From: a virus
Virus genome (UHGV): UHGV-0332040
Reading direction: 5' to 3' (one strand)
Length of the DNA stretch: 14,032 nucleotides
Position numbers and translations under genes: made by a program
In this document: piece after piece, positions 1 to 14,032 of the stretch
Numbering within the stretch: the stretch's first letter is position 1
Layout: each line of letters opens with the position of its first letter
The notes under the pieces: generated by a model
What the model was told of the DNA's origin: nothing
Databases searched by the model: none
What the model saw: the letters and a program-made list of their open reading frames with translations, nothing else

Positions 1-1
1 A

Positions 2-415
2 TTAGTGCGCACTCATACGCGCCATGTTCAACACCTTCCGCACAGAGGTTTCAGACACGCCAACCTTACTTGCAATGTAACGATTCTTCTGGCCTTTTGC
101 AGAGCGCTCGATAATGTCAGCGCGTACTGCCTCAGTGATCACCTTGCGGGGTCTGGCTCGATTCTTCTCGTGCCGTTCACGTTCGCGCATCCGCTCGGCC
201 ATCTTCGGCGGCAGCACAGGGGAAAGCCCACGGCTAACGCCAGAGGTGCGGGTGTCGGACGTGGCAGCTCGGGCAACGATATAAACCACTTCGTCTGGAT
301 TGAAAACGTGCTGCACACGCTCAGGGTAAATGTGGTCGCATCTACCCAGCGGCAAGGCGAAATCCGGGCGCACGTCAGCGACACGCTCCACGGCATGGAA
401 ATTACAGGTACTCAT
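2..415 (-). CDS. HTH-domain DNA-binding protein, C-terminus runs off the window (partial)
   Basis: ORF with ATG at 415 and GAGG 8 nt upstream; no stop before the window edge. Translation contains an HTH-like stretch (IIERSAKGQKNRYIASKVGVSETSVRKVL). Function not assignable from sequence alone. Confidence 0.5.
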   Translation of the reverse strand: MSTCNFHAVERVADVRPDFALPLGRCDHIYPERVQHVFNPDEVVYIVARAATSDTRTSGVSRGLSPVLPPKMAERMRERERHEKNRARPRKVITEAVRADIIERSAKGQKNRYIASKVGVSETSVRKVLNMARMSAH

Positions 416-554
416 TAGGAACCTCGGTTAATTAAAAACAGGCTTTTAGATGCCGCGCAGAATGCAGCTTGCGGGGACTCATGCGCTTAGATTGGTGTGG
501 TAGTACCGGGTTGGAGCGCACTCAGTCTTGCAGGGCGCATTCCACCGTTGGGCG

Positions 555-1241
555 TTAGCGACCAGCACGTTTGCCAGCGGAGCGCTGCGCAACCAGAGCG
601 CGGTATTGAATGTCGTACTGGCGATGGCCGGGGCCATACCCTGATTGCTGCGCCCACTGCGAAAGCTGATCATACGCTGCAATAAACTCAGCATGAGACA
701 TACCAACAGGTTGCGAGGCAGGCTGGCCGTATGGGTTCCCCTGTGATGGGACATAACCAGTCGCAGTGCCTGCGGCCATACGCTCTTGCAGATAATGAAC
801 CGCCCGCTGCATCTGCGCAGGGTCGCCAGACATAACCATCCGTTCAAGGGTTGATTGCGTCCCGGCGTCGAGCGTGCCAGCGTACTGCAACATCGCGTCA
901 ACTGTACCCTGCCCTAGCTGGCTTTCGACAGACTGGTGAAACTGCCCCATCAGCCCATGAAGTTCAGGAGTCAACTCAACAGTAGTGCCATCCTGTAATT
1001 GCAGTGTGTCGCCCACTTGTGCAGCAACATCAATCTGCTGGTCTTGCTGGTTGGCAAAGTTACTTTCGCTCCAGCTTTGATTAATGTTCGCTGGCTGCGT
1101 TTTCAGGAAATCAGCATCAGGTGTTGTCTGGTCGAATCGGCTAGCGCCGTTGTCAGCACCTACAGGTGCGGCCATGTACGGCGATTGCTGCGGCGCAGTA
1201 TCAGCGCCCGAAAGATATGGATTAACATTCTGGTCAGCCAT
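555..1241 (-). CDS. Hypothetical protein, Q/G/A-rich, 228 aa
   Basis: ATG at 1241 preceded by AGAGG SD inside the upstream gene; 2-nt gap to the upstream stop. Low-complexity Gln-rich composition; no recognisable catalytic motif. Confidence 0.55.
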   Translation of the reverse strand: MADQNVNPYLSGADTAPQQSPYMAAPVGADNGASRFDQTTPDADFLKTQPANINQSWSESNFANQQDQQIDVAAQVGDTLQLQDGTTVELTPELHGLMGQFHQSVESQLGQGTVDAMLQYAGTLDAGTQSTLERMVMSGDPAQMQRAVHYLQERMAAGTATGYVPSQGNPYGQPASQPVGMSHAEFIAAYDQLSQWAQQSGYGPGHRQYDIQYRALVAQRSAGKRAGR

Positions 1242-1243
1242 GA

Positions 1244-1483
1244 TTATGCAACCTCTTGTGATGTAACTCGGCGATGTGCCAGTTCAAGTAAAAGCATGTG
1301 TGCGTGTACGCAGCGTGGGGGAATCATCTTCTGACCGTGGTACGCCTTGCAGAGATCTTGTCTGTCAATTTGATACACACGAGCCAGATCGATTTGGCGT
1401 AGATTCAAGGCATCAGCAATGAATTTCAGTTGTTGCCCGCACTCCACCGCGCGGCGCGGCTCCATTAAAATGATGGTGCTCAT
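1244..1483 (-). CDS. Hypothetical small protein (79 aa; start revised to internal ATG)
   Basis: The track ORF 1244..1525 overlaps the upstream gene. The internal ATG at 1483 (MSTIIL...) has a GAGGA SD about 8 nt upstream and sits just after the upstream stop at 1498. Confidence 0.5.
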   Translation of the reverse strand: MSTIILMEPRRAVECGQQLKFIADALNLRQIDLARVYQIDRQDLCKAYHGQKMIPPRCVHAHMLLLELAHRRVTSQEVA

Positions 1484-1497
1484 GAAATAATCCTCAG

Positions 1498-1731
1498 TTA
1501 GATAAGGCCATGACGACGCAACCAACGTCGCTCGCCAACGGAGCCACGCGGTCGCTGCCTTGGGTTCTGGTTTGGTGCTTGGCCGGGATCAGTTCGTCCT
1601 TCCCCGGACAGGTTCTGTGTCAGCACATCCCAGCCGCGTGATTCAAACGGGGCGTATCCCTCGCGCTGTTCGTCAAGGTTCACATAGAGATCAGGGTTAA
1701 CGGCAGGGTGCAGCGGTTCGTTCTCTGCCAT
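1498..1731 (-). CDS. Hypothetical protein, 77 aa
   Basis: ATG at 1731 shares one base with the TGA stop of the upstream gene (TGATG), suggesting translational coupling. The GTG at 1734 reported by the ORF track is less likely. Confidence 0.5.
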   Translation of the reverse strand: MAENEPLHPAVNPDLYVNLDEQREGYAPFESRGWDVLTQNLSGEGRTDPGQAPNQNPRQRPRGSVGERRWLRRHGLI

Positions 1732-2291
1732 CACTTAGCCCCGAATCGCGTGTTAACATCTTCCAAAATATCGGGGTAGCTCCAGCGGTTACGCATCAGG
1801 CGCAGGACATGAGCAACAGCCTCAACAGAGATCCCAAGCTCTCCAGCGATCTCGGTTTGTTTCCAGCCGAAGCGCTCCAGCTTGTGCATCTGATCGAGGT
1901 CGGCGCTCAACAGGCGGCGCATCGTCTGAGGTTTCTCAGGCTTCGCTTTAACAGCTTTCGGCATCGGGTGGGTGTGGGCGTTGCTAAAGCGGGAATGTGC
2001 GATAGCCAGCACAGTCTCAGGGCGAATCAGCATATCGCGGGCAATCATAAACTCTGTATCGCGGTGCAGCTTGCCGGGCTTATAGCGGCTGCGGATGGCG
2101 TTGTACTCCGCCAGAGTGATATCAGCATCGTCTTTCCAATTTTCGGCCAAGTCATCGACATAGACGCCACGGATTACAGCATCAATATCGGTCAGGGTAT
2201 GACCTGTCTCCGCTGCAATCTCTTCATTGTTCTTTAGGTGCTTATGAGCCAGCGTGTTAATGCGCTGGATATCGGTAATGCTCAAAGTCAT
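1731..2291 (-). CDS. HTH protein with C-terminal sigma-70 region-4-like motif (regulator or DNA-binding packaging/replication accessory)
   Basis: 186-aa ORF; C-terminal WKQTEIAGELGISVEAVAHVLRLMRNRW resembles region-4/LuxR-type HTH. The start overlaps the upstream stop (ATGA). Confidence 0.6.
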   Translation of the reverse strand: MTLSITDIQRINTLAHKHLKNNEEIAAETGHTLTDIDAVIRGVYVDDLAENWKDDADITLAEYNAIRSRYKPGKLHRDTEFMIARDMLIRPETVLAIAHSRFSNAHTHPMPKAVKAKPEKPQTMRRLLSADLDQMHKLERFGWKQTEIAGELGISVEAVAHVLRLMRNRWSYPDILEDVNTRFGAK

Positions 2292-2464
2292 ACATTAAAC
2301 TCCGAATCAAAATTGATCTGGTCAGTAACCAGCGAATGAATCAGCGCAAGGCTGGATGCGGTATGTGTGCCCGACTTGCGGGCGTTGTCGTACATGAAGC
2401 GGGCTACACGTTGATATTTCTCCGGCAGCGTGGCGAACCATTGCCGGAACTGTTCGGGGGTCAT
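2288..2464 (-). CDS. Small hypothetical protein, 58 aa (not in supplied ORF track)
   Basis: Hand translation of the minus strand from ATG at 2464: MTPEQFRQWFATLPEKYQRVARFMYDNARKSGTHTASSLALIHSLVTDQINFDSEFNV. It fills the otherwise empty gap 2292-2460 and has ATGA overlaps with both neighbours. Confidence 0.4.
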   Translation of the reverse strand: MTPEQFRQWFATLPEKYQRVARFMYDNARKSGTHTASSLALIHSLVTDQINFDSEFNV

Positions 2465-2670
2465 TGGTCGTCATCCTCCGGGAACACGTTGTTAAAGGTT
2501 GTATCAGGCGAGTCGGCGGCGTTCTGCTTGAGGAAGTTCACGCAGGATGACAACTCGGCAGCAGCCATGCGTGACTCTCCCGCCTCGTCCTCCTTAAGCC
2601 TGCGCGTCAACGCACCCAGCAGCAGGGTTTTTAGTTCCCATGCTCCGGCTTCAAATTCAGATTTCGTCAT
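2461..2670 (-). CDS. Hypothetical small acidic protein, 69 aa
   Basis: ORF in an operon with ATGA overlaps at both ends (2667-2670 and 2461-2464). Confidence 0.5.
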   Translation of the reverse strand: MTKSEFEAGAWELKTLLLGALTRRLKEDEAGESRMAAAELSSCVNFLKQNAADSPDTTFNNVFPEDDDQ

Positions 2671-3098
2671 TGGTGGTTATCTCCAGTTAGTCCCATTGCA
2701 CGCAAGTGTTGAATGACCTCGGCATGTACTGGTTTTGGTAAAAACAGGCGACGCTGCACGGATTGAAGTATCTCGTCGCGCGTCTTGTCGGCAGGGTGAA
2801 CAGTCCCATTAAAGACCTCACGAGCCATGCGATAGGTCGGCCAAAGGCGAGCGCCATCCTCCCTGCGACGGAATCTATTCAGCACAGCGGCCAGACACTC
2901 CCACGGCTCACAGTTATTGAGCAGGCAATACCGCTGTAGCGGTGTCGTTGCCCGGCGCATGATGGCTTCACGATTAAGGGTCTGAATATGACGTTCGGCC
3001 AGTCCGTCGAATGAATAGCCGTTCAAAGCAAAGGCGAGCTGCGCATTAAGCAGGGCGTCAGAACGCCCCGCACGATGCAGTGCGGTTTCATCAGGCAT
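2667..3098 (-). CDS. Hypothetical protein, 143 aa
   Basis: ORF on the same strand about 43 nt downstream of the helicase stop; ATGA overlap with the next gene. No recognisable motif. Confidence 0.55.
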   Translation of the reverse strand: MPDETALHRAGRSDALLNAQLAFALNGYSFDGLAERHIQTLNREAIMRRATTPLQRYCLLNNCEPWECLAAVLNRFRRREDGARLWPTYRMAREVFNGTVHPADKTRDEILQSVQRRLFLPKPVHAEVIQHLRAMGLTGDNHQ

Positions 3099-3141
3099 AA
3101 GGATTCTCCAGAAAGGAATTTAAACAGGCGAGCTGGTCAGC

Positions 3142-5031
3142 TCAGAGGAAGCGGGAGATGTAACCCCAATTGCAGTTTTCAGGGCGGTACAACGCTGCCA
3201 GCTCATCAGGTACACCGGACGGCACCGGGGCAGAGTCGGCGTCATAGGTGATGGGGTCGCCATACAGAGCCAACGATGACCACAGCAGAAAAGCACGGGC
3301 AGGTTGACCGTCACGCCCGGCACGTCCGATCATCTGAACTAAATCGGGCAGGTCTTCGGGAACATAAGTGACAATTACGTTACGCACGCCAGAGATATCA
3401 GCCCCCAGCCCGAAGGCTTTAGTAGCAATCAGAACCGCGCCGGGCGTGCTGGCAAACCACGCAGCGTTAGCGTGACGCTGGTCGCGGCTCAGTCGCTCAA
3501 CGTCAGAATGGTAAGGCCGGGCGCGGTCTCCCAGTTCGTTGAGATACGCATACAGCATCTTGATACTGTCCACCATCACCAGCGTCTTCTCATCCAGCGG
3601 GAGGGCATCGACCAGACCAACGGCAGCCCGGCGCGTAGTTGCGCACTGCTGAACAGGAATAAGCTGGATGTTTTCACGGGCAGCACTGGCGCGGTAGGTG
3701 AGGAACTCGCCACGACAGCCAAGCTCTTTCATCAAGCCAGACTCATCACCTTTTCGCAGGGTCGCAGTAAACGCGCACCGCTGAGCATCCGGGAAGGCAT
3801 TTTTCAGGGTGTGTTTCATTGCAGGGAAAGCGTCCCGGAACTCCCATTCATCAACGGTATGAACCTCGTCAATGATAAATCTGTCCACACCAGCGGCCAT
3901 CAGCGCAGCCAGCACCTGATTGCCCGGCACCAGATGCTCAGGTGAAACTACGGCAACGTGGAAAGCGCCAGCAGCCAACCCCGCAAGCTGTTGCGCATTG
4001 CGTCGCCTCGGCAGCTTGTCGCCAAAGGCAACAGCGTGAACGCCAGTTTCTAGCAACTGCTGTAACACCTGCTGCTTGATGGTGTTTGTAGGCACAACAA
4101 TAACGGTCAGACCGTCATCAGAATCAGATTCAAATTGCAGGGCATAGGTGAATGCAGCCGTCTTTCCGTACCCGGTTGGCAGTACGGCCAATACATCGCG
4201 GTCACGGGCAAATACGGCGGCAGCTACGTCCTGCTGGCCGGGTCTCCAGTCTCTGCCATCTAGCGGTGGTAACGGTACGAATGCCGGGCGGTCGCATTGC
4301 TCCAGCTCGCGGAACCTGTACGGCGCGGTAACCAGCGGCGGGATGGACGGCGGCAGGCCAGCACCCCCAACGTCACAATGCAGATTCAGCGTATTGAATT
4401 TATCATCCGTGGGTTTCAGCTCACCGCACCACAACTGACGGAAAGCCGGGCAGTCACCCAGTCGCGTAAAGTCAGCATGGCGCATAGCTTCCAGCTTGCT
4501 CATGCCGCGACTGATACGACGCACGATCTTCTCATCGCAAATCAGAAACTCACGGCAGGCTTTGAGGAAGGCATTCTGCCCGGTTGTCGCTTCCGGGATG
4601 GAGTGCTCGCGCGGTTTAAGCGCAGCGTCATCAACGCGAACGCCGGGGAAATCTGGCGGCAGCGGCTCGGCGTACCGGGCAGGCTTTTTGTTTAGCCACA
4701 TCTCCAGCTCAGCGCGGCGGCAGTGGATTGCATCGCCCGGCTGGATAATCTGGCGCAACCCGGCATCAGCGCGGCGGGAATGTCGCTTGCGGCCAATTCC
4801 ATTCGCCTCTTTCCATTCACGGAACGACATAACTGAACCATCTGCATTGTAGAAATACTGCCCGGAAACGGTGTTAAGCGCTGCCTTCACTGGTCGCTGT
4901 TTAACAGGGCATAACTTGGAATGAGGTATAACGATCTTATCCGCAACCAGTTGCTGAGCATCCGCAGGCTCGGTGTTCAGCGGTTCGGCGTCAGCGGCCA
5001 GCGTAAGCAAGCGGTTTAAATTGGTTGGCAT
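3142..5031 (-). CDS. RecQ-like superfamily-2 DNA helicase with an N-terminal domain of about 260 aa of unknown function
   Basis: 629-aa ORF. Helicase motifs read directly from the translation: motif I LPTGYGKT, motif Ia-like IVVPTNTIKQQV, motif II IIDEVHTVDEWEFRDAF (DExH with the RecQ-type W..FR signature), motif III FTAT, motif VI QMIGRAGRDG. GGAG SD upstream of ATG 5031. Confidence 0.85.
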   Translation of the reverse strand: MPTNLNRLLTLAADAEPLNTEPADAQQLVADKIVIPHSKLCPVKQRPVKAALNTVSGQYFYNADGSVMSFREWKEANGIGRKRHSRRADAGLRQIIQPGDAIHCRRAELEMWLNKKPARYAEPLPPDFPGVRVDDAALKPREHSIPEATTGQNAFLKACREFLICDEKIVRRISRGMSKLEAMRHADFTRLGDCPAFRQLWCGELKPTDDKFNTLNLHCDVGGAGLPPSIPPLVTAPYRFRELEQCDRPAFVPLPPLDGRDWRPGQQDVAAAVFARDRDVLAVLPTGYGKTAAFTYALQFESDSDDGLTVIVVPTNTIKQQVLQQLLETGVHAVAFGDKLPRRRNAQQLAGLAAGAFHVAVVSPEHLVPGNQVLAALMAAGVDRFIIDEVHTVDEWEFRDAFPAMKHTLKNAFPDAQRCAFTATLRKGDESGLMKELGCRGEFLTYRASAARENIQLIPVQQCATTRRAAVGLVDALPLDEKTLVMVDSIKMLYAYLNELGDRARPYHSDVERLSRDQRHANAAWFASTPGAVLIATKAFGLGADISGVRNVIVTYVPEDLPDLVQMIGRAGRDGQPARAFLLWSSLALYGDPITYDADSAPVPSGVPDELAALYRPENCNWGYISRFL

Positions 5032-5052
5032 GGTGCAAACTCCAGAGAAGGA

Positions 5053-5490
5053 TTAAATACTACGCGCCCAAGCTAAATCTTCGGGTGTCCGACTTTCGAT
5101 TAACGCTAACTGCCAGCGTAAGTAATCCTCATGTTCTTTGGTGTATCGGGGAATACCTATAGGATTTTTCACAGCGTCCGGGTTAGTCCTCGCGACTTCC
5201 CTGCAATCTCGGTCGAAAGCCCAGCGGGCAACTTCCACCGATTCGTAATCCGTAAATCGGTACGGCCTTGTGCGGGAACGTACACGCCAGACAACTTGCC
5301 CTAATTCGTGGATGTATATGCCGCAAAGTTCATCCGGGCTTGGGTGATACAATGGCTCCCCATAATTCTGGCGCATGAACTTCACAAACTTTTGATTGCG
5401 GCGGGCACGCCGTGCTTTTTCGCGTCGCTCCTCGGCTTCATACTCTTTTTGAATGGCGGCACGGTCTACCGGGATAAGTGTTTTGCTCAT
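5053..5490 (-). CDS. Hypothetical protein, 145 aa (first gene of the operon; start revised)
   Basis: The track ORF 5053..5667 has no SD at its first ATG. The internal ATG at 5490 (MSKTLIPV...) has GGAGA 7 nt upstream. Arg/Lys-rich N-terminal region. Confidence 0.55.
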   Translation of the reverse strand: MSKTLIPVDRAAIQKEYEAEERREKARRARRNQKFVKFMRQNYGEPLYHPSPDELCGIYIHELGQVVWRVRSRTRPYRFTDYESVEVARWAFDRDCREVARTNPDAVKNPIGIPRYTKEHEDYLRWQLALIESRTPEDLAWARSI

Positions 5491-5557
5491 ACAGTGATCT
5501 CCAGAAATTAATGTGAGTTTGGAACGGGGCGCAGGACGGAAGCGCCGGGAGTGTGGC

Positions 5558-5756
5558 AGTCTGTCCTCCTTAGTAGTTACCATCATTGCAATGGCGTCGG
5601 AGTTCTGTCTCTCTTTAGTAGTGATCTTCATCCAGTAATTTGGATTAAATGCAGACACGGCGGGCATTGCAGCGAGATGGAGAGTAGGCGGGCTTGCGGT
5701 TTCAGTCTGCCTTAGTACAAGTTTCTAGTGGTCGGTAGCCTTTCCCTTATTAGTAG
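5558..5756. repeat. Iteron/operator-like direct repeats with TTAGTA(G/C) core in the operon leader
   Basis: Plus-strand copies: AGTCTGTCCTCCTTAGTAG (5558-5576), GTTCTGTCTCTCTTTAGTAG (5602-5621), AGTCTGCCTTAGTAC (5704-5718), plus a core-only TTAGTAG at 5750-5756. All lie upstream of the operon start at 5490. Confidence 0.5.
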
Positions 5757-6024
5757 CTCTCATTTATCCGGGGCTTGTCTTCCCACACAGTAGCCGTCTT
5801 CTAAAGCAACCACACCACAATCCACTACTGGCAAGGAGTTAGCAGACACGGTGATGTAGGCTACTCAAGTGTGGATTTGTAGGCGTTTTATAGTATCTGT
5901 CCTTCTTATTAGACACCTTTAAATTTCATTAATAAATACAGTTAGTTAAACGGTTATCTTTATTACTTATAAATTTCACAGATCAATAAATTAAAATTGA
6001 TCGGAATTATCAGCTTTAATTTTC

Positions 6025-6053
6025 TTGACAGCTATTTGTATAATGGTTTTAAG
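6025..6053 (+). promoter_or_regulatory. Sigma-70 promoter-like hexamers in an AT-rich island (TTGACA 6025-6030; perfect TATAAT 6039-6044)
   Basis: Both consensus hexamers are present but only 8 bp apart, so they cannot belong to one promoter. TTGACA could pair with TTTAAG (6048-6053, 17-bp spacer), or TATAAT with a weak -35 upstream. No plus-strand ORF follows. Confidence 0.25.
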
Positions 6054-6222
6054 AAGTTGTATCGGAGTGAGCGACTGGCAGTGAGCGTAGCGAACGATAA
6101 GCCAGTCGGCGAAGAACGAAGAGTATGAGATGACTTGTCATCGAATACGATGAGTGATTGAGCGGTACGAACGGAGATACGCTGTATAACAGTTAGAACA
6201 GTTAACAAGCTGATTAATGCTT

Positions 6223-6387
6223 TCAATGATTATCTGAATCAGTGTTATCAATTCCGAAATAACTCTTCCTCTCCTGTATTGATTCAATCATTTCTTTCAT
6301 TTCAAGAATCACTACCAGCTCAGCTAATAACCGTCTCAGTTCAACATTTGAATCATTAGCACGACACTTATTTTCTGAGTATTCCAT
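6223..6387 (-). CDS. Small hypothetical protein, 54 aa, in AT-rich island (not in supplied ORF track)
   Basis: ATG at 6387 with GGGAG SD 8 nt upstream; translation MEYSENKCRANDSNVELRRLLAELVVILEMKEMIESIQERKSYFGIDNTDSDNH; AT-rich codons unlike the neighbouring genes. Confidence 0.3.
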   Translation of the reverse strand: MEYSENKCRANDSNVELRRLLAELVVILEMKEMIESIQERKSYFGIDNTDSDNH

Positions 6388-6479
6388 ACGGTCAACTCCC
6401 TACGGTATAAGTCCATTCCAATCCGTTCACAGATTACATTGCTGAATGATCATCAGACAAGTGGCAGTCATCATCACCA

Positions 6480-6800
6480 AGTTAGAGTCGTCTCGCTACA
6501 TATCCCCGCCGGATTGCCAGCGCGGCTAACACGGTTGTGAGGAGCGCCGAGCATCACAGCGGACGCAGGCCGATGAACGAGCCGTAGGTGAGTGAAAGCG
6601 GACTCGCGGACGCGAGAAGCGCAGCAGCAGGCGGCGACTGATAAACGAGCCAGACAGGTGAGTGCAAGCAGGCGTAAGCACTGCACCGTTGAGAGGTGTG
6701 GAGACGGCGGAACGTCTCCGCGTTAGGGAGGTGGATTTGGGGAGGATGTGCAAGGCACACCTCGCTCCACCCACGGGGTGTCGGTGGGTAGGGGTATAAC
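6480..6800 (+). other. T-depleted, purine-rich non-coding block with tandem repeats and GC hairpins (candidate ncRNA or protein-binding array)
   Basis: Stops in all plus frames; the minus frames are open only because that strand is A-poor. Hand count: 9 T in 6541-6660. Tandem repeat pair 6572-6599 and 6640-6669; palindrome CTCGCG-GA-CGCGAG 6603-6616; hairpins at 6700-6719 and 6769-6789. Confidence 0.35.
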
Positions 6801-6910
6801 GCTAATTGGTTAAGTGTACACATGTACGCTGAAATCATTAAAAGCCTATAGAAACAGCATGTAACCCAGCACCACGACATAACCAATTATCGTTGAACCC
6901 CCTCCCCGGC

Positions 6911-7246
6911 CCCACCCGGAATTTTTCAGTGATGAATCACTTCACAATCTGATCTCGATGTTCATCGTCTGGCACGGCTAAAGCCCCGCCATCTCTTCAC
7001 ATCGAGAGCCGCAAGTAATACGAAAATACATTATAAATCATAGCATTACGACATCGCGCATAACATAACGCTCTGAAATTAATACGAAAGCTGTAGGTCA
7101 TCCATCACCCACAGCCCAGTAACGGCCAGTGCTGGCACCTCATTTGGCTGTAGGTCAGCCCGACCCCACCGCCCAATAACCCCACCCGGCAGCAATGGCA
7201 CGGCACCAGACGCAGCGTAACGATCTCTGAGTTGATAAATCACTTA
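6911..7246. repeat. Cluster of paired short repeats in the C+A-rich non-coding block 3' of the serine recombinase gene
   Basis: CCCACCCGG at 6911-6919 and 7181-7189; TAATACGAAA at 7016-7025 and 7080-7089; GCTGTAGGTCA at 7090-7100 and 7147-7157; palindrome-containing TGATGAATCACTT at 6930-6942 and TGATAAATCACTT at 7234-7246. Confidence 0.45.
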
Positions 7247-7329
7247 GGGCAGCGTAACCCACACCCAACGGCTCACATCCTCGCAGAGAGGCTCACAGAT
7301 CACCTCGTGACATTTCACAGCATCAACCC

Positions 7330-7953
7330 TCAGACGCTGGCAGCCAGCTCACGCTTAATGCGGTAGAACGTTGCCCGGCTTATCCCGGCAGCTTTCATGA
7401 TGCGCTCCGGTTTCACACCCTGCGCCAGCATTTCCCTGACGGTCTCGCGAGCGGCGGCATCCTTCTGACTCCCACGATAAAGCCCCTCAGCTTTGGCTCG
7501 TTCAATGCCCTGCCGCTGGCGCATCAGTCGCGTCTCGTAGTCCACGCGGGCCATTGTAGCGAGGATATCGATCAGCATTGCGTTAACGGCTCTGAGGATG
7601 CCGCTGGTTAGCTCTGACGCGGTTTCGTTCAGCAACTGCCACGAGGTTGGCAGGTCAACGGCGACGATCACCAGCCCCTTATCCTGAATCCTCTGTTTCA
7701 GTGTCGCCCATTCCTTTTGTGTCAGGCGGCTTAGCCTGTCTATGCTTTCGACAAGTAGAACGTCGCCAGCCTCCGCCTCACCCAGCAGGCGCATCAGTTC
7801 AGGACGCTCCAGCCGCGCACCGCTGGCGTTCTCGATGTATCGCGCAGCAATAGACCAACCACGCTCATTAGCGAAATCCTCCAGCGCAGGAACGGCACGG
7901 TCGGCGTGTTGCTCGGCGGTGGATGCCCTGGCATACAGACGAACGTTATTCAT
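7330..7953 (-). CDS. Small serine recombinase (resolvase/invertase family)
   Basis: 207-aa ORF with GGAGGG SD. N-terminal catalytic motif YARASTAEQ (Ser11), LLVESIDRLSRL, and a C-terminal HTH (ISRATFYRIKRELA), typical of resolvase/Hin-Gin-type enzymes. Confidence 0.85.
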   Translation of the reverse strand: MNNVRLYARASTAEQHADRAVPALEDFANERGWSIAARYIENASGARLERPELMRLLGEAEAGDVLLVESIDRLSRLTQKEWATLKQRIQDKGLVIVAVDLPTSWQLLNETASELTSGILRAVNAMLIDILATMARVDYETRLMRQRQGIERAKAEGLYRGSQKDAAARETVREMLAQGVKPERIMKAAGISRATFYRIKRELAASV

Positions 7954-8536
7954 GATTCACCCTCCAAATCTCAGTGAAGTATCACATCCCGACATGAAGG
8001 AGATCACACTTAAAAACCGTGGTCAATAGGGTATAAAATAAATTTGATTGCGACAGCTTAGGCACATCACAATGCGGTATACCCGGATGAGACAGAGACA
8101 GCCAGCGGCAGACTGGCACCGAGTCACAGCAAAACCCCGGCGCACCCAGCGAACGCAGCGCAAAGCGCACACAGGAGATCAGCACGGCACCGCCACGATC
8201 TCGAAATCACAAAGGCGTTGAATCAAACATTGCAACCGCAGCAGTAACCAGCCAGCATTTCGCGCCTGCAACGGTTGTCTCGGATGAGCAAAATCTTAGG
8301 GTTTTCTCAGCGACCCCTGACGCGCGGGCACGCACATGCGCACGGGGGCGCGGGCGAGCTATACAGTTGAGGGAGGGGCAACCATAAGCGTGCAATTTTT
8401 CAAGCCGGGACTTTTAACAGTGGGATTGTGAGGCTATTTTGCATTCAGAGAGTGAGGCTGTAGGGTAGCTCCCCTTGAACCAGATAACGCTAAGCTAACC
8501 ATTTTCCCCACTGCTTAAGCCACTTTGCGTTGACGT

Positions 8537-9037
8537 TCAGCACCCCACAGCAGCATTATCCGGCATCAGAAACGGAATCAGTTTAGTATCACCATGCACA
8601 TATAACGGGTGCATAGGCTCTCCCGTTGCGTTAATTTTAAAACACTTCGTATCTACAGGAAGGAACGCCCGTACTACGGCAGAGCGTTTCAGGTGCCGCC
8701 CTTCATTCCCCCACGCAGCAACAACGATACCAGCACCAGCTATCAATTCTGCCAGATACTTATCATTATCCGCCCCGACAGGCTCCGGGAATCTCATCAT
8801 CTCAAAGCGGTCAGTACACACATACGCGAACAGGTTCGCGATACGTACCCCCCCGAAGCCCCAGCTCTGCGCAAATGAGATACAACGTTTCAGTGTGGGG
8901 TCGTCAAGCTCTGCGTCCGCATACGATGGATTCAAACCGATGAAAAGAGCATAAGGCTTTGCAGCGTCCCACGTTCTGGAAATAGCGTAACGGTACTTCC
9001 CGCACACAGAGAAGATCGCGTCTTTGTTCACATCCAT
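8537..9037 (-). CDS. DUF1643-like protein, 166 aa
   Basis: Translation carries the motif block I recall as characteristic of DUF1643 (CGKYRY...FIGLNPSYADAELDDPTLKRCISFAQSWGFGG). Assignment is from memory of the family signature, not from a search. GAGGG SD upstream of ATG 9037. Confidence 0.55.
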   Translation of the reverse strand: MDVNKDAIFSVCGKYRYAISRTWDAAKPYALFIGLNPSYADAELDDPTLKRCISFAQSWGFGGVRIANLFAYVCTDRFEMMRFPEPVGADNDKYLAELIAGAGIVVAAWGNEGRHLKRSAVVRAFLPVDTKCFKINATGEPMHPLYVHGDTKLIPFLMPDNAAVGC

Positions 9038-9039
9038 GA

Positions 9040-9180
9040 TTAACCCTCTTCACTACGTTTATCATCCCGCATCGAGTCAATGAAGTCGCGTTGCTCCTGC
9101 GTCAGTTCCAGATTTTCTAACAACTTGTCTAATTCTATTTCGGCGGATTCTTGCTTCTGCAAACGCTCTTTGTCAGCCAT
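9040..9180 (-). CDS. Small acidic hypothetical protein, 46 aa, translationally coupled to the DUF1643 gene (not in supplied ORF track)
   Basis: ATG at 9180; translation MADKERLQKQESAEIELDKLLENLELTQEQRDFIDSMRDDKRSEEG; its TAA stop lies 2 nt upstream of the DUF1643 ATG, with that gene's SD inside its 3' end. Confidence 0.35.
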   Translation of the reverse strand: MADKERLQKQESAEIELDKLLENLELTQEQRDFIDSMRDDKRSEEG

Positions 9181-9671
9181 GCCAAGCCCCACAAGATTAG
9201 GATTAATCTTAGGCTACAAAATGATCAATACAAATGCAACGGATTGTTATTTATTACAGATACAAGAATTAAGGGGGAAATAATCAGGAGGGGATGCCCC
9301 GGACTGCCAGCACAGAACCGGGGCGAATGCGGACGGAGCCACCCATCAGCCGAATAACCATAGCCTATTTTCTGGCAATAGCAAGCCATAAGCGCCGTGT
9401 TGGGTACACTCAGCAGCAGCGCCATCGGCGCATCATCATCTCAATCTTGTACAATCATCCGTTCACTTATCGAGTACCGTTCATTTATGGCACGGTGAAC
9501 ACCACGGCAGAGCCAGCCCCTTTCCCGGACTGGTTAGGCTTCCCAACATCAGCTCGTTTATCCGTGGCGTGTCATCACGACAGGCGGGAACCGGACACCG
9601 CGCTAAGTGCGGAACAGATGAATGTTTCAGGGAATCATGCCGGGTGAACGGCTTTCAGTTCATGTTGGACT

Positions 9672-9920
9672 ATCGCGGTATGACCAGTGGAACGACCGCC
9701 AGCGCTTTGCTAAACTCCCTGTTCACCGTTCAACAAATCGCGGCAACTATCAGGGTAAATAGCGGTACTTTGGTCACATCACCTTAGAGCTAACTCATTG
9801 AGTTATAAGGCTTTTAATGGGCTGGAGCGGGCGAAGGGAATCGAACCCTCATAGCTAACCCATTGAATTGTGAACCAAAATAAGTAATCGCGGTACTTAT
9901 CCCGGTAGTTGGTAGCGGTA
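9672..9920. repeat. Candidate integrase arm-type repeats (ATCGCGGTA / GCGGTACTT family) on both sides of the att core
   Basis: ATCGCGGTA 9672-9680; ATCGCGGCA 9737-9745; GCGGTACTT 9762-9770; ATCGCGGTACTT 9887-9898; GCGGTA 9915-9920. Three copies lie left of the core and two lie between the core and the int start. Confidence 0.4.
9823..9850 (-). other. att core: 28-nt 3' end of a tRNA-Gly gene (T-arm, acceptor 3' strand, U discriminator, CCA); not a complete tRNA
   Basis: Minus strand reads GAGGGTTCGATTCCCTTCGCCCGCTCCA, which matches my recollection of the 3' end of enterobacterial tRNA-Gly(CCC) glyU. No D-arm or anticodon arm is recognisable 5' of it, so it is a fragment. Confidence 0.65.
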
Positions 9921-9938
9921 GATTACAAGGTAATTACC

Positions 9939-11165
9939 ATGCCAATCAAGAAGACTTCTTATCTTTATGCAAACAAAGATGGGATATTCATCTTTCAAAT
10001 CTTTATCCCGGTGTACATGCGCCACTTATGGCACGGGCGGCGCTCACTCAAGAAATCGACAGGCACGCGGGACATCATGCAAGCTCGCATATTCCGTGAC
10101 CAATACTTATTAGAGTTCCGAAAGCTCCAGCTCATGATGAAACCGGATAACCCTATAAACCGGATTCATTCTGCTATTTCAGATCTTCACTTACTGGCGG
10201 GAATATCCAGCGACATTACCGCGCCCGTAACTACTCCAGCAGAACGAGGGAAACCAGCGTCGCCAAAATTGACAGATGTCAGTAAAGAATATGCAGAGCA
10301 ATACAAAGATCGGCGCTCTTATTCCACATTGAGTAAATCCGCTCGCGCTGTATCAGCATTCACTAAATCAACTAAGCGCCCAACAATTACAATAAACGGA
10401 ATCGGGCGGCGGCTCGTCTCTGACTTTCTGAAAGCGAACCAAGATAAGTTTTCCCGGCAGACGATGCAAAACTGGTTAACTTGCTTAGGTACGCTGTACG
10501 ACTTCGCCCGGCGTAAATATGACAATATCGCCCCTGATAATCCCTTTCACGGCCACAATCTGGAAGCCCGTCAGACAAACGAAAGTTACCAGCCGTTTGA
10601 ACCGCACCAGCTACAGACATTAACAAAAAAGGCAGGTGACGAAATAAGGGATGTAATAATAATCGGGCTGTATTCCGGGATGCGTCTTGATGAAATAGCC
10701 AGCATTAAACGGGATGAGGTTGTCACCATCGACGGCGTGCGGTGTTTCTATGTCAGTAAATCAAAAACAAAGGCGGGTATAAGGCATGTCCCTGTACACT
10801 CGCTGTTATTTGACATTGTTGATAAATACCTCGCGCAAAACAGCGGGGAGTACCTGCTCCCCCAATCCAACAAAATTAAACGCGCGGATGGTAAACGTGG
10901 GCCGTGGTATTCTCAGACATTTACCCGCTTACGTCGCCGGGTACTACCAACAGCCACAGAGCGCCAGTGTTTCCACTCCCTGCGTGGTCACTTCATCACC
11001 TGCTTAGACCGGGCAGGTGTACCAGAACAGCGCATAGGAGCTATTACCGGGCATACAGAGAAAAAGGCAAAGACGGAAGCATTTAAAACGTACAGCCAAG
11101 GGGCTGGGATGAAAGAACTATCTGAATACGTAGAGCTGGTAAGTTATCCAGAACTTGAATCATAA
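9939..11165 (+). CDS. int: Tyrosine recombinase / phage integrase
   Basis: 408 aa from ATG 9939 (AAGG SD 9 nt upstream); the track start at 9909 is a TTG. C-terminal catalytic region has GMRLDE (Arg), HSLRGHFIT (H-x-x-R...H) and a C-terminal Tyr in FKTYSQG. Lies 89 nt from the tRNA-derived core. Confidence 0.85.
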   Translation: MPIKKTSYLYANKDGIFIFQIFIPVYMRHLWHGRRSLKKSTGTRDIMQARIFRDQYLLEFRKLQLMMKPDNPINRIHSAISDLHLLAGISSDITAPVTTPAERGKPASPKLTDVSKEYAEQYKDRRSYSTLSKSARAVSAFTKSTKRPTITINGIGRRLVSDFLKANQDKFSRQTMQNWLTCLGTLYDFARRKYDNIAPDNPFHGHNLEARQTNESYQPFEPHQLQTLTKKAGDEIRDVIIIGLYSGMRLDEIASIKRDEVVTIDGVRCFYVSKSKTKAGIRHVPVHSLLFDIVDKYLAQNSGEYLLPQSNKIKRADGKRGPWYSQTFTRLRRRVLPTATERQCFHSLRGHFITCLDRAGVPEQRIGAITGHTEKKAKTEAFKTYSQGAGMKELSEYVELVSYPELES

Positions 11166-11167
11166 TT

Positions 11168-11596
11168 TCAGGCAGGGTAAATAATCCCCAGCCCGCGATA
11201 CTGGCGGCGGTATTCTCTGACCAGAGCATCCGCCGTCGCCCTCGGCAGCTTCGCCATATGCCCGGTACGATAGCCACCCTCGGCAGAATTCGCTGCACGA
11301 TGTACAACAGCCCGCACGCGCCCGGTTCTGTGGTCGTGGTCGAGGGTCGTGCTGCTGAACGCAACAGCCCGCCCGGTAACGGCACACCGTCGATACTGAT
11401 AATTCCACAGAAAGCAACGCACCGCAGCCACGTCAGCACGGCGCAACTCCAGTCGCCCTGAACCATTCAACAGGAGGCGATACACATCGTCGAATGCAGC
11501 AGCGTTTCTAACGCGCTCAGCCAGCGGCATATTGCCAAGGAACTCCAGATAATCCCGCATTGCTTTTCTTAAAAGTTGGTCTGTCCGTGTAACCAT
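11168..11596 (-). CDS. Endonuclease VII-like (recombination endonuclease VII family, HNH-type) protein
   Basis: 142-aa ORF with GGAGA SD; motif CAVTGR...LDHDHRTGRVRAVVHRAAN resembles the DHDH-x-TG-x-VRG core of T4 EndoVII-family proteins. Confidence 0.55.
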   Translation of the reverse strand: MVTRTDQLLRKAMRDYLEFLGNMPLAERVRNAAAFDDVYRLLLNGSGRLELRRADVAAVRCFLWNYQYRRCAVTGRAVAFSSTTLDHDHRTGRVRAVVHRAANSAEGGYRTGHMAKLPRATADALVREYRRQYRGLGIIYPA

Positions 11597-11868
11597 GATT
11601 CAAAGTCTCCATTGTCAGACACAGCCCGCTTGCAGGCTTCGTATTCTTCGCGCTGGCGTTGGCATACCAGAGCATAAAGCTCATCAGCCACCGCATTTAC
11701 GCGCCTATCACTGATACCGTTGCGACGCATCTGCCCCAGCAGCTTACGAAATTCAGCCTCAAGCTCAGGCTCTCCTGTATCCATTACCCACTGTTTCAAG
11801 TCAGCGAGTGCGCCAGTCATTGGCGGCGGCTCGATGTACCGCCACCTTAATTTAATCGTCAAAGCCAT
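11569..11868 (-). CDS. Hypothetical protein, 99 aa (start revised to second ATG)
   Basis: AGAGGA SD directly abuts the first ATG at 11874, so the second ATG at 11868, 6 nt further, is the likelier start. Overlaps both neighbours on the same strand. Confidence 0.5.
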   Translation of the reverse strand: MALTIKLRWRYIEPPPMTGALADLKQWVMDTGEPELEAEFRKLLGQMRRNGISDRRVNAVADELYALVCQRQREEYEACKRAVSDNGDFESWLHGQTNF

Positions 11869-12277
11869 AAGCATTCCTCTTTATATCGTTTGCTCTCGCT
11901 TCACTGGCTTGTTTAAGCGTCATTCCTTCGATAGCTATATCCAGCAGTTCCTTTTGCTTACCAGCCAATCGCAAGGCGCTGTCTCTCCAGCAAAGCAGAA
12001 AGAAGATTGTCAGCACCTGTTTACTCAATCCATCCAGAAGATCGCCAAGTCCTTGATCCAGCAGACAGGCACGCCATGCAGCAGCGTGCTGCGTCATAGC
12101 ACCGACTATCGGGATAGGTGCGCCAAGCATCGTCGCAAGCTGACTCATAACACTATTAGCATCGCCCGGATGCAGCCGGGGAATAGTCATGCGGCCAGCC
12201 TGCGCCAACAGCTCGGCGTACCTCTGGCGACGTGGGTCATCACATGCCAGCGGTTTAATTGGCTTTTCATCAGCCAT
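11852..12277 (-). CDS. Hypothetical protein, 141 aa
   Basis: ATG at 12277 with GGAGG SD 9 nt upstream, immediately after the TAA of the HNH gene. Confidence 0.55.
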   Translation of the reverse strand: MADEKPIKPLACDDPRRQRYAELLAQAGRMTIPRLHPGDANSVMSQLATMLGAPIPIVGAMTQHAAAWRACLLDQGLGDLLDGLSKQVLTIFFLLCWRDSALRLAGKQKELLDIAIEGMTLKQASEARANDIKRNAYGFDD

Positions 12278-12295
12278 ATATGGAACCTCCGAGGA

Positions 12296-12823
12296 TTAGG
12301 CAGCCTGCAACAAATCGGCTGGCGTTGAGGGATGGTATCTGGCTTTAGCTTTTAGATAGGCAGCACGCGCCGCCGCTTCGGTTGTGAACAAGCCAAGGTG
12401 ATGGCGTACACCATTAACGCGAATGTAAGCCTCCCATTTACCAGAACAAGAATGACGGCTATATCCCTTCGCTTTGCGGTAGTTGTGCTGATTCTCCTGC
12501 GGTGTAACAGCGCGGAGGTTGCCCGGTCGATTATCGGCACGTACAGCGTTAATGTGGTCGATTTGCAGACCGTCAGGGATACCACCATTAGCAATGATGA
12601 AGGCCACGCGATGCGCATAAATCGAGTGCGTCCTGCCGTCGATGCGGACAGACACGCGCCGATACCCGGCGCTGTCCGTTGCGGTGTCAGCCAGTTCCCC
12701 GGCCTCAGCATAAATCCGCTTGTTGATTCCAATTCGGTCTACTGCATGGAACAGGCGGCCAGTCTCCGCATCGTATCGAAATAAAGAGCGTAGCAGCTCA
12801 GGGGCGTAAGCATCATTAACCAT
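12296..12823 (-). CDS. HNH homing-type endonuclease with AP2-like DNA-binding domain
   Basis: 175-aa ORF with GGAGGGG SD. HNH_3-type block GYRRVSVRIDGRTHSIYAHRVAFIIANGGIPDGLQIDHINAVRADNRPGNLRAVTPQENQHN, and an AP2-like C-terminal block SGKWEAYIRVNGVRHHLGLFTTEAAARAAYLKAKARYH. Confidence 0.8.
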   Translation of the reverse strand: MVNDAYAPELLRSLFRYDAETGRLFHAVDRIGINKRIYAEAGELADTATDSAGYRRVSVRIDGRTHSIYAHRVAFIIANGGIPDGLQIDHINAVRADNRPGNLRAVTPQENQHNYRKAKGYSRHSCSGKWEAYIRVNGVRHHLGLFTTEAAARAAYLKAKARYHPSTPADLLQAA

Positions 12824-12839
12824 GACTCAGCCCCTCCAG

Positions 12840-13835
12840 TTACACAGCTTGTCGGAAATTGATAACGCAGTCAGGGCGGCGCAGTCCAACATTGAACAGG
12901 CGATATGAGTCCATCACCATCGTCATTTCGCGCTCATCATCCCACTGGCGATTGATAACGCTCTGCGCTTCGACTGTCACAAGTACAGACGCAGGCCGGA
13001 ACAGCGTCGCCCGCGTCAGCGCTTCCTCTGAGGTAACGTCATAATCAGCGCCCAGTTCATGCCCGGTAATAGCTTCCTGCGGGTAACTGTTCAGCTCAAT
13101 GACTCGTACCCCAGCGACATAGCCAACTCGACGCCATGCGTAATCGTTGCCACTATCCCGGCTGTAACGGACGTTCATCAGCTTCTTATGTTCCATCAGG
13201 ATGCTGAACCAAGCCGGGTCGATAAGCAGTACCAGCTCGGCCACCGGAATATCTTTCTCAGTGAGAAAGCGATTAGCAGCCGCTTTTACGACGTGAGCCA
13301 ATTCGTTTGCGGCGTCCTCTTCGCTCCCCGCTGTCAGGTCGAGCGATACAACGTTATCCGTTAGTGGGTTAAACGTTGGTTGCAGTGTCGGCGGCGGTAC
13401 AAAGTCAGTCGCTTTGATTAGCTGGATGGTGTGCGCTTCGTCGTAGAATTTAGCGTGAGCAGTACCCATATTGCGGCTCAGCTCTGCGCGAAAGGTGGGC
13501 GCTGTCCAGTCGTCCTGATAGTCAATCGGAATGCGGATATAGCTCAGCGTATCCACAGAGATAATCAGCTTATCCGACTTAACAGCGGTAGGCTCCAGCG
13601 ATTGCCCTGCGGTTCTGCCCTTCACCTCCAGATCACCACTCAGGCGATCAATGCGGTATTGGTTGCTGGCTTTCAGCGGCCTGTATGTAGACAGCCCCTC
13701 TGCCAGAAATACGGATTTGGACTCTAAACGGGTCTGGACATCCCGGTCATAAGCCTCGATGTGAATATCATTGTCGGATTCCACCCCGCCATAATGTGGG
13801 CGAAACAGATCGGGACTGTACGAAGTATCAGTCAT
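12840..13835 (-). CDS. Major capsid protein, T7 gp10-like (HK97-fold family); start revised
   Basis: 331 aa from ATG 13835 (AGGAG SD 8 nt upstream). Several blocks align by eye with my recollection of T7 gp10A: KLIISVDTLSYIRIPIDYQD vs KVITIDGLLTADVLIYDIED, LLIDPAWFSIL vs FYCDPDSYSAIL, C-terminal YRLFNVGLRRPDCVINF vs YAMGHGGLRPEAAGAVVF. Not search-verified. Confidence 0.55.
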   Translation of the reverse strand: MTDTSYSPDLFRPHYGGVESDNDIHIEAYDRDVQTRLESKSVFLAEGLSTYRPLKASNQYRIDRLSGDLEVKGRTAGQSLEPTAVKSDKLIISVDTLSYIRIPIDYQDDWTAPTFRAELSRNMGTAHAKFYDEAHTIQLIKATDFVPPPTLQPTFNPLTDNVVSLDLTAGSEEDAANELAHVVKAAANRFLTEKDIPVAELVLLIDPAWFSILMEHKKLMNVRYSRDSGNDYAWRRVGYVAGVRVIELNSYPQEAITGHELGADYDVTSEEALTRATLFRPASVLVTVEAQSVINRQWDDEREMTMVMDSYRLFNVGLRRPDCVINFRQAV

Positions 13836-14032
13836 AAACAAAACTCCTACGTAGGTTGATGAAGCCCGCGCCATCGTCATGGCACAGACGTGCGGAATCC
13901 TCCCGCCGAGGCAGGATTCAGAACGGTATCGATTAAAGGGATGAGGTGCCCCGAAATGGGCGTTTTGAGGCCAGAGCTGGCGCGGTTCTCAGAGGTTAGT
14001 GCGCGTGAAGTAAGGCGAACGTATTACCTTGC

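Follow-up and report, generated by a model that had tools for sequence, protein, structure and literature searches.

A helicase gene in a satellite-like integrative element

A gene encoding a 629-aa helicase lies on the minus strand of the window (the whole stretch of DNA that was analysed, 14,032 nt). This window represents, in circularly permuted form, an integrative element of ~14 kb from Enterobacterales, which integrates at tRNA-Gly or tRNA-Thr. Outside the helicase and the leader that precedes it, the following features were located.

555 to 1241, minus strand: scaffolding-like protein (phrog_1018, E 5e-6)
1731 to 2291, minus strand: conserved 186-aa protein with a C-terminal HTH
2461 to 2670, minus strand: small-terminase-like protein of 69 aa, with weak T7-type similarity (PF11123, E 0.0026; 47% identity over 45 aa to Lidtsur gp48, E 1e-3)
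2667 to 3098, minus strand: conserved 143-aa ORF downstream of the helicase
7330 to 7953, minus strand: serine recombinase (resolvase type), upstream of the leader and conserved in all family members
9822 to 9845, no strand: attP core, a 24-bp overlap that flanks the integrated copy of NZ_CP154887 on either side
9909 to 11165, plus strand: tyrosine integrase
11168 to 11596, minus strand: endonuclease VII-like protein (PF02945, E 4.6e-6)
12296 to 12823, minus strand: HNH_3 endonuclease, plus a weak AP2 match
12840 to 13880, minus strand: major capsid protein (phrog_267, E 7e-70; 56% identical to Bonnellvirus (Autographiviridae) capsids)

The element thus has an integrase and a 24-bp att core, the window being circularly permuted with respect to the integrated copy, and it carries an incomplete set of virion and replication genes that includes homologues of helper-phage genes. 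Among the ORFs scanned with Pfam, NCBIfam and PHROGs, none matched a portal, large terminase, tail, polymerase or primase, and alpA, pri-rep, Sid/Psu/Delta and protease genes were likewise not detected in the element. Because it is permuted and att-flanked, has a Bonnellvirus-like capsid with scaffold-, small-terminase- and endonuclease VII-like genes, and lacks the portal, large terminase, tail, polymerase and primase, the element looks like a satellite (parasite) of T7-like phages. Its capsid shares 56% identity with the capsid of Bonnellvirus Lidtsur, and its endonuclease VII-like protein is weakly similar to a protein of this phage, whose genome of 42.3 kb is ~3 times the size of the element; the element is therefore about one-third the size of its presumed helper genome, as is P4 relative to P2. 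Like known satellite islands, these are integrase-bearing elements of 11 to 15 kb that encode part of their own capsid machinery. Unlike those islands, their morphogenetic genes are Autographiviridae-like and comprise capsid and scaffold only, and the putative replication gene is an SF2 helicase.

The element family was found in 149 of 5426 complete E. coli genomes (~3%) and in several other Enterobacterales genera, and no description of it was found in the searchable literature. Its synteny is constant (resolvase, gap, helicase, small ORFs and structural genes), and the helicase occurs in all eight complete GTDB loci, as well as in L001 to L004, in a 46%-identical subfamily (L006 to L008) and in the very distant L024. 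The helicase is a core gene of the element family, present in every member examined, and ORF scans identified it as the only recognisable replication-type enzyme in the element. Variable cargo, on the other hand, adjoins the att site: a DUF1643 protein in this element, and proteins with TIR or DUF3800 among its relatives. With a HMMER profile of 627 positions, in which the helicase columns were kept, the full-length helicase family was recovered as two 50%-identity clusters together with a distant relative, P0089; the best 150 matches were generic RecQ cores.

The motor is RecQ-like and lacks the RecQ C-terminal domains

The helicase gene and its parts are arranged as follows, from the N-terminus to the C-terminus.

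3142 to 5031, minus strand: helicase coding sequence, with an ATG start (629 aa plus stop)
4672 to 4962, minus strand: N-terminal module A (aa 24-120), net charge +9 and pI ~10, predicted beta-hairpin and helices, no known homologue
4417 to 4671, minus strand: N-terminal module B (aa 121-205, or aa 124-204 when delimited more narrowly), helical
4252 to 4416, minus strand: proline-rich linker (aa 206-260), predicted to be disordered (pLDDT below 50), with 10 Pro in 56 residues
3277 to 4251, minus strand: RecQ-type SF2 helicase core (aa 261-585) with motifs 0, I, Ia and II (DEVH), the aromatic loop and motifs III-VI
3145 to 3276, minus strand: acidic C-terminal tail (aa 586-629), pI 4.1, in place of the RecQ Zn/RQC/HRDC domains

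A GGAG lies ~10 nt 5' of the ATG, and the same ORF in NZ_CP154887 is labelled a DEAD/DEAH box helicase by RefSeq. Pfam DEAD matches aa 264-426 (E 1.5e-19) and Pfam Helicase_C aa 480-575 (E 4.6e-14). The complete set of SF2/RecQ motifs that had been noted by eye, including the DEVH...W..FR block and GRAGRDG, could be located residue by residue: RecQ motif 0 (WRPGQ, 262-266), Walker A (LPTGYGKT, 284-291), DEVH (388-391), the RecQ aromatic loop (WEFRD, 396-400), FTATL (421-425) and QMIGRAGRDG (566-575). In an alignment of 24 family members these motifs are invariant or near-invariant. The top PDB sequence matches were RecQ and WRN (E ~1e-23, aa 260-585), and the fold of the core is RecQ-like rather than DEAD-box RNA-helicase-like.

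The helicase therefore has SF2 motifs 0 and I-VI with a DExH box and an aromatic-rich loop, and shares with RecQ, RECQ1, WRN and BLM, its best sequence and fold matches, two RecA-like domains, motif 0, Walker A, DExH, the W..FR loop and GRAGRDG. In contrast to canonical RecQ, to which it is ~30% identical or less, it has no zinc, RQC winged-helix or HRDC domain and has an unrelated 260-aa N-terminus; it is also encoded by a mobile element, while canonical RecQ is a chromosomal repair gene. Pfam gave no match in the helicase to PF16124, PF09382 or PF00570, although the true RecQ proteins among the search matches do have the Zn/RQC/HRDC domains. Just 44 residues, with one cysteine (C620), follow motif VI, and the conserved end of this acidic tail is ELAxxYRxENxNW. 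The helicase also scored below the NCBIfam RecQ cutoffs (TIGR00614 recQ_fam, 131.7 versus 219.8 bits; TIGR01389 recQ, 135.8 versus 640.2 bits). Judged by its sequence, this is an intact RecQ-type SF2 ATPase/helicase core minus the RecQ Zn/RQC/HRDC domains. The motor is of an already known kind; its fusion to an orphan N-terminus and its gene context are new.

The N-terminal region matches no known domain

Residues 1-262 had no Pfam, PHROGs or PDB sequence match even at E<=10, whether single sequences or profiles of modules A and B were used. A Foldseek search of BFVD with the N-terminus returned nothing at E<=0.001. The AF2 model of this region, a small beta-hairpin plus helices, is of low confidence (mean pLDDT 58.8), and the negative fold searches are for this reason weak evidence. 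No DNA-binding fold could be assigned from these empty searches and poor models. The earlier note had described an N-terminus of ~260 aa with no recognisable motif, and this description holds after the profile and fold searches: the region maps to no known domain. The operon that encodes it is conserved, but its setting is a satellite-like element for which the searchable literature gave no description, rather than any known phage family. The note's suggestion of a primase-like module is not supported, as no AEP, Toprim or zinc-finger signature is present in the N-terminus, where the only invariant cysteines are C165 and C246.

Two other comparisons were made. By eye, aa 65-115 resembled an AlpA/excisionase-type winged helix, but hhalign, run with an alignment of the AlpA family, put the probability at 14% and chose a different register, so this reading was rejected. 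Modules A and B could be aligned with the N-terminus of P0089 in colinear stretches, but with a probability of <2% (hhalign).

The region nevertheless looks functional, since it is kept in the whole family, module A is basic and module B also occurs on its own. Throughout the family, module A is strongly basic, with a median net charge of +7. Module B is homologous to free-standing proteins of 83-85 aa (BLASTP E 7e-11 and 2e-9), whose genes immediately precede the helicase gene in the divergent subfamily, at these positions.

5364 to 5621 of L006: free-standing module B paralogue
9741 to 9992 of L007: free-standing module B paralogue

That one subfamily encodes module B separately, beside the helicase, is what would be expected if it were an interaction module.

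The operon leader carries direct repeats

A long operon of co-directional genes has the helicase as its first large gene and continues through those for the small-terminase-like, scaffold, capsid, HNH and endonuclease VII proteins. Downstream of the helicase, a gap of 43 nt is followed by three 4-nt overlaps. Upstream lie three further features.

5053 to 5490, minus strand: 145-aa ORF that immediately precedes the helicase gene, present in some family members only and matching no family
5560 to 5920, minus strand (gene strand): five direct repeats in the operon leader with the core TACTAAGG, approximately CTAMTAAGRAGGACAGA
5920 to 6450, no strand: AT-rich stretch (GC ~0.40) directly upstream of the repeats, a candidate unwinding or regulatory region

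The leader with its repeats and the tight coupling of the operon, both reported previously, are thus real. Two exact matches to the CTAMTAAGRAGGACAGA pattern were found, compared to 0.06 expected, and every copy in the leader is on the operon strand. Copies of the TACTAAGG repeat range from 0 to 11 per element: L006 and L007 have regular arrays of 9-11 copies with a spacing of 32-41 bp, L002 has one copy, and L017 and L020 possess the helicase without such repeats. A Rfam scan of the whole window gave nothing significant.

Origin binding, which the note had also suggested for the N-terminus, is a putative role that the strongly basic module A would fit, but two points speak against the N-terminus of the helicase as the reader of these repeats. 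The repeat core, TACTAAGG(A)G, is kept in L024 even though its helicase core shows just 34% identity and its N-terminus can no longer be recognised, which argues for a conserved reader other than the fast-evolving helicase N-terminus; the second point is the lack of repeats in L017 and L020. The ribosome is a candidate reader beside the helper RNA polymerase, because TAAGGAGG is a perfect Shine-Dalgarno sequence.

One possibility raised by this leader is that the helicase remodels RNA or R-loops on a long repeat-bearing transcript, and would thereby control expression, stability or priming from transcripts of the helper RNA polymerase. To the eye, the repeats resemble promoters of T3/SP6-type single-subunit RNA polymerases, they contain perfect Shine-Dalgarno cores, and they all lie on the operon strand, where no sigma-70-type promoter was found; moreover, transcripts made by the phage RNA polymerase serve as primers at T7-type origins. 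However, the motif is absent from Lidtsur and, as a repeated promoter, from the phage collection, so that helper RNA polymerase promoters are unsupported, and its matches in viral contigs are ordinary ribosome-binding sites. Together with the RecQ-like rather than DEAD-box-like core, these observations make an RNA-remodelling helicase very improbable.

The repeats could also be read by eye as mini-ORFs (MKITT*, MMVTT*, MRIHT* and similar), but these have no upstream Shine-Dalgarno sequence and the L006 and L007 arrays do not preserve the ATG. Similarly, the 145-aa upstream protein had the appearance of an AP2-like DNA binder, which neither Pfam nor PHROGs supported; nor is the protein similar to the HNH_3 protein of L006. 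A 204-aa version of this ORF, which starts at the first ATG, runs into two of the repeats; the 145-aa version is the one adopted by RefSeq and by other gene callers.

Matches to defence helicases

A helicase-based defence or anti-defence module had been proposed as an alternative for this gene. The helicase would then be a DpdF-, PsyrT- or BrxH-like effector that blocks helper or competing phages and is dispensable for replication of the satellite. Like DpdF and PsyrT, it has a RecQ-like SF2 core and is encoded on a mobile element, and PADLOC models for both match it. Model PDLC02858 ("DpdF") matches aa 111-629 at 1053 bits, and other DpdF, PsyrT and BrxHI models of PADLOC match the core with E values of 1e-11 to 1e-47. 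Satellites, furthermore, often carry defence genes (PMC9122126).

Model PDLC02858 has 504 positions and spans the helicase family almost end to end, from which we infer that it was built from that family's own sequences; its high score carries no information on a Dpd context. The curated NCBIfam DpdF model, NF041063, gave 108.4 bits compared to a cutoff of 550, and the PsyrT match (112 bits) covers the generic core only. Unlike DpdF and PsyrT, the helicase has no partner genes. A dpd cluster consists of the modification genes dpdA-C plus dpdD-K, and PADLOC detected no Dpd match, no adjacent PsyrA and no brx gene among the scanned neighbouring ORFs, which are instead satellite core genes in a conserved operon. 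The helicase is itself part of this invariant core and not hotspot cargo; the variable cargo is near the att site. As membership in both Dpd and PsyrTA fails, the defence alternative is disfavoured, and we consider it distinctly unlikely. The helicase is probably the element's replication or DNA-processing helicase and not a defence gene. Annotation of the PADLOC type will call it "DpdF", which is misleading in the context of a satellite.

Comparison with replication initiators and branch-processing helicases

The replication role put forward in the earlier note remains the best supported, as the gene is a universal core gene and the only replication-type enzyme of the element; it is the primase-like part of that proposal that found no signature. 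We favour, tentatively and at a little under even confidence, a satellite helicase for replication initiation or DNA unwinding that would recruit the helper replisome.

The closest parallels in context are the alpha protein of P4, the Pri-Rep proteins of SaPI/PICI and RepA of PLE. Like these, the helicase belongs to the core early genes of an integrative satellite and adjoins direct repeats and an AT-rich tract, and the element would otherwise rely on a helper replisome. P4 alpha and SaPI/PICI Pri-Rep are primases combined with SF3-type helicases, while RepA_N initiators are without a helicase. In contrast to P4 alpha and Pri-Rep, the helicase is of the SF2 RecQ type and has no SF3/SF4 hexameric core. 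Searches with Pfam, NCBIfam and PHROGs found no primase domain (AEP, Toprim or zinc-binding) fused or adjacent to it, in the helicase or elsewhere in the element. Repeats that could serve as cognate iterons lie upstream of the gene in most members, L017 and L020 being the exceptions, and the helicase is only a putative binder. To our knowledge, satellite initiators are either primase-SF3 fusions or RepA_N proteins, and we know of no SF2 RecQ-type helicase that initiates replication of a bacterial mobile element.

A second parallel is one of domain plan. UL9 of herpesvirus and PriA each combine an SF2 motor with a dedicated DNA-targeting domain and prepare DNA for a separate replicative helicase and polymerase. 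The helicase, with an SF2 motor and a proposed targeting region, would be a functional analogue in this respect. There is, however, no detectable sequence or fold similarity beyond the generic SF2 core: the DNA-binding domain of UL9 is C-terminal, and PriA has a zinc-containing insertion that the helicase lacks.

Another possibility is that the helicase processes branched DNA, in the manner of T4 UvsW or RecG/RecQ, and is not an origin initiator. Its substrates on satellite DNA would be branched DNA, D-loops or R-loops, which it would migrate or unwind; with the endonuclease VII and resolvase of the element, it would make and clean concatemers for a T7-type terminase. Motors of the RecQ family typically serve in recombination and repair, T7-like packaging requires concatemers, and both the endonuclease VII-like protein and the serine recombinase are conserved in every member of the element family. 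In addition, some members have no upstream repeats, which suggests that a sequence-specific origin reader is not required. On the other hand, the helicase heads the operon and adjoins the repeats and the AT-rich leader, no other candidate initiator was found in the element, and the RQC winged helix by which canonical RecQ recognises branched DNA is absent. We rate branch processing as an unlikely explanation, though less so than the other alternatives.

A possible role in satellite replication

If the helicase is indeed an initiator, it would act like UL9 of herpesviruses or the PriA-type loaders. Infection by the helper would be followed by excision of the satellite. The basic module A would then tether the motor to satellite DNA, most likely at the AT-rich, repeat-bearing leader, and the RecQ-type motor would open the duplex in the 3'-5' direction. 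Finally, module B, the acidic tail or both would recruit the primase, the DnaB-type helicase and the DNA polymerase of the helper, none of which the satellite encodes.

In its most specific form, which we regard as doubtful when taken as a whole, this proposal would make the helicase a sequence- or structure-specific replication initiator of capsid-encoding satellites that, in Enterobacterales, exploit virulent T7-like phages (Autographiviridae). An initiator helicase of the RecQ-type SF2 class would then be on record for the first time from a bacterial mobile element, and its orphan modules would dock it onto satellite DNA and the helper replisome.

Were this reading true, the helicase would be an unusual answer to the question of how a 14-kb parasite without a polymerase or primase gets copied in a cell that is overrun by a fast lytic T7-like phage. 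The partners of module B or of the acidic tail would offer a handle for finding the helper, and a RecQ-type motor that brings its own targeting region would represent a new class of satellite replication factor.

A RecQ-like motor without the other RecQ domains

The minus-strand open reading frame at window positions 3142-5031 encodes a protein of 629 amino acids. An identical ORF in E. coli 5735 carries the RefSeq label "DEAD/DEAH box helicase", and the Pfam matches are DEAD (aa 264-426) and Helicase_C (aa 480-575). The earlier note had described a complete RecQ-type motif set, and all of the motifs that it named were located in the helicase core. They are invariant or nearly so in the 24 family members compared.

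Motifs of the helicase core
aa 262-266: RecQ motif 0, WRPGQ
aa 284-291: LPTGYGKT
aa 388-391: DEVH
aa 396-400: RecQ aromatic loop, WEFRD
aa 421-425: FTATL
aa 566-575: QMIGRAGRDG

The nearest solved structures by sequence are those of RecQ and WRN (E ~1e-23, aa 260-585 only). No zinc-binding, RQC or HRDC domain of RecQ was detected by Pfam. Only 44 residues, with one cysteine, follow motif VI, and the C-terminal tail is acidic and conserved. Because the score lies below the curated RecQ family cutoffs and RQC is missing, the protein does not count as a canonical RecQ, and its likeness to RecQ is confined to the motor.

A bipartite N-terminal region

The N-terminal region proved as unrecognizable as had been claimed: aa 1-262, whole or in halves, had no match in Pfam, PHROGs or PDB sequences at E<=10, and profiles built from the family gave none either. 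The region consists of a strongly basic module A (aa 24-120; net charge +9, family median +7, pI ~10) followed by a neutral, helical module B (aa 121-205), and a linker (aa 206-260), rich in proline and probably disordered, connects these modules with the motor. A primase-like function, suggested earlier, found no conserved catalytic acidic or zinc motif to rest on, and the only invariant cysteines are C165 and C246. An AlpA/excisionase winged helix, proposed by eye for aa 65-115, was unsupported against the AlpA family profile.

Residues 124-204 are homologous to a free-standing protein of 83-85 aa encoded immediately upstream of the helicase in a divergent subfamily (loci L006 and L007; BLASTP E 7e-11 and 2e-9).

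Free-standing module B paralogues
L006 5364-5621
L007 9741-9992

The helicases of this subfamily, 46% identical to that of the window, retain the fused module B beside the free-standing copy. Such paralogues are limited to this subfamily, and the window's own has none. Judged from these sequence relationships, module B is an independent evolutionary unit.

A core gene of a probable satellite family

In E. coli 5735, an integrated element contains neighboring regions to which window positions 1-8243 and 9822-14032 align. Its two ends in NZ_CP154887 share the 24-bp overlap (9822-9845), the att core. The window represents this 14,032-bp integrative element in full, as a circular permutation that is continuous across the junction of positions 14032 and 1. 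Given the permutation, this continuity and the att core common to both ends, the source of the sequence seems to have been an excised, circular or concatemeric form. The identical helicase protein was found in 11 index blocks (longest contig with the protein 10-20 kb), and relatives were found on contigs of 14.1-15.0 kb.

Gene order in the element
Minus strand: resolvase; 1.8-kb mostly non-coding stretch; 145-aa ORF; helicase; 143-aa, 69-aa, 58-aa and 186-aa (HTH) proteins; two small ORFs; scaffold-like protein; 137-aa HTH protein; major capsid; HNH_3 endonuclease; two small ORFs; endonuclease VII-like protein
Opposite strand, after the endonuclease VII-like gene: integrase

Coordinates of individual genes
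555-1241: scaffold-like protein
2461-2670: truncated small-terminase-like protein, 69 aa
8537-9037: DUF1643 cargo
11168-11596: endonuclease VII-like protein
12840-13880: Autographiviridae-type major capsid

The capsid shares 56% identity with the capsids of Bonnellvirus phages (Autographiviridae), among them Lidtsur, a putative helper type whose 42.3-kb genome is three times the 14.0 kb of the element. The 69-aa protein shows weak similarity to the small terminase of T7-type phages. Searches of the element turned up no portal, large terminase, tail, DNA polymerase or primase. On the strength of the Bonnellvirus-like capsid, the TerS-like protein and these missing functions, the family looks like satellites of T7-like phages. 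We found no published description of it in the literature, which does not disprove that one exists.

A 15-gene core that includes the helicase is common to all eight complete loci (8/8) from species-representative genomes. Helicases P0080 and P0081 (46% identity) lie in the same kind of element. Even in the very distant locus L024, where helicase P0089 has a motor only 34% identical and an unrecognizable N-terminus, the family gene order holds (resolvase, gap, helicase, small ORFs, scaffold, HNH, endonuclease VII). The helicase is thus shown to be a core gene, heading the satellite operon. In L024 (14395-15690) the HNH gene directly follows the scaffold-like gene; no capsid gene intervenes, and therefore the capsid is not universal across the wider family.

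Element matches occur in 149 of 5426 complete E. coli genomes, and also in Enterobacter, Citrobacter, Cronobacter, Kosakonia, Kluyvera, Trabulsiella and Rosenbergiella. The integration sites of relatives are tRNA-Gly, tRNA-Thr and a position adjoining hsdR. The E. coli 5735 element is flanked by identical ~4-kb blocks (L001 3837-7867 and 22850-26880; a 544-aa integrase, a DUF4145 protein and two hypothetical proteins), an arrangement that points to islands in tandem at tRNA-Gly or to a duplication in the assembly. Near attP, a 240-bp segment (window 9377-9615) is 85% identical to a segment of two 120-kb Klebsiella pneumoniae plasmids, and no annotation falls there.

Repeats in the leader

At window 5560-5920 the gene strand carries five direct repeats of about CTAMTAAGRAGGACAGA with the core TACTAAGG, and an AT-rich tract (GC ~0.40) is found just upstream. 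The array unit in the divergent subfamily is about ATTTRNNNNNNYAYACTAAGGNGRGTATRAC, with 9 copies in L006 and 11 in L007.

Repeat arrays and copies in relatives
L006 4072-4412
L007 8436-8841
L024 8885-8960

Since the L006 and L007 arrays are regular (two blocks, spacing 32-41 bp), the repeats are a family feature and not chance. The repeats of the "iteron-like leader" are therefore real; reading them as iterons of the helicase is another matter. L024 retains the core CCATACTAAGGAG, with two copies of CATACTAAGGAG, despite an N-terminus diverged beyond recognition, L017 and L020 have the helicase and no repeats (L002 has one copy), and a perfect Shine-Dalgarno sequence lies within the core, which by eye also resembles T3/SP6-type promoters. 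These observations caution against calling them iterons read by the helicase. All copies are oriented down the operon, no sigma-70-type promoter was found on the repeat strand, and neither Lidtsur nor the phage collections yielded the motif in repeated form. The repeats may be iterons, promoters for a helper polymerase or an element of the leader RNA. That the helicase is an RNA or R-loop remodeller acting on the leader transcript we consider very improbable.

Many copies can be read as 5-codon mini-ORFs (MKITT*, MMVTT*, MRIHT*) with the TAA stop inside the perfect Shine-Dalgarno TAAGGAGG. Window 6500-7330, which lies between the resolvase and the AT-rich leader, is GC-rich, without a credible ORF or Rfam match, and is conserved in parts in L002 and L003. 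It contains two ~69-bp direct repeats (6557-6583/6625-6651 and 6586-6599/6656-6669) and a 34-nt pair (7090-7123/7147-7180).

Role of the helicase

Away from the helicase, in the interval from the resolvase to the att site and next to the latter, the elements differ in their cargo, which is DUF1643 in the window and TIR-domain or DUF3800 proteins in relatives (L004 14398-15537; L003 13634-14404). This site looks like a variable hotspot, possibly defence-related. That the helicase itself is a defence or interference effector is improbable. PADLOC model PDLC02858, labelled DpdF, does score 1053 bits from residue 111 on (aa 111-629, window 3142-4701), and M111 is not a conserved start (Q in many homologues). 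This model spans the helicase family end to end, and we infer that it was built from satellite helicases of these elements. With the curated DpdF model the protein reaches 108 bits, far short of the 550-bit cutoff, and the neighbouring ORFs scanned include no Dpd or PsyrT partner genes, which rules out DpdF or PsyrT identity. Automated defence annotation will wrongly tag these satellite helicases as Dpd components.

The element has no replication enzyme other than the helicase. Tentatively, and at somewhat less than even likelihood, we favor a satellite initiator that is tethered by module A, opens the duplex and recruits the helper replisome. This keeps the replication reading of the earlier note and drops its primase-like N-terminus, so that the interpretation given there finds support in part, while its observation is confirmed. 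Helper infection and then excision would come first; module A would tether the protein to satellite DNA, most likely at the AT-rich, repeat-bearing leader; the 3'-5' motor would then open the duplex; and module B and/or the acidic tail would bring in the helper primase, DnaB-type helicase and polymerase. The logic resembles that of the initiator helicases herpesvirus UL9 and PriA. Identity with a Pri-Rep or P4-alpha-type initiator is ruled out, as those combine a primase with an SF3 motor whereas this protein has an SF2 motor and no primase; it may plausibly work like one. Rather unlikely, by comparison with the initiator reading, is a UvsW/RecG-like helicase that processes branches or R-loops and makes packageable concatemers together with the endonuclease VII and the resolvase of the element.

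The motor belongs to a known type. What is new is its N-terminal fusion, the free-standing paralogue and its place as the sole replication-type gene in a satellite of T7-like phages.

Follow-up and report, generated by a model that had tools for sequence, protein, structure and literature searches.

Single-subunit RNA polymerases of the T7 group act on short promoters, among them those of T7 (TAATACGACTCACTATAGGGAGA), T3 (AATTAACCCTCACTAAAGGGAGA) and SP6, and the specificity loop of a T7-type enzyme reads the promoter at about -8 to -12. The primary replication origin of T7 is built from two such promoters in tandem, phi1.1A and phi1.1B, together with an AT-rich region. In the satellite P4 the late promoters Psid and PLL are switched on by Ogr, the activator of its helper P2. 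For phage KP34 strong promoters with the sequence T(A/G)ATGTTACAGGAGTA have been verified at 475-490 near the left end, at 22197-22212 directly behind the polymerase gene, and at 33721-33736 (PMC6834552). Described satellite families, including P4-like elements, PICI, cfPICI, PLE and PICMI, are small (~11-14 kb) and tRNA-integrated with an integrase, and they combine some morphogenesis genes with a variable cargo slot and mimicry of helper cis-acting signals (PMC10085698, PMC10803314). The literature searched, of incomplete coverage, contains no description (an absence that is weak evidence of novelty) of satellites of Autographiviridae, or of satellites driven by helper single-subunit-polymerase promoters, and the same incomplete coverage yielded no description of Bonnellvirus promoters or transcription starts.

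The repeats described here, which precede the main operon of a chromosomal satellite, are, judged from the sequence, most likely tandem promoters, five to six in number, for the single-subunit T7-type RNA polymerase of Bonnellvirus-like podophages. The window, by which we mean the whole 14,032-nt stretch of DNA that was analysed (UHGV virus genome UHGV-0332040), is by its gene anatomy a tRNA-integrated phage satellite. Positions 5400-6500 match a stretch of the E. coli 5735 chromosome at 100% identity and segments of four further E. coli chromosomes at 86-94%, and the helicase encoded in the operon has relatives in Enterobacter, Trabulsiella and Rosenbergiella. All related loci share one gene order, with the element next to a tRNA gene in each: an integrase, an endonuclease VII-like gene, two small genes, an HNH gene, the capsid gene and about ten small genes including the DEAD/Helicase_C helicase are followed by a nearly gene-free stretch of 1.4-1.8 kb, a small serine recombinase and variable cargo. 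The element thus resembles the described families in its size, its integration at a tRNA gene, its partial morphogenesis functions, its cargo slot and its copies of helper cis-acting signals; it differs from them in its gene set (capsid, scaffold-like protein, HNH, endonuclease VII, DEAD helicase and small serine recombinase) and in that its apparent helper is a podophage of the Autographiviridae. Among the ORFs searched, the recognised morphogenesis-type genes are restricted to those for capsid, scaffold-like protein, HNH and endonuclease VII; the same ORFs yielded no recognisable gene for an RNA or DNA polymerase, a portal, a terminase or a tail, nor the full packaging module that characterises cfPICI (small terminase, portal, protease, capsid and head-tail connectors).

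Two features of the overall arrangement are recorded here in their own right. In the window, comparing 9909-14032 with 1-415, the integrase, endonuclease VII-like, HNH and capsid genes follow the recombinase and a DUF1643 gene, and in E. coli 5735 they sit at the other end of the element; from this placement the window comprises either a tandem pair of satellites or one that is circular or permuted. Behind the recombinase lies a slot that is occupied by DUF1643 here (8537-9037), by a TIR-domain protein in E. coli N18-04097 (L002, 10861-12000) and by other hypothetical proteins elsewhere, a variety consistent with a defence or cargo hotspot.

The gene context of the repeats is roughly as the initial annotation had claimed, with about ten co-directional minus-strand ORFs running from 5490 and the DEAD/Helicase_C protein among them, and, as it also stated, a divergent repressor gene is absent. 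The following features define the start of the operon and the DNA beyond the array.

5491-5562, minus strand: untranslated leader, conserved, with the Shine-Dalgarno sequence GGAGAT preceding the ATG at 5490
5053-5490, minus strand: first operon gene, encoding a 145-aa protein, hypothetical in E. coli 5735
3142-5031, minus strand: second operon gene, the helicase (Pfam DEAD 1.5e-19, Helicase_C 4.6e-14)
5925-6024, no strand assigned: AT-rich block with sliding-window GC down to ~0.38-0.40 and with direct and inverted repeats inside

The 145-aa protein has no Pfam or PHROG match and no detected Rep-type domain. The leader sequence TTTCTGGAGAT is present in eight of the twelve sequences searched. 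A simple scan of the operon strand of the leader for sigma-70 promoters and terminators found nothing, an Rfam E-value scan and a tRNA scan of the window gave no match in the repeat region, the 456-nt leader RNA folds no better than shuffled sequence (z +1.31), and BLAST of 5400-6500 against phages returned no match. Alternative gene calls were considered and set aside: a 204-aa ORF at 5053-5667, which extends the 145-aa gene at its N-terminus and overlaps two of the repeats, meets deletions of 38 and 49 nt in relatives, and both this extension and the small ORFs compare poorly with the conserved Shine-Dalgarno sequence and ATG at 5490, the 145-aa gene itself being missing in some relatives.

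Within 5563-5924 there are six copies of the repeat, every one on the minus strand and thus in operon sense, in an array that is non-random. Each unit is ~26 nt long and reads WWATGARRG, a variable triplet, CTAC or CTAA, TAAGG and a purine-rich start. The units are listed from the operon outwards, with their minus-strand segments.

5563-5588, minus strand: S1, promoter-like unit, caATGATGG TAA CTAC TAAGG aggac, with a predicted start near G5569
5608-5633, minus strand: S2, promoter-like unit, ggATGAAGA TCA CTAC TAAAG agaga, matrix score 9.4
5705-5730, minus strand: S3, degenerate unit, caCTAGAAA CTT GTAC TAAGG cagac, in which the downstream half alone is retained
5740-5765, minus strand: S4, promoter-like unit, aaATGAGAG CTA CTAA TAAGG gaaag, with the triplet CTA of the Kc261/usur type
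5777-5802, minus strand: S6, weak promoter-like unit, agAAGACGG CTA CTGT GTGGG aagac, matrix score 7.9
5899-5924, minus strand: S5, promoter-like unit, atTTAAAGG TGT CTAA TAAGA aggac, matrix score 13.0, with the triplet TGT of the megetsur type

The corresponding minus-strand sequences are ATGATGGTAACTACTAAGGAGGACAGA for S1, ATGAAGATCACTACTAAAGAGAGACAGA for S2, CTTGTACTAAGGCAGAC for the partial copy S3, ATGAGAGCTACTAATAAGGGAAAGG for S4 and TTTAAAGGTGTCTAATAAGAAGGACAGA for S5, the last of which lies at the edge of the AT-rich block. The initial annotation had reported direct repeats at 5558-5576 (CAGTCTGTCCTCCTTAGTA), 5602-5621 and 5704-5718 and a core TTAGTAG at 5750-5756; these four are present as described, but the copies at 5777-5802 and 5899-5924 had been overlooked, and the 15-20 bp core, although real, is part of a unit that reaches ~12 nt further, with ATGARRG and the triplet upstream of CTACTAA on the minus strand. 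The hexamer TTAGTA occurs six times in the 14 kb, four of them inside 5570-5755, and three of the four minus-strand occurrences of CTACTAA in the window fall in the array. Start-to-start spacing is irregular (45, 97, 35, 37 and 122 nt), no dyad symmetry or inverted-repeat structure was found within the units, and the triplet cores of the window, from the outermost unit towards the operon, are TGT, CTA, CTA, (CTT), TCA and TAA. S3 and S1 have TACTAAGG..CAGAC in common, and S3 is read as a decayed copy: in one register only it scores -0.4, far above the window mean of -31.3 (sd 10.1), yet its upstream half is not promoter-like.

The nearest counterpart of these units is a motif that recurs in the genomes of Bonnellvirus-type phages. 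The motif was sought after the satellite repeats had been seen, with a matrix built from phage sequence only, iteratively and without satellite input, from annotated and recurrent sites in six full phage genomes; an unbiased search for intragenomic 18-mer repeats had proved too noisy at 15 of 18 matches and was replaced by this approach. The matrix, which takes in a few weak phage sites, converged on about five near-identical strong sites per genome at matching positions in all six: one occupies the gap that precedes the primase module, one immediately follows the polymerase gene, one marks the start of the second gene beyond the polymerase, one falls within the internal-virion-protein gene, and one lies on the opposite strand close to the end of the genome. 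The motif reads WWATGARRG, a 3-nt core, CTAC, CTAT, CTGT or GCAC, and then TAAGG, TATGG, TAGTG or TATTGG, and it was also found at two sites each in six further bonnellviruses. Independently, the GenBank record of LIMEzero labels 7294-7313 and 20330-20349 'putative phage specific promoter'. Recurring as they do on the coding strand of polymerase-encoding genomes, the phage sites are putative promoters, and their placement is similar to that of the strong promoters of KP34 (PMC6834552).

Taken together, the satellite units other than S3 match this motif better than chance would give. The phage-only matrix places S4, S1, S5, S2 and S6 first, second, fifth, sixth and seventh among the 28,014 positions of the window, all within 366 nt and on the operon-sense strand, and five of the nine window matches scoring at least 7 fall inside those 366 nt (binomial 4.6e-8). 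S4 (20.9) and S1 (19.7) exceed anything obtained in 200 Markov shuffles, in which the maximum averaged 9.9 and never rose above 19.5, and S2 and S6 score close to the level that chance can reach. Of the 28,028 19-mers in the window, just six differ from a phage site at five positions or fewer, the closest being S4, with 2/19 mismatches to the Kc261 site ATGAGGGCTACTACTAAGG, and S1, with 3/19 to its nearest phage site; the start of S5, TTTAAAGG, is identical to that of the annotated LIMEzero promoter at 7294. BLAST of the leader against the six phage genomes found no homology, which makes the units stand-alone motifs rather than a piece of phage DNA carried over, and BLAST of a 34-nt repeat unit against phages gave chance Bacillus phage matches only (E ~1).

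Phages of this group differ from one another at the central triplet of the motif. Although six of the twelve phages were sampled at just two sites each, the triplet is constant within the genome as TGT in megetsur, LF82-23, altidsur and BHUENT7, as TGA in ROV85, RZ4 and glasur, as CTA in Kc261 and usur, and as CAA in LIMEzero, and it varies within the genome in Lidtsur (TGA/TAT/TAA) and J8-65 (TAT/TAA/CAT). The polymerases of megetsur, ROV85 and Kc261 are ~90% identical, with a dense patch of differences at alignment columns 688-700 which, on alignment to T7 RNA polymerase chains, corresponds to T7 residues ~745-758 (numbering +/- ~4 residues), the specificity loop. In the phages, where this was tested, the classes TGT, TGA, CTA, TAW and CAA track the hypervariable patch. 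Such co-variation of triplet and loop is what is expected of polymerase-promoter pairs, and it is hard to explain via protein coding, though two of the sites overlap start codons.

The likeness to T7-group promoters has several parts. The predicted sites are short (~17-23 nt), strand-specific and recurrent in the phage genome, with one copy directly behind the polymerase gene; a start-proximal CTACTAA or CACTAAA leads into a G/purine-rich start (GGAGGA here, GGGAGA there), the phage motif CTACTAA followed by GGAAGG resembling CACTAAA followed by GGGAGA in T3; and a 3-nt block at about -10 to -8 differs among related phages and tracks the specificity loop. The differences are that here the copies lie in a chromosomal satellite without a polymerase gene, that five to six of them with differing cores are packed within 360 nt before one operon, and that the upstream half ATGARRG, as predicted from sequence, is specific to the Bonnellvirus/Waewaevirus clade.

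Related satellites carry arrays of the same kind. All ten related loci from Escherichia, Enterobacter, Trabulsiella and Rosenbergiella, which are non-independent samples, have two to five sense-strand sites within 500 nt of the operon start. In six of them (L003, L004, L007 and L009-L011) the 145-aa gene is missing and the leader is joined directly to the helicase gene, and conservation of the flanking leader and Shine-Dalgarno region extends to loci with a different first gene. Conservation of the repeats in relatives had been named as a check in the initial annotation; what is found is that single copies are deleted or their cores swapped while the flanks stay conserved. S1 is gone in L004 and L005. 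The position of S2 is occupied by a CAT-type unit, GAAAGCATCTACAGTAG, in L002, L003 and L009 (4/19 mismatches to the J8-65 site at 32978) and by a CAC-type unit in L004, and that of S6 (~-324) by a TGA-type unit scoring 12.5 in L003 and L009. Cores are replaced by other types in L002-L004, L006 and L007, with the number and position of units kept. Some of these versions approach phage sites closely: S5 of L003 and L009, AAGGTGTCTATATTG, is identical over 15 nt to the megetsur site at 4674, and the L007 unit ATGAAGGCTACTATATTGG has 1/19 mismatches to the Kc261 site at 5847. The cores of L003 and L009 (TGT, TGA, CTA, CAT and TAA) comprise the three main Bonnellvirus classes together with the TAA of J8-65 and Lidtsur sites.

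Evidence on the identity of the helper comes from elsewhere in the element.

12840-13880, minus strand: major capsid protein (phrog_267 at 6.9e-70), which identifies the helper clade
8323-8410, plus strand: mimic of a terminal-repeat boundary, 88 nt, matching phage sequence in reverse orientation at 72-89% identity

The capsid matches 761 phage records and is 50-56% identical to those of Bonnellvirus and Waewaevirus, podophages that encode a T7-type single-subunit RNA polymerase; the best matches are the bonnellviruses Lidtsur, glasur, megetsur, J8-65, Kc261 and ROV85 (54-56%) and the waewaevirus LIMEzero (51%). In the phages the matching sequence runs from the right-hand end of the unique region into the opening bases of the direct terminal repeat. 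Its reverse complement reads CCCGGCTTGAAAAATTGCACGCTTATGGTTGCCCCTCCC up to the boundary and TCAAC beyond it, against CCCGGCTTGAAAATTGCACGTTTATGCTTGCCCCTCCC and TCGAC in megetsur; the phage boundary sequence is CCCGGCTTGAAAATTG...GCCCCTCCC followed by TCGAC, at which the J8-65 terminal repeat begins. A segment matching the mimic is also found in the related satellite L005, and 8323-8410 is probably a packaging or cleavage-site mimic. L005 in addition contains ~265 nt that are 81-83% identical to the phage left end, phage-type promoter included. As the mimic and this left-end stretch show, the satellite copies cis-acting signals of the Bonnellvirus/Waewaevirus clade. Given an identity of just ~56% between its capsid and those of bonnellviruses, the true helpers may not have been sampled and probably lie outside the sequenced phages. 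The exact cores of S1 (TAA with CTAC) and S2 (TCA) occur in no sequenced phage, and an IMG/VR scan for the S1 core ATGARRGTAACTACTA returned 115 stretches, with a single match each among the 80 listed and no candidate helper among those.

Several further sites in and around the nearly gene-free stretch may be noted. At 7992-8017 on the plus strand, the phage promoter matrix gives a score of 13.2 to ACATGAAGGAGATCACACTTAAAAAC, a sequence that L003 and L009 share without change. Situated close outside the recombinase gene, this site is directed at the terminal-repeat mimic 330 nt off, in the relative orientation that the leftward promoter and terminal repeat have in phages. Strong phage-type promoters are present at position 5631 of L005 (reverse complement; score 28.1) and position 4522 of L011 (18.8), just upstream of the array and directed away from the operon, and the one in L005 heads the phage-left-end-like stretch. 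Where these loci have a phage-type promoter (~6020-6050 equivalent), the window has TTGACA-8 nt-TATAAT at 6025-6044; the idea that this is a disguised phage promoter is unsupported by its matrix score of -6.6. It is followed at 6045-6200 by a conserved purine-rich stretch resembling the J8-65 left end in composition. The sole called gene of the 1.8-kb gap is a 54-aa ORF at 6223-6387 on the minus strand, hypothetical in E. coli 5735 and missing or different in several relatives. Positions 6400-6900 are GC-rich (~0.55-0.58) and purine-rich on the plus strand, with implausible ORFs and no Rfam match; they are partly conserved and partly replaced in relatives, and their composition is like that of the phage DNA between leftward promoter and terminal repeat. 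Finally, a noncoding block at ~6930-7160 is near-invariant over five E. coli loci and recurs in those of Trabulsiella and Enterobacter; within it the inverted repeat CTCGATGT...ACATCGAG flanks GGCGGGGCTTTAGCCGTGCC. The block adjoins the serine recombinase gene (7330-7953) and might serve for recombination, act as an origin or encode an RNA.

The initial annotation had interpreted the repeats as replication-initiator iterons or repressor operators. Part of this stands in outline: the repeats are sites recognised by a protein in cis, they lie upstream of the operon and very likely control it, and the protein in question is not encoded nearby. The iteron/operator kind, in the form proposed, is unsupported, because the units match a phage polymerase promoter motif, upstream half included, and all point into the operon, and because the copies differ exactly where phage genomes differ, the opposite of what target sites of a single Rep or repressor would show. 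Origin iterons, bound by an initiator of the satellite such as the 145-aa protein or the helicase N-terminus and melting the adjacent AT-rich block, are nonetheless an arrangement that the locus recalls, and we consider them unlikely. As in plasmid and SaPI-type iterons there are multiple ~20-nt direct repeats in the same orientation near an AT-rich segment, itself a possible unwinding element which has repeats of its own and is located between the array and the rightward promoter-like site, and a helicase gene follows. The irregular spacing is not helically phased, however, and the cores are heterogeneous; copies are swapped and deleted among relatives with conserved flanks; no Rep-family initiator was detected, the 145-aa protein being without a Rep-type domain and its neighbour a DEAD/Helicase_C helicase, though a novel kind of initiator is possible; and a match to a phage promoter motif over ~20 nt in each unit is nothing that iterons need. 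A role in replication is possible as a second function of a promoter array, by analogy with the promoter-driven, transcription-activated origin of T7 and not as an iteron origin. In both cases tandem phage-polymerase promoters (predicted ones here) adjoin an AT-rich stretch, but that stretch is downstream of the promoters in T7 and upstream of the array here.

Less probable still is that the repeats are operators at which a repressor or activator, either a satellite HTH protein (such as 1731-2291 or 2-415) or a helper factor, works with host RNA polymerase. The sites are indeed upstream of the operon, which encodes HTH-like proteins with weak matches that include a 'late transcriptional activator' PHROG (E 0.0018), but the units are not dyad-symmetric, the simple scan of the operon strand turned up no sigma-70 promoter for such a protein to act on, no divergent regulator gene is present, and in phages the motif recurs just behind the gene for RNA polymerase and varies together with the specificity loop of that enzyme. 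The least credible of the alternatives is that the repeats act in the RNA or as coding sequence, as short upstream ORFs (M-K-x-T-T-K-E) or as purine-rich sites where a protein would bind a long 5' UTR. Several units do begin with ATG and could encode short peptides, and AAGGAGG and AAGAAGG resemble ribosome-binding or CsrA-type sites; yet the deletions in relatives are not multiples of three, reading frames are unconserved, AAG replaces ATG in three units of L003 and L009, and the leader RNA is unstructured relative to shuffles and without an Rfam match.

If the array consists of helper-polymerase promoters, as we favour, the course of events would be simple. A helper phage infecting the cell would make its own polymerase, as is established biology of the Bonnellvirus-like phage family. 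By analogy with T7, T3, SP6 and KP34, this polymerase would recognise ATGARRG-NNN-CTAC-TAA and initiate at the G-rich start just downstream, transcribing the operon through the genes for the 145-aa protein, the helicase, the small proteins and the scaffold-like protein and, further along in the complete element, those for capsid, HNH and endonuclease VII. Satellite genes would then be expressed only with a suitable helper present, with no switch of repressor and antirepressor. With less certainty, the differing 3-nt cores of the array may broaden or safeguard the range of helpers. Such a system would be like that of P4 and P2 in that a satellite operon depends on the transcription machinery of the helper, which is sensed directly; it would differ in that the helper of P4 is temperate and the factor P4 relies on activates the host polymerase, whereas in the present case a virulent T7-like phage would be the helper, the polymerase recruited would be that of the phage itself, and the array combines several promoter specificities.

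A stronger version, possible but slightly short of probable in our view, is that the array is a multi-helper sensor, each unit tuned to the polymerase class of another helper lineage (TGT, TGA, CTA, CAT, TAA, TCA), so that one satellite could be induced by several co-evolving pairs of polymerase and promoter and keep up with them, and that it marks, with the terminal-repeat mimic, a family of satellites of virulent Autographiviridae not described before; in addition, the array may be a decoy for the polymerase or a transcription-activated origin. Lidtsur and J8-65 tolerate variation of the triplet within one genome, so differing triplets need not mean differing polymerases.

Promoters of phage polymerases are already known as elements; the satellite family appears undescribed. 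T7-like phages are virulent and shut the host down fast, and their support of satellites is unreported in the literature searched. If the reading of the array as helper-polymerase promoters is true, it would reveal a family of satellites that parasitises T7-like phages, and with it a very direct induction switch in which the helper's polymerase reads satellite promoters and no repressor takes part. It would also suggest that a satellite can extend its helper range, and keep it, through stacked promoters of differing specificity, and would provide natural sets of promoter variants for phage polymerases from a clade that has been little studied, possibly of use as orthogonal expression parts. 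The helper range of these satellites would then become testable from sequence alone.

Follow-up and report, generated by a model that had tools for sequence, protein, structure and literature searches.

The window, which is the whole stretch of DNA analysed here (14,032 nt of the virus genome UHGV-0332040), is a PICI-like phage-satellite island of roughly 14 kb. The island carries genes for an integrase, capsid and scaffold-like proteins, an HNH protein, endonuclease VII, a RecQ-like helicase and a serine recombinase. Between the serine recombinase gene and the RecQ-like helicase operon lies a gap of 1.8 kb, the largest non-coding region in the ORF map of the element, and the AT-rich patch studied here sits in this gap. 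Its surroundings are visibly mosaic. Similarity searches against phage and plasmid DNA returned no match, and neither did pattern scans of viral contigs.

The AT-rich island of the original prediction (5881-6420) was confirmed as the part of the window with the lowest G+C content, which is 0.35-0.39 over 5700-6450 against 0.5-0.6 around it. The lowest 300-nt interval of the 14 kb starts at 5862 (0.34, compared with a mean of 0.529 and sd of 0.052). The truly AT-rich part is confined to the 142 bp of 5909-6050, with a G+C content of 0.225 and two GATC sites. Further downstream, 6051-6215 has 46% G+C and 64% purine, and 6216-6390 has 34% G+C. Over 6050-6900, the GC skew of the plus strand is +0.15 to +0.21, and the minus strand holds more C than G and is pyrimidine-rich. 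The features are collected in Table 1.

Table 1. Features in and around the non-coding gap, in coordinates of the window
Feature	Position	Strand	Basis or remark
Dispersed motif of ~20-28 nt, 5-6 copies in the same orientation	5560-5917	+	Pyrimidine tract, then TTAGTAG
AT-rich conserved control region	5909-6050	.	Composition, conservation, repeats
24-nt direct repeat	5915-5938 / 5965-5988		In control region
7-bp inverted repeat GATCAAT / ATTGATC	5981-5987 / 5996-6002		In control region
Candidate sigma-70 promoter: TTAATT (6016-6021), 17-nt spacer, TATAAT (6039-6044)	6016-6044	+	Relaxed scan, 9/12 matches
Perfect TTGACA	6025-6030	+	Invariant in relatives; 8 nt upstream of TATAAT
Candidate structured ncRNA core	6051-6193	+	RNAalifold consensus fold, covariation
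P1	6059-6063 / 6176-6180	+	Consensus fold
P2 hairpin	6072-6079 / 6101-6108	+	Consensus fold
P3 long irregular hairpin	6109-6133 / 6138-6163	+	CUUG tetraloop cap, 6134-6137
P4 hairpin	6181-6185 / 6189-6193	+	Consensus fold
54-aa ORF MEYSENKCRANDSNVELRRLLAELVVILEMKEMIESIQERKSYFGIDNTDSDNH	6223-6387	-	SD GGGAG at 6396-6400; lineage-restricted
Convergent promoter candidate	7013-7117	-	Downstream of recombinase gene
Repeats TTTCGTATTA	7089-7077 and 7025-7013	-	Flank convergent promoter candidate
Terminator-like hairpin	7117-7088	-	Precedes TATAAT 7035-7030

Conservation of the patch and its promoter hexamers

To measure conservation, we aligned 15 related islands, which come from E. coli, Enterobacter, Trabulsiella and metagenomes, and took the mean identity over all pairs. 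Carriers include E. coli 5735 (NZ_CP154887) and Enterobacter bugandensis 22S01078-8. Identity was highest in 5974-6050 (97%), followed by 6051-6193 (94.5%; 94-97% for 5974-6193 overall) and 5909-5973 (91%), and reached 62-80% in the flanks of 5974-6193. By this alignment, no other part of what appears to be a long non-coding control region is as conserved as the AT-rich patch. One relative, L002, has a gap of only 350 nt, but as a deletion derivative whose recombinase C-terminus is fused, it was dropped as proof that the patch is dispensable.

Both plus-strand hexamers of the original prediction, TATAAT and TTGACA, are present. The TTGACA cannot be the -35 element of this TATAAT, as the spacer between them is 8 nt rather than 16-18 nt and the two do not make a sigma-70 pair. 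A consensus promoter scan reported neither hexamer and called no promoter here. In a relaxed scan the TATAAT was paired with TTAATT, a poor, non-canonical -35 with three of six matches; such a weak -35 is compatible with activity but lowers the claim to that of a candidate promoter. The TATAAT itself is a perfect -10 and invariant in all 15 relatives, and the hexamer spacing puts the predicted transcription start at ~6051. Perfect hexamers are unremarkable alone: the window holds two TATAAT (4.8 expected) and four TTGACA (6.8 expected), and by our estimate from local base composition ~0.6 TATAAT per strand is expected in 540 nt. What sets TATAAT 6039-6044 apart, judging from the alignment, is its invariance.

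A covarying plus-strand fold downstream of the candidate promoter

The RNAalifold consensus of 6059-6193, which begins 8 nt past the predicted start, is a three-way junction (P1-P3) followed by the hairpin P4. All of its 40 pairs are maintained in the alignment, with 440 of 440 cells paired and none broken, compared with 14-45% of cells paired in slid controls, and the covariation score was reached by none of 500 shuffles. Compensatory double changes are found in 4 of the 40 pairs (6075/6105, 6077/6103, 6114/6158 and 6117/6154) and trace to two or more distinct lineages of variants, namely allele B and L018; the events are few and the sequences closely related, and a single haplotype (allele B) carries three of the four pairs jointly. 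By eye, ~10 of the 13 variable columns among the first 143 alignment columns fall in compensated pairs. The fold prefers one strand, with a consensus energy of -36.3 kcal/mol on the plus strand and -26.7 kcal/mol on the minus strand. P3 as a whole forms on the plus strand only, the minus strand keeping P2 and the P3 tip and losing the covarying part of P3, and the minus strand would have C.A in place of two G.U pairs (6114.6158 and 6181.6193). Single sequences fold less distinctively: 6051-6260 was mildly better than shuffles (z -1.2), and the 145-nt core had a z of -1.8 against mononucleotide shuffles (-3.2 for allele B).

The original prediction had a plus-strand RNA, possibly the 5ʹ end of a longer ncRNA, starting from the two hexamers. 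Its RNA and the TATAAT find indirect support in these results, namely the invariant -10 and the plus-biased covarying fold, and the TTGACA falls away as its -35. No intrinsic terminator of the kind used to recognise Hfq-type sRNAs was predicted on the plus strand between 6044 and 7723, and the relatives have weak hairpins at most in this role, so read-through over the small ORF into the purine-rich block is possible. Two other parts, the purine-rich block (6470-6640) and the repeat region (5497-5915), gave weak and ambiguous consensus structure.

A scan of the whole window against Rfam 15 (E<=1), C4/CI-type families included, gave no match in 5000-7300 on either strand. A covariance model of the core, run against E2348/69-type and other loci, matched the window itself alone. 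Duplex energies gave no trans target in the element above shuffled controls, and among the entries listed in the published RIL-seq tables of EPEC E2348/69 none has coordinates beginning with the digits 48514-48519. Several other readings of the core and its surroundings were rejected. In most aligned relatives, a 64-aa minus-strand ORF (6032-6226) lacks a start codon and is interrupted by an in-frame TAG; a 43-aa plus-strand ORF (5997-6128) is without an SD and gains stops in allele B. A Hin/Gin-type invertible switch, suggested by the adjacent serine invertase, does not fit the same orientation of the segment relative to both flanks in 15 of 15 relatives; a 21-nt inverted repeat (76%) flanks 6017-6206. 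The GGA count in 6500-6800 is, by our estimate, about what base composition predicts, which speaks against a CsrA sponge, and a preprint on the Pas sRNA proved unrelated.

A second module type at the same position

A second, mostly unrelated module takes this place in 54 E. coli genomes, among them EPEC E2348/69 (NC_011601, 4851443-4851873). It has a plus-strand kATAAT -10 followed by a purine-rich conserved stretch, which folds with -48 kcal/mol on the plus strand versus -37 kcal/mol on the minus strand. Common to both module types is GTATCG...AGATACGC, which corresponds to the P1 arms. Module type is independent of helicase similarity: in L010 and L014 the helicase N-terminus is 70% identical and the module, of the window type, 98.6% identical, whereas L007 has 89% identity in the helicase N-terminus and yet carries the other module. 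An iteron-type origin would be expected to co-vary in specificity with its cognate Rep or helicase, which is not seen for the module.

Considering these observations, we tentatively favor, at close to even chances, a cassette consisting of a promoter and a structured ncRNA that would be read against the helicase operon and act as an antisense or convergent-transcription regulator. About as even is our judgement that the AT-rich island is a composite of the control region 5909-6050, a plus-strand ncRNA gene and a 54-aa ORF found in one lineage only.

Repeats and the origin reading

A replication origin of the satellite is the strongest of the alternatives and still an unlikely one. The TTAGTAG repeats would be iterons for an island initiator and 5909-6050 a DNA-unwinding element, with the promoter and hairpins providing transcriptional activation, R-loop priming or single-stranded-DNA primosome signals. 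Copies of the motif start near 5560, 5605, 5702, 5741, 5776 and 5896 (families D1, D3 and D7) and read CTACTAAGGAGG-like on the minus strand; AGTAG occurs five times on the plus strand within 5572-5789 versus eight times in the whole window. They form the only multi-copy repeat family of the window and directly adjoin its lowest-G+C stretch, within the gap that is the most plausible intergenic site for an origin. The E2348/69-type module likewise has the TTAGTAG motif, with AGTAG repeats on either side of a short AT stretch. The proposed iterons would include ACAGTTAG copies at 6189-6205, and further in favor of an origin are a pair of AT-rich 13-mers headed by GATC, together with an IHF-like ATCAANNNNTTR match, at 5981-5993. 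Downstream, the plus strand is purine-rich and G-clustered, a composition that favors R-loops, and the conservation of the stems would also fit single-stranded DNA hairpins.

Against this, module type does not follow the helicase, as L010, L014 and L007 illustrate. The repeats are spaced irregularly (45, 97, 39, 35 and 120 nt), are not helically phased, and drift in sequence between relatives. By eye, no DnaA box better than six of nine was found, and the strand asymmetry and G.U pairs of the fold suit an RNA better than a DNA duplex. The TTAGTAG copies themselves could be either iterons or operators.

The facing promoter candidate and the leader reading

At the recombinase side of the gap, the second of the window's two perfect TATAAT (7035-7030) lies on the minus strand ~1 kb from 6039-6044 and faces it. 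Identity of 85-97% to the block 6899-7157 was found in 58 E. coli genomes, and L004 has an equivalent of the terminator-like hairpin. The minus-strand promoters required for a sense/antisense pair were weak matches in the relaxed scan. A transcript from this side might be a long pyrimidine-rich leader of the helicase operon, and it is improbable, in our view, that the patch is simply a cis element in such a leader, working either as a Rho-dependent attenuator that contains a rut region or in response to a protein or ligand, the plus-strand TATAAT being incidental. This reading draws on the minus-strand composition of 6050-6900, which is that of Rho-utilisation sites, on the TATAAT 7035-7030 upstream with the hairpin before it, on P2 and the P3 tip forming on the minus strand as well, and on a covarying leader hairpin that immediately precedes the first gene (about 5527-5545). 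The fold nevertheless weakens by ~10 kcal/mol on the minus strand, where the covarying part of P3 is lost and the two G.U pairs turn into C.A. Besides, a minus-strand leader RNA leaves the 97% identity upstream of the plus-strand TATAAT unexplained, and the neighbouring minus-strand leader (5497-5915) is almost devoid of consensus structure (-17 kcal/mol over 459 columns).

The 54-aa ORF

The minus-strand ORF that the original prediction pointed out begins with ATG and has the good SD described for it, ending 8 nt before the start codon. It is not unannotated, as had been stated: RefSeq lists it as a hypothetical protein (WP_165689111.1) in E. coli 5735. Its conservation is poor: 5 of the 15 elements have it intact (among the named relatives, L001, L009, L025 and L027 only), and the start is absent in 10, where ~25 codons remain in frame. 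The five intact copies differ by just two nucleotides, one change being synonymous and the other not, which is too little to be informative. Homologues amounted to three near-identical clusters among 5.8 billion proteins, and Pfam, PHROGs and NCBIfam assigned neither the 54-aa nor the 145-aa ORF to a family. The adjoining part of the E. coli 5735 region holds a small ORF with weak similarity to it (33% identity across 51 aa), and there is a related ORF upstream of the DUF1643 gene at 9040-9192.

On inspection, the product is charged and helical-looking and has no hydrophobic segment. A type I toxin-antitoxin pair was rejected for this reason, and also because the RNA core ends at 6193, before the ORF stop at 6223, and most carriers of the core are missing the ORF. 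The module dispenses with the ORF in most relatives, and by its distribution the ORF is probably a real but dispensable small gene, a rare add-on; as the least conserved part, it is not what the arrangement is built around. We consider it quite improbable that nothing here is regulatory and that the patch is acquired AT-rich DNA with the 54-aa gene as its functional unit, chance hexamers and an identity due to recent recombinational spread: hexamer frequencies, the annotated ORF with its SD, the similar small ORFs and the mosaic region agree with it, but the best conserved part is the non-coding core, its substitutions are overwhelmingly compensated in pairs, which recent spread alone does not predict, and a second module has the same layout at the same position.

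Discussion

In the promoter and ncRNA cassette that we favor, a constitutive plus-strand RNA would start from TATAAT 6039-6044 and act in cis on minus-strand transcripts bound for the helicase operon, which is the replication and packaging operon. The means would be antisense pairing, convergent-transcription interference or both, and the satellite would stay silent until induction. The cassette would then be an exchangeable, 'immunity-like' regulatory module.

A wider reading is more speculative and, as a whole, rather unlikely. It holds that satellite-like islands of Enterobacteriaceae carry interchangeable RNA cassettes of at least two types, each with a promoter and a purine-rich structured RNA, as immunity or specificity determinants or as origin primers. 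These RNAs could be determinants of RNA-based immunity or specificity; they could also be primer or R-loop RNAs in the style of ColE1 or T4, at a transcription-primed origin serviced by the RecQ-like helicase.

Phage satellites shape phage-host dynamics and gene transfer. To our knowledge, silencing and switching of E. coli and Enterobacter satellites are understood for a few types only, through protein repressors, AlpA-type activators and the P4 CI RNA. For a satellite family to which an island of the model strain EPEC E2348/69 also belongs, the cassette offers a candidate means of RNA-based control or of RNA-primed replication, and its core adds a candidate RNA motif absent from Rfam. If the wider reading were true, interchangeable RNA cassettes would give PICI-type satellites a mode of regulation or replication that has not been described for them.

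A precedent for a regulatory small RNA encoded by a phage satellite is SviR, an sRNA of the Vibrio cholerae satellite PLE, described in a preprint as regulating both satellite and helper transcripts (bioRxiv 10.1101/2022.04.08.487710). As presented there, SviR acts in trans, whereas no trans target of the cassette RNA was found in the element, and the satellite family and host are unrelated. SaPI and PICI origins, in which iterons flank an AT-rich region by the rep gene, resemble the cassette in having same-orientation repeats, an AT-rich stretch and a helicase nearby. Unlike these origins, the region lies upstream of the helicase operon and not 3ʹ of it, the repeats are irregular, and the module does not co-vary with the helicase and holds a strand-specific covarying fold.

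Immunity of P4 is based on RNA rather than protein: the CI RNA is processed from the leader of the replication operon, being cut from the same strand, and its pairing partners seqA and seqC lie on that transcript. As in P4, the candidate structured RNA lies in the untranslated region upstream of a satellite replication operon (helicase/primase in P4) and would control transcription into that operon. Unlike in P4, its predicted promoter is its own and lies on the opposite strand, the element showed no seqA- or seqC-like repeats that could pair with the RNA, and Rfam gave no match.

Similar in layout are cis-antisense and face-to-face systems, including CopA/CopT of R1, RNA I/RNA II of ColE1, prgQ/prgX of pCF10, sar of P22 and pR/pL of coliphage 186. 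In cis-antisense systems, a constitutive promoter drives a short structured RNA against a replication or lytic leader, and the module is exchangeable and determines specificity. The cassette differs from CopA/CopT-type systems in a possible overlap of up to ~1 kb (the distance between the two TATAAT), in a phage satellite as the host element, and in having no defined kissing-loop target or terminator. It shares with them the convergent promoters and the exchangeable module, both of which are predicted here for the cassette.

Conservation and composition of the AT-rich stretch

Of 5426 complete E. coli genomes, only 4 have the AT-rich stretch (5881-6420), and no copy was found in the phage and plasmid collections. 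A 20-nt pattern scan retrieved more copies, from Trabulsiella odontotermitis, from three Enterobacter genomes or MAGs and from some ten metagenome contigs. Across 15 related elements, the mean pairwise identity was 91% at 5909-5973, 97% at 5974-6050 and 94.5% at 6051-6193, and 62-80% in the flanks (5497-5908 and 6194-6345). TTGACA, TATAAT and nearly every base of 5974-6193 were invariant among relatives. Conservation therefore peaks over the promoter-like region and roughly the next 145 nt, and not over the 54-aa ORF.

The AT-richness was borne out, as the lowest 300-nt G+C of the window was found at 5862 (0.34; mean 0.529, sd 0.052). The stretch is composite in base content, with 22.5% G+C at 5909-6050, 46% G+C and 64% purine at 6051-6215, and 34% G+C at 6216-6390, where the plus strand is pyrimidine-rich, i.e., the strand encoding the small ORF is purine-rich. 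The two promoter-like hexamers of the original prediction, TTGACA (6025-6030) and TATAAT (6039-6044), do exist on the plus strand, but they are separated by 8 nt and therefore cannot serve as a -35/-10 pair, and a sigma-70 consensus scan did not call them. With a 17-nt spacer, the -35 of this TATAAT is TTAATT (9/12 matches overall), which is not a canonical one. Perfect hexamers are to be expected by chance (TATAAT, 2 observed vs 4.8 expected in the window; TTGACA, 4 vs 6.8). Both perfect TATAAT sequences of the window fall in this intergenic region and face each other.

A structured core downstream of TATAAT

RNAalifold was run on 11 distinct sequences of 6051-6215, and the consensus fold contained 40 pairs, in which every one of the 440 cells was paired. 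Changes on both sides were found in four pairs (see table), three of which sit on one haplotype, and the covariation score was reached by 0 of 500 shuffles. When the 3' partners were slid as a control, pairing fell to 14-45%. Of the 13 variable columns among the first 143, about 10 were judged by eye to lie in compensated pairs, including 6115/6156, which is G-C in allele B, a variant haplotype of the core. The consensus energy was -36.3 kcal/mol on the plus strand and -26.7 on the minus strand, where the fold loses the covarying part of P3 and two G.U pairs become C.A. The fold starts 8 nt past the start site predicted from TATAAT. The single-sequence z-scores were modest throughout, at -1.2 for 6051-6260 (dinucleotide shuffles) and, with simple shuffles, -1.8 for the 145-nt core and -3.2 for allele B. 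The folding results point to a structured nucleic acid in the core, most plausibly a plus-strand RNA; possibly, its helices act as single-stranded DNA hairpins. The core had no match in Rfam and is a member of no described RNA family. Coding was ruled out for a 64-aa minus-strand ORF over the core (in-frame TAG, no start in most relatives) and for a 43-aa plus-strand ORF (no SD, stops gained in allele B).

In a metagenome contig (L016 1-60, OGTM01000575.1), an insertion at CTAG right after the conserved core, at about the equivalent of window 6205, breaks up the sequence downstream of the candidate RNA. The inserted end, GGAAGGTGCGAACAAG..., resembles what we take to be an IS5-family inverted-repeat end.

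Predicted features of the element (window coordinates unless a locus is named)
Feature	Position	Strand	Remark
Tyrosine integrase	9909-11165	+	
Endonuclease VII-domain protein, HNH endonuclease, capsid protein, scaffold-like protein, several small ORFs		-	
SF2 helicase, 629 aa	3142-5031	-	RecQ-like at residues 260-586
145-aa ORF	5053-5490	-	between leader and helicase gene
Serine recombinase/invertase, 207 aa	7330-7953	-	
DUF1643 protein	8537-9037		
P1	6059-6063/6176-6180	+	RNAalifold
P2	6072-6079/6101-6108	+	RNAalifold
P3	6109-6163	+	RNAalifold; long, irregular; CUUG cap at 6134-6137
P4	6181-6193	+	RNAalifold
Covarying pair	6075/6105		C-G to U-A, 4 sequences
Covarying pair	6077/6103		G-C to A-U, L018
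Covarying pair	6114/6158		G.U to U-A
Covarying pair	6117/6154		C-G to U-A
Terminator-like hairpin	7117-7088	-	just past recombinase gene; equivalent hairpin in L004
TATAAT	7035-7030	-	between two TTTCGTATTA repeats (7089-7077, 7025-7013)
8-bp inverted repeat	about 6955-7007		CTCGATGT/ACATCGAG
E2348/69 module	L028 3780-4210 = NC_011601 4851443-4851873		E. coli O127:H6; unannotated in RefSeq

The 54-aa ORF

The 54-aa minus-strand ORF (6223-6387) and its good SD (GGGAG, placed 8 nt ahead of the ATG) are both real; the ORF had been thought unannotated, but RefSeq already lists it as WP_165689111.1. It was intact only in the window, L001 (the E. coli 5735 island), L009, L025 and L027, and these copies differ by 2 nt (one synonymous, one not), too few to inform. 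The ten other relatives lack window 6340-6484 (to 6614 in some) and keep about 25 in-frame codons (LLKQLIAEIVMIIEIEERIELLQGE, then a stop) with no usable start. A search against 5.8 billion proteins matched three near-identical clusters, and the family libraries gave no match. Weak similarity (33% identity over 51 aa, with common ELRxLL...IES motifs) was found to a small minus-strand ORF that lies nearby in the E. coli 5735 region (L001 13136-13288). The 54-aa ORF is probably a real but lineage-restricted small gene and, judging by these comparisons, is not what keeps the region conserved. Overall, the original prediction was partly confirmed in its observation and partly supported in its interpretation.

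The L001 ORF also looks, by eye, like a small ORF at window 9040-9192 (-). Both are about 50 aa, and each is followed directly by a cargo gene. In the window this gene is DUF1643; in E. coli 5735 it encodes a 136-aa hypothetical protein.

An alternative module at the same position

Largely unrelated sequence fills the equivalent position in 54 E. coli genomes, EPEC E2348/69 among them, but its architecture matches that of the window type. This E2348-type module consists, in order, of the last TTAGTAG repeat, a short AT stretch, TATAAT/GATAAT on the plus strand and a conserved purine-rich stretch with several CAGTAG repeats and GGA motifs, which folds at -48.4 kcal/mol on the plus strand vs -37.5 on the minus strand. 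It escapes detection by a covariance model built on the window type. Common to both types is GTATCG...AGATACGC, exactly the P1 arms, which are 2 nt apart (CT) in the E2348 type and enclose P2 and P3 in the window type. Helices inserted into a hairpin loop might link the two types; we keep this as a lead only, because in the E2348 type RNAalifold gives the GAUAC arm a different pairing. E2348/69 is a model EPEC strain.

The island and the surrounding non-coding region

By its gene set, the island is classed as a PICI-like phage satellite. Neither a portal nor a large terminase was found among the scanned ORFs of the window, and it was therefore filed under neither cf-PICI nor P4-like. The island of E. 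coli strain 5735 (NZ_CP154887) is about 99% identical to the window, which is circularly permuted relative to this integrated copy (1-8243 = L001 3601-11837; 10433-14032 = L001 1-3600). The integrase end (10433-14032) comes after the recombinase/DUF1643 end in window order. A T-arm-like 15-mer (tRNA/tmRNA), AGGGUUCGAUUCCCU, is located at 9849-9835, just ahead of the integrase ORF. The arrangement (9624-9853 included) resembles an attP-type junction, such as an excised or a tandem element would have.

The layout was constant in all relatives, with a minus-strand helicase operon, a long non-coding gap (about 1.3-2.3 kb in the annotated E. coli loci) and a minus-strand serine recombinase; the gap itself is mosaic. 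In the window it spans 5491-7329, the largest non-coding region of the element, which holds the AT-rich stretch and separates the recombinase from the helicase operon. L002 (E. coli VREC0864, 11254-11560) is a deletion derivative with a gap of 350 nt, in which the equivalent of about window 6510-7366 is missing and the recombinase C-terminus is altered, being fused to downstream sequence (…ISRATVLARQSTRRG); it probably lacks both the promoter block and the RNA cassette.

On the helicase side, a conserved 51-nt leader (5497-5547) with a covarying hairpin precedes whichever gene stands first. The 145-aa ORF, with no match in family libraries, occurs only in the window, L004, L007, L011 and L018. 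Within the helicase-operon leader, 5560-5917 carries a motif made up of a pyrimidine tract and TTAGTAG, in five to six dispersed copies of the same orientation; no other repeat family of the window is multi-copy. On the minus strand the motif reads CTACTAAGGAGG-like, with a perfect SD-like AAGGAGG. Similar AGTAG repeats are also present in the E2348-type module. The copies in 5560-5917 could be iterons, operators or RNA motifs.

On the other side, the plus strand of 6450-6900 is strongly purine-rich, with the top 150-nt purine fraction of the window (0.67 at about 6560), and purine-richness is strongest of all in 6500-6800 (62% purine, 38% G). Within this block lies a degenerate repeat of about 68 nt (6557-6583/6625-6651 and 6586-6599/6656-6669). 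In 6500-6800 no convincing ORF was found, and consensus folding did not clearly favour either strand. A long-range G-rich/C-rich inverted repeat joins 6730-6753 with 6893-6916 and 6786-6815 with 6877-6906; L005-type relatives have another G-rich arm, still complementary to the conserved C-rich arm, and the G-rich arm is missing from L009-type relatives.

The block 6899-7157, which directly follows the recombinase gene, is 85-97% conserved in 58 E. coli genomes and probably serves the main operon of the satellite as its promoter/operator. A 34-nt direct repeat (7090-7123/7147-7180, 79%) duplicates the terminator-like hairpin, and the extra 176 nt of window 7158-7333 are absent in L003, L005 and L006. 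The motifs suggest that a minus-strand promoter at 7035-7030 would drive a transcript whose leader, of about 1.5 kb, would cross the AT-rich stretch on its way into the helicase operon and run head-on into the candidate plus-strand promoter. No intrinsic terminator was predicted on the plus strand between 6044 and 7723, so a plus-strand transcript could extend far, with a G>C composition that would be unfavourable to Rho.

Interpretation and comparison with known systems

We tentatively favor, at somewhat short of an even chance, a promoter and structured-ncRNA cassette that opposes the helicase operon. The candidate promoter would drive the ncRNA against this operon, and the cassette would act in cis as an exchangeable, immunity-like module, by means of either antisense pairing or interference from convergent transcription. 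The main rival, a replication origin, would combine iteron-like repeats with an AT-rich unwinding region and possibly with a transcript that primes or activates. It is unlikely: the repeats are irregular, and module type is independent of helicase similarity, since L010 and L014 have a helicase N-terminal identity of 70% and modules 98.6% identical, while L007, at 89%, has the other module. Less probable again is a minus-strand leader element, e.g., a Rho attenuator, which the composition fits, but the fold prefers the plus strand and the most conserved part lies upstream of the plus-strand TATAAT. Chance hexamers around a small protein gene, the least credible explanation, are contradicted by the pattern of conservation and covariation. 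An Hfq-type sRNA (no terminator predicted on the plus strand), a type I toxin-antitoxin pair and an invertible switch (all 15 relatives carry the segment in one orientation) each failed their tests.

The promoter and ncRNA cassette is put forward as an unverified candidate regulatory ncRNA of a mobile element, in a poorly studied satellite family. In function, the cassette would be similar to the RNA-based immunity that P4 carries upstream of its replication operon, and to the cis-antisense and face-to-face promoter systems of plasmids and phages. A precedent for satellite-encoded sRNA is SviR, the PLE satellite sRNA described in a preprint (bioRxiv 10.1101/2022.04.08.487710).

Follow-up and report, generated by a model that had tools for sequence, protein, structure and literature searches.

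The purine-rich, T-poor block at 6480-6800 is most likely the antisense view of part of an untranslated, structured RNA region of 0.6-0.85 kb on the minus strand. This region is conserved, its helices covary and prefer the minus strand, it has no coding capacity, and it occurs in one copy per element and is restricted to its island family. It is new and unannotated, and relative to an earlier sequence-only reading it lies on the opposite strand and is several times larger; its function we can only infer. All positions refer to the window, by which we mean the whole analysed stretch of 14,032 nt (UHGV virus genome UHGV-0332040).

The host element

The host element is a capsid-encoding, satellite-like integrative element of ~14 kb (roughly 14-14.5 kb), one of an island family that integrates at tRNA genes. 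From literature searches we could place the island in no named satellite family. The chromosome of E. coli strain 5735 matches positions 5900-7300 at 100% identity. It carries an island of ~14.5 kb (locus L001) of which the window as a whole is a circular permutation, window 1-8243 corresponding to L001 6101-14337 and window 9822-14032 to L001 1890-6100. The island in strain 5735 is the inner of two neighbouring elements at a tRNA-Gly gene. Since the window is circularly permuted with respect to this island, it derives either from a tandem copy or from a circular form, be it an excised circle or a circular contig. At ~9815-9880 the window has a tRNA-like fragment (att), and the cargo segment 8243-9822 is unlike strain 5735.

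The integrase (9909-11165) is the sole gene on the plus strand, every other gene being on the minus strand. The genes needed below are:

8537-9037, minus strand: DUF1643 cargo gene
7330-7953, minus strand: small serine recombinase (Resolvase and HTH_7), upstream neighbour of the putative leader region
6223-6387, minus strand: 54-aa ORF with a GGGAG ribosome-binding site
3142-5031, minus strand: DEAD/DEAH helicase, the first of the large genes in the operon that follows the putative leader region
555-1241, minus strand: scaffold-like protein
12840-13880, minus strand: major head protein

The helicase operon continues to the scaffold and capsid genes. In minus-strand order, small genes lie between the helicase and the scaffold-like gene, and an HNH endonuclease and an endonuclease VII-like protein follow beyond the major head protein.

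The cargo beyond the recombinase varies among relatives (TIR proteins, restriction-modification systems, DUF3800, DUF1643). By host, the slot beside the recombinase holds TIR, XcyI and Eco29kI restriction-modification, DUF3800, DUF2971 or DUF1643 (L003, L006-L011, L148-L160), and it looks like a defence hotspot of anti-phage cargo. At the border of the recombinase module and this variable cargo, ~45 nt at 8363-8410 (GAGGGAGGGGCAACCATAAGCGTGCAATTTTTCAAGCCGGGAC) are 91-100% identical in nearly every close locus and 77-82% identical in three distant relatives; they could be a cargo-gene promoter or a recombination boundary.

Composition and coding capacity

The depletion of T and the purine excess were confirmed by counting. 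Positions 6541-6660 hold A33 C31 G47 T9 (66.7% purine), and the 321 nt of 6480-6800 contain 48 T and 60% purine. Averaged over the window, 120 nt contain 27.4 T (sd 6.5), which puts 6541-6660 ~2.8 sd below the mean, and no 120-nt stretch is as poor in A as 6541-6660 is in T. Read on the minus strand, A is avoided in several non-coding stretches (6498-6731, 7102-7277 and 8040-8274), and C-richness is insufficient to explain this, 8040-8274 being G/U-rich there. Nowhere in the window is T scarcer than in 8040-8274 (5 T in 8079-8198), a stretch that is A/C-rich on the plus strand, lies upstream of the recombinase gene and is conserved solely among loci sharing one recombinase allele. A second purine-rich, T-poor block on the plus strand is found at 6050-6200 (C/G ~2 on the minus strand), between the 54-aa ORF and the AT-rich 5900-6050; the latter holds a 24-nt direct repeat with copies 50 nt apart.

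The palindrome and the two hairpins reported earlier are all present, with modest to good folding scores. The palindrome at 6603-6616 folds weakly (-7 kcal/mol, z -1.4 to -1.9), the hairpin at 6700-6719 reaches -12 to -17 kcal/mol (z -3.3 to -3.9), and the one at 6769-6789 reaches -13 kcal/mol (z -1.3 to -2.1).

The claim that the block is non-coding also stands. There are 7 stop codons in the plus-strand frame from 6480, no Pfam match was found, and indels among homologues are mostly of 1-2 nt. A decayed pseudogene or unrecognised small gene could nevertheless be read into three overlapping minus-strand ORFs of 70, 82 and 110 aa, and into a match of 28 nt (79%) between 6565-6592 and the recombinase coding strand at 7486-7513. 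These ORFs are a mechanical effect of the T-depletion on the plus strand, which leaves the minus strand short of A. Pfam gave no match for them, and they are interrupted by the gap runs among homologues (length 1 seventy times, length 2 nineteen times, length 3 sixteen times). The recombinase match, the sole similarity to that gene, has E=0.07, which is chance level, and is not reproduced across relatives, hence the refutation that a pseudogene of a known protein would have offered does not apply here. We regard a coding origin, decayed or intact, as extremely improbable.

Distribution and conservation of the non-coding region

The extent of about 320 nt given previously turned out to be far too small. 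The block is part of a non-coding stretch at ~6469-7157, lengthened to 7329 by an insertion in the window, so that the element reaches the recombinase stop codon. Its position next to a serine recombinase was correctly seen, the region occupying the space between the recombinase stop codon and the helicase operon.

Homologues were found in 58 of 5426 complete E. coli genomes (~1%), among them EPEC E2348/69, and also in other Enterobacterales and gut metagenomes. We inspected loci from ten E. coli including E2348/69, one IMG/VR contig, 25 metagenome contigs and five genomes of Enterobacter, Kosakonia and Rosenbergiella, together with loci reached through helicase relatives 46-75% identical. In every locus inspected the region is without annotation and lies between the recombinase and the DEAD/DEAH helicase operon, on the sense strand and in the position of an untranslated leader. 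The 1.0-1.5 kb between recombinase and helicase hold at most one small annotated ORF per copy, and in E2348/69 the gap of 1265 nt has no annotated gene.

Two conserved blocks flank a variable middle. Block A (6484-6625) is 74-87% identical to the window across loci, and for block B (6899-7157) the figure is 88-93% in most loci and ~76% in the most divergent; these ranges apply also to loci with helicase DNA ~75% identical. In a comparison with such loci blocks A and B were 84-92% identical. For the middle (6626-6898), at least three sequence types exist that are unrelated to one another.

Rfam 15, which covers C4/CI, GOLLD, ROOL, riboswitches, ribozymes and group I/II introns, gave no match in the whole window at gathering thresholds, and at E<=5 over both strands of 5600-9950 it gave only a spurious match to a eukaryotic lncRNA (E=3.3). 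Phage DNA showed no similarity in near or distant search modes. The sole match in a plasmid collection, a 4.9 Mb E. coli record, is a mislabelled chromosome, and in an exact 17-mer scan of viral contigs nine of the ten matches were chance. A degenerate block A pattern matched 100 metagenome loci, 25 of them true homologues. Literature searches for this satellite family or an RNA in it found nothing relevant, and the supplements of two EPEC transcriptome papers gave no coordinates within 4.8509-4.8514 Mb.

A covarying domain in block A

Collecting homologues and checking them for covariation, as had been proposed, revealed repeated compensatory changes with the helices kept. The features of block A and of the repeats are:

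6469-6639, minus strand: block A, a discrete covarying structured RNA domain
6621-6625 with 6495-6499, minus strand: helix P1
6614-6618 with 6503-6507, minus strand: helix P2
6544-6547 with 6520-6523, minus strand: helix P3
6537-6541 with 6526-6530, minus strand: helix P4
6557-6613, minus strand: first repeat copy, an A-poor, C/U-rich segment between P2 and AUGCUCGG in block A
6625-6684, minus strand: second repeat copy, with a hairpin AGUGC...GCACU directly before P1 on the minus strand

In the consensus model the architecture consists of stacked closing helices P1/P2, the invariant strand AUGCUCGG and the helices P3/P4; GCUGCGCUUCUC is a second invariant strand. Complements of the invariant strands were sought elsewhere in the window, and none was above chance. 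The covariance model R1, built for block A on the minus strand, scores 157.5 bits at 6469-6639. Read on the minus strand, 92.8% of the cells in the block A pairs are paired, as against 72.7% for the same pairs on the plus strand. Compensatory change is seen in 10 of the 21 pairs, and the observed values were reached by none of 500 shuffles. P1 pairs GCUGC with GUAGU, GUAGC or GUGGC, and P2 pairs UUCUC with GGGGA or GGGAG; both helices are 96-97% paired on the minus strand and 55-63% on the plus strand. P3 varies as GCG/CGC, GCCA/UGGC, GUA/UAC, GUG/CAC, GUC/GAC and GCC/GGC in the minus-strand RNA.

The tandem repeats reported earlier were partly upheld. Two related copies of 43-45 nt do exist (6557-6599 and 6625-6669), aligning over 45 columns with two short gaps and sharing the cores GAT(G/A)AACGAGCC and AGGTGAGTG(A/C)AAGC. 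Since relatives carry 0-2 copies in two alternative positions, the pair is one optional segment and no array. The first copy at 6557-6613, which includes a small GCC-NNN-GGC hairpin and the palindrome at 6603-6616, comes in two sequence types differing by 1-nt indels; it is missing from the short variants L003, L011, L023, L079, L110, L137, L152 and L160, and also from the distant L150, L154 and L155. The second copy at 6625-6684 is found only in middle segments of the window type (window, L003, L023, L080, L100, L110, L137, L160), and other middle types have an equivalent AGUG-N12-17-CACU hairpin. Most relatives have the first copy only, while L003, L023, L079, L110, L137 and L160 have the second only, the window and L080 both, and L011 and L152 neither. 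Block A tolerates an inserted A-poor, C/U-rich segment, and the repeat is that segment in two alternative places. Further, each of the two copies is partly complementary to another site of the same strand, 6565-6592 to 7486-7513 (the 28-nt recombinase match) and 6634-6650 to 9552-9568 (17 nt, 88%). We judged both to be chance.

Middle segment, block B and T1

Between block A and the recombinase gene we distinguish the following features:

6700-6719, minus strand: hairpin GGAGACG/CGUCUCC with a 6-nt loop
6730-6919, minus strand: long-range helix of inverted repeats I1 and I2, enclosing a variable insert
6929-6940, minus strand: hairpin GUGA-N3-4-UCAC, stem invariant, loop variable and including a 1-nt deletion
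6953-7007, minus strand: block B helix domain, CUCGAUGU...ACAUCGAG around a GGCGGGGCUUUAGCCGUGCC hairpin
7088-7117, minus strand: T1, an 11-bp hairpin followed by UUU(U/C)GUAUU, terminator-like
7158-7329, minus strand: insertion of ~170 nt separating block B from the recombinase stop codon

In the other middle types a hairpin with a 6-nt loop stands in the same place as that at 6700-6719, built of other stems (AGGG/CCCU, or GGAGA and AGGG nested). In the long-range helix the C-rich run of the plus strand at 6893-6919 pairs with G-rich stretches at 6730-6815, and at least three types, that of Rosenbergiella L024 among them, preserve this architecture although their sequences differ. On the minus strand, 6898-6919 has the G-run pattern GGG-N1-2-GGGG-N2-GGGG-N1-2-GGG(GG), which is G-quadruplex-like and kept in middle types of other sequence; these bases also serve as one arm of the long-range helix.

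The block B helix (-20.8 kcal/mol, z -3.6) shows the compensatory change CUUGAUGC/GCAUCAAG, with intermediates that are G.U on the minus strand and C.A on the plus strand. In L024 its stem is wholly different in sequence and still paired. T1 reaches -18.6 kcal/mol (z -4.7), and its pairs are conserved with G.U on the minus strand; a simple terminator scan did not flag it. It is trailed by UUUCGUAUUAAUUU in the window and UUUUGUAUUU in most relatives, where it lies ~40 nt past the recombinase stop codon. The insertion, present in the window and a minority of relatives, opens with a 79% copy of 7090-7123.

Strand assignment

To compare the strands, the same RNAalifold procedure was run on both strands of the same alignments. 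For block A it gave 6 pairs on the plus strand (E -8.2) against 21 on the minus strand (E -11.4), for block B 45 (E -37.0) against 64 (E -63.4), and for the whole region in 21 majority-type sequences 116 (E -96.6) against 138 (E -139.5). The plus-strand pairs of block A were weak and numbered 6-14. The pairs predicted on the minus strand are formed there in 94.9% (block A) and 97.5% (block B) of cases and in 73.8% and 82.0% when read on the plus strand; it should be noted that this call rests on the asymmetry between G.U and A.C, which is partly a product of predicting the structure on that strand, that alignment A3 was fitted to the model, and that one small helix (H1, below) goes the other way in the L003 type, with G.U on the plus strand. 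Many minus-strand positions alternate between G.U and G-C or A-U, for instance 7134-7127 (CG 12, UG 16), 7069-7045 (GU 20, GC 7) and 6999-6961 (UA 21, CG 3, UG 3).

As consensus folding and pair counts both favour the minus strand, we place the RNA there, on the strand that is sense for every gene but the integrase. The suggestion of a structured ncRNA therefore holds as far as a non-coding region with conserved, compensated secondary structure is concerned, and fails as to the strand, the structure being much better on the minus strand than on the purine-rich plus strand.

It has to be considered whether the plus strand gives an RNA of its own, a purine-rich antisense RNA of ~200-450 nt that would start from a promoter just left of block A, end at a hairpin with a U-run and regulate the minus-strand leader by pairing, like the Sar and OOP antisense RNAs of phages. 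By eye, most relatives have TTGAAT/TTGATT and CAGAGT-like hexamers, spaced 17-18 nt, directly upstream of block A on the plus strand. E2348/69 carries a terminator-like AGGGGAAGAACCCTT followed by TTTTGTAC on that strand, and helix H1 (CCG/CGG, 6510-6512 with 6532-6534) has G.U on the plus strand in the L003 type. Against this RNA speak the far fewer conserved pairs on the plus strand, the U-run missing in the window type and the L011 type, and the little self-pairing capacity of a purine-rich, U-poor RNA. Further, the promoter-like site of the window (6426-6453, 9/12) is at chance level. The earlier remark on plus-strand hexamers needs correcting: TTGACA/TATAAT at 6025-6044 are spaced just 8 nt, and plus-strand promoter-like sites nearby are no commoner than in shuffles (3 found, 2.8 expected). 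We consider such an antisense RNA quite unlikely.

Specificity for the satellite family

With model R1, each of 32 family loci yields exactly one copy. Among these are three distant loci in which the helicase is 46-47% identical and the surroundings are unrelated (L154 55 bits, L155 41, L150 41; range 40-55). None was found in eight loci of unrelated context with recombinases 62-70% identical, and a further 586 kb of unrelated DNA gave no full-length match. When the remaining 75 loci from the pattern search were all scanned, six weak matches appeared, all confined to the patterned stretch and none full-length. This pattern of presence and absence shows that the domain belongs to the satellite and not to the recombinase.

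The same data bear on the idea that the block acts as DNA, being a binding-site array, an origin or a recombination site for the recombinase or proteins of the helicase operon. It adjoins the recombinase and the replication module, its strand asymmetry and G-runs could favour R-loops, and elsewhere in this intergenic space the distant L150 does carry a true iteron-like array. A recombination site of the res/hix/gix type is unlikely, as the block A motif does not travel with the recombinase (eight loci lack it) and at least four recombinase alleles adjoin the same block B. An iteron or binding-site array, for which three or more regularly spaced direct repeats of constant number would be expected, is not supported either, with two copies here, 0-2 in relatives, variable spacing, and motif counts at chance (GTGAGYG 5 found, 3.9 expected; ACGGTAC also not enriched). 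Moreover, compensatory and G.U-type changes leave the helices paired, something that binding sites would not require. A role at the DNA level is in our view very unlikely, and the binding-array or recombination-site part of the sequence-only reading is not sustained.

In L150, six ACTAAGG repeats ~30 nt apart at 3180-3340, upstream of HNH-helicase genes, form the array mentioned, which is possibly an origin; no equivalent was seen in the window. Different loci have at least four recombinase alleles next to the same block B, and the recombinase gene behaves as if it were an exchangeable cassette. Three copies of GCTGTAGG(T/G), at 7090, 7147 and 8457, bracket it.

A possible leader of the replication and capsid operon

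Judging from sequence, the minus-strand region may well be a cis-acting leader or attenuator that gates the replication and capsid operon, a reading we favour tentatively, at slightly less than an even chance. We infer that the region is transcribed as one RNA and that it works through termination and antitermination. Transcription of the minus strand from the recombinase and cargo side would first meet the intrinsic-terminator-like T1, and then, in order, the block B helices, the GUGA/UCAC hairpin, the long G-rich:C-rich helix and block A. The transcript would cross more than 300 nt (~350 nt) of untranslated RNA with C>G, resembling a Rho-utilisation region, and a second C>G tract at 6240-6000. 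The replication and capsid operon would stay silent unless termination were overcome, for example after infection by a helper phage.

On the minus strand the C/G ratio reaches 1.3-2.4 in 6860-6500 and 1.4-2.3 in 6240-6000, and L002 is similar in this respect. The excess of C over G covers more than 600 nt in E2348/69, where no ORF spans the 1265 nt. Neither the window nor E2348/69 yielded a sigma70-like minus-strand site in the stretch from recombinase to helicase; E2348/69 has one just upstream of the recombinase gene. A TATAAT is conserved on the minus strand at 7036-7031, with no recognisable -35 element.

Several points count against a leader. If T1 terminates efficiently, the RNA downstream needs a promoter of its own. 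The C-rich tract is partly base-paired in the model, and rut sites are usually unstructured. Further, the hairpin and U-run AGGGGAAGAACCCUUUUUU that most relatives carry on the plus strand would agree with an antisense RNA.

Comparison with known systems

By position and layout, the closest analogue of the region appears to be the P4 leader, with its CI RNA and the sites seqA, seqB and seqC, to which the C4 RNA of P1 and P7 (Rfam C4 family) is related. Both would be long untranslated leaders before a satellite replication operon, both have a compact structured domain flanked by two short-repeat copies, and both are presumed to act via premature termination. Immunity RNAs of the CI/C4 type have loops complementary to two short repeats of their leader, and RNase P processes them into a stable small RNA. 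In the window the two repeat copies flank P1/P2, while relatives have 0-2 copies. The systems differ in that no Rfam model, C4 included, matches here at E<=5 on either strand, in that the repeats are optional here, and in the several-fold greater length of the present region. Within this RNA we found no complement of the repeats that is conserved; a candidate in block B, GAUGAAC, is by eye not kept in the type II variants.

Rho-dependent attenuator leaders, which are long, untranslated and C-rich, share with the region the lack of translation, C>G over hundreds of nt on the sense strand, and a place upstream of an operon without an evident promoter of its own. A C-rich, G-poor stretch of ~80 nt or more is typical of this class, as is termination that depends on Rho. 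The present RNA differs from them in being largely base-paired and conserved as structure, and in its marked avoidance of A, not a known rut property. The put RNAs of HK022 and the nut sites of lambda are cis-acting antitermination RNAs with elements of 15-70 nt; as in the putative leader here, the RNA is structured, is transcribed at the head of a phage-type operon and precedes long multi-gene units, but no boxA- or boxB-like consensus could be demonstrated on the minus strand here. Group II intron domain V (GAGCCGUA), lambda boxB-like loops, boxA and a ColE1 RNA II-like preprimer were compared by eye, and none gave a consistent match.

The region could also be an autonomous, stable, large structured ncRNA on the minus strand, of at least 0.6 kb, or yield a processed block A product of ~110-170 nt. 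Its action would then be in trans, or that of a scaffold or sensor to which, say, a protein of the helper phage or of the satellite binds, and not only that of a leader. This fits the 64-138 conserved pairs in several independently covarying domains, and the higher identity of blocks A and B than of the helicase DNA. It also fits block A, which is self-contained through its P1/P2 closure and kept in distant relatives with different surroundings. No promoter and terminator pair delimiting the RNA was found, the middle third is swapped wholesale between types, and no known large RNA family matched, and we hold an autonomous RNA to be possible though on the unlikely side. GOLLD and ROOL are similar in having at least 0.5 kb, many conserved helices, a place on phage-related mobile elements and no known function; differences are that no model matches here, that the middle third is swapped between types, and that the region stands in line with an operon and is not a stand-alone gene.

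A further possibility, which we think unlikely, is an undescribed class of large multi-domain RNA (at least 0.6 kb) that is specific to capsid-encoding enterobacterial satellites and more than a passive leader. If so, the large RNA would be an immunity or helper-sensing switch replacing a protein repressor that is not visibly encoded, or an architectural RNA.

Returning to the leader or attenuator reading, the most conserved part of the island is a structured RNA region placed before the replication and capsid genes. It represents an RNA family missed by current annotation pipelines (Rfam/PGAP), and is a candidate for how these satellites stay silent and then switch on.

Follow-up and report, generated by a model that had tools for sequence, protein, structure and literature searches.

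An attP site for the tRNA gene glyU, probably complete, beside a tyrosine integrase gene in a closed 14-kb element

The attP of phage lambda serves a heterobivalent Int and carries the sites P1, P2 and P'1-3, together with the IHF sites H1, H2 and H'. In genomic islands of the P4 type, the integrase gene adjoins the tRNA gene. In the KplE1 IntS/attL system, arm-type sites are reportedly located upstream of the integrase gene, and Williams is said to have described, in 2002, a T-loop class of tRNA integration sites. The site analyzed here is of the same ordinary, well-understood kind, and the original prediction of an attP is supported. The best explanation overall, which is considered likely, is a complete and unrecombined attP (~9625-9938) of a ~14-kb integrative element, which would form one exchangeable cassette with the adjacent integrase gene (int, 9939-11165) and work in the lambda style. 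In comparison with lambda, the core is the 3' end of a tRNA and not the gal-bio attB, apart from the Pfam catalytic domain, the integrase (Int) has no detectable sequence similarity to lambda Int, and int points away from attP, with the P' sites upstream of it. In its working, the site is like those of the tRNA-targeting integrases of islands and satellites, such as P4 Int at leuX and the Yersinia HPI Int at an asn tRNA.

The window, that is, the whole 14,032-bp stretch of DNA that was analyzed, was mapped onto the integrated copy of the element in E. coli 5735 (L003). Window positions 9822-14032 match L003 9787-13997 with 99.95% identity, and positions 1-8243 follow this match without a gap, at L003 13998-22234. 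Positions 9624-9845 are found at the far end of the integrated copy, at L003 24148-24369. Because the end and the start of the window adjoin in L003, the window is a circular permutation of one 14,032-bp unit, and because the two ends of the integrated copy flank positions 9823-9850, these positions are the closed junction of that unit. The window is the whole ~14-kb element, with P arm, core and P' arm joined, rather than a fragment. An attL or attR would have host DNA on one flank; here, both flanks are element DNA, as had been predicted, and each maps within the E. coli 5735 copy. Host genes to the left of 9823, which would have spoken for a prophage junction, are absent: the resolvase gene lies within the integrated copy and the DUF1643 gene in the variable region of the element. 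An intact attP for glyU is very probable.

The same junction was found in the 14,140-bp metagenome scaffold ERZ28663180 scaffold_1525, from which the window probably derives, with 100% identity across P-core-P'. This scaffold is 100% identical to the window over positions 1-11503 and 13971-14032, and 53 nt at one of its ends are unmatched by the window. The circular permutation and this junction-identical scaffold both argue for the predicted attP over a prophage junction, and the proposed excised, circular or virion-type origin is in agreement with a closed unit free of host DNA. The closed form could be a free circle, a concatemer, virion DNA or a tandem dimer of the same element, all of which would look alike at the sequence level. 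A contiguous P-core-P' junction occurs in 0 of 5,426 complete E. coli genomes. Neither the attP region nor the whole window had a megablast match among 50,697 phage records, PLSDB returned just one mis-filed chromosome and a 239-nt match among its plasmids, and an exact-pattern scan and an integrase scan of the IMG/VR viral contigs returned no match. By these searches, the element is not among the phages and plasmids catalogued there. Logan contigs of 11-15 kb with related integrases were considered as further circles and rejected, as the core, a branch point of the assembly graph, is simply the position at which they start. The 10-kb flank limit left their P-arm ends out of reach, and these contigs were used for P' arms only.

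The core of the site was read as follows (plus-strand numbering):

9823 to 9850, minus strand: attP core, the 3' 28 nt of glyU tRNA-Gly(CCC); its edges are the breakpoints of attL and attR in integrated copies
9823 to 9825: CCA
9826: discriminator
9827 to 9833: acceptor strand
9834 to 9838: T stem, first half
9839 to 9845: T loop
9846 to 9850: T stem, second half

On the plus strand, positions 9823-9850 read TGGAGCGGGCGAAGGGAATCGAACCCTC, and the reverse complement, GAGGGTTCGATTCCCTTCGCCCGCTCCA, is a tRNA 3' end. All 28 positions are identical to the 3' end of the enterobacterial glyU tRNA-Gly(CCC), in agreement with the 28-nt tRNA-Gly end that had been predicted. The predicted target, a tRNA-Gly gene, can now be named as glyU: the matching tRNA-Gly is annotated beside actS and xdhA in E. 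coli 5735, and ARAGORN assigns the anticodon CCC to this gene. ARAGORN predicts no tRNA across the whole window, including an intact tRNA-Gly spanning 9823-9900, and the predicted absence of a 5' tRNA half is borne out. A second copy of the core is absent from the window, down to 14-nt seeds. The identity block comprises both halves of the T stem, the T loop, the acceptor strand, the discriminator and the CCA end, and an intact tRNA is rebuilt upon integration.

An identical Int together with an identical P' arm is present in six further assemblies besides E. coli 5735. These six have four different left flanks, consisting of host DNA or, in L011, of another island, which all diverge exactly at 9822/9823. 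The attL of Enterobacter bugandensis and that of Rosenbergiella sp. YN46 break at the same position, and the attL breakpoint is located exactly at 9822/9823 in eight assemblies. The other product, attR, in which the P arm and the core run into the rest of glyU and give an intact tRNA-Gly, was found in E. coli LR536431, where the tRNA-Gly is annotated, and in Rosenbergiella, where P arm and core lead into the complete glyU sequence. The order is thus host downstream flank, core, P' arm and int at attL, and P arm, core and remaining glyU at attR. No base differs between the core and attB, and E. coli, Enterobacter, Rosenbergiella and other assemblies provide examples of both recombination products. 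The int gene of all integrated copies is located at the end distal to the intact tRNA, beside the displaced 3' fragment.

The glyU locus is bordered by ygeQ and ETT2 on one side and by actS and xdhA on the other side. It is an island hotspot of E. coli, and the ETT2 type III secretion island adjoins it (PMC2808357). ETT2 is a fixed island at this same tRNA locus, whereas the element described here is small and apparently active, with both att partners documented. In E. coli 5735, the locus holds an array with the order ygeQ, 23-nt core, island A, 28-nt core, element, 23-nt core, island A again, and glyU. Island A has the conventional order with int beside the tRNA, unlike the element. Two glyU-type elements abut in Rosenbergiella and in Pantoea, and tandem accretion of elements is common at glyU.

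Such arrays raise the question of whether P-core-P' could instead mark the inner boundary between two head-to-tail copies of one element at glyU, which would assemble as an apparent circle. The frequent accretion at this locus (island A, element, island A in E. coli 5735 and the abutting elements in Rosenbergiella and Pantoea) speaks for this, as does the fact that the hybrid joints of arrays look attP-like on one side. However, all the arrays that were seen join different elements, and a joint between copies of one element occurs in none of the 5,426 complete E. coli genomes. The window is, moreover, exactly one unit without host DNA, and the matching metagenome scaffold is free of host DNA too. 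This explanation is judged improbable, and even a tandem joint would contain an intact attP of the functional type. Still less probable, indeed very unlikely, is an assembly artefact that joined attL and attR through the shared 28-nt core into a false circle. The matching scaffold apparently derives from a short-read metagenome, and its 53 unmatched nucleotides indicate an assembly that is not flawless; the Logan contigs of relatives break at the core, an assembly branch point. Against this, a 28-nt repeat is shorter than the k-mers that are in general practice used for such assemblies, which means that reads containing both flanks are needed, and the junction contains no Ns and is 100% identical in the scaffold. 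A genuine, intact attP is thus the preferred reading of the junction.

The blocks of identity between elements and glyU vary in length: 23 nt in the 90-1 type and in the unrelated island A, 28 nt in the window and 54 nt in C21-2, all starting at the CCA end. The last position of the 23-nt blocks is precisely 9845, at the inner edge of the T loop; the 54-nt block of C21-2 reaches the anticodon stem. One further feature was placed from the block boundaries:

9839 to 9845, no strand: predicted overlap (strand-exchange) region, in the T loop

This placement was chosen because a block ending at the T-loop edge is the minimum for exchange in the T loop combined with rebuilding of the tRNA. From the block boundaries, strand exchange in this 7-nt loop seems slightly favored over other positions. 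As in the T-loop class mentioned above, the identity block extends over the T arm as far as the CCA end, and the 23-nt minimum of the relatives stops at the inner edge of the T loop.

The enzyme expected to act on this site is encoded directly to the right of it:

9939 to 11165, plus strand: int, a 408-aa tyrosine integrase with an arm-binding-like N domain, a SAM-like core-binding domain and a catalytic domain

The ATG at 9939, which had been predicted as the start of int, agrees with the RefSeq CDS in the E. coli copy, which is 99.9% identical, and with the N termini of homologues. PF00589 matches Int with 39.2 bits (cut-off of 27.1), and the catalytic residues R249, K276, H346, R349, H372 and Y385 are invariant in seven relatives. 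The N-domain gives a weak Pfam match to DUF6538 and is modelled as an arm-binding fold like those of lambda and HPI, so that Int appears, from the model, to have a separate N-terminal domain of the arm-binding type. The family, defined by DUF6538 and PF00589 and a length of ~400 aa, has 939 homologues at E≤1e-5, and the matches listed come from Enterobacterales. A sequence search of the PDB with Int returned nothing below E=0.4, and no description of this integrase family or of DUF6538 was found in the literature. Membership among the P4-like integrases was rejected, as Int has no DUF4102/PF13356 (Arm-DNA-bind_3) match at E≤0.01 and int is distal to the intact tRNA.

Both arms of the site contain copies of a short repeat, listed here as candidate arm-type sites:

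9672 to 9680, plus strand: P-a, ATCGCGGTA, exact match to the motif, distal part of the P arm
9737 to 9745, plus strand: P-b, ATCGCGGCA, one mismatch to the motif; the homologous position in 90-1 is ATCGCGGTA
9759 to 9767, plus strand: P-c, ATAGCGGTA, then CTT; GTTGTACCT at the homologous position in C21-2
9887 to 9895, plus strand: P'1, an exact ATCGCGGTA followed by CTT (to 9898)
9899 to 9907, plus strand: P'2, ATCCCGGTA
9913 to 9920, plus strand: P'3, TAGCGGTA, 18 nt upstream of the int ATG

The six ATCGCGGTA-type copies, three per arm, are all on the plus strand. Repeats on both sides of the core had been predicted, and they are real and in the same orientation; their positions needed correction in two cases (9762 to 9759, and 9915 to 9913), and the copy at 9899-9907 was absent from the earlier list. 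With at most one mismatch, 11 matches to the 9-mer were counted in the window, where 3.4 would be expected, and a 236-nt stretch around the core contains five of these 11. When positions 9660-9938 were tested de novo, the best 9-mer family had five same-strand copies, a number reached by none of 500 dinucleotide shuffles; their maximum of four copies was seen once. The P-c region is also part of a repeat, D3, with 12/13 identity to 9886-9898.

Comparison with relatives indicates how these copies evolve. The element of E. coli 90-1 carries different cargo and an Int that is 71% identical, with GCGGTA or CGGTA in both arms. Its P arm contains ATCGCGGTA twice and its P' arm contains CACGGTA and TAGCGGTAG, all on the same strand. 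Since 90-1 keeps the motif in both arms next to other genes, the motif goes with int and not with the cargo. P-a is kept in four of the five glyU-type P arms; the exception, C21-2, reads ATCGCAGTA, and P-a is intact in a C21-2-like P arm of Pantoea. The three P' sites are located at fixed distances from the int ATG and align by position in seven relatives. The GTA of P'2 is invariant in all seven aligned P' arms. The two groups of relatives can be summarized as follows, with identities given relative to the Int of the window:

E. coli 90-1: 77% identity in the core-binding and catalytic domains, 68% in the N-domain (residues 1-68); CGGTA-type at P'2, with P-c and P'1 diverged; P'3 reads TAGCGGTAG, also conserved in Pantoea
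C21-2, L017 and L021: 65-75% identity in the core-binding and catalytic domains, 48-50% in the N-domain; TTGTAC, CTGTAC or TCGTAC at P-c (read in C21-2 only), P'1 and P'2; P'3 reads TAGCGTG or TTGCGTG

In these N-domain-diverged relatives, which are roughly as close to the window as 90-1 in the core-binding and catalytic domains, TGTAC takes the place of CGGTA at P-c, P'1 and P'2: the positional homologue of P'1 is TTGTAC in all three of them, and the CGGTA of P'2, shared by the window and the 90-1 type, is CTGTAC or TCGTAC in the C21-2 type. The glyU core is common to both subfamilies, and the replacement of CGGTA by TGTAC therefore follows the N-domain and not the core-recognizing domains. 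P0006 (Pantoea) and P0009 (Citrobacter) have the same P' type as 90-1 and do not count as independent samples. P-a and the rest of the distal P block are found in both N-domain subfamilies. Not every copy of the motif, therefore, tracks the N-domain, and part of this distal block may serve another factor.

From these patterns, the repeats are reasonably likely to be the arm-type sites of Int. Alternatively, they might be operators or promoter elements for int, sites for an excisionase or a regulator, or iterons for replication or packaging. In favor of such other roles, the P' copies precede the int ATG by 18-52 nt, and both N-domain subfamilies retain the distal P block along with a box outside the repeat (9688-9704). 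Conservation in the P' arm could also partly reflect the 5' UTR or promoter of int. A promoter/terminator scan of 9000-10100 gave no sigma-70-like promoter for int on the plus strand, and hand-picked hexamers were poor. Several observations weigh against such other roles, which are considered unlikely: the copies flank the core on both sides and share one orientation, they remain beside int in elements with other cargo, replication genes included, three of them vary together with the Int N-domain, and Int has an N domain of arm-binding-like appearance. Excisionase sites, as in lambda, are usually found in one arm only. Assignment of the repeats to Int is consequently preferred. Because the P' sites are located 18-52 nt upstream of the start of int, binding of Int there could feed back on its own expression. 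The arrangement resembles the upstream arm-type sites of KplE1 IntS/attL, and self-regulation is only a suggestion here, with no promoter located.

Further structures accompany the arm-type repeats:

9688 to 9704, plus strand: conserved box TGGAACGACCGCCAGCG, between P-a and P-b; candidate accessory-factor site
9782 to 9804, plus strand: direct repeat D1, left copy (23 nt), CCTTAGAGCTAACTCATTGAGTT; IHF-like match on the minus strand at 9791-9803
9847 to 9869, plus strand: direct repeat D1, right copy, CCTCATAGCTAACCCATTGAATT, sharing its first 4 nt with the end of the core; minus-strand IHF-like match at 9856-9868

The box is nearly invariant in all five aligned P arms, and a similar sequence, TGGAACTACACGCCGC, occurs in the leuX-type P arm of L005. 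The two copies of D1 are identical at 19 of 23 positions. Each contains one IHF-like match, with one mismatch to WATCAANNNNTTR, and the two matches flank the core. Their positions, 9791-9803 and 9856-9868, are similar to those of lambda H2 and H'. Window-wide, 15 IHF-like matches were counted against 9 expected, which is not clearly above chance, and the use of IHF at the D1 matches is possible. The right D1 copy and its IHF-like match are only partly kept in the Rosenbergiella derivative; 90-1 has a different direct repeat of 22-23 nt in the same layout. The D1 repeat and the TGGAAC box could mark an undescribed accessory recombination factor.

The left border of the site was placed by comparison of elements that carry the same Int:

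9625 to 9822, plus strand: P arm of attP, the left part of the int/attP cassette, with its left border at ~9620-9630

In the same-Int relatives (E. coli 5735, LR536431 and Rosenbergiella), identity of 94.6-96.5% resumes only from 9619-9630, and the DNA further to the left differs. L005, located at the leuX tRNA-Leu gene, shares cargo with the window and has an Int with 39% identity; it shows no match to window positions 9000-9938. Because the same-Int relatives resume at ~9619-9630 and L005 is unmatched there, int and ~315 bp of att DNA (~9625-9938) behave as an exchangeable cassette. A length of ~315 bp is normal for an attP of the lambda type. An ORF at 9294-9647 (117 aa), called as a gene in the metagenome record, was considered as an excisionase and rejected because of its odd composition, the lack of a Pfam or PHROG match, and indels in relatives that are not multiples of three; no xis was identified. 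Over 9000-10100, Rfam gave no match at E≤1, so that nothing speaks for a known structured RNA in the P arm.

Taken as a lambda-type system, the site would work with a heterobivalent Int, whose ~70-residue N-terminal domain would bind the six same-orientation sites of the (A/T)(C/A)GCGGTA type, three per arm. The C-terminal domains would bind the core, where the halves of the T stem would represent the core-type half-sites. An intasome of the lambda style would form, probably helped by DNA-bending factors at the sites flanking the core. Recombination with glyU yields attL and attR, with the tRNA rebuilt at the int-distal end. Depending on the step, this full mechanism ranges from reasonably likely to likely. 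Read as an attP, the locus fixes the ends of the element, its glyU target, its orientation and the size of its recombination module, and nothing in it alters the existing knowledge of site-specific recombination. The int/attP cassette (~9625-11165), with its natural CGGTA and TGTAC variants, might be of use in studies on the evolution of arm specificity or as a tool for integration at glyU.

The other genes of the window give an indication of the nature of the element:

2 to 415, minus strand: HTH protein
555 to 1241, minus strand: scaffold-like protein
2461 to 2670, minus strand: weak match to a T7 gp18-like packaging protein
3142 to 5031, minus strand: RecQ-like helicase
7330 to 7953, minus strand: serine invertase/resolvase
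8537 to 9037, minus strand: DUF1643 protein
11168 to 11596, minus strand: endonuclease VII-like protein
12296 to 12823, minus strand: HNH endonuclease
12840 to 13835, minus strand: major head protein, 55-56% identical to the capsids of ~42-kb Bonnellvirus-type Autographivirales phages (podophages)

The window has no genes for a large terminase, a portal or a tail. The element is probably a capsid-encoding satellite of phages of the T7 supergroup; no description of it was found in the literature. More tentatively, and with considerable doubt, the attP may be where the ends meet in the excised, replicating or packaged form of phage satellites that encode a capsid, measure 13-14 kb and constitute an undescribed family in Enterobacterales. 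If this is true, the family would parasitize virulent helpers of the T7 supergroup, and its members would swap whole int/attP cassettes, for glyU or leuX, and pile up in tandem at glyU. The closed attP suggests that a small capsid-encoding element can leave the chromosome, and this exit is the first point to establish for a possible new kind of phage satellite. Relatives of the element are present in 149 of the 5,426 E. coli genomes.

The element carries a capsid gene, whose location and similarity to phage capsids are as follows.

12840-13835, minus strand: major head protein gene, 55-56% identity to capsids of Autographivirales (Bonnellvirus-type) podophages

These podophages have genomes of ~42 kb. 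The window also encodes a scaffold-like protein, nucleases of the HNH and EndoVII types and a helicase resembling RecQ, together with a weak T7 gp18-like match. Positions 1-14032, which represent the whole element, contain no gene for a large terminase, a portal or a tail. As a whole, the element (1-14032) looks like an undescribed capsid-encoding satellite, and literature searches returned no published description of a capsid-encoding element of this kind.

Nearly the same cargo is found at a second tRNA gene. In E. coli N9 (NZ_CM165877, 2363-17058), leuX (tRNA-Leu) is occupied by cargo nearly equal to that of the window, with an integrase that is only 39% identical to the window integrase. 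The layout is the one seen in glyU-type copies, in which int occupies the end away from the intact tRNA. The combination of near-equal cargo and a strongly diverged integrase at leuX indicates that int and attP have been exchanged together, as a cassette. The P arm of this leuX-type element holds TGGAACTACACGCCGC, which resembles a box in the P arm of the window.

9688-9704: box TGGAACGACCGCCAGCG, nearly invariant across all glyU-type P arms

This box may be recognised by a factor that members of the element family share. The attP region of the window also carries a 23-nt direct repeat (9782-9804 and 9847-9869, 19/23 identity). Its left copy lies in the part of the P arm nearest the core, and its right copy begins within the final 4 nt of the core. 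The relative in E. coli 90-1 has a different repeat, CTCTAAGCACCGGAAA(A/C)ATAAA (around 17150 and 3990), in the same arrangement as in the window.

A stretch that is non-coding in appearance (9376-9655) is conserved at 81-85% identity in the element of the relative C21-2, which is otherwise unlike the window, and in the K. pneumoniae plasmid NZ_CP074582, where the homologue sits between a recombinase-family gene and sodB. A search of this stretch against Rfam gave no match. An ORF of 117 aa predicted over this stretch (9294-9647) appears to be spurious. Adjoining the P arm on its inner side is a segment that varies between copies (window 8243-9624 versus 22234-24148 in E. coli 5735). In the window it carries DUF1643 and small ORFs, whereas the ORFs of E. 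coli 5735 are different; the segment may be a hotspot for accessory or defence genes.

At glyU, the element can form part of a tandem array. In E. coli 5735 (NZ_CP154887, 5334-28874), the order is ygeQ, a 23-nt core, island A, a 28-nt core, the integrated element (14.6-kb), a second 23-nt core, island A and the intact glyU. Island A is composed of a 544-aa integrase and a DUF4145 protein, and its two copies are identical. Mixed arrays of this type are also present in Rosenbergiella and Pantoea.

The core itself varies in two Logan contigs of a related element, where it reads TGGAGCGGGTGAAGGG, with a C-to-T change at position 10, within the portion of the core that belongs to the acceptor stem, beside the P' arm. 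Should this change come from the phage, it could be of use in locating the crossover; should it come from the host, it indicates another allele of glyU. The metagenome scaffold with the same attP junction is identical to the window except for its last 53 nt (11566-11618, versus window 11504-11556), which are unmatched and fall within the EndoVII-like gene; variation between strains or a chimera at the end of the contig may account for this. In E. coli LR536431 (4288-6210), an IS1A insertion has deleted attL and the first 48 integrase codons, leaving attR and glyU intact beside the element, which is thereby locked in place.

Follow-up and report, generated by a model that had tools for sequence, protein, structure and literature searches.

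What kind of genetic element carries a podophage capsid gene together with a tyrosine integrase? The initial annotation of UHGV-0332040 placed a T7 gp10-like capsid gene in an element with an integrase and a tRNA att core, followed by two nuclease genes and not by tail genes, and hesitated between a mosaic temperate phage and a capsid-encoding satellite-like element; it did not take in the scaffold homologue, the TerS-like gene, the junction block or the completeness of the element. Here, we analysed the whole 14,032-nt stretch of DNA (hereafter the window), whose features are listed in Table 1. The Pfam and PHROG scans covered all coding-strand ORFs of at least 50 aa.

Table 1. Features of the window, in order of position.
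Feature	Coordinates	Strand	Evidence
Protein with C-terminal HTH, 137 aa	415..2	minus	weak HTH_23 match; between scaffold and MCP genes
Short head-scaffolding homologue, 228 aa	1241..555	minus	phrog_1018 E=5e-6; 3 of 5 family members match phrog_1018
Small core genes around the TerS-like gene: 143, 58, 186 (HTH), 78 and ~79 aa	3098..1244	minus	ORFs; synteny in all elements
Truncated small-terminase-like (TerS-like) protein, 69 aa, T7 gp18 family	2670..2461	minus	PF11123 E=0.0026
RecQ/DpdF-like superfamily-2 helicase, 629 aa	5031..3142	minus	DEAD and Helicase_C; RecQ-family match below cutoff
Conserved non-coding block	7157..6899	minus	84-93% identical across elements; neighbouring resolvases only 28% identical
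Serine recombinase (resolvase/invertase type), 207 aa	7953..7330	minus	PF00239 E=4e-25; HTH_7
Non-coding block homologous to the Bonnellvirus concatemer junction	8410..8323	minus	core 8409..8366 (44 nt): CCCGGCTTGAAAAATTGCACGCTTATGGTTGCCCCTCCC|TCAAC
DUF1643 protein, 166 aa	9037..8537	minus	PF07799 E=2e-38; cargo between att site and junction-like block
attP core, tRNA-Gly 3' end, TGGAGCGGGCGAAGGGAATCGAACCC	~9822..9847		24-nt direct repeat flanking the copy in E. coli 5735
Tyrosine integrase	9939..11165	plus	PF00589 E=8e-10; phrog_1 E=1e-32
Endonuclease VII-like nuclease, 142 aa	11596..11168	minus	PF02945 E=4.6e-6; phrog_423 E=1.4e-13
Conserved core protein, ~99-101 aa	11874..11569	minus	kept in all elements including L084
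Conserved core protein, 141 aa	12277..11852	minus	76-91% conserved in main-clade elements; dN/dS ~0.2
HNH_3 and AP2 endonuclease, 175 aa	12823..12296	minus	PF13392 E=2e-17; AP2 E=1e-3; phrog_99 E=1e-50
Major capsid protein (MCP), predicted HK97 fold, phiKMV-like/Bonnellvirus type	13835..12840	minus	331 aa, intact

A complete integrative element and its capsid gene

In the integrated copy of E. coli 5735, positions 14032 and 1 of the window are adjacent. The window is therefore the whole element read as a circle, a circular permutation of a complete 14,032-bp sequence, and it represents the excised (attP) form of a 14-kb integrative element. There is thus no sequence beyond position 14032 in which to look for scaffold, portal and terminase genes, as the initial annotation had proposed. 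The att core lies in a segment (9822-9853) matching the 3' end of the tRNA-Gly gene of strain 5735 over 32 nt, and ARAGORN detected no intact tRNA gene in the 14,032-nt window. The integrase gene, the sole gene on the opposite strand, starts at the ATG at 9939, as annotated in the 5735 copy. Both the integrase and the tRNA att core of the initial annotation are borne out by the PF00589 match and by the direct repeats that the tRNA-Gly 3' end forms in strain 5735. As in phage satellites, the elements have their own integrase and att sites, with direct repeats of 24-34 nt at tRNA-Gly or tRNA-Leu. The exact attP junction was absent from IMG/VR, a scan of the window for direct and inverted repeats gave nothing decisive, and an Rfam scan nothing significant.

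The capsid ORF is preceded by a GGAG located 8 nt 5' of the ATG at 13835; a 346-aa reading from 13880 was rejected because the homologues are all 330-331 aa long. Its product matches phrog_267 ('major head protein') over residues 1-328 in a PHROG profile search (E=5e-69), as well as the solved podophage capsids 23sf (E=1.6e-79), 8eld (HRP29, E=2.8e-75) and 8vb0 (PhiM1), and shares 56% identity with the MCPs of Escherichia phages Lidtsur, forsur and J8-65 (Bonnellvirus, Autographiviridae). It is a full-length homologue of the virion MCPs of the phiKMV-like Autographiviridae, and the capsid assignment, which was to be given up if the protein matched no capsid family, stands. There was no Pfam or NCBIfam match, and T7 gp10 was not recovered by sequence or profile search. 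In the AF2 model (pLDDT 66, pTM 0.67, with an N-arm and an E-loop of low confidence), the structure search that had been proposed returned capsid folds: Foldseek matched HRP29 (E=1e-25), PhiM1, HK97 (2fte, E=3.7e-6) and T7 gp10 (3j7w, E=2.6e-8, TM 0.53, 15% identity). The model thus points to an HK97 fold with a likeness to T7 gp10, so that the label "T7 gp10-like" is appropriate at the level of family and fold but not at that of sequence or profile.

The MCPs of the chromosomal elements form a clade of their own (100 of 100 bootstraps, shared indels), sister to the phage MCPs, with 58% identity across its deepest split. No other protein of the element is as well conserved as the MCP, which is 93-97% identical in five genera despite differing integrases and att sites. 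All the sequenced relatives that were inspected have it intact and at full length, and in 58 of the 59 E. coli genomes the match spans 80% of the gene or more. The dN/dS of the MCP, 0.06-0.21, indicates purifying selection; the values of 0.08-0.13 equal the one between phage MCPs (0.079). These sequence data argue that the MCP is functional. We set aside contigs of 6-16 kb with 40-50% identical MCPs (L013, L062, L077 and others), which are ordinary phage fragments carrying portal, scaffold, MCP and tail tubular genes.

Downstream of the MCP gene, the Pfam and PHROG matches agree with the order initially described, that is, HNH/AP2 and EndoVII-like genes on the same strand and no tail genes. 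The HNH/AP2 gene is probably a homing endonuclease lodged beside the MCP gene, as the earlier suggestion of a selfish homing gene had it: PADLOC labels it as a homing endonuclease (HEase), in Klebsiella KP34-like phages its homologues are immediate neighbours of the MCP gene, and it is missing beside the MCP gene of the deep-branching relative L084. All elements have the EndoVII-like gene in their core, and the putative helpers have a counterpart; the catalytic motif of its product aligns with that of the Lidtsur endonuclease VII gp30, and processing of branched DNA before packaging is a plausible function. The two core proteins encoded between these nucleases had no match in Pfam or PHROG, nor, for the 141-aa protein, in PADLOC or NCBIfam.

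Other head and packaging genes and a presumed replication gene

Only the C-terminal ~100 aa of the scaffold homologue match the C-terminus of the phage scaffolds (411 aa in Lidtsur). When the satellite scaffold family was compared with the phage scaffolds by hhalign, the C-termini aligned end to end (probability 95.6%, E=1e-8); identity with the scaffold of the candidate helpers is ~24-28%. By analogy with other scaffolds, the region kept would be the coat-binding part. The neighbouring 137-aa HTH protein is variable in position, being present or absent among relatives.

The TerS-like protein is 48% identical to the N-terminal region of the Lidtsur TerS over 44 aa (pairwise E=4e-6). Three of four relatives match PF11123 (best 3.5e-5), all these matches being below the Pfam cutoff. 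The small core genes around it gave weak HTH matches only.

The helicase, whose N-terminal ~250 aa are without family match, is presumed to act in replication. It reaches 1053 bits with the PADLOC DpdF model PDLC02858, and 108 bits with the NCBIfam DpdF model against a cutoff of 550. A Dpd (7-deazaguanine DNA modification) defence system was rejected, as the helicase falls below the NCBIfam cutoff and no other dpd gene is found in the 14-kb element. A translated search with the helicase and a megablast of the window yielded no close relative in the phage collection. The non-coding block at 7157..6899 has a stable predicted fold (z=-3.0), with two compensatory pairs in the E2348/69 copy, and is a candidate small RNA or origin of replication. 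In all elements, the serine recombinase gene comes first after the junction-like block in the downstream direction. The DUF1643 gene is accessory cargo, missing from most relatives.

No portal, TerL, internal core, tail, RNA polymerase, DNA polymerase or lysis gene was found in the element, either by the Pfam and PHROG scans or by tblastn against Lidtsur; the latter search, run with all element proteins, gave no more than three matches: the MCP, the TerS-like protein (E=1e-3) and the EndoVII motif. It turned up neither pseudogenes nor partial copies of portal, tail or RNA polymerase genes. The element is not an Autographiviridae genome, which would have a single-subunit RNA polymerase, a DNA polymerase, a portal, tail tubular proteins A and B and TerL, and with such an incomplete virion gene set it would form no particles alone. 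Its likeness to a phage genome is confined to the head-module genes, the EndoVII core and one non-coding block of 88 nt, which speaks against the mosaic temperate phage of the initial annotation. The other term of that alternative, a capsid-encoding satellite-like element, agrees with the presence of an MCP, a scaffold homologue and a TerS-like protein where portal, TerL, tail and polymerases are missing, a layout found in at least 13 elements.

These elements, of which none has portal, TerL, tail or lysis genes, share an intact 20-gene layout in the same order in Escherichia, Enterobacter, Kluyvera, Kosakonia and Trabulsiella, including the lineage with the 58% identical MCP, and all their core genes are under purifying selection. 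Carriage in Escherichia amounts to 59 of 5,426 complete genomes, among them EPEC E2348/69. The host genera are those from which Bonnellvirus-like phages were isolated, or close relatives of these. From att to att, the elements measure 14,032-15,158 bp (n=11) despite different cargo, about one third of the 40.8-42.5 kb of Bonnellvirus-type phage genomes. Defence genes figure among the cargo of relatives, with AbiTii in E2348/69 and an Eco47II restriction-modification pair in E. cloacae.

The junction block and the candidate helper

The database matches of the 88-nt block fall in a non-coding region of nine Bonnellvirus-like phage records; a weak 30-nt match was also seen in three P2-like records. 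In J8-65, the block extends from -38 to ~+48 around nucleotide 1 of the annotated 259-bp direct terminal repeat (DTR), and the match concerns the left boundary (start) of the helper terminal repeat only. Since the bar in the core (Table 1) marks nucleotide 1 of the J8-65 terminal repeat, the end of the element is predicted to lie between 8371 and 8370, the sequence reading 5'-TCAACTGTATAGC... from 8370. The core is 95-100% conserved over 41-45 nt in 12 main-clade relatives, with variable flanks, and 93% over 29 nt in L084. The orientation of the block relative to the genes is the same in element and phage, and every gene downstream of it is co-oriented, as in a phage. This homology makes the block a candidate helper packaging signal. 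Chung and Hinkle reportedly found, in 1990, that plasmids bearing the T7 concatemer junction are packaged into transducing particles.

A repeated promoter was rejected as an explanation of the block, which is single copy both in J8-65 and in the window. Moreover, comparing the intergenic regions of J8-65 with those of the element, by eye and by local alignment against shuffles, yielded no helper-type promoter (best z=3.2, for a 13-nt match). About 88 E. coli genomes with the junction block and no MCP gene looked like a counter-example; in the one inspected, CFSAN061761, what is left at leuX is a degraded element reduced to cargo, junction block and resolvase. Five metagenome contigs with the core block were inspected and are apparently chromosomal or integrated copies; the sole element-sized one (L112) has no terminal repeat and the integrated gene order.

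Because the element brings its own capsid, scaffold and packaging junction, and no portal, large terminase or tail, its helper is to be looked for in the T7 family. Judging from these homologies, it is most likely a virulent Bonnellvirus-type podophage (Autographiviridae, with direct terminal repeats). Bonnellviruses (Lidtsur, J8-65) and the element have homologous MCPs, scaffold C-termini, TerS N-terminal regions, EndoVII motifs and terminal-repeat starts, and in both all genes read away from the terminal-repeat end. However, the element is one third the size, is devoid of RNA and DNA polymerases, portal, TerL, core, tail and lysis genes, and has, in addition, an integrase, a serine recombinase and a RecQ-like helicase.

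Competing readings, known satellites and a possible cycle

Could such a gene set have another meaning? The MCP, scaffold and TerS-like proteins might be dominant-negative decoys against Bonnellvirus-type phages, and the junction block a means of titrating terminase, in a pure defence island with no particle transfer. The AbiTii and Eco47II cargo of the relatives would fit, as would scaffold and TerS-like proteins shorter than the phage versions, and known satellites do interfere with their helpers (PMC8569155). However, decoys alone would explain neither the 14.0-15.2 kb size window kept despite variable cargo, nor the near-identity of the MCPs across five genera with different integrases and att sites, nor the phage-like co-orientation of the genes downstream of the block; furthermore, interference and transfer can coexist, so this reading, which we regard as unlikely, is a rival only in its no-transfer form. 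T7-like phages with integrases exist, namely some marine cyanopodoviruses, and the element could thus be what remains of a temperate T7-like prophage after the loss of most genes. Truly decayed copies are indeed found at leuX, but they keep only cargo, junction block and resolvase, whereas at least 13 elements, down to the most divergent MCP lineage, have the intact layout with purifying selection on all core genes, no debris of portal, tail or RNA polymerase genes, and non-structural genes without close phage relatives, which makes decay highly improbable.

Aguilar et al. describe small temperate HK97 entities (bioRxiv 10.1101/2025.06.18.659913), and an element with an MCP and an integrase, and neither portal nor tail, fits that description as far as it goes. 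A helper-free, tailless and portal-less "mini-virus" or an encapsulin-like compartment is nevertheless very unlikely here, for the MCP is of a typical podophage type, nearest to virion capsids and not to encapsulins, and the TerS-like gene and the helper-type concatemer junction make sense only with a terminase and a portal provided in trans. The MCP gene could also be a non-functional passenger, co-converted with the adjacent HNH homing endonuclease gene into an unrelated island: HNH homologues abut the MCP gene in KP34-like phages, and homing is described as co-converting flanking DNA (PMC10055350). We find this hardly credible for a gene that is full length in the relatives inspected, is the most conserved of the element, forms an old clade of its own, persists in L084 where no HNH gene adjoins it, and is accompanied, 1-3 kb away, by scaffold and TerS homologues. 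We therefore consider it probable, from comparative data, that the element is a helper-packaged satellite of virulent T7-like podophages, whose capsids would be built or remodelled with its own MCP and scaffold.

How would such a satellite relate to those already known? SaPIbov5 encodes Ccm, a homologue of the MCP of its helper phi12, and forms T=4 capsids (PMC8569155). It resembles the element in having a diverged copy of the helper MCP, and would resemble it in relying on a helper packaging signal if the junction block works as one. However, Ccm fills pentons only, beside the helper MCP, and SaPIbov5 has no scaffold homologue of its own, whereas the element has scaffold-like and TerS-like proteins; SaPIbov5 depends on a temperate siphovirus that infects a Gram-positive host, whereas the helper candidates for the element are virulent T7-family podophages with terminal repeats. 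The cf-PICIs are, in the accounts cited, integrative satellites of Enterobacteria of ~15 kb that make capsids from their own MCP (10.1101/2022.09.08.507074; PMC12772148). The element shares these three properties, but cf-PICIs encode MCP, portal, protease, TerS, TerL and connectors and take only tails, while the element is confined to MCP, scaffold homologue and TerS-like protein; no portal, protease, TerL or head-tail connector was found among its coding-strand ORFs of at least 50 aa (Pfam/PHROG). Nor is it a classical PICI, as it gave no AlpA, Pri-Rep or primase match, has an MCP, and has the RecQ/DpdF-like helicase as its replication candidate.

P4 and P2 measure 11.6 and 33.6 kb, with T=4 and T=7 capsids, respectively. 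The element is like P4 in being about one third the size of its candidate helper, in integrating at tRNA genes including leuX, in its predicted use of a helper packaging site and in carrying defence cargo. P4, however, has no MCP gene and remodels the MCP of its helper, a temperate myovirus, with the external scaffold Sid; no homologue of Sid, Psu, delta or alpha was found in the element (Pfam/PHROG). PLE, the satellite of ICP1, and the PICMIs are chromosomally located islands with strictly lytic phages as helpers (PMC10945586, PMC10803314), and the element would be comparable in this, judging by its putative helper. PLE applies the external scaffold TcaP to the coat protein of ICP1, a myovirus, while PICMIs have no capsid-remodelling genes, package concatemers and have Vibrio phages as helpers; neither has an MCP gene, unlike the element.

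A more detailed scheme, which we put forward tentatively, would place these elements between PICIs and cf-PICIs as the first satellites of virulent T7-family podophages, with T=4 heads of their own MCP and scaffold on helper portals, a junction mimic and a truncated TerS redirecting the terminase, a leading-end serine recombinase for circularisation, small-RNA control or immunity, and spread between genera on phages that target colanic acid. Under the more general reading that we consider probable, the element would, upon helper infection, excise and replicate with the RecQ-like helicase. Its MCP and scaffold, alone or mixed with helper MCP, would assemble on helper portals, with which we assume them to be compatible (the MCP being 56% identical to that of the candidate helpers), into small procapsids, probably T=4, holding about one third of a helper genome. 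This small-capsid step is suggested by genome-size ratios and analogy only, and trimers packaged in helper-size heads would fit a 14.0-kb element equally well. After the EndoVII-like enzyme had probably trimmed branched DNA, the junction mimic, perhaps together with the TerS-like protein, would direct the helper TerL to cut and package unit-length satellite DNA, and helper core and tail proteins would complete the particle. After injection, all genes would be transcribed in the direction away from the leading end, like those of T7-like phages; the serine recombinase near this end may circularise the terminally repeated DNA, which the tyrosine integrase would then insert into a tRNA gene. The product of the HNH/AP2 gene, most likely a homing endonuclease, might in addition cleave helper DNA.

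The satellite families published so far have as helpers temperate phages of ~40 kb, ICP1, marine Vibrio phages or a jumbo phage (PMC12772148). Our literature search yielded no account of a satellite that depends on T7-like podophages. These podophages are central models and common therapy candidates. If our reading is correct, they would be a new helper class for satellites, at a new level of dependence in which the shell is the satellite's and the portal, motor and tail are the helper's, and with a precise packaging cut site already predicted. The system would be tractable: EPEC E2348/69 and NCTC11023 both carry the element, and the candidate helpers can be plated on E. coli K-12. Current annotation tools easily mis-score such elements as "Autographiviridae prophages" or partial Dpd systems. 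They could lower the efficacy of Bonnellvirus-like phages and could carry defence cargo between genera.

Identity and history of the capsid gene

The initial annotation had placed a T7 gp10-like capsid gene here, and a capsid gene it is. Indeed, the product of this ORF, which has a GGAG Shine-Dalgarno sequence 8 nt 5′ of its start, matches phrog_267 'major head protein' (E=5e-69) and the solved podophage virion capsids 23sf (E=1.6e-79), 8eld (HRP29, E=2.8e-75) and 8vb0 (PhiM1, E=8e-61); no Pfam or NCBIfam model catches it. A 346-aa version starting at the in-frame ATG at 13880 was rejected, as all homologues have 330-331 aa. This major capsid protein (MCP) is 54-56% identical to those of the Escherichia phages Lidtsur, forsur, glasur and J8-65 and of Enterobacter, Kosakonia, Cronobacter and Pantoea phage relatives; Lidtsur and J8-65 are classified as Bonnellvirus, Autographiviridae. 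T7 gp10 was not reached from the MCP by sequence or profile search, and was found among the capsid matches of the proposed structure search, using an AlphaFold model (pLDDT 66; Foldseek E=2.6e-8, TM 0.53). The T7 label is therefore valid for virus family and fold, and the specific kinship is instead with phiKMV-like phages.

Eight chromosomal MCPs form one clade with shared one-residue indels (bootstraps 100/100), whose sister is a Bonnellvirus/LIMEzero phage clade (likewise 100/100). Within the chromosomal clade dN/dS is 0.08-0.13 at dS 0.3-0.5, on a par with the 0.079 between Lidtsur and J8-65, and the MCP exceeds every other protein of the element in conservation. These comparisons mark the gene as old and functional in these elements, neither a recent capture nor a relic. 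A near-perfect hairpin (GAATCCTGCC-TCGG-CGGGAGGATTC) lies about 70 nt upstream of its start codon, in the 197 nt that separate it from the HTH gene; like the region preceding T7 gene 10, it could serve for RNA processing or regulation.

As annotated, nuclease genes follow on the same strand: an HNH_3+AP2 protein, then two unknown ORFs, then an EndoVII-like protein. The HNH/AP2 gene, missing beside the MCP gene of the deep-branching relative L084, is best interpreted as a homing endonuclease gene, though one under purifying selection (dN/dS ~0.3). In KP34-like Klebsiella phages (L080, L028, L067 and L078), HNH genes 38-45% identical to it abut the MCP gene on both sides, so that homing seems to have targeted the MCP locus repeatedly in this phage group. 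Speculatively, the HNH/AP2 protein could also damage helper DNA devoid of the insertion.

Positions of the features discussed, in the window unless another sequence is named
Feature	Position	Strand	Details
MCP gene	13835..12840	minus	331 aa
Hairpin upstream of MCP	13900-13925	minus	
Scaffold homologue	1241..555	minus	228 aa; phrog_1018 'head scaffolding protein', E=5e-6
TerS-like protein	2670..2461	minus	69 aa; Pfam DNA_Packaging_2 (T7 gp18 small-terminase family), E=0.0026, below Pfam cutoff
Helicase	3142-5031	minus	RecQ/DpdF-like
Conserved non-coding block	7157..6899	minus	260 nt; most conserved 6905-7040
34-nt direct repeats	7090-7123, 7147-7180		
Junction block	8410..8323	coding strand	non-coding DNA
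P2-like match	8380-8409		first 30 nt of junction core
Cargo of the window	8537-9037		DUF1643
tRNA att core	9822-9853		match to tRNA-Gly 3′ end (core itself about 9822-9847)
Cargo, E. coli E2348/69 (L088)	15668-16570		AbiTii-domain protein
Cargo, E. cloacae (L086)	12693-14725		Eco47II endonuclease + methylase
HNH genes, KP34-like phage (L080)	9586-9984, 11380-11754		
Islet copies, E. coli 5735 (L001)	10548-15024, 29561-34045		
Remnant, E. coli CFSAN061761 (L123)	11829-17000		at tRNA-Leu (leuX)

Completeness and gene content of the element

A look for scaffold, portal and terminase genes beyond position 14032 had been proposed; there is no sequence beyond, and the element is complete. Its copy in E. 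coli strain 5735 (NZ_CP154887.1) is 98.9-100% identical and circularly permuted: window 9822-14032 corresponds to L001 15001-19211, and window 1-8243 continues directly at L001 19212. Because of this permutation, and of the 24-nt direct repeats, identical to the adjoining tRNA-Gly end, that bound the integrated copy, the window represents an element of 14,032 bp in its excised attP state. The annotated tRNA att core is present, with no tRNA gene detected in the window by ARAGORN, as is the tyrosine integrase, on the plus strand and convergent with the MCP-side genes; it is the sole gene on that strand. The 5735 element lies between two 4.4-kb islet copies, 99.98% identical (a 544-aa integrase, a DUF4145 protein and two hypothetical proteins), separated from it by the same 23-24 nt tRNA-Gly core; two unrelated islands with a common att site are thus arrayed in tandem at this locus.

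A profile of five element scaffolds aligns with a profile of twelve phage scaffolds (probability 95.6%, E=1e-8) along the last ~100 residues of both, up to their extreme C-termini. As the alignment is limited to these ends and the phage protein has 411 aa, the rest of the element protein being different and shorter, the latter retains the C-terminal region common to phage scaffolds, which we take, by analogy with other phage scaffolds, to be the coat-binding part. DNA_Packaging_2 is also matched by the TerS-like (small terminase) proteins of three of four relatives (best E=3.5e-5), and that of the window is 48% identical to Lidtsur TerS over 44 residues. The EndoVII-like protein has its catalytic motif in common with the endonuclease VII of the Bonnellvirus-type phage. 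The MCP, the scaffold homologue, the TerS-like protein and this motif all derive from a Bonnellvirus-type head and packaging module.

The complete element has no genes for portal, large terminase (TerL), tail, internal core, RNA polymerase, DNA polymerase or lysis. Its remaining genes (the helicase, a serine recombinase, several small HTH proteins and the cargo) have no close relative in the phage collection. The helicase matches PADLOC model PDLC02858 'DpdF' over the full model length (1053 bits, E=0), falls far under the NCBIfam DpdF cutoff, and is not accompanied by any other dpd gene; helicases from these elements may have gone into building this sub-model, which could yield spurious partial 'Dpd' calls.

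Family layout and the junction block

Among 5,426 complete E. coli genomes, 59 have the MCP gene, EPEC E2348/69 and NCTC11023 being two of them; it is present once in each and always chromosomal. Species representatives of Enterobacter (several species), Kluyvera ascorbata, Kosakonia and Trabulsiella carry MCPs 93-97% identical, E. cloacae a further one (P0002) and E. hormaechei a deeper lineage (P0007, 58% identity). The common order is junction block, resolvase, helicase, p143, TerS-like, p58, p186, p78, p93, scaffold, (HTH), MCP, (HNH), p141, p101, EndoVII, [cargo] and integrase, p numbers denoting small conserved core proteins. Integrases and att sites vary, with tRNA-Leu (leuX) used by most elements and tRNA-Gly by the window type. 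Cargo lies either between EndoVII and integrase, as in E2348/69 and E. cloacae (a restriction-modification pair), or between att and junction block, as in the window, and both positions look like defence-gene hotspots. Although cargo varies, eleven elements measure 14,032-15,158 bp from att to att, which, for candidate helper genomes of 40.8-42.5 kb, gives a size ratio of 0.33-0.37. P4/P2 and SaPI1/80-alpha show the same ratio, these satellites using T=4 heads instead of T=7.

The junction block resembles DNA of Bonnellvirus-like phages (up to 91% over 44 nt; E=4e-7 against 2.3 Gb of phage DNA), where each genome has it at a single unannotated site, which in Lidtsur and J8-65 directly follows the endolysin gene. 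Since it is single-copy in both phage and element, a dispersed promoter was rejected. In J8-65, deposited with annotated 259-bp direct terminal repeats, the stretch homologous to the block extends across the point where the right-hand repeat begins: the phage sequence is ...CCCGGCTTGAAAATTGACTATTTGTGCGTGGGCCTCCC and then, from nucleotide 1 of the genome, TCGACCCGAAGGAGCGCCTGCGCCCCCGT..., and the element, at the equivalent place, ...CCCGGCTTGAAAAATTGCACGCTTATGGTTGCCCCTCCC and then TCAACTGTATAGCTCGCCCGCGCCCCCGT.... The 12 main-clade relatives have a sharply bounded core of 41-45 nt, ending at this boundary and 95-100% conserved (93% over 29 nt in L084), and the flanking DNA on both sides is unalignable or just ~75% identical. 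The block is co-oriented with all genes, as are terminal repeat and gene array in the phage, and the serine recombinase gene starts a few hundred bases downstream in every element. T7 terminase requires the concatemer junction, and Chung and Hinkle reportedly found in 1990 that plasmids bearing it get packaged. Homology and position suggest a mimic of the helper packaging/processing site; the matched boundary is the start of the terminal repeat, and no counterpart of the right boundary was identified in the element.

The sole other match in phage DNA is a weak one of 30 nt in three P2-like records (93%, E=3e-3, unannotated DNA of P2-EC53, AJ512682, and R18C), which may reflect chance or a shared short motif. 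A 100%-identical block occurs in 147 E. coli genomes, ~88 of them lacking the MCP gene; of these, the one inspected, CFSAN061761, holds a decayed remnant with cargo gene, junction block and resolvase, then integrase and IS fragments. Near the resolvase, a second non-coding block is 84-93% identical in main-clade relatives, the adjoining resolvases being as little as 28% identical between elements. It has a TATAAT-like box, then a long hairpin, a fold predicted to be stable (z=-3.0) with two compensatory pairs in the E2348/69 copy, and two direct repeats nearby; it could be a regulatory small RNA, like P4 CI RNA, or a replication origin.

A probable satellite of podophages, and rival explanations

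Judged from its sequence, the element is complete, integrates, has been seen excised, lacks all that a virion needs beyond its helper-type homologues and is constrained in size. The simplest account, and in our view the probable one, is a phage satellite dependent on Bonnellvirus-type podophages. The annotated option of a capsid-encoding satellite-like element is supported by helper-type MCP, scaffold, TerS and junction homologues without the rest of the virion genes. One weak point is an MCP just 56% identical to that of the candidate helpers.

An island serving only as a defence decoy fits in part: cargo and the truncation of both scaffold and TerS agree with it, but the size window, the spread between genera and the phage-like polarity are left unexplained. 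The intact, conserved layout and purifying selection contradict a decayed prophage, as the age and conservation of the MCP clade do an MCP carried as passenger of HNH homing. The TerS-like gene and the junction block likewise contradict a helper-independent tailless HK97 entity.

For a satellite, helper infection would trigger excision and replication, and satellite MCP and scaffold would build small heads on helper portals, a step we advance tentatively; a head of helper size would likewise be filled by trimers of the 14-kb genome. Heads could form from satellite MCP alone, as in cf-PICIs, or, as with SaPIbov5 Ccm, by mixing with helper MCP (PMC8569155). Helper TerL would then package DNA cut at the junction mimic and helper tails finish the particle; after injection, the leading-end recombinase would circularise the terminally repeated DNA, followed by integration. 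A search of IMG/VR for the attP junction and of metagenome contigs with the core block (five inspected) gave no evidence of packaged element DNA, and comparison of J8-65 and element intergenic regions no recognisable helper promoter.

In the full-text literature searched, mostly outside subscription journals, no paper links satellites to Bonnellvirus, phiKMV-like or T7-like podophages, nor are RefSeq proteins of the E2348/69 or 5735 copies mentioned. The satellite kinds known in a December 2025 overview are P4, PICIs, cf-PICIs, PLEs and a jumbo-phage satellite (PMC12772148). Allowing for a possible earlier description in subscription journals, we rate the element as a phage satellite whose helper class is new and whose capsid module is both new and partial.
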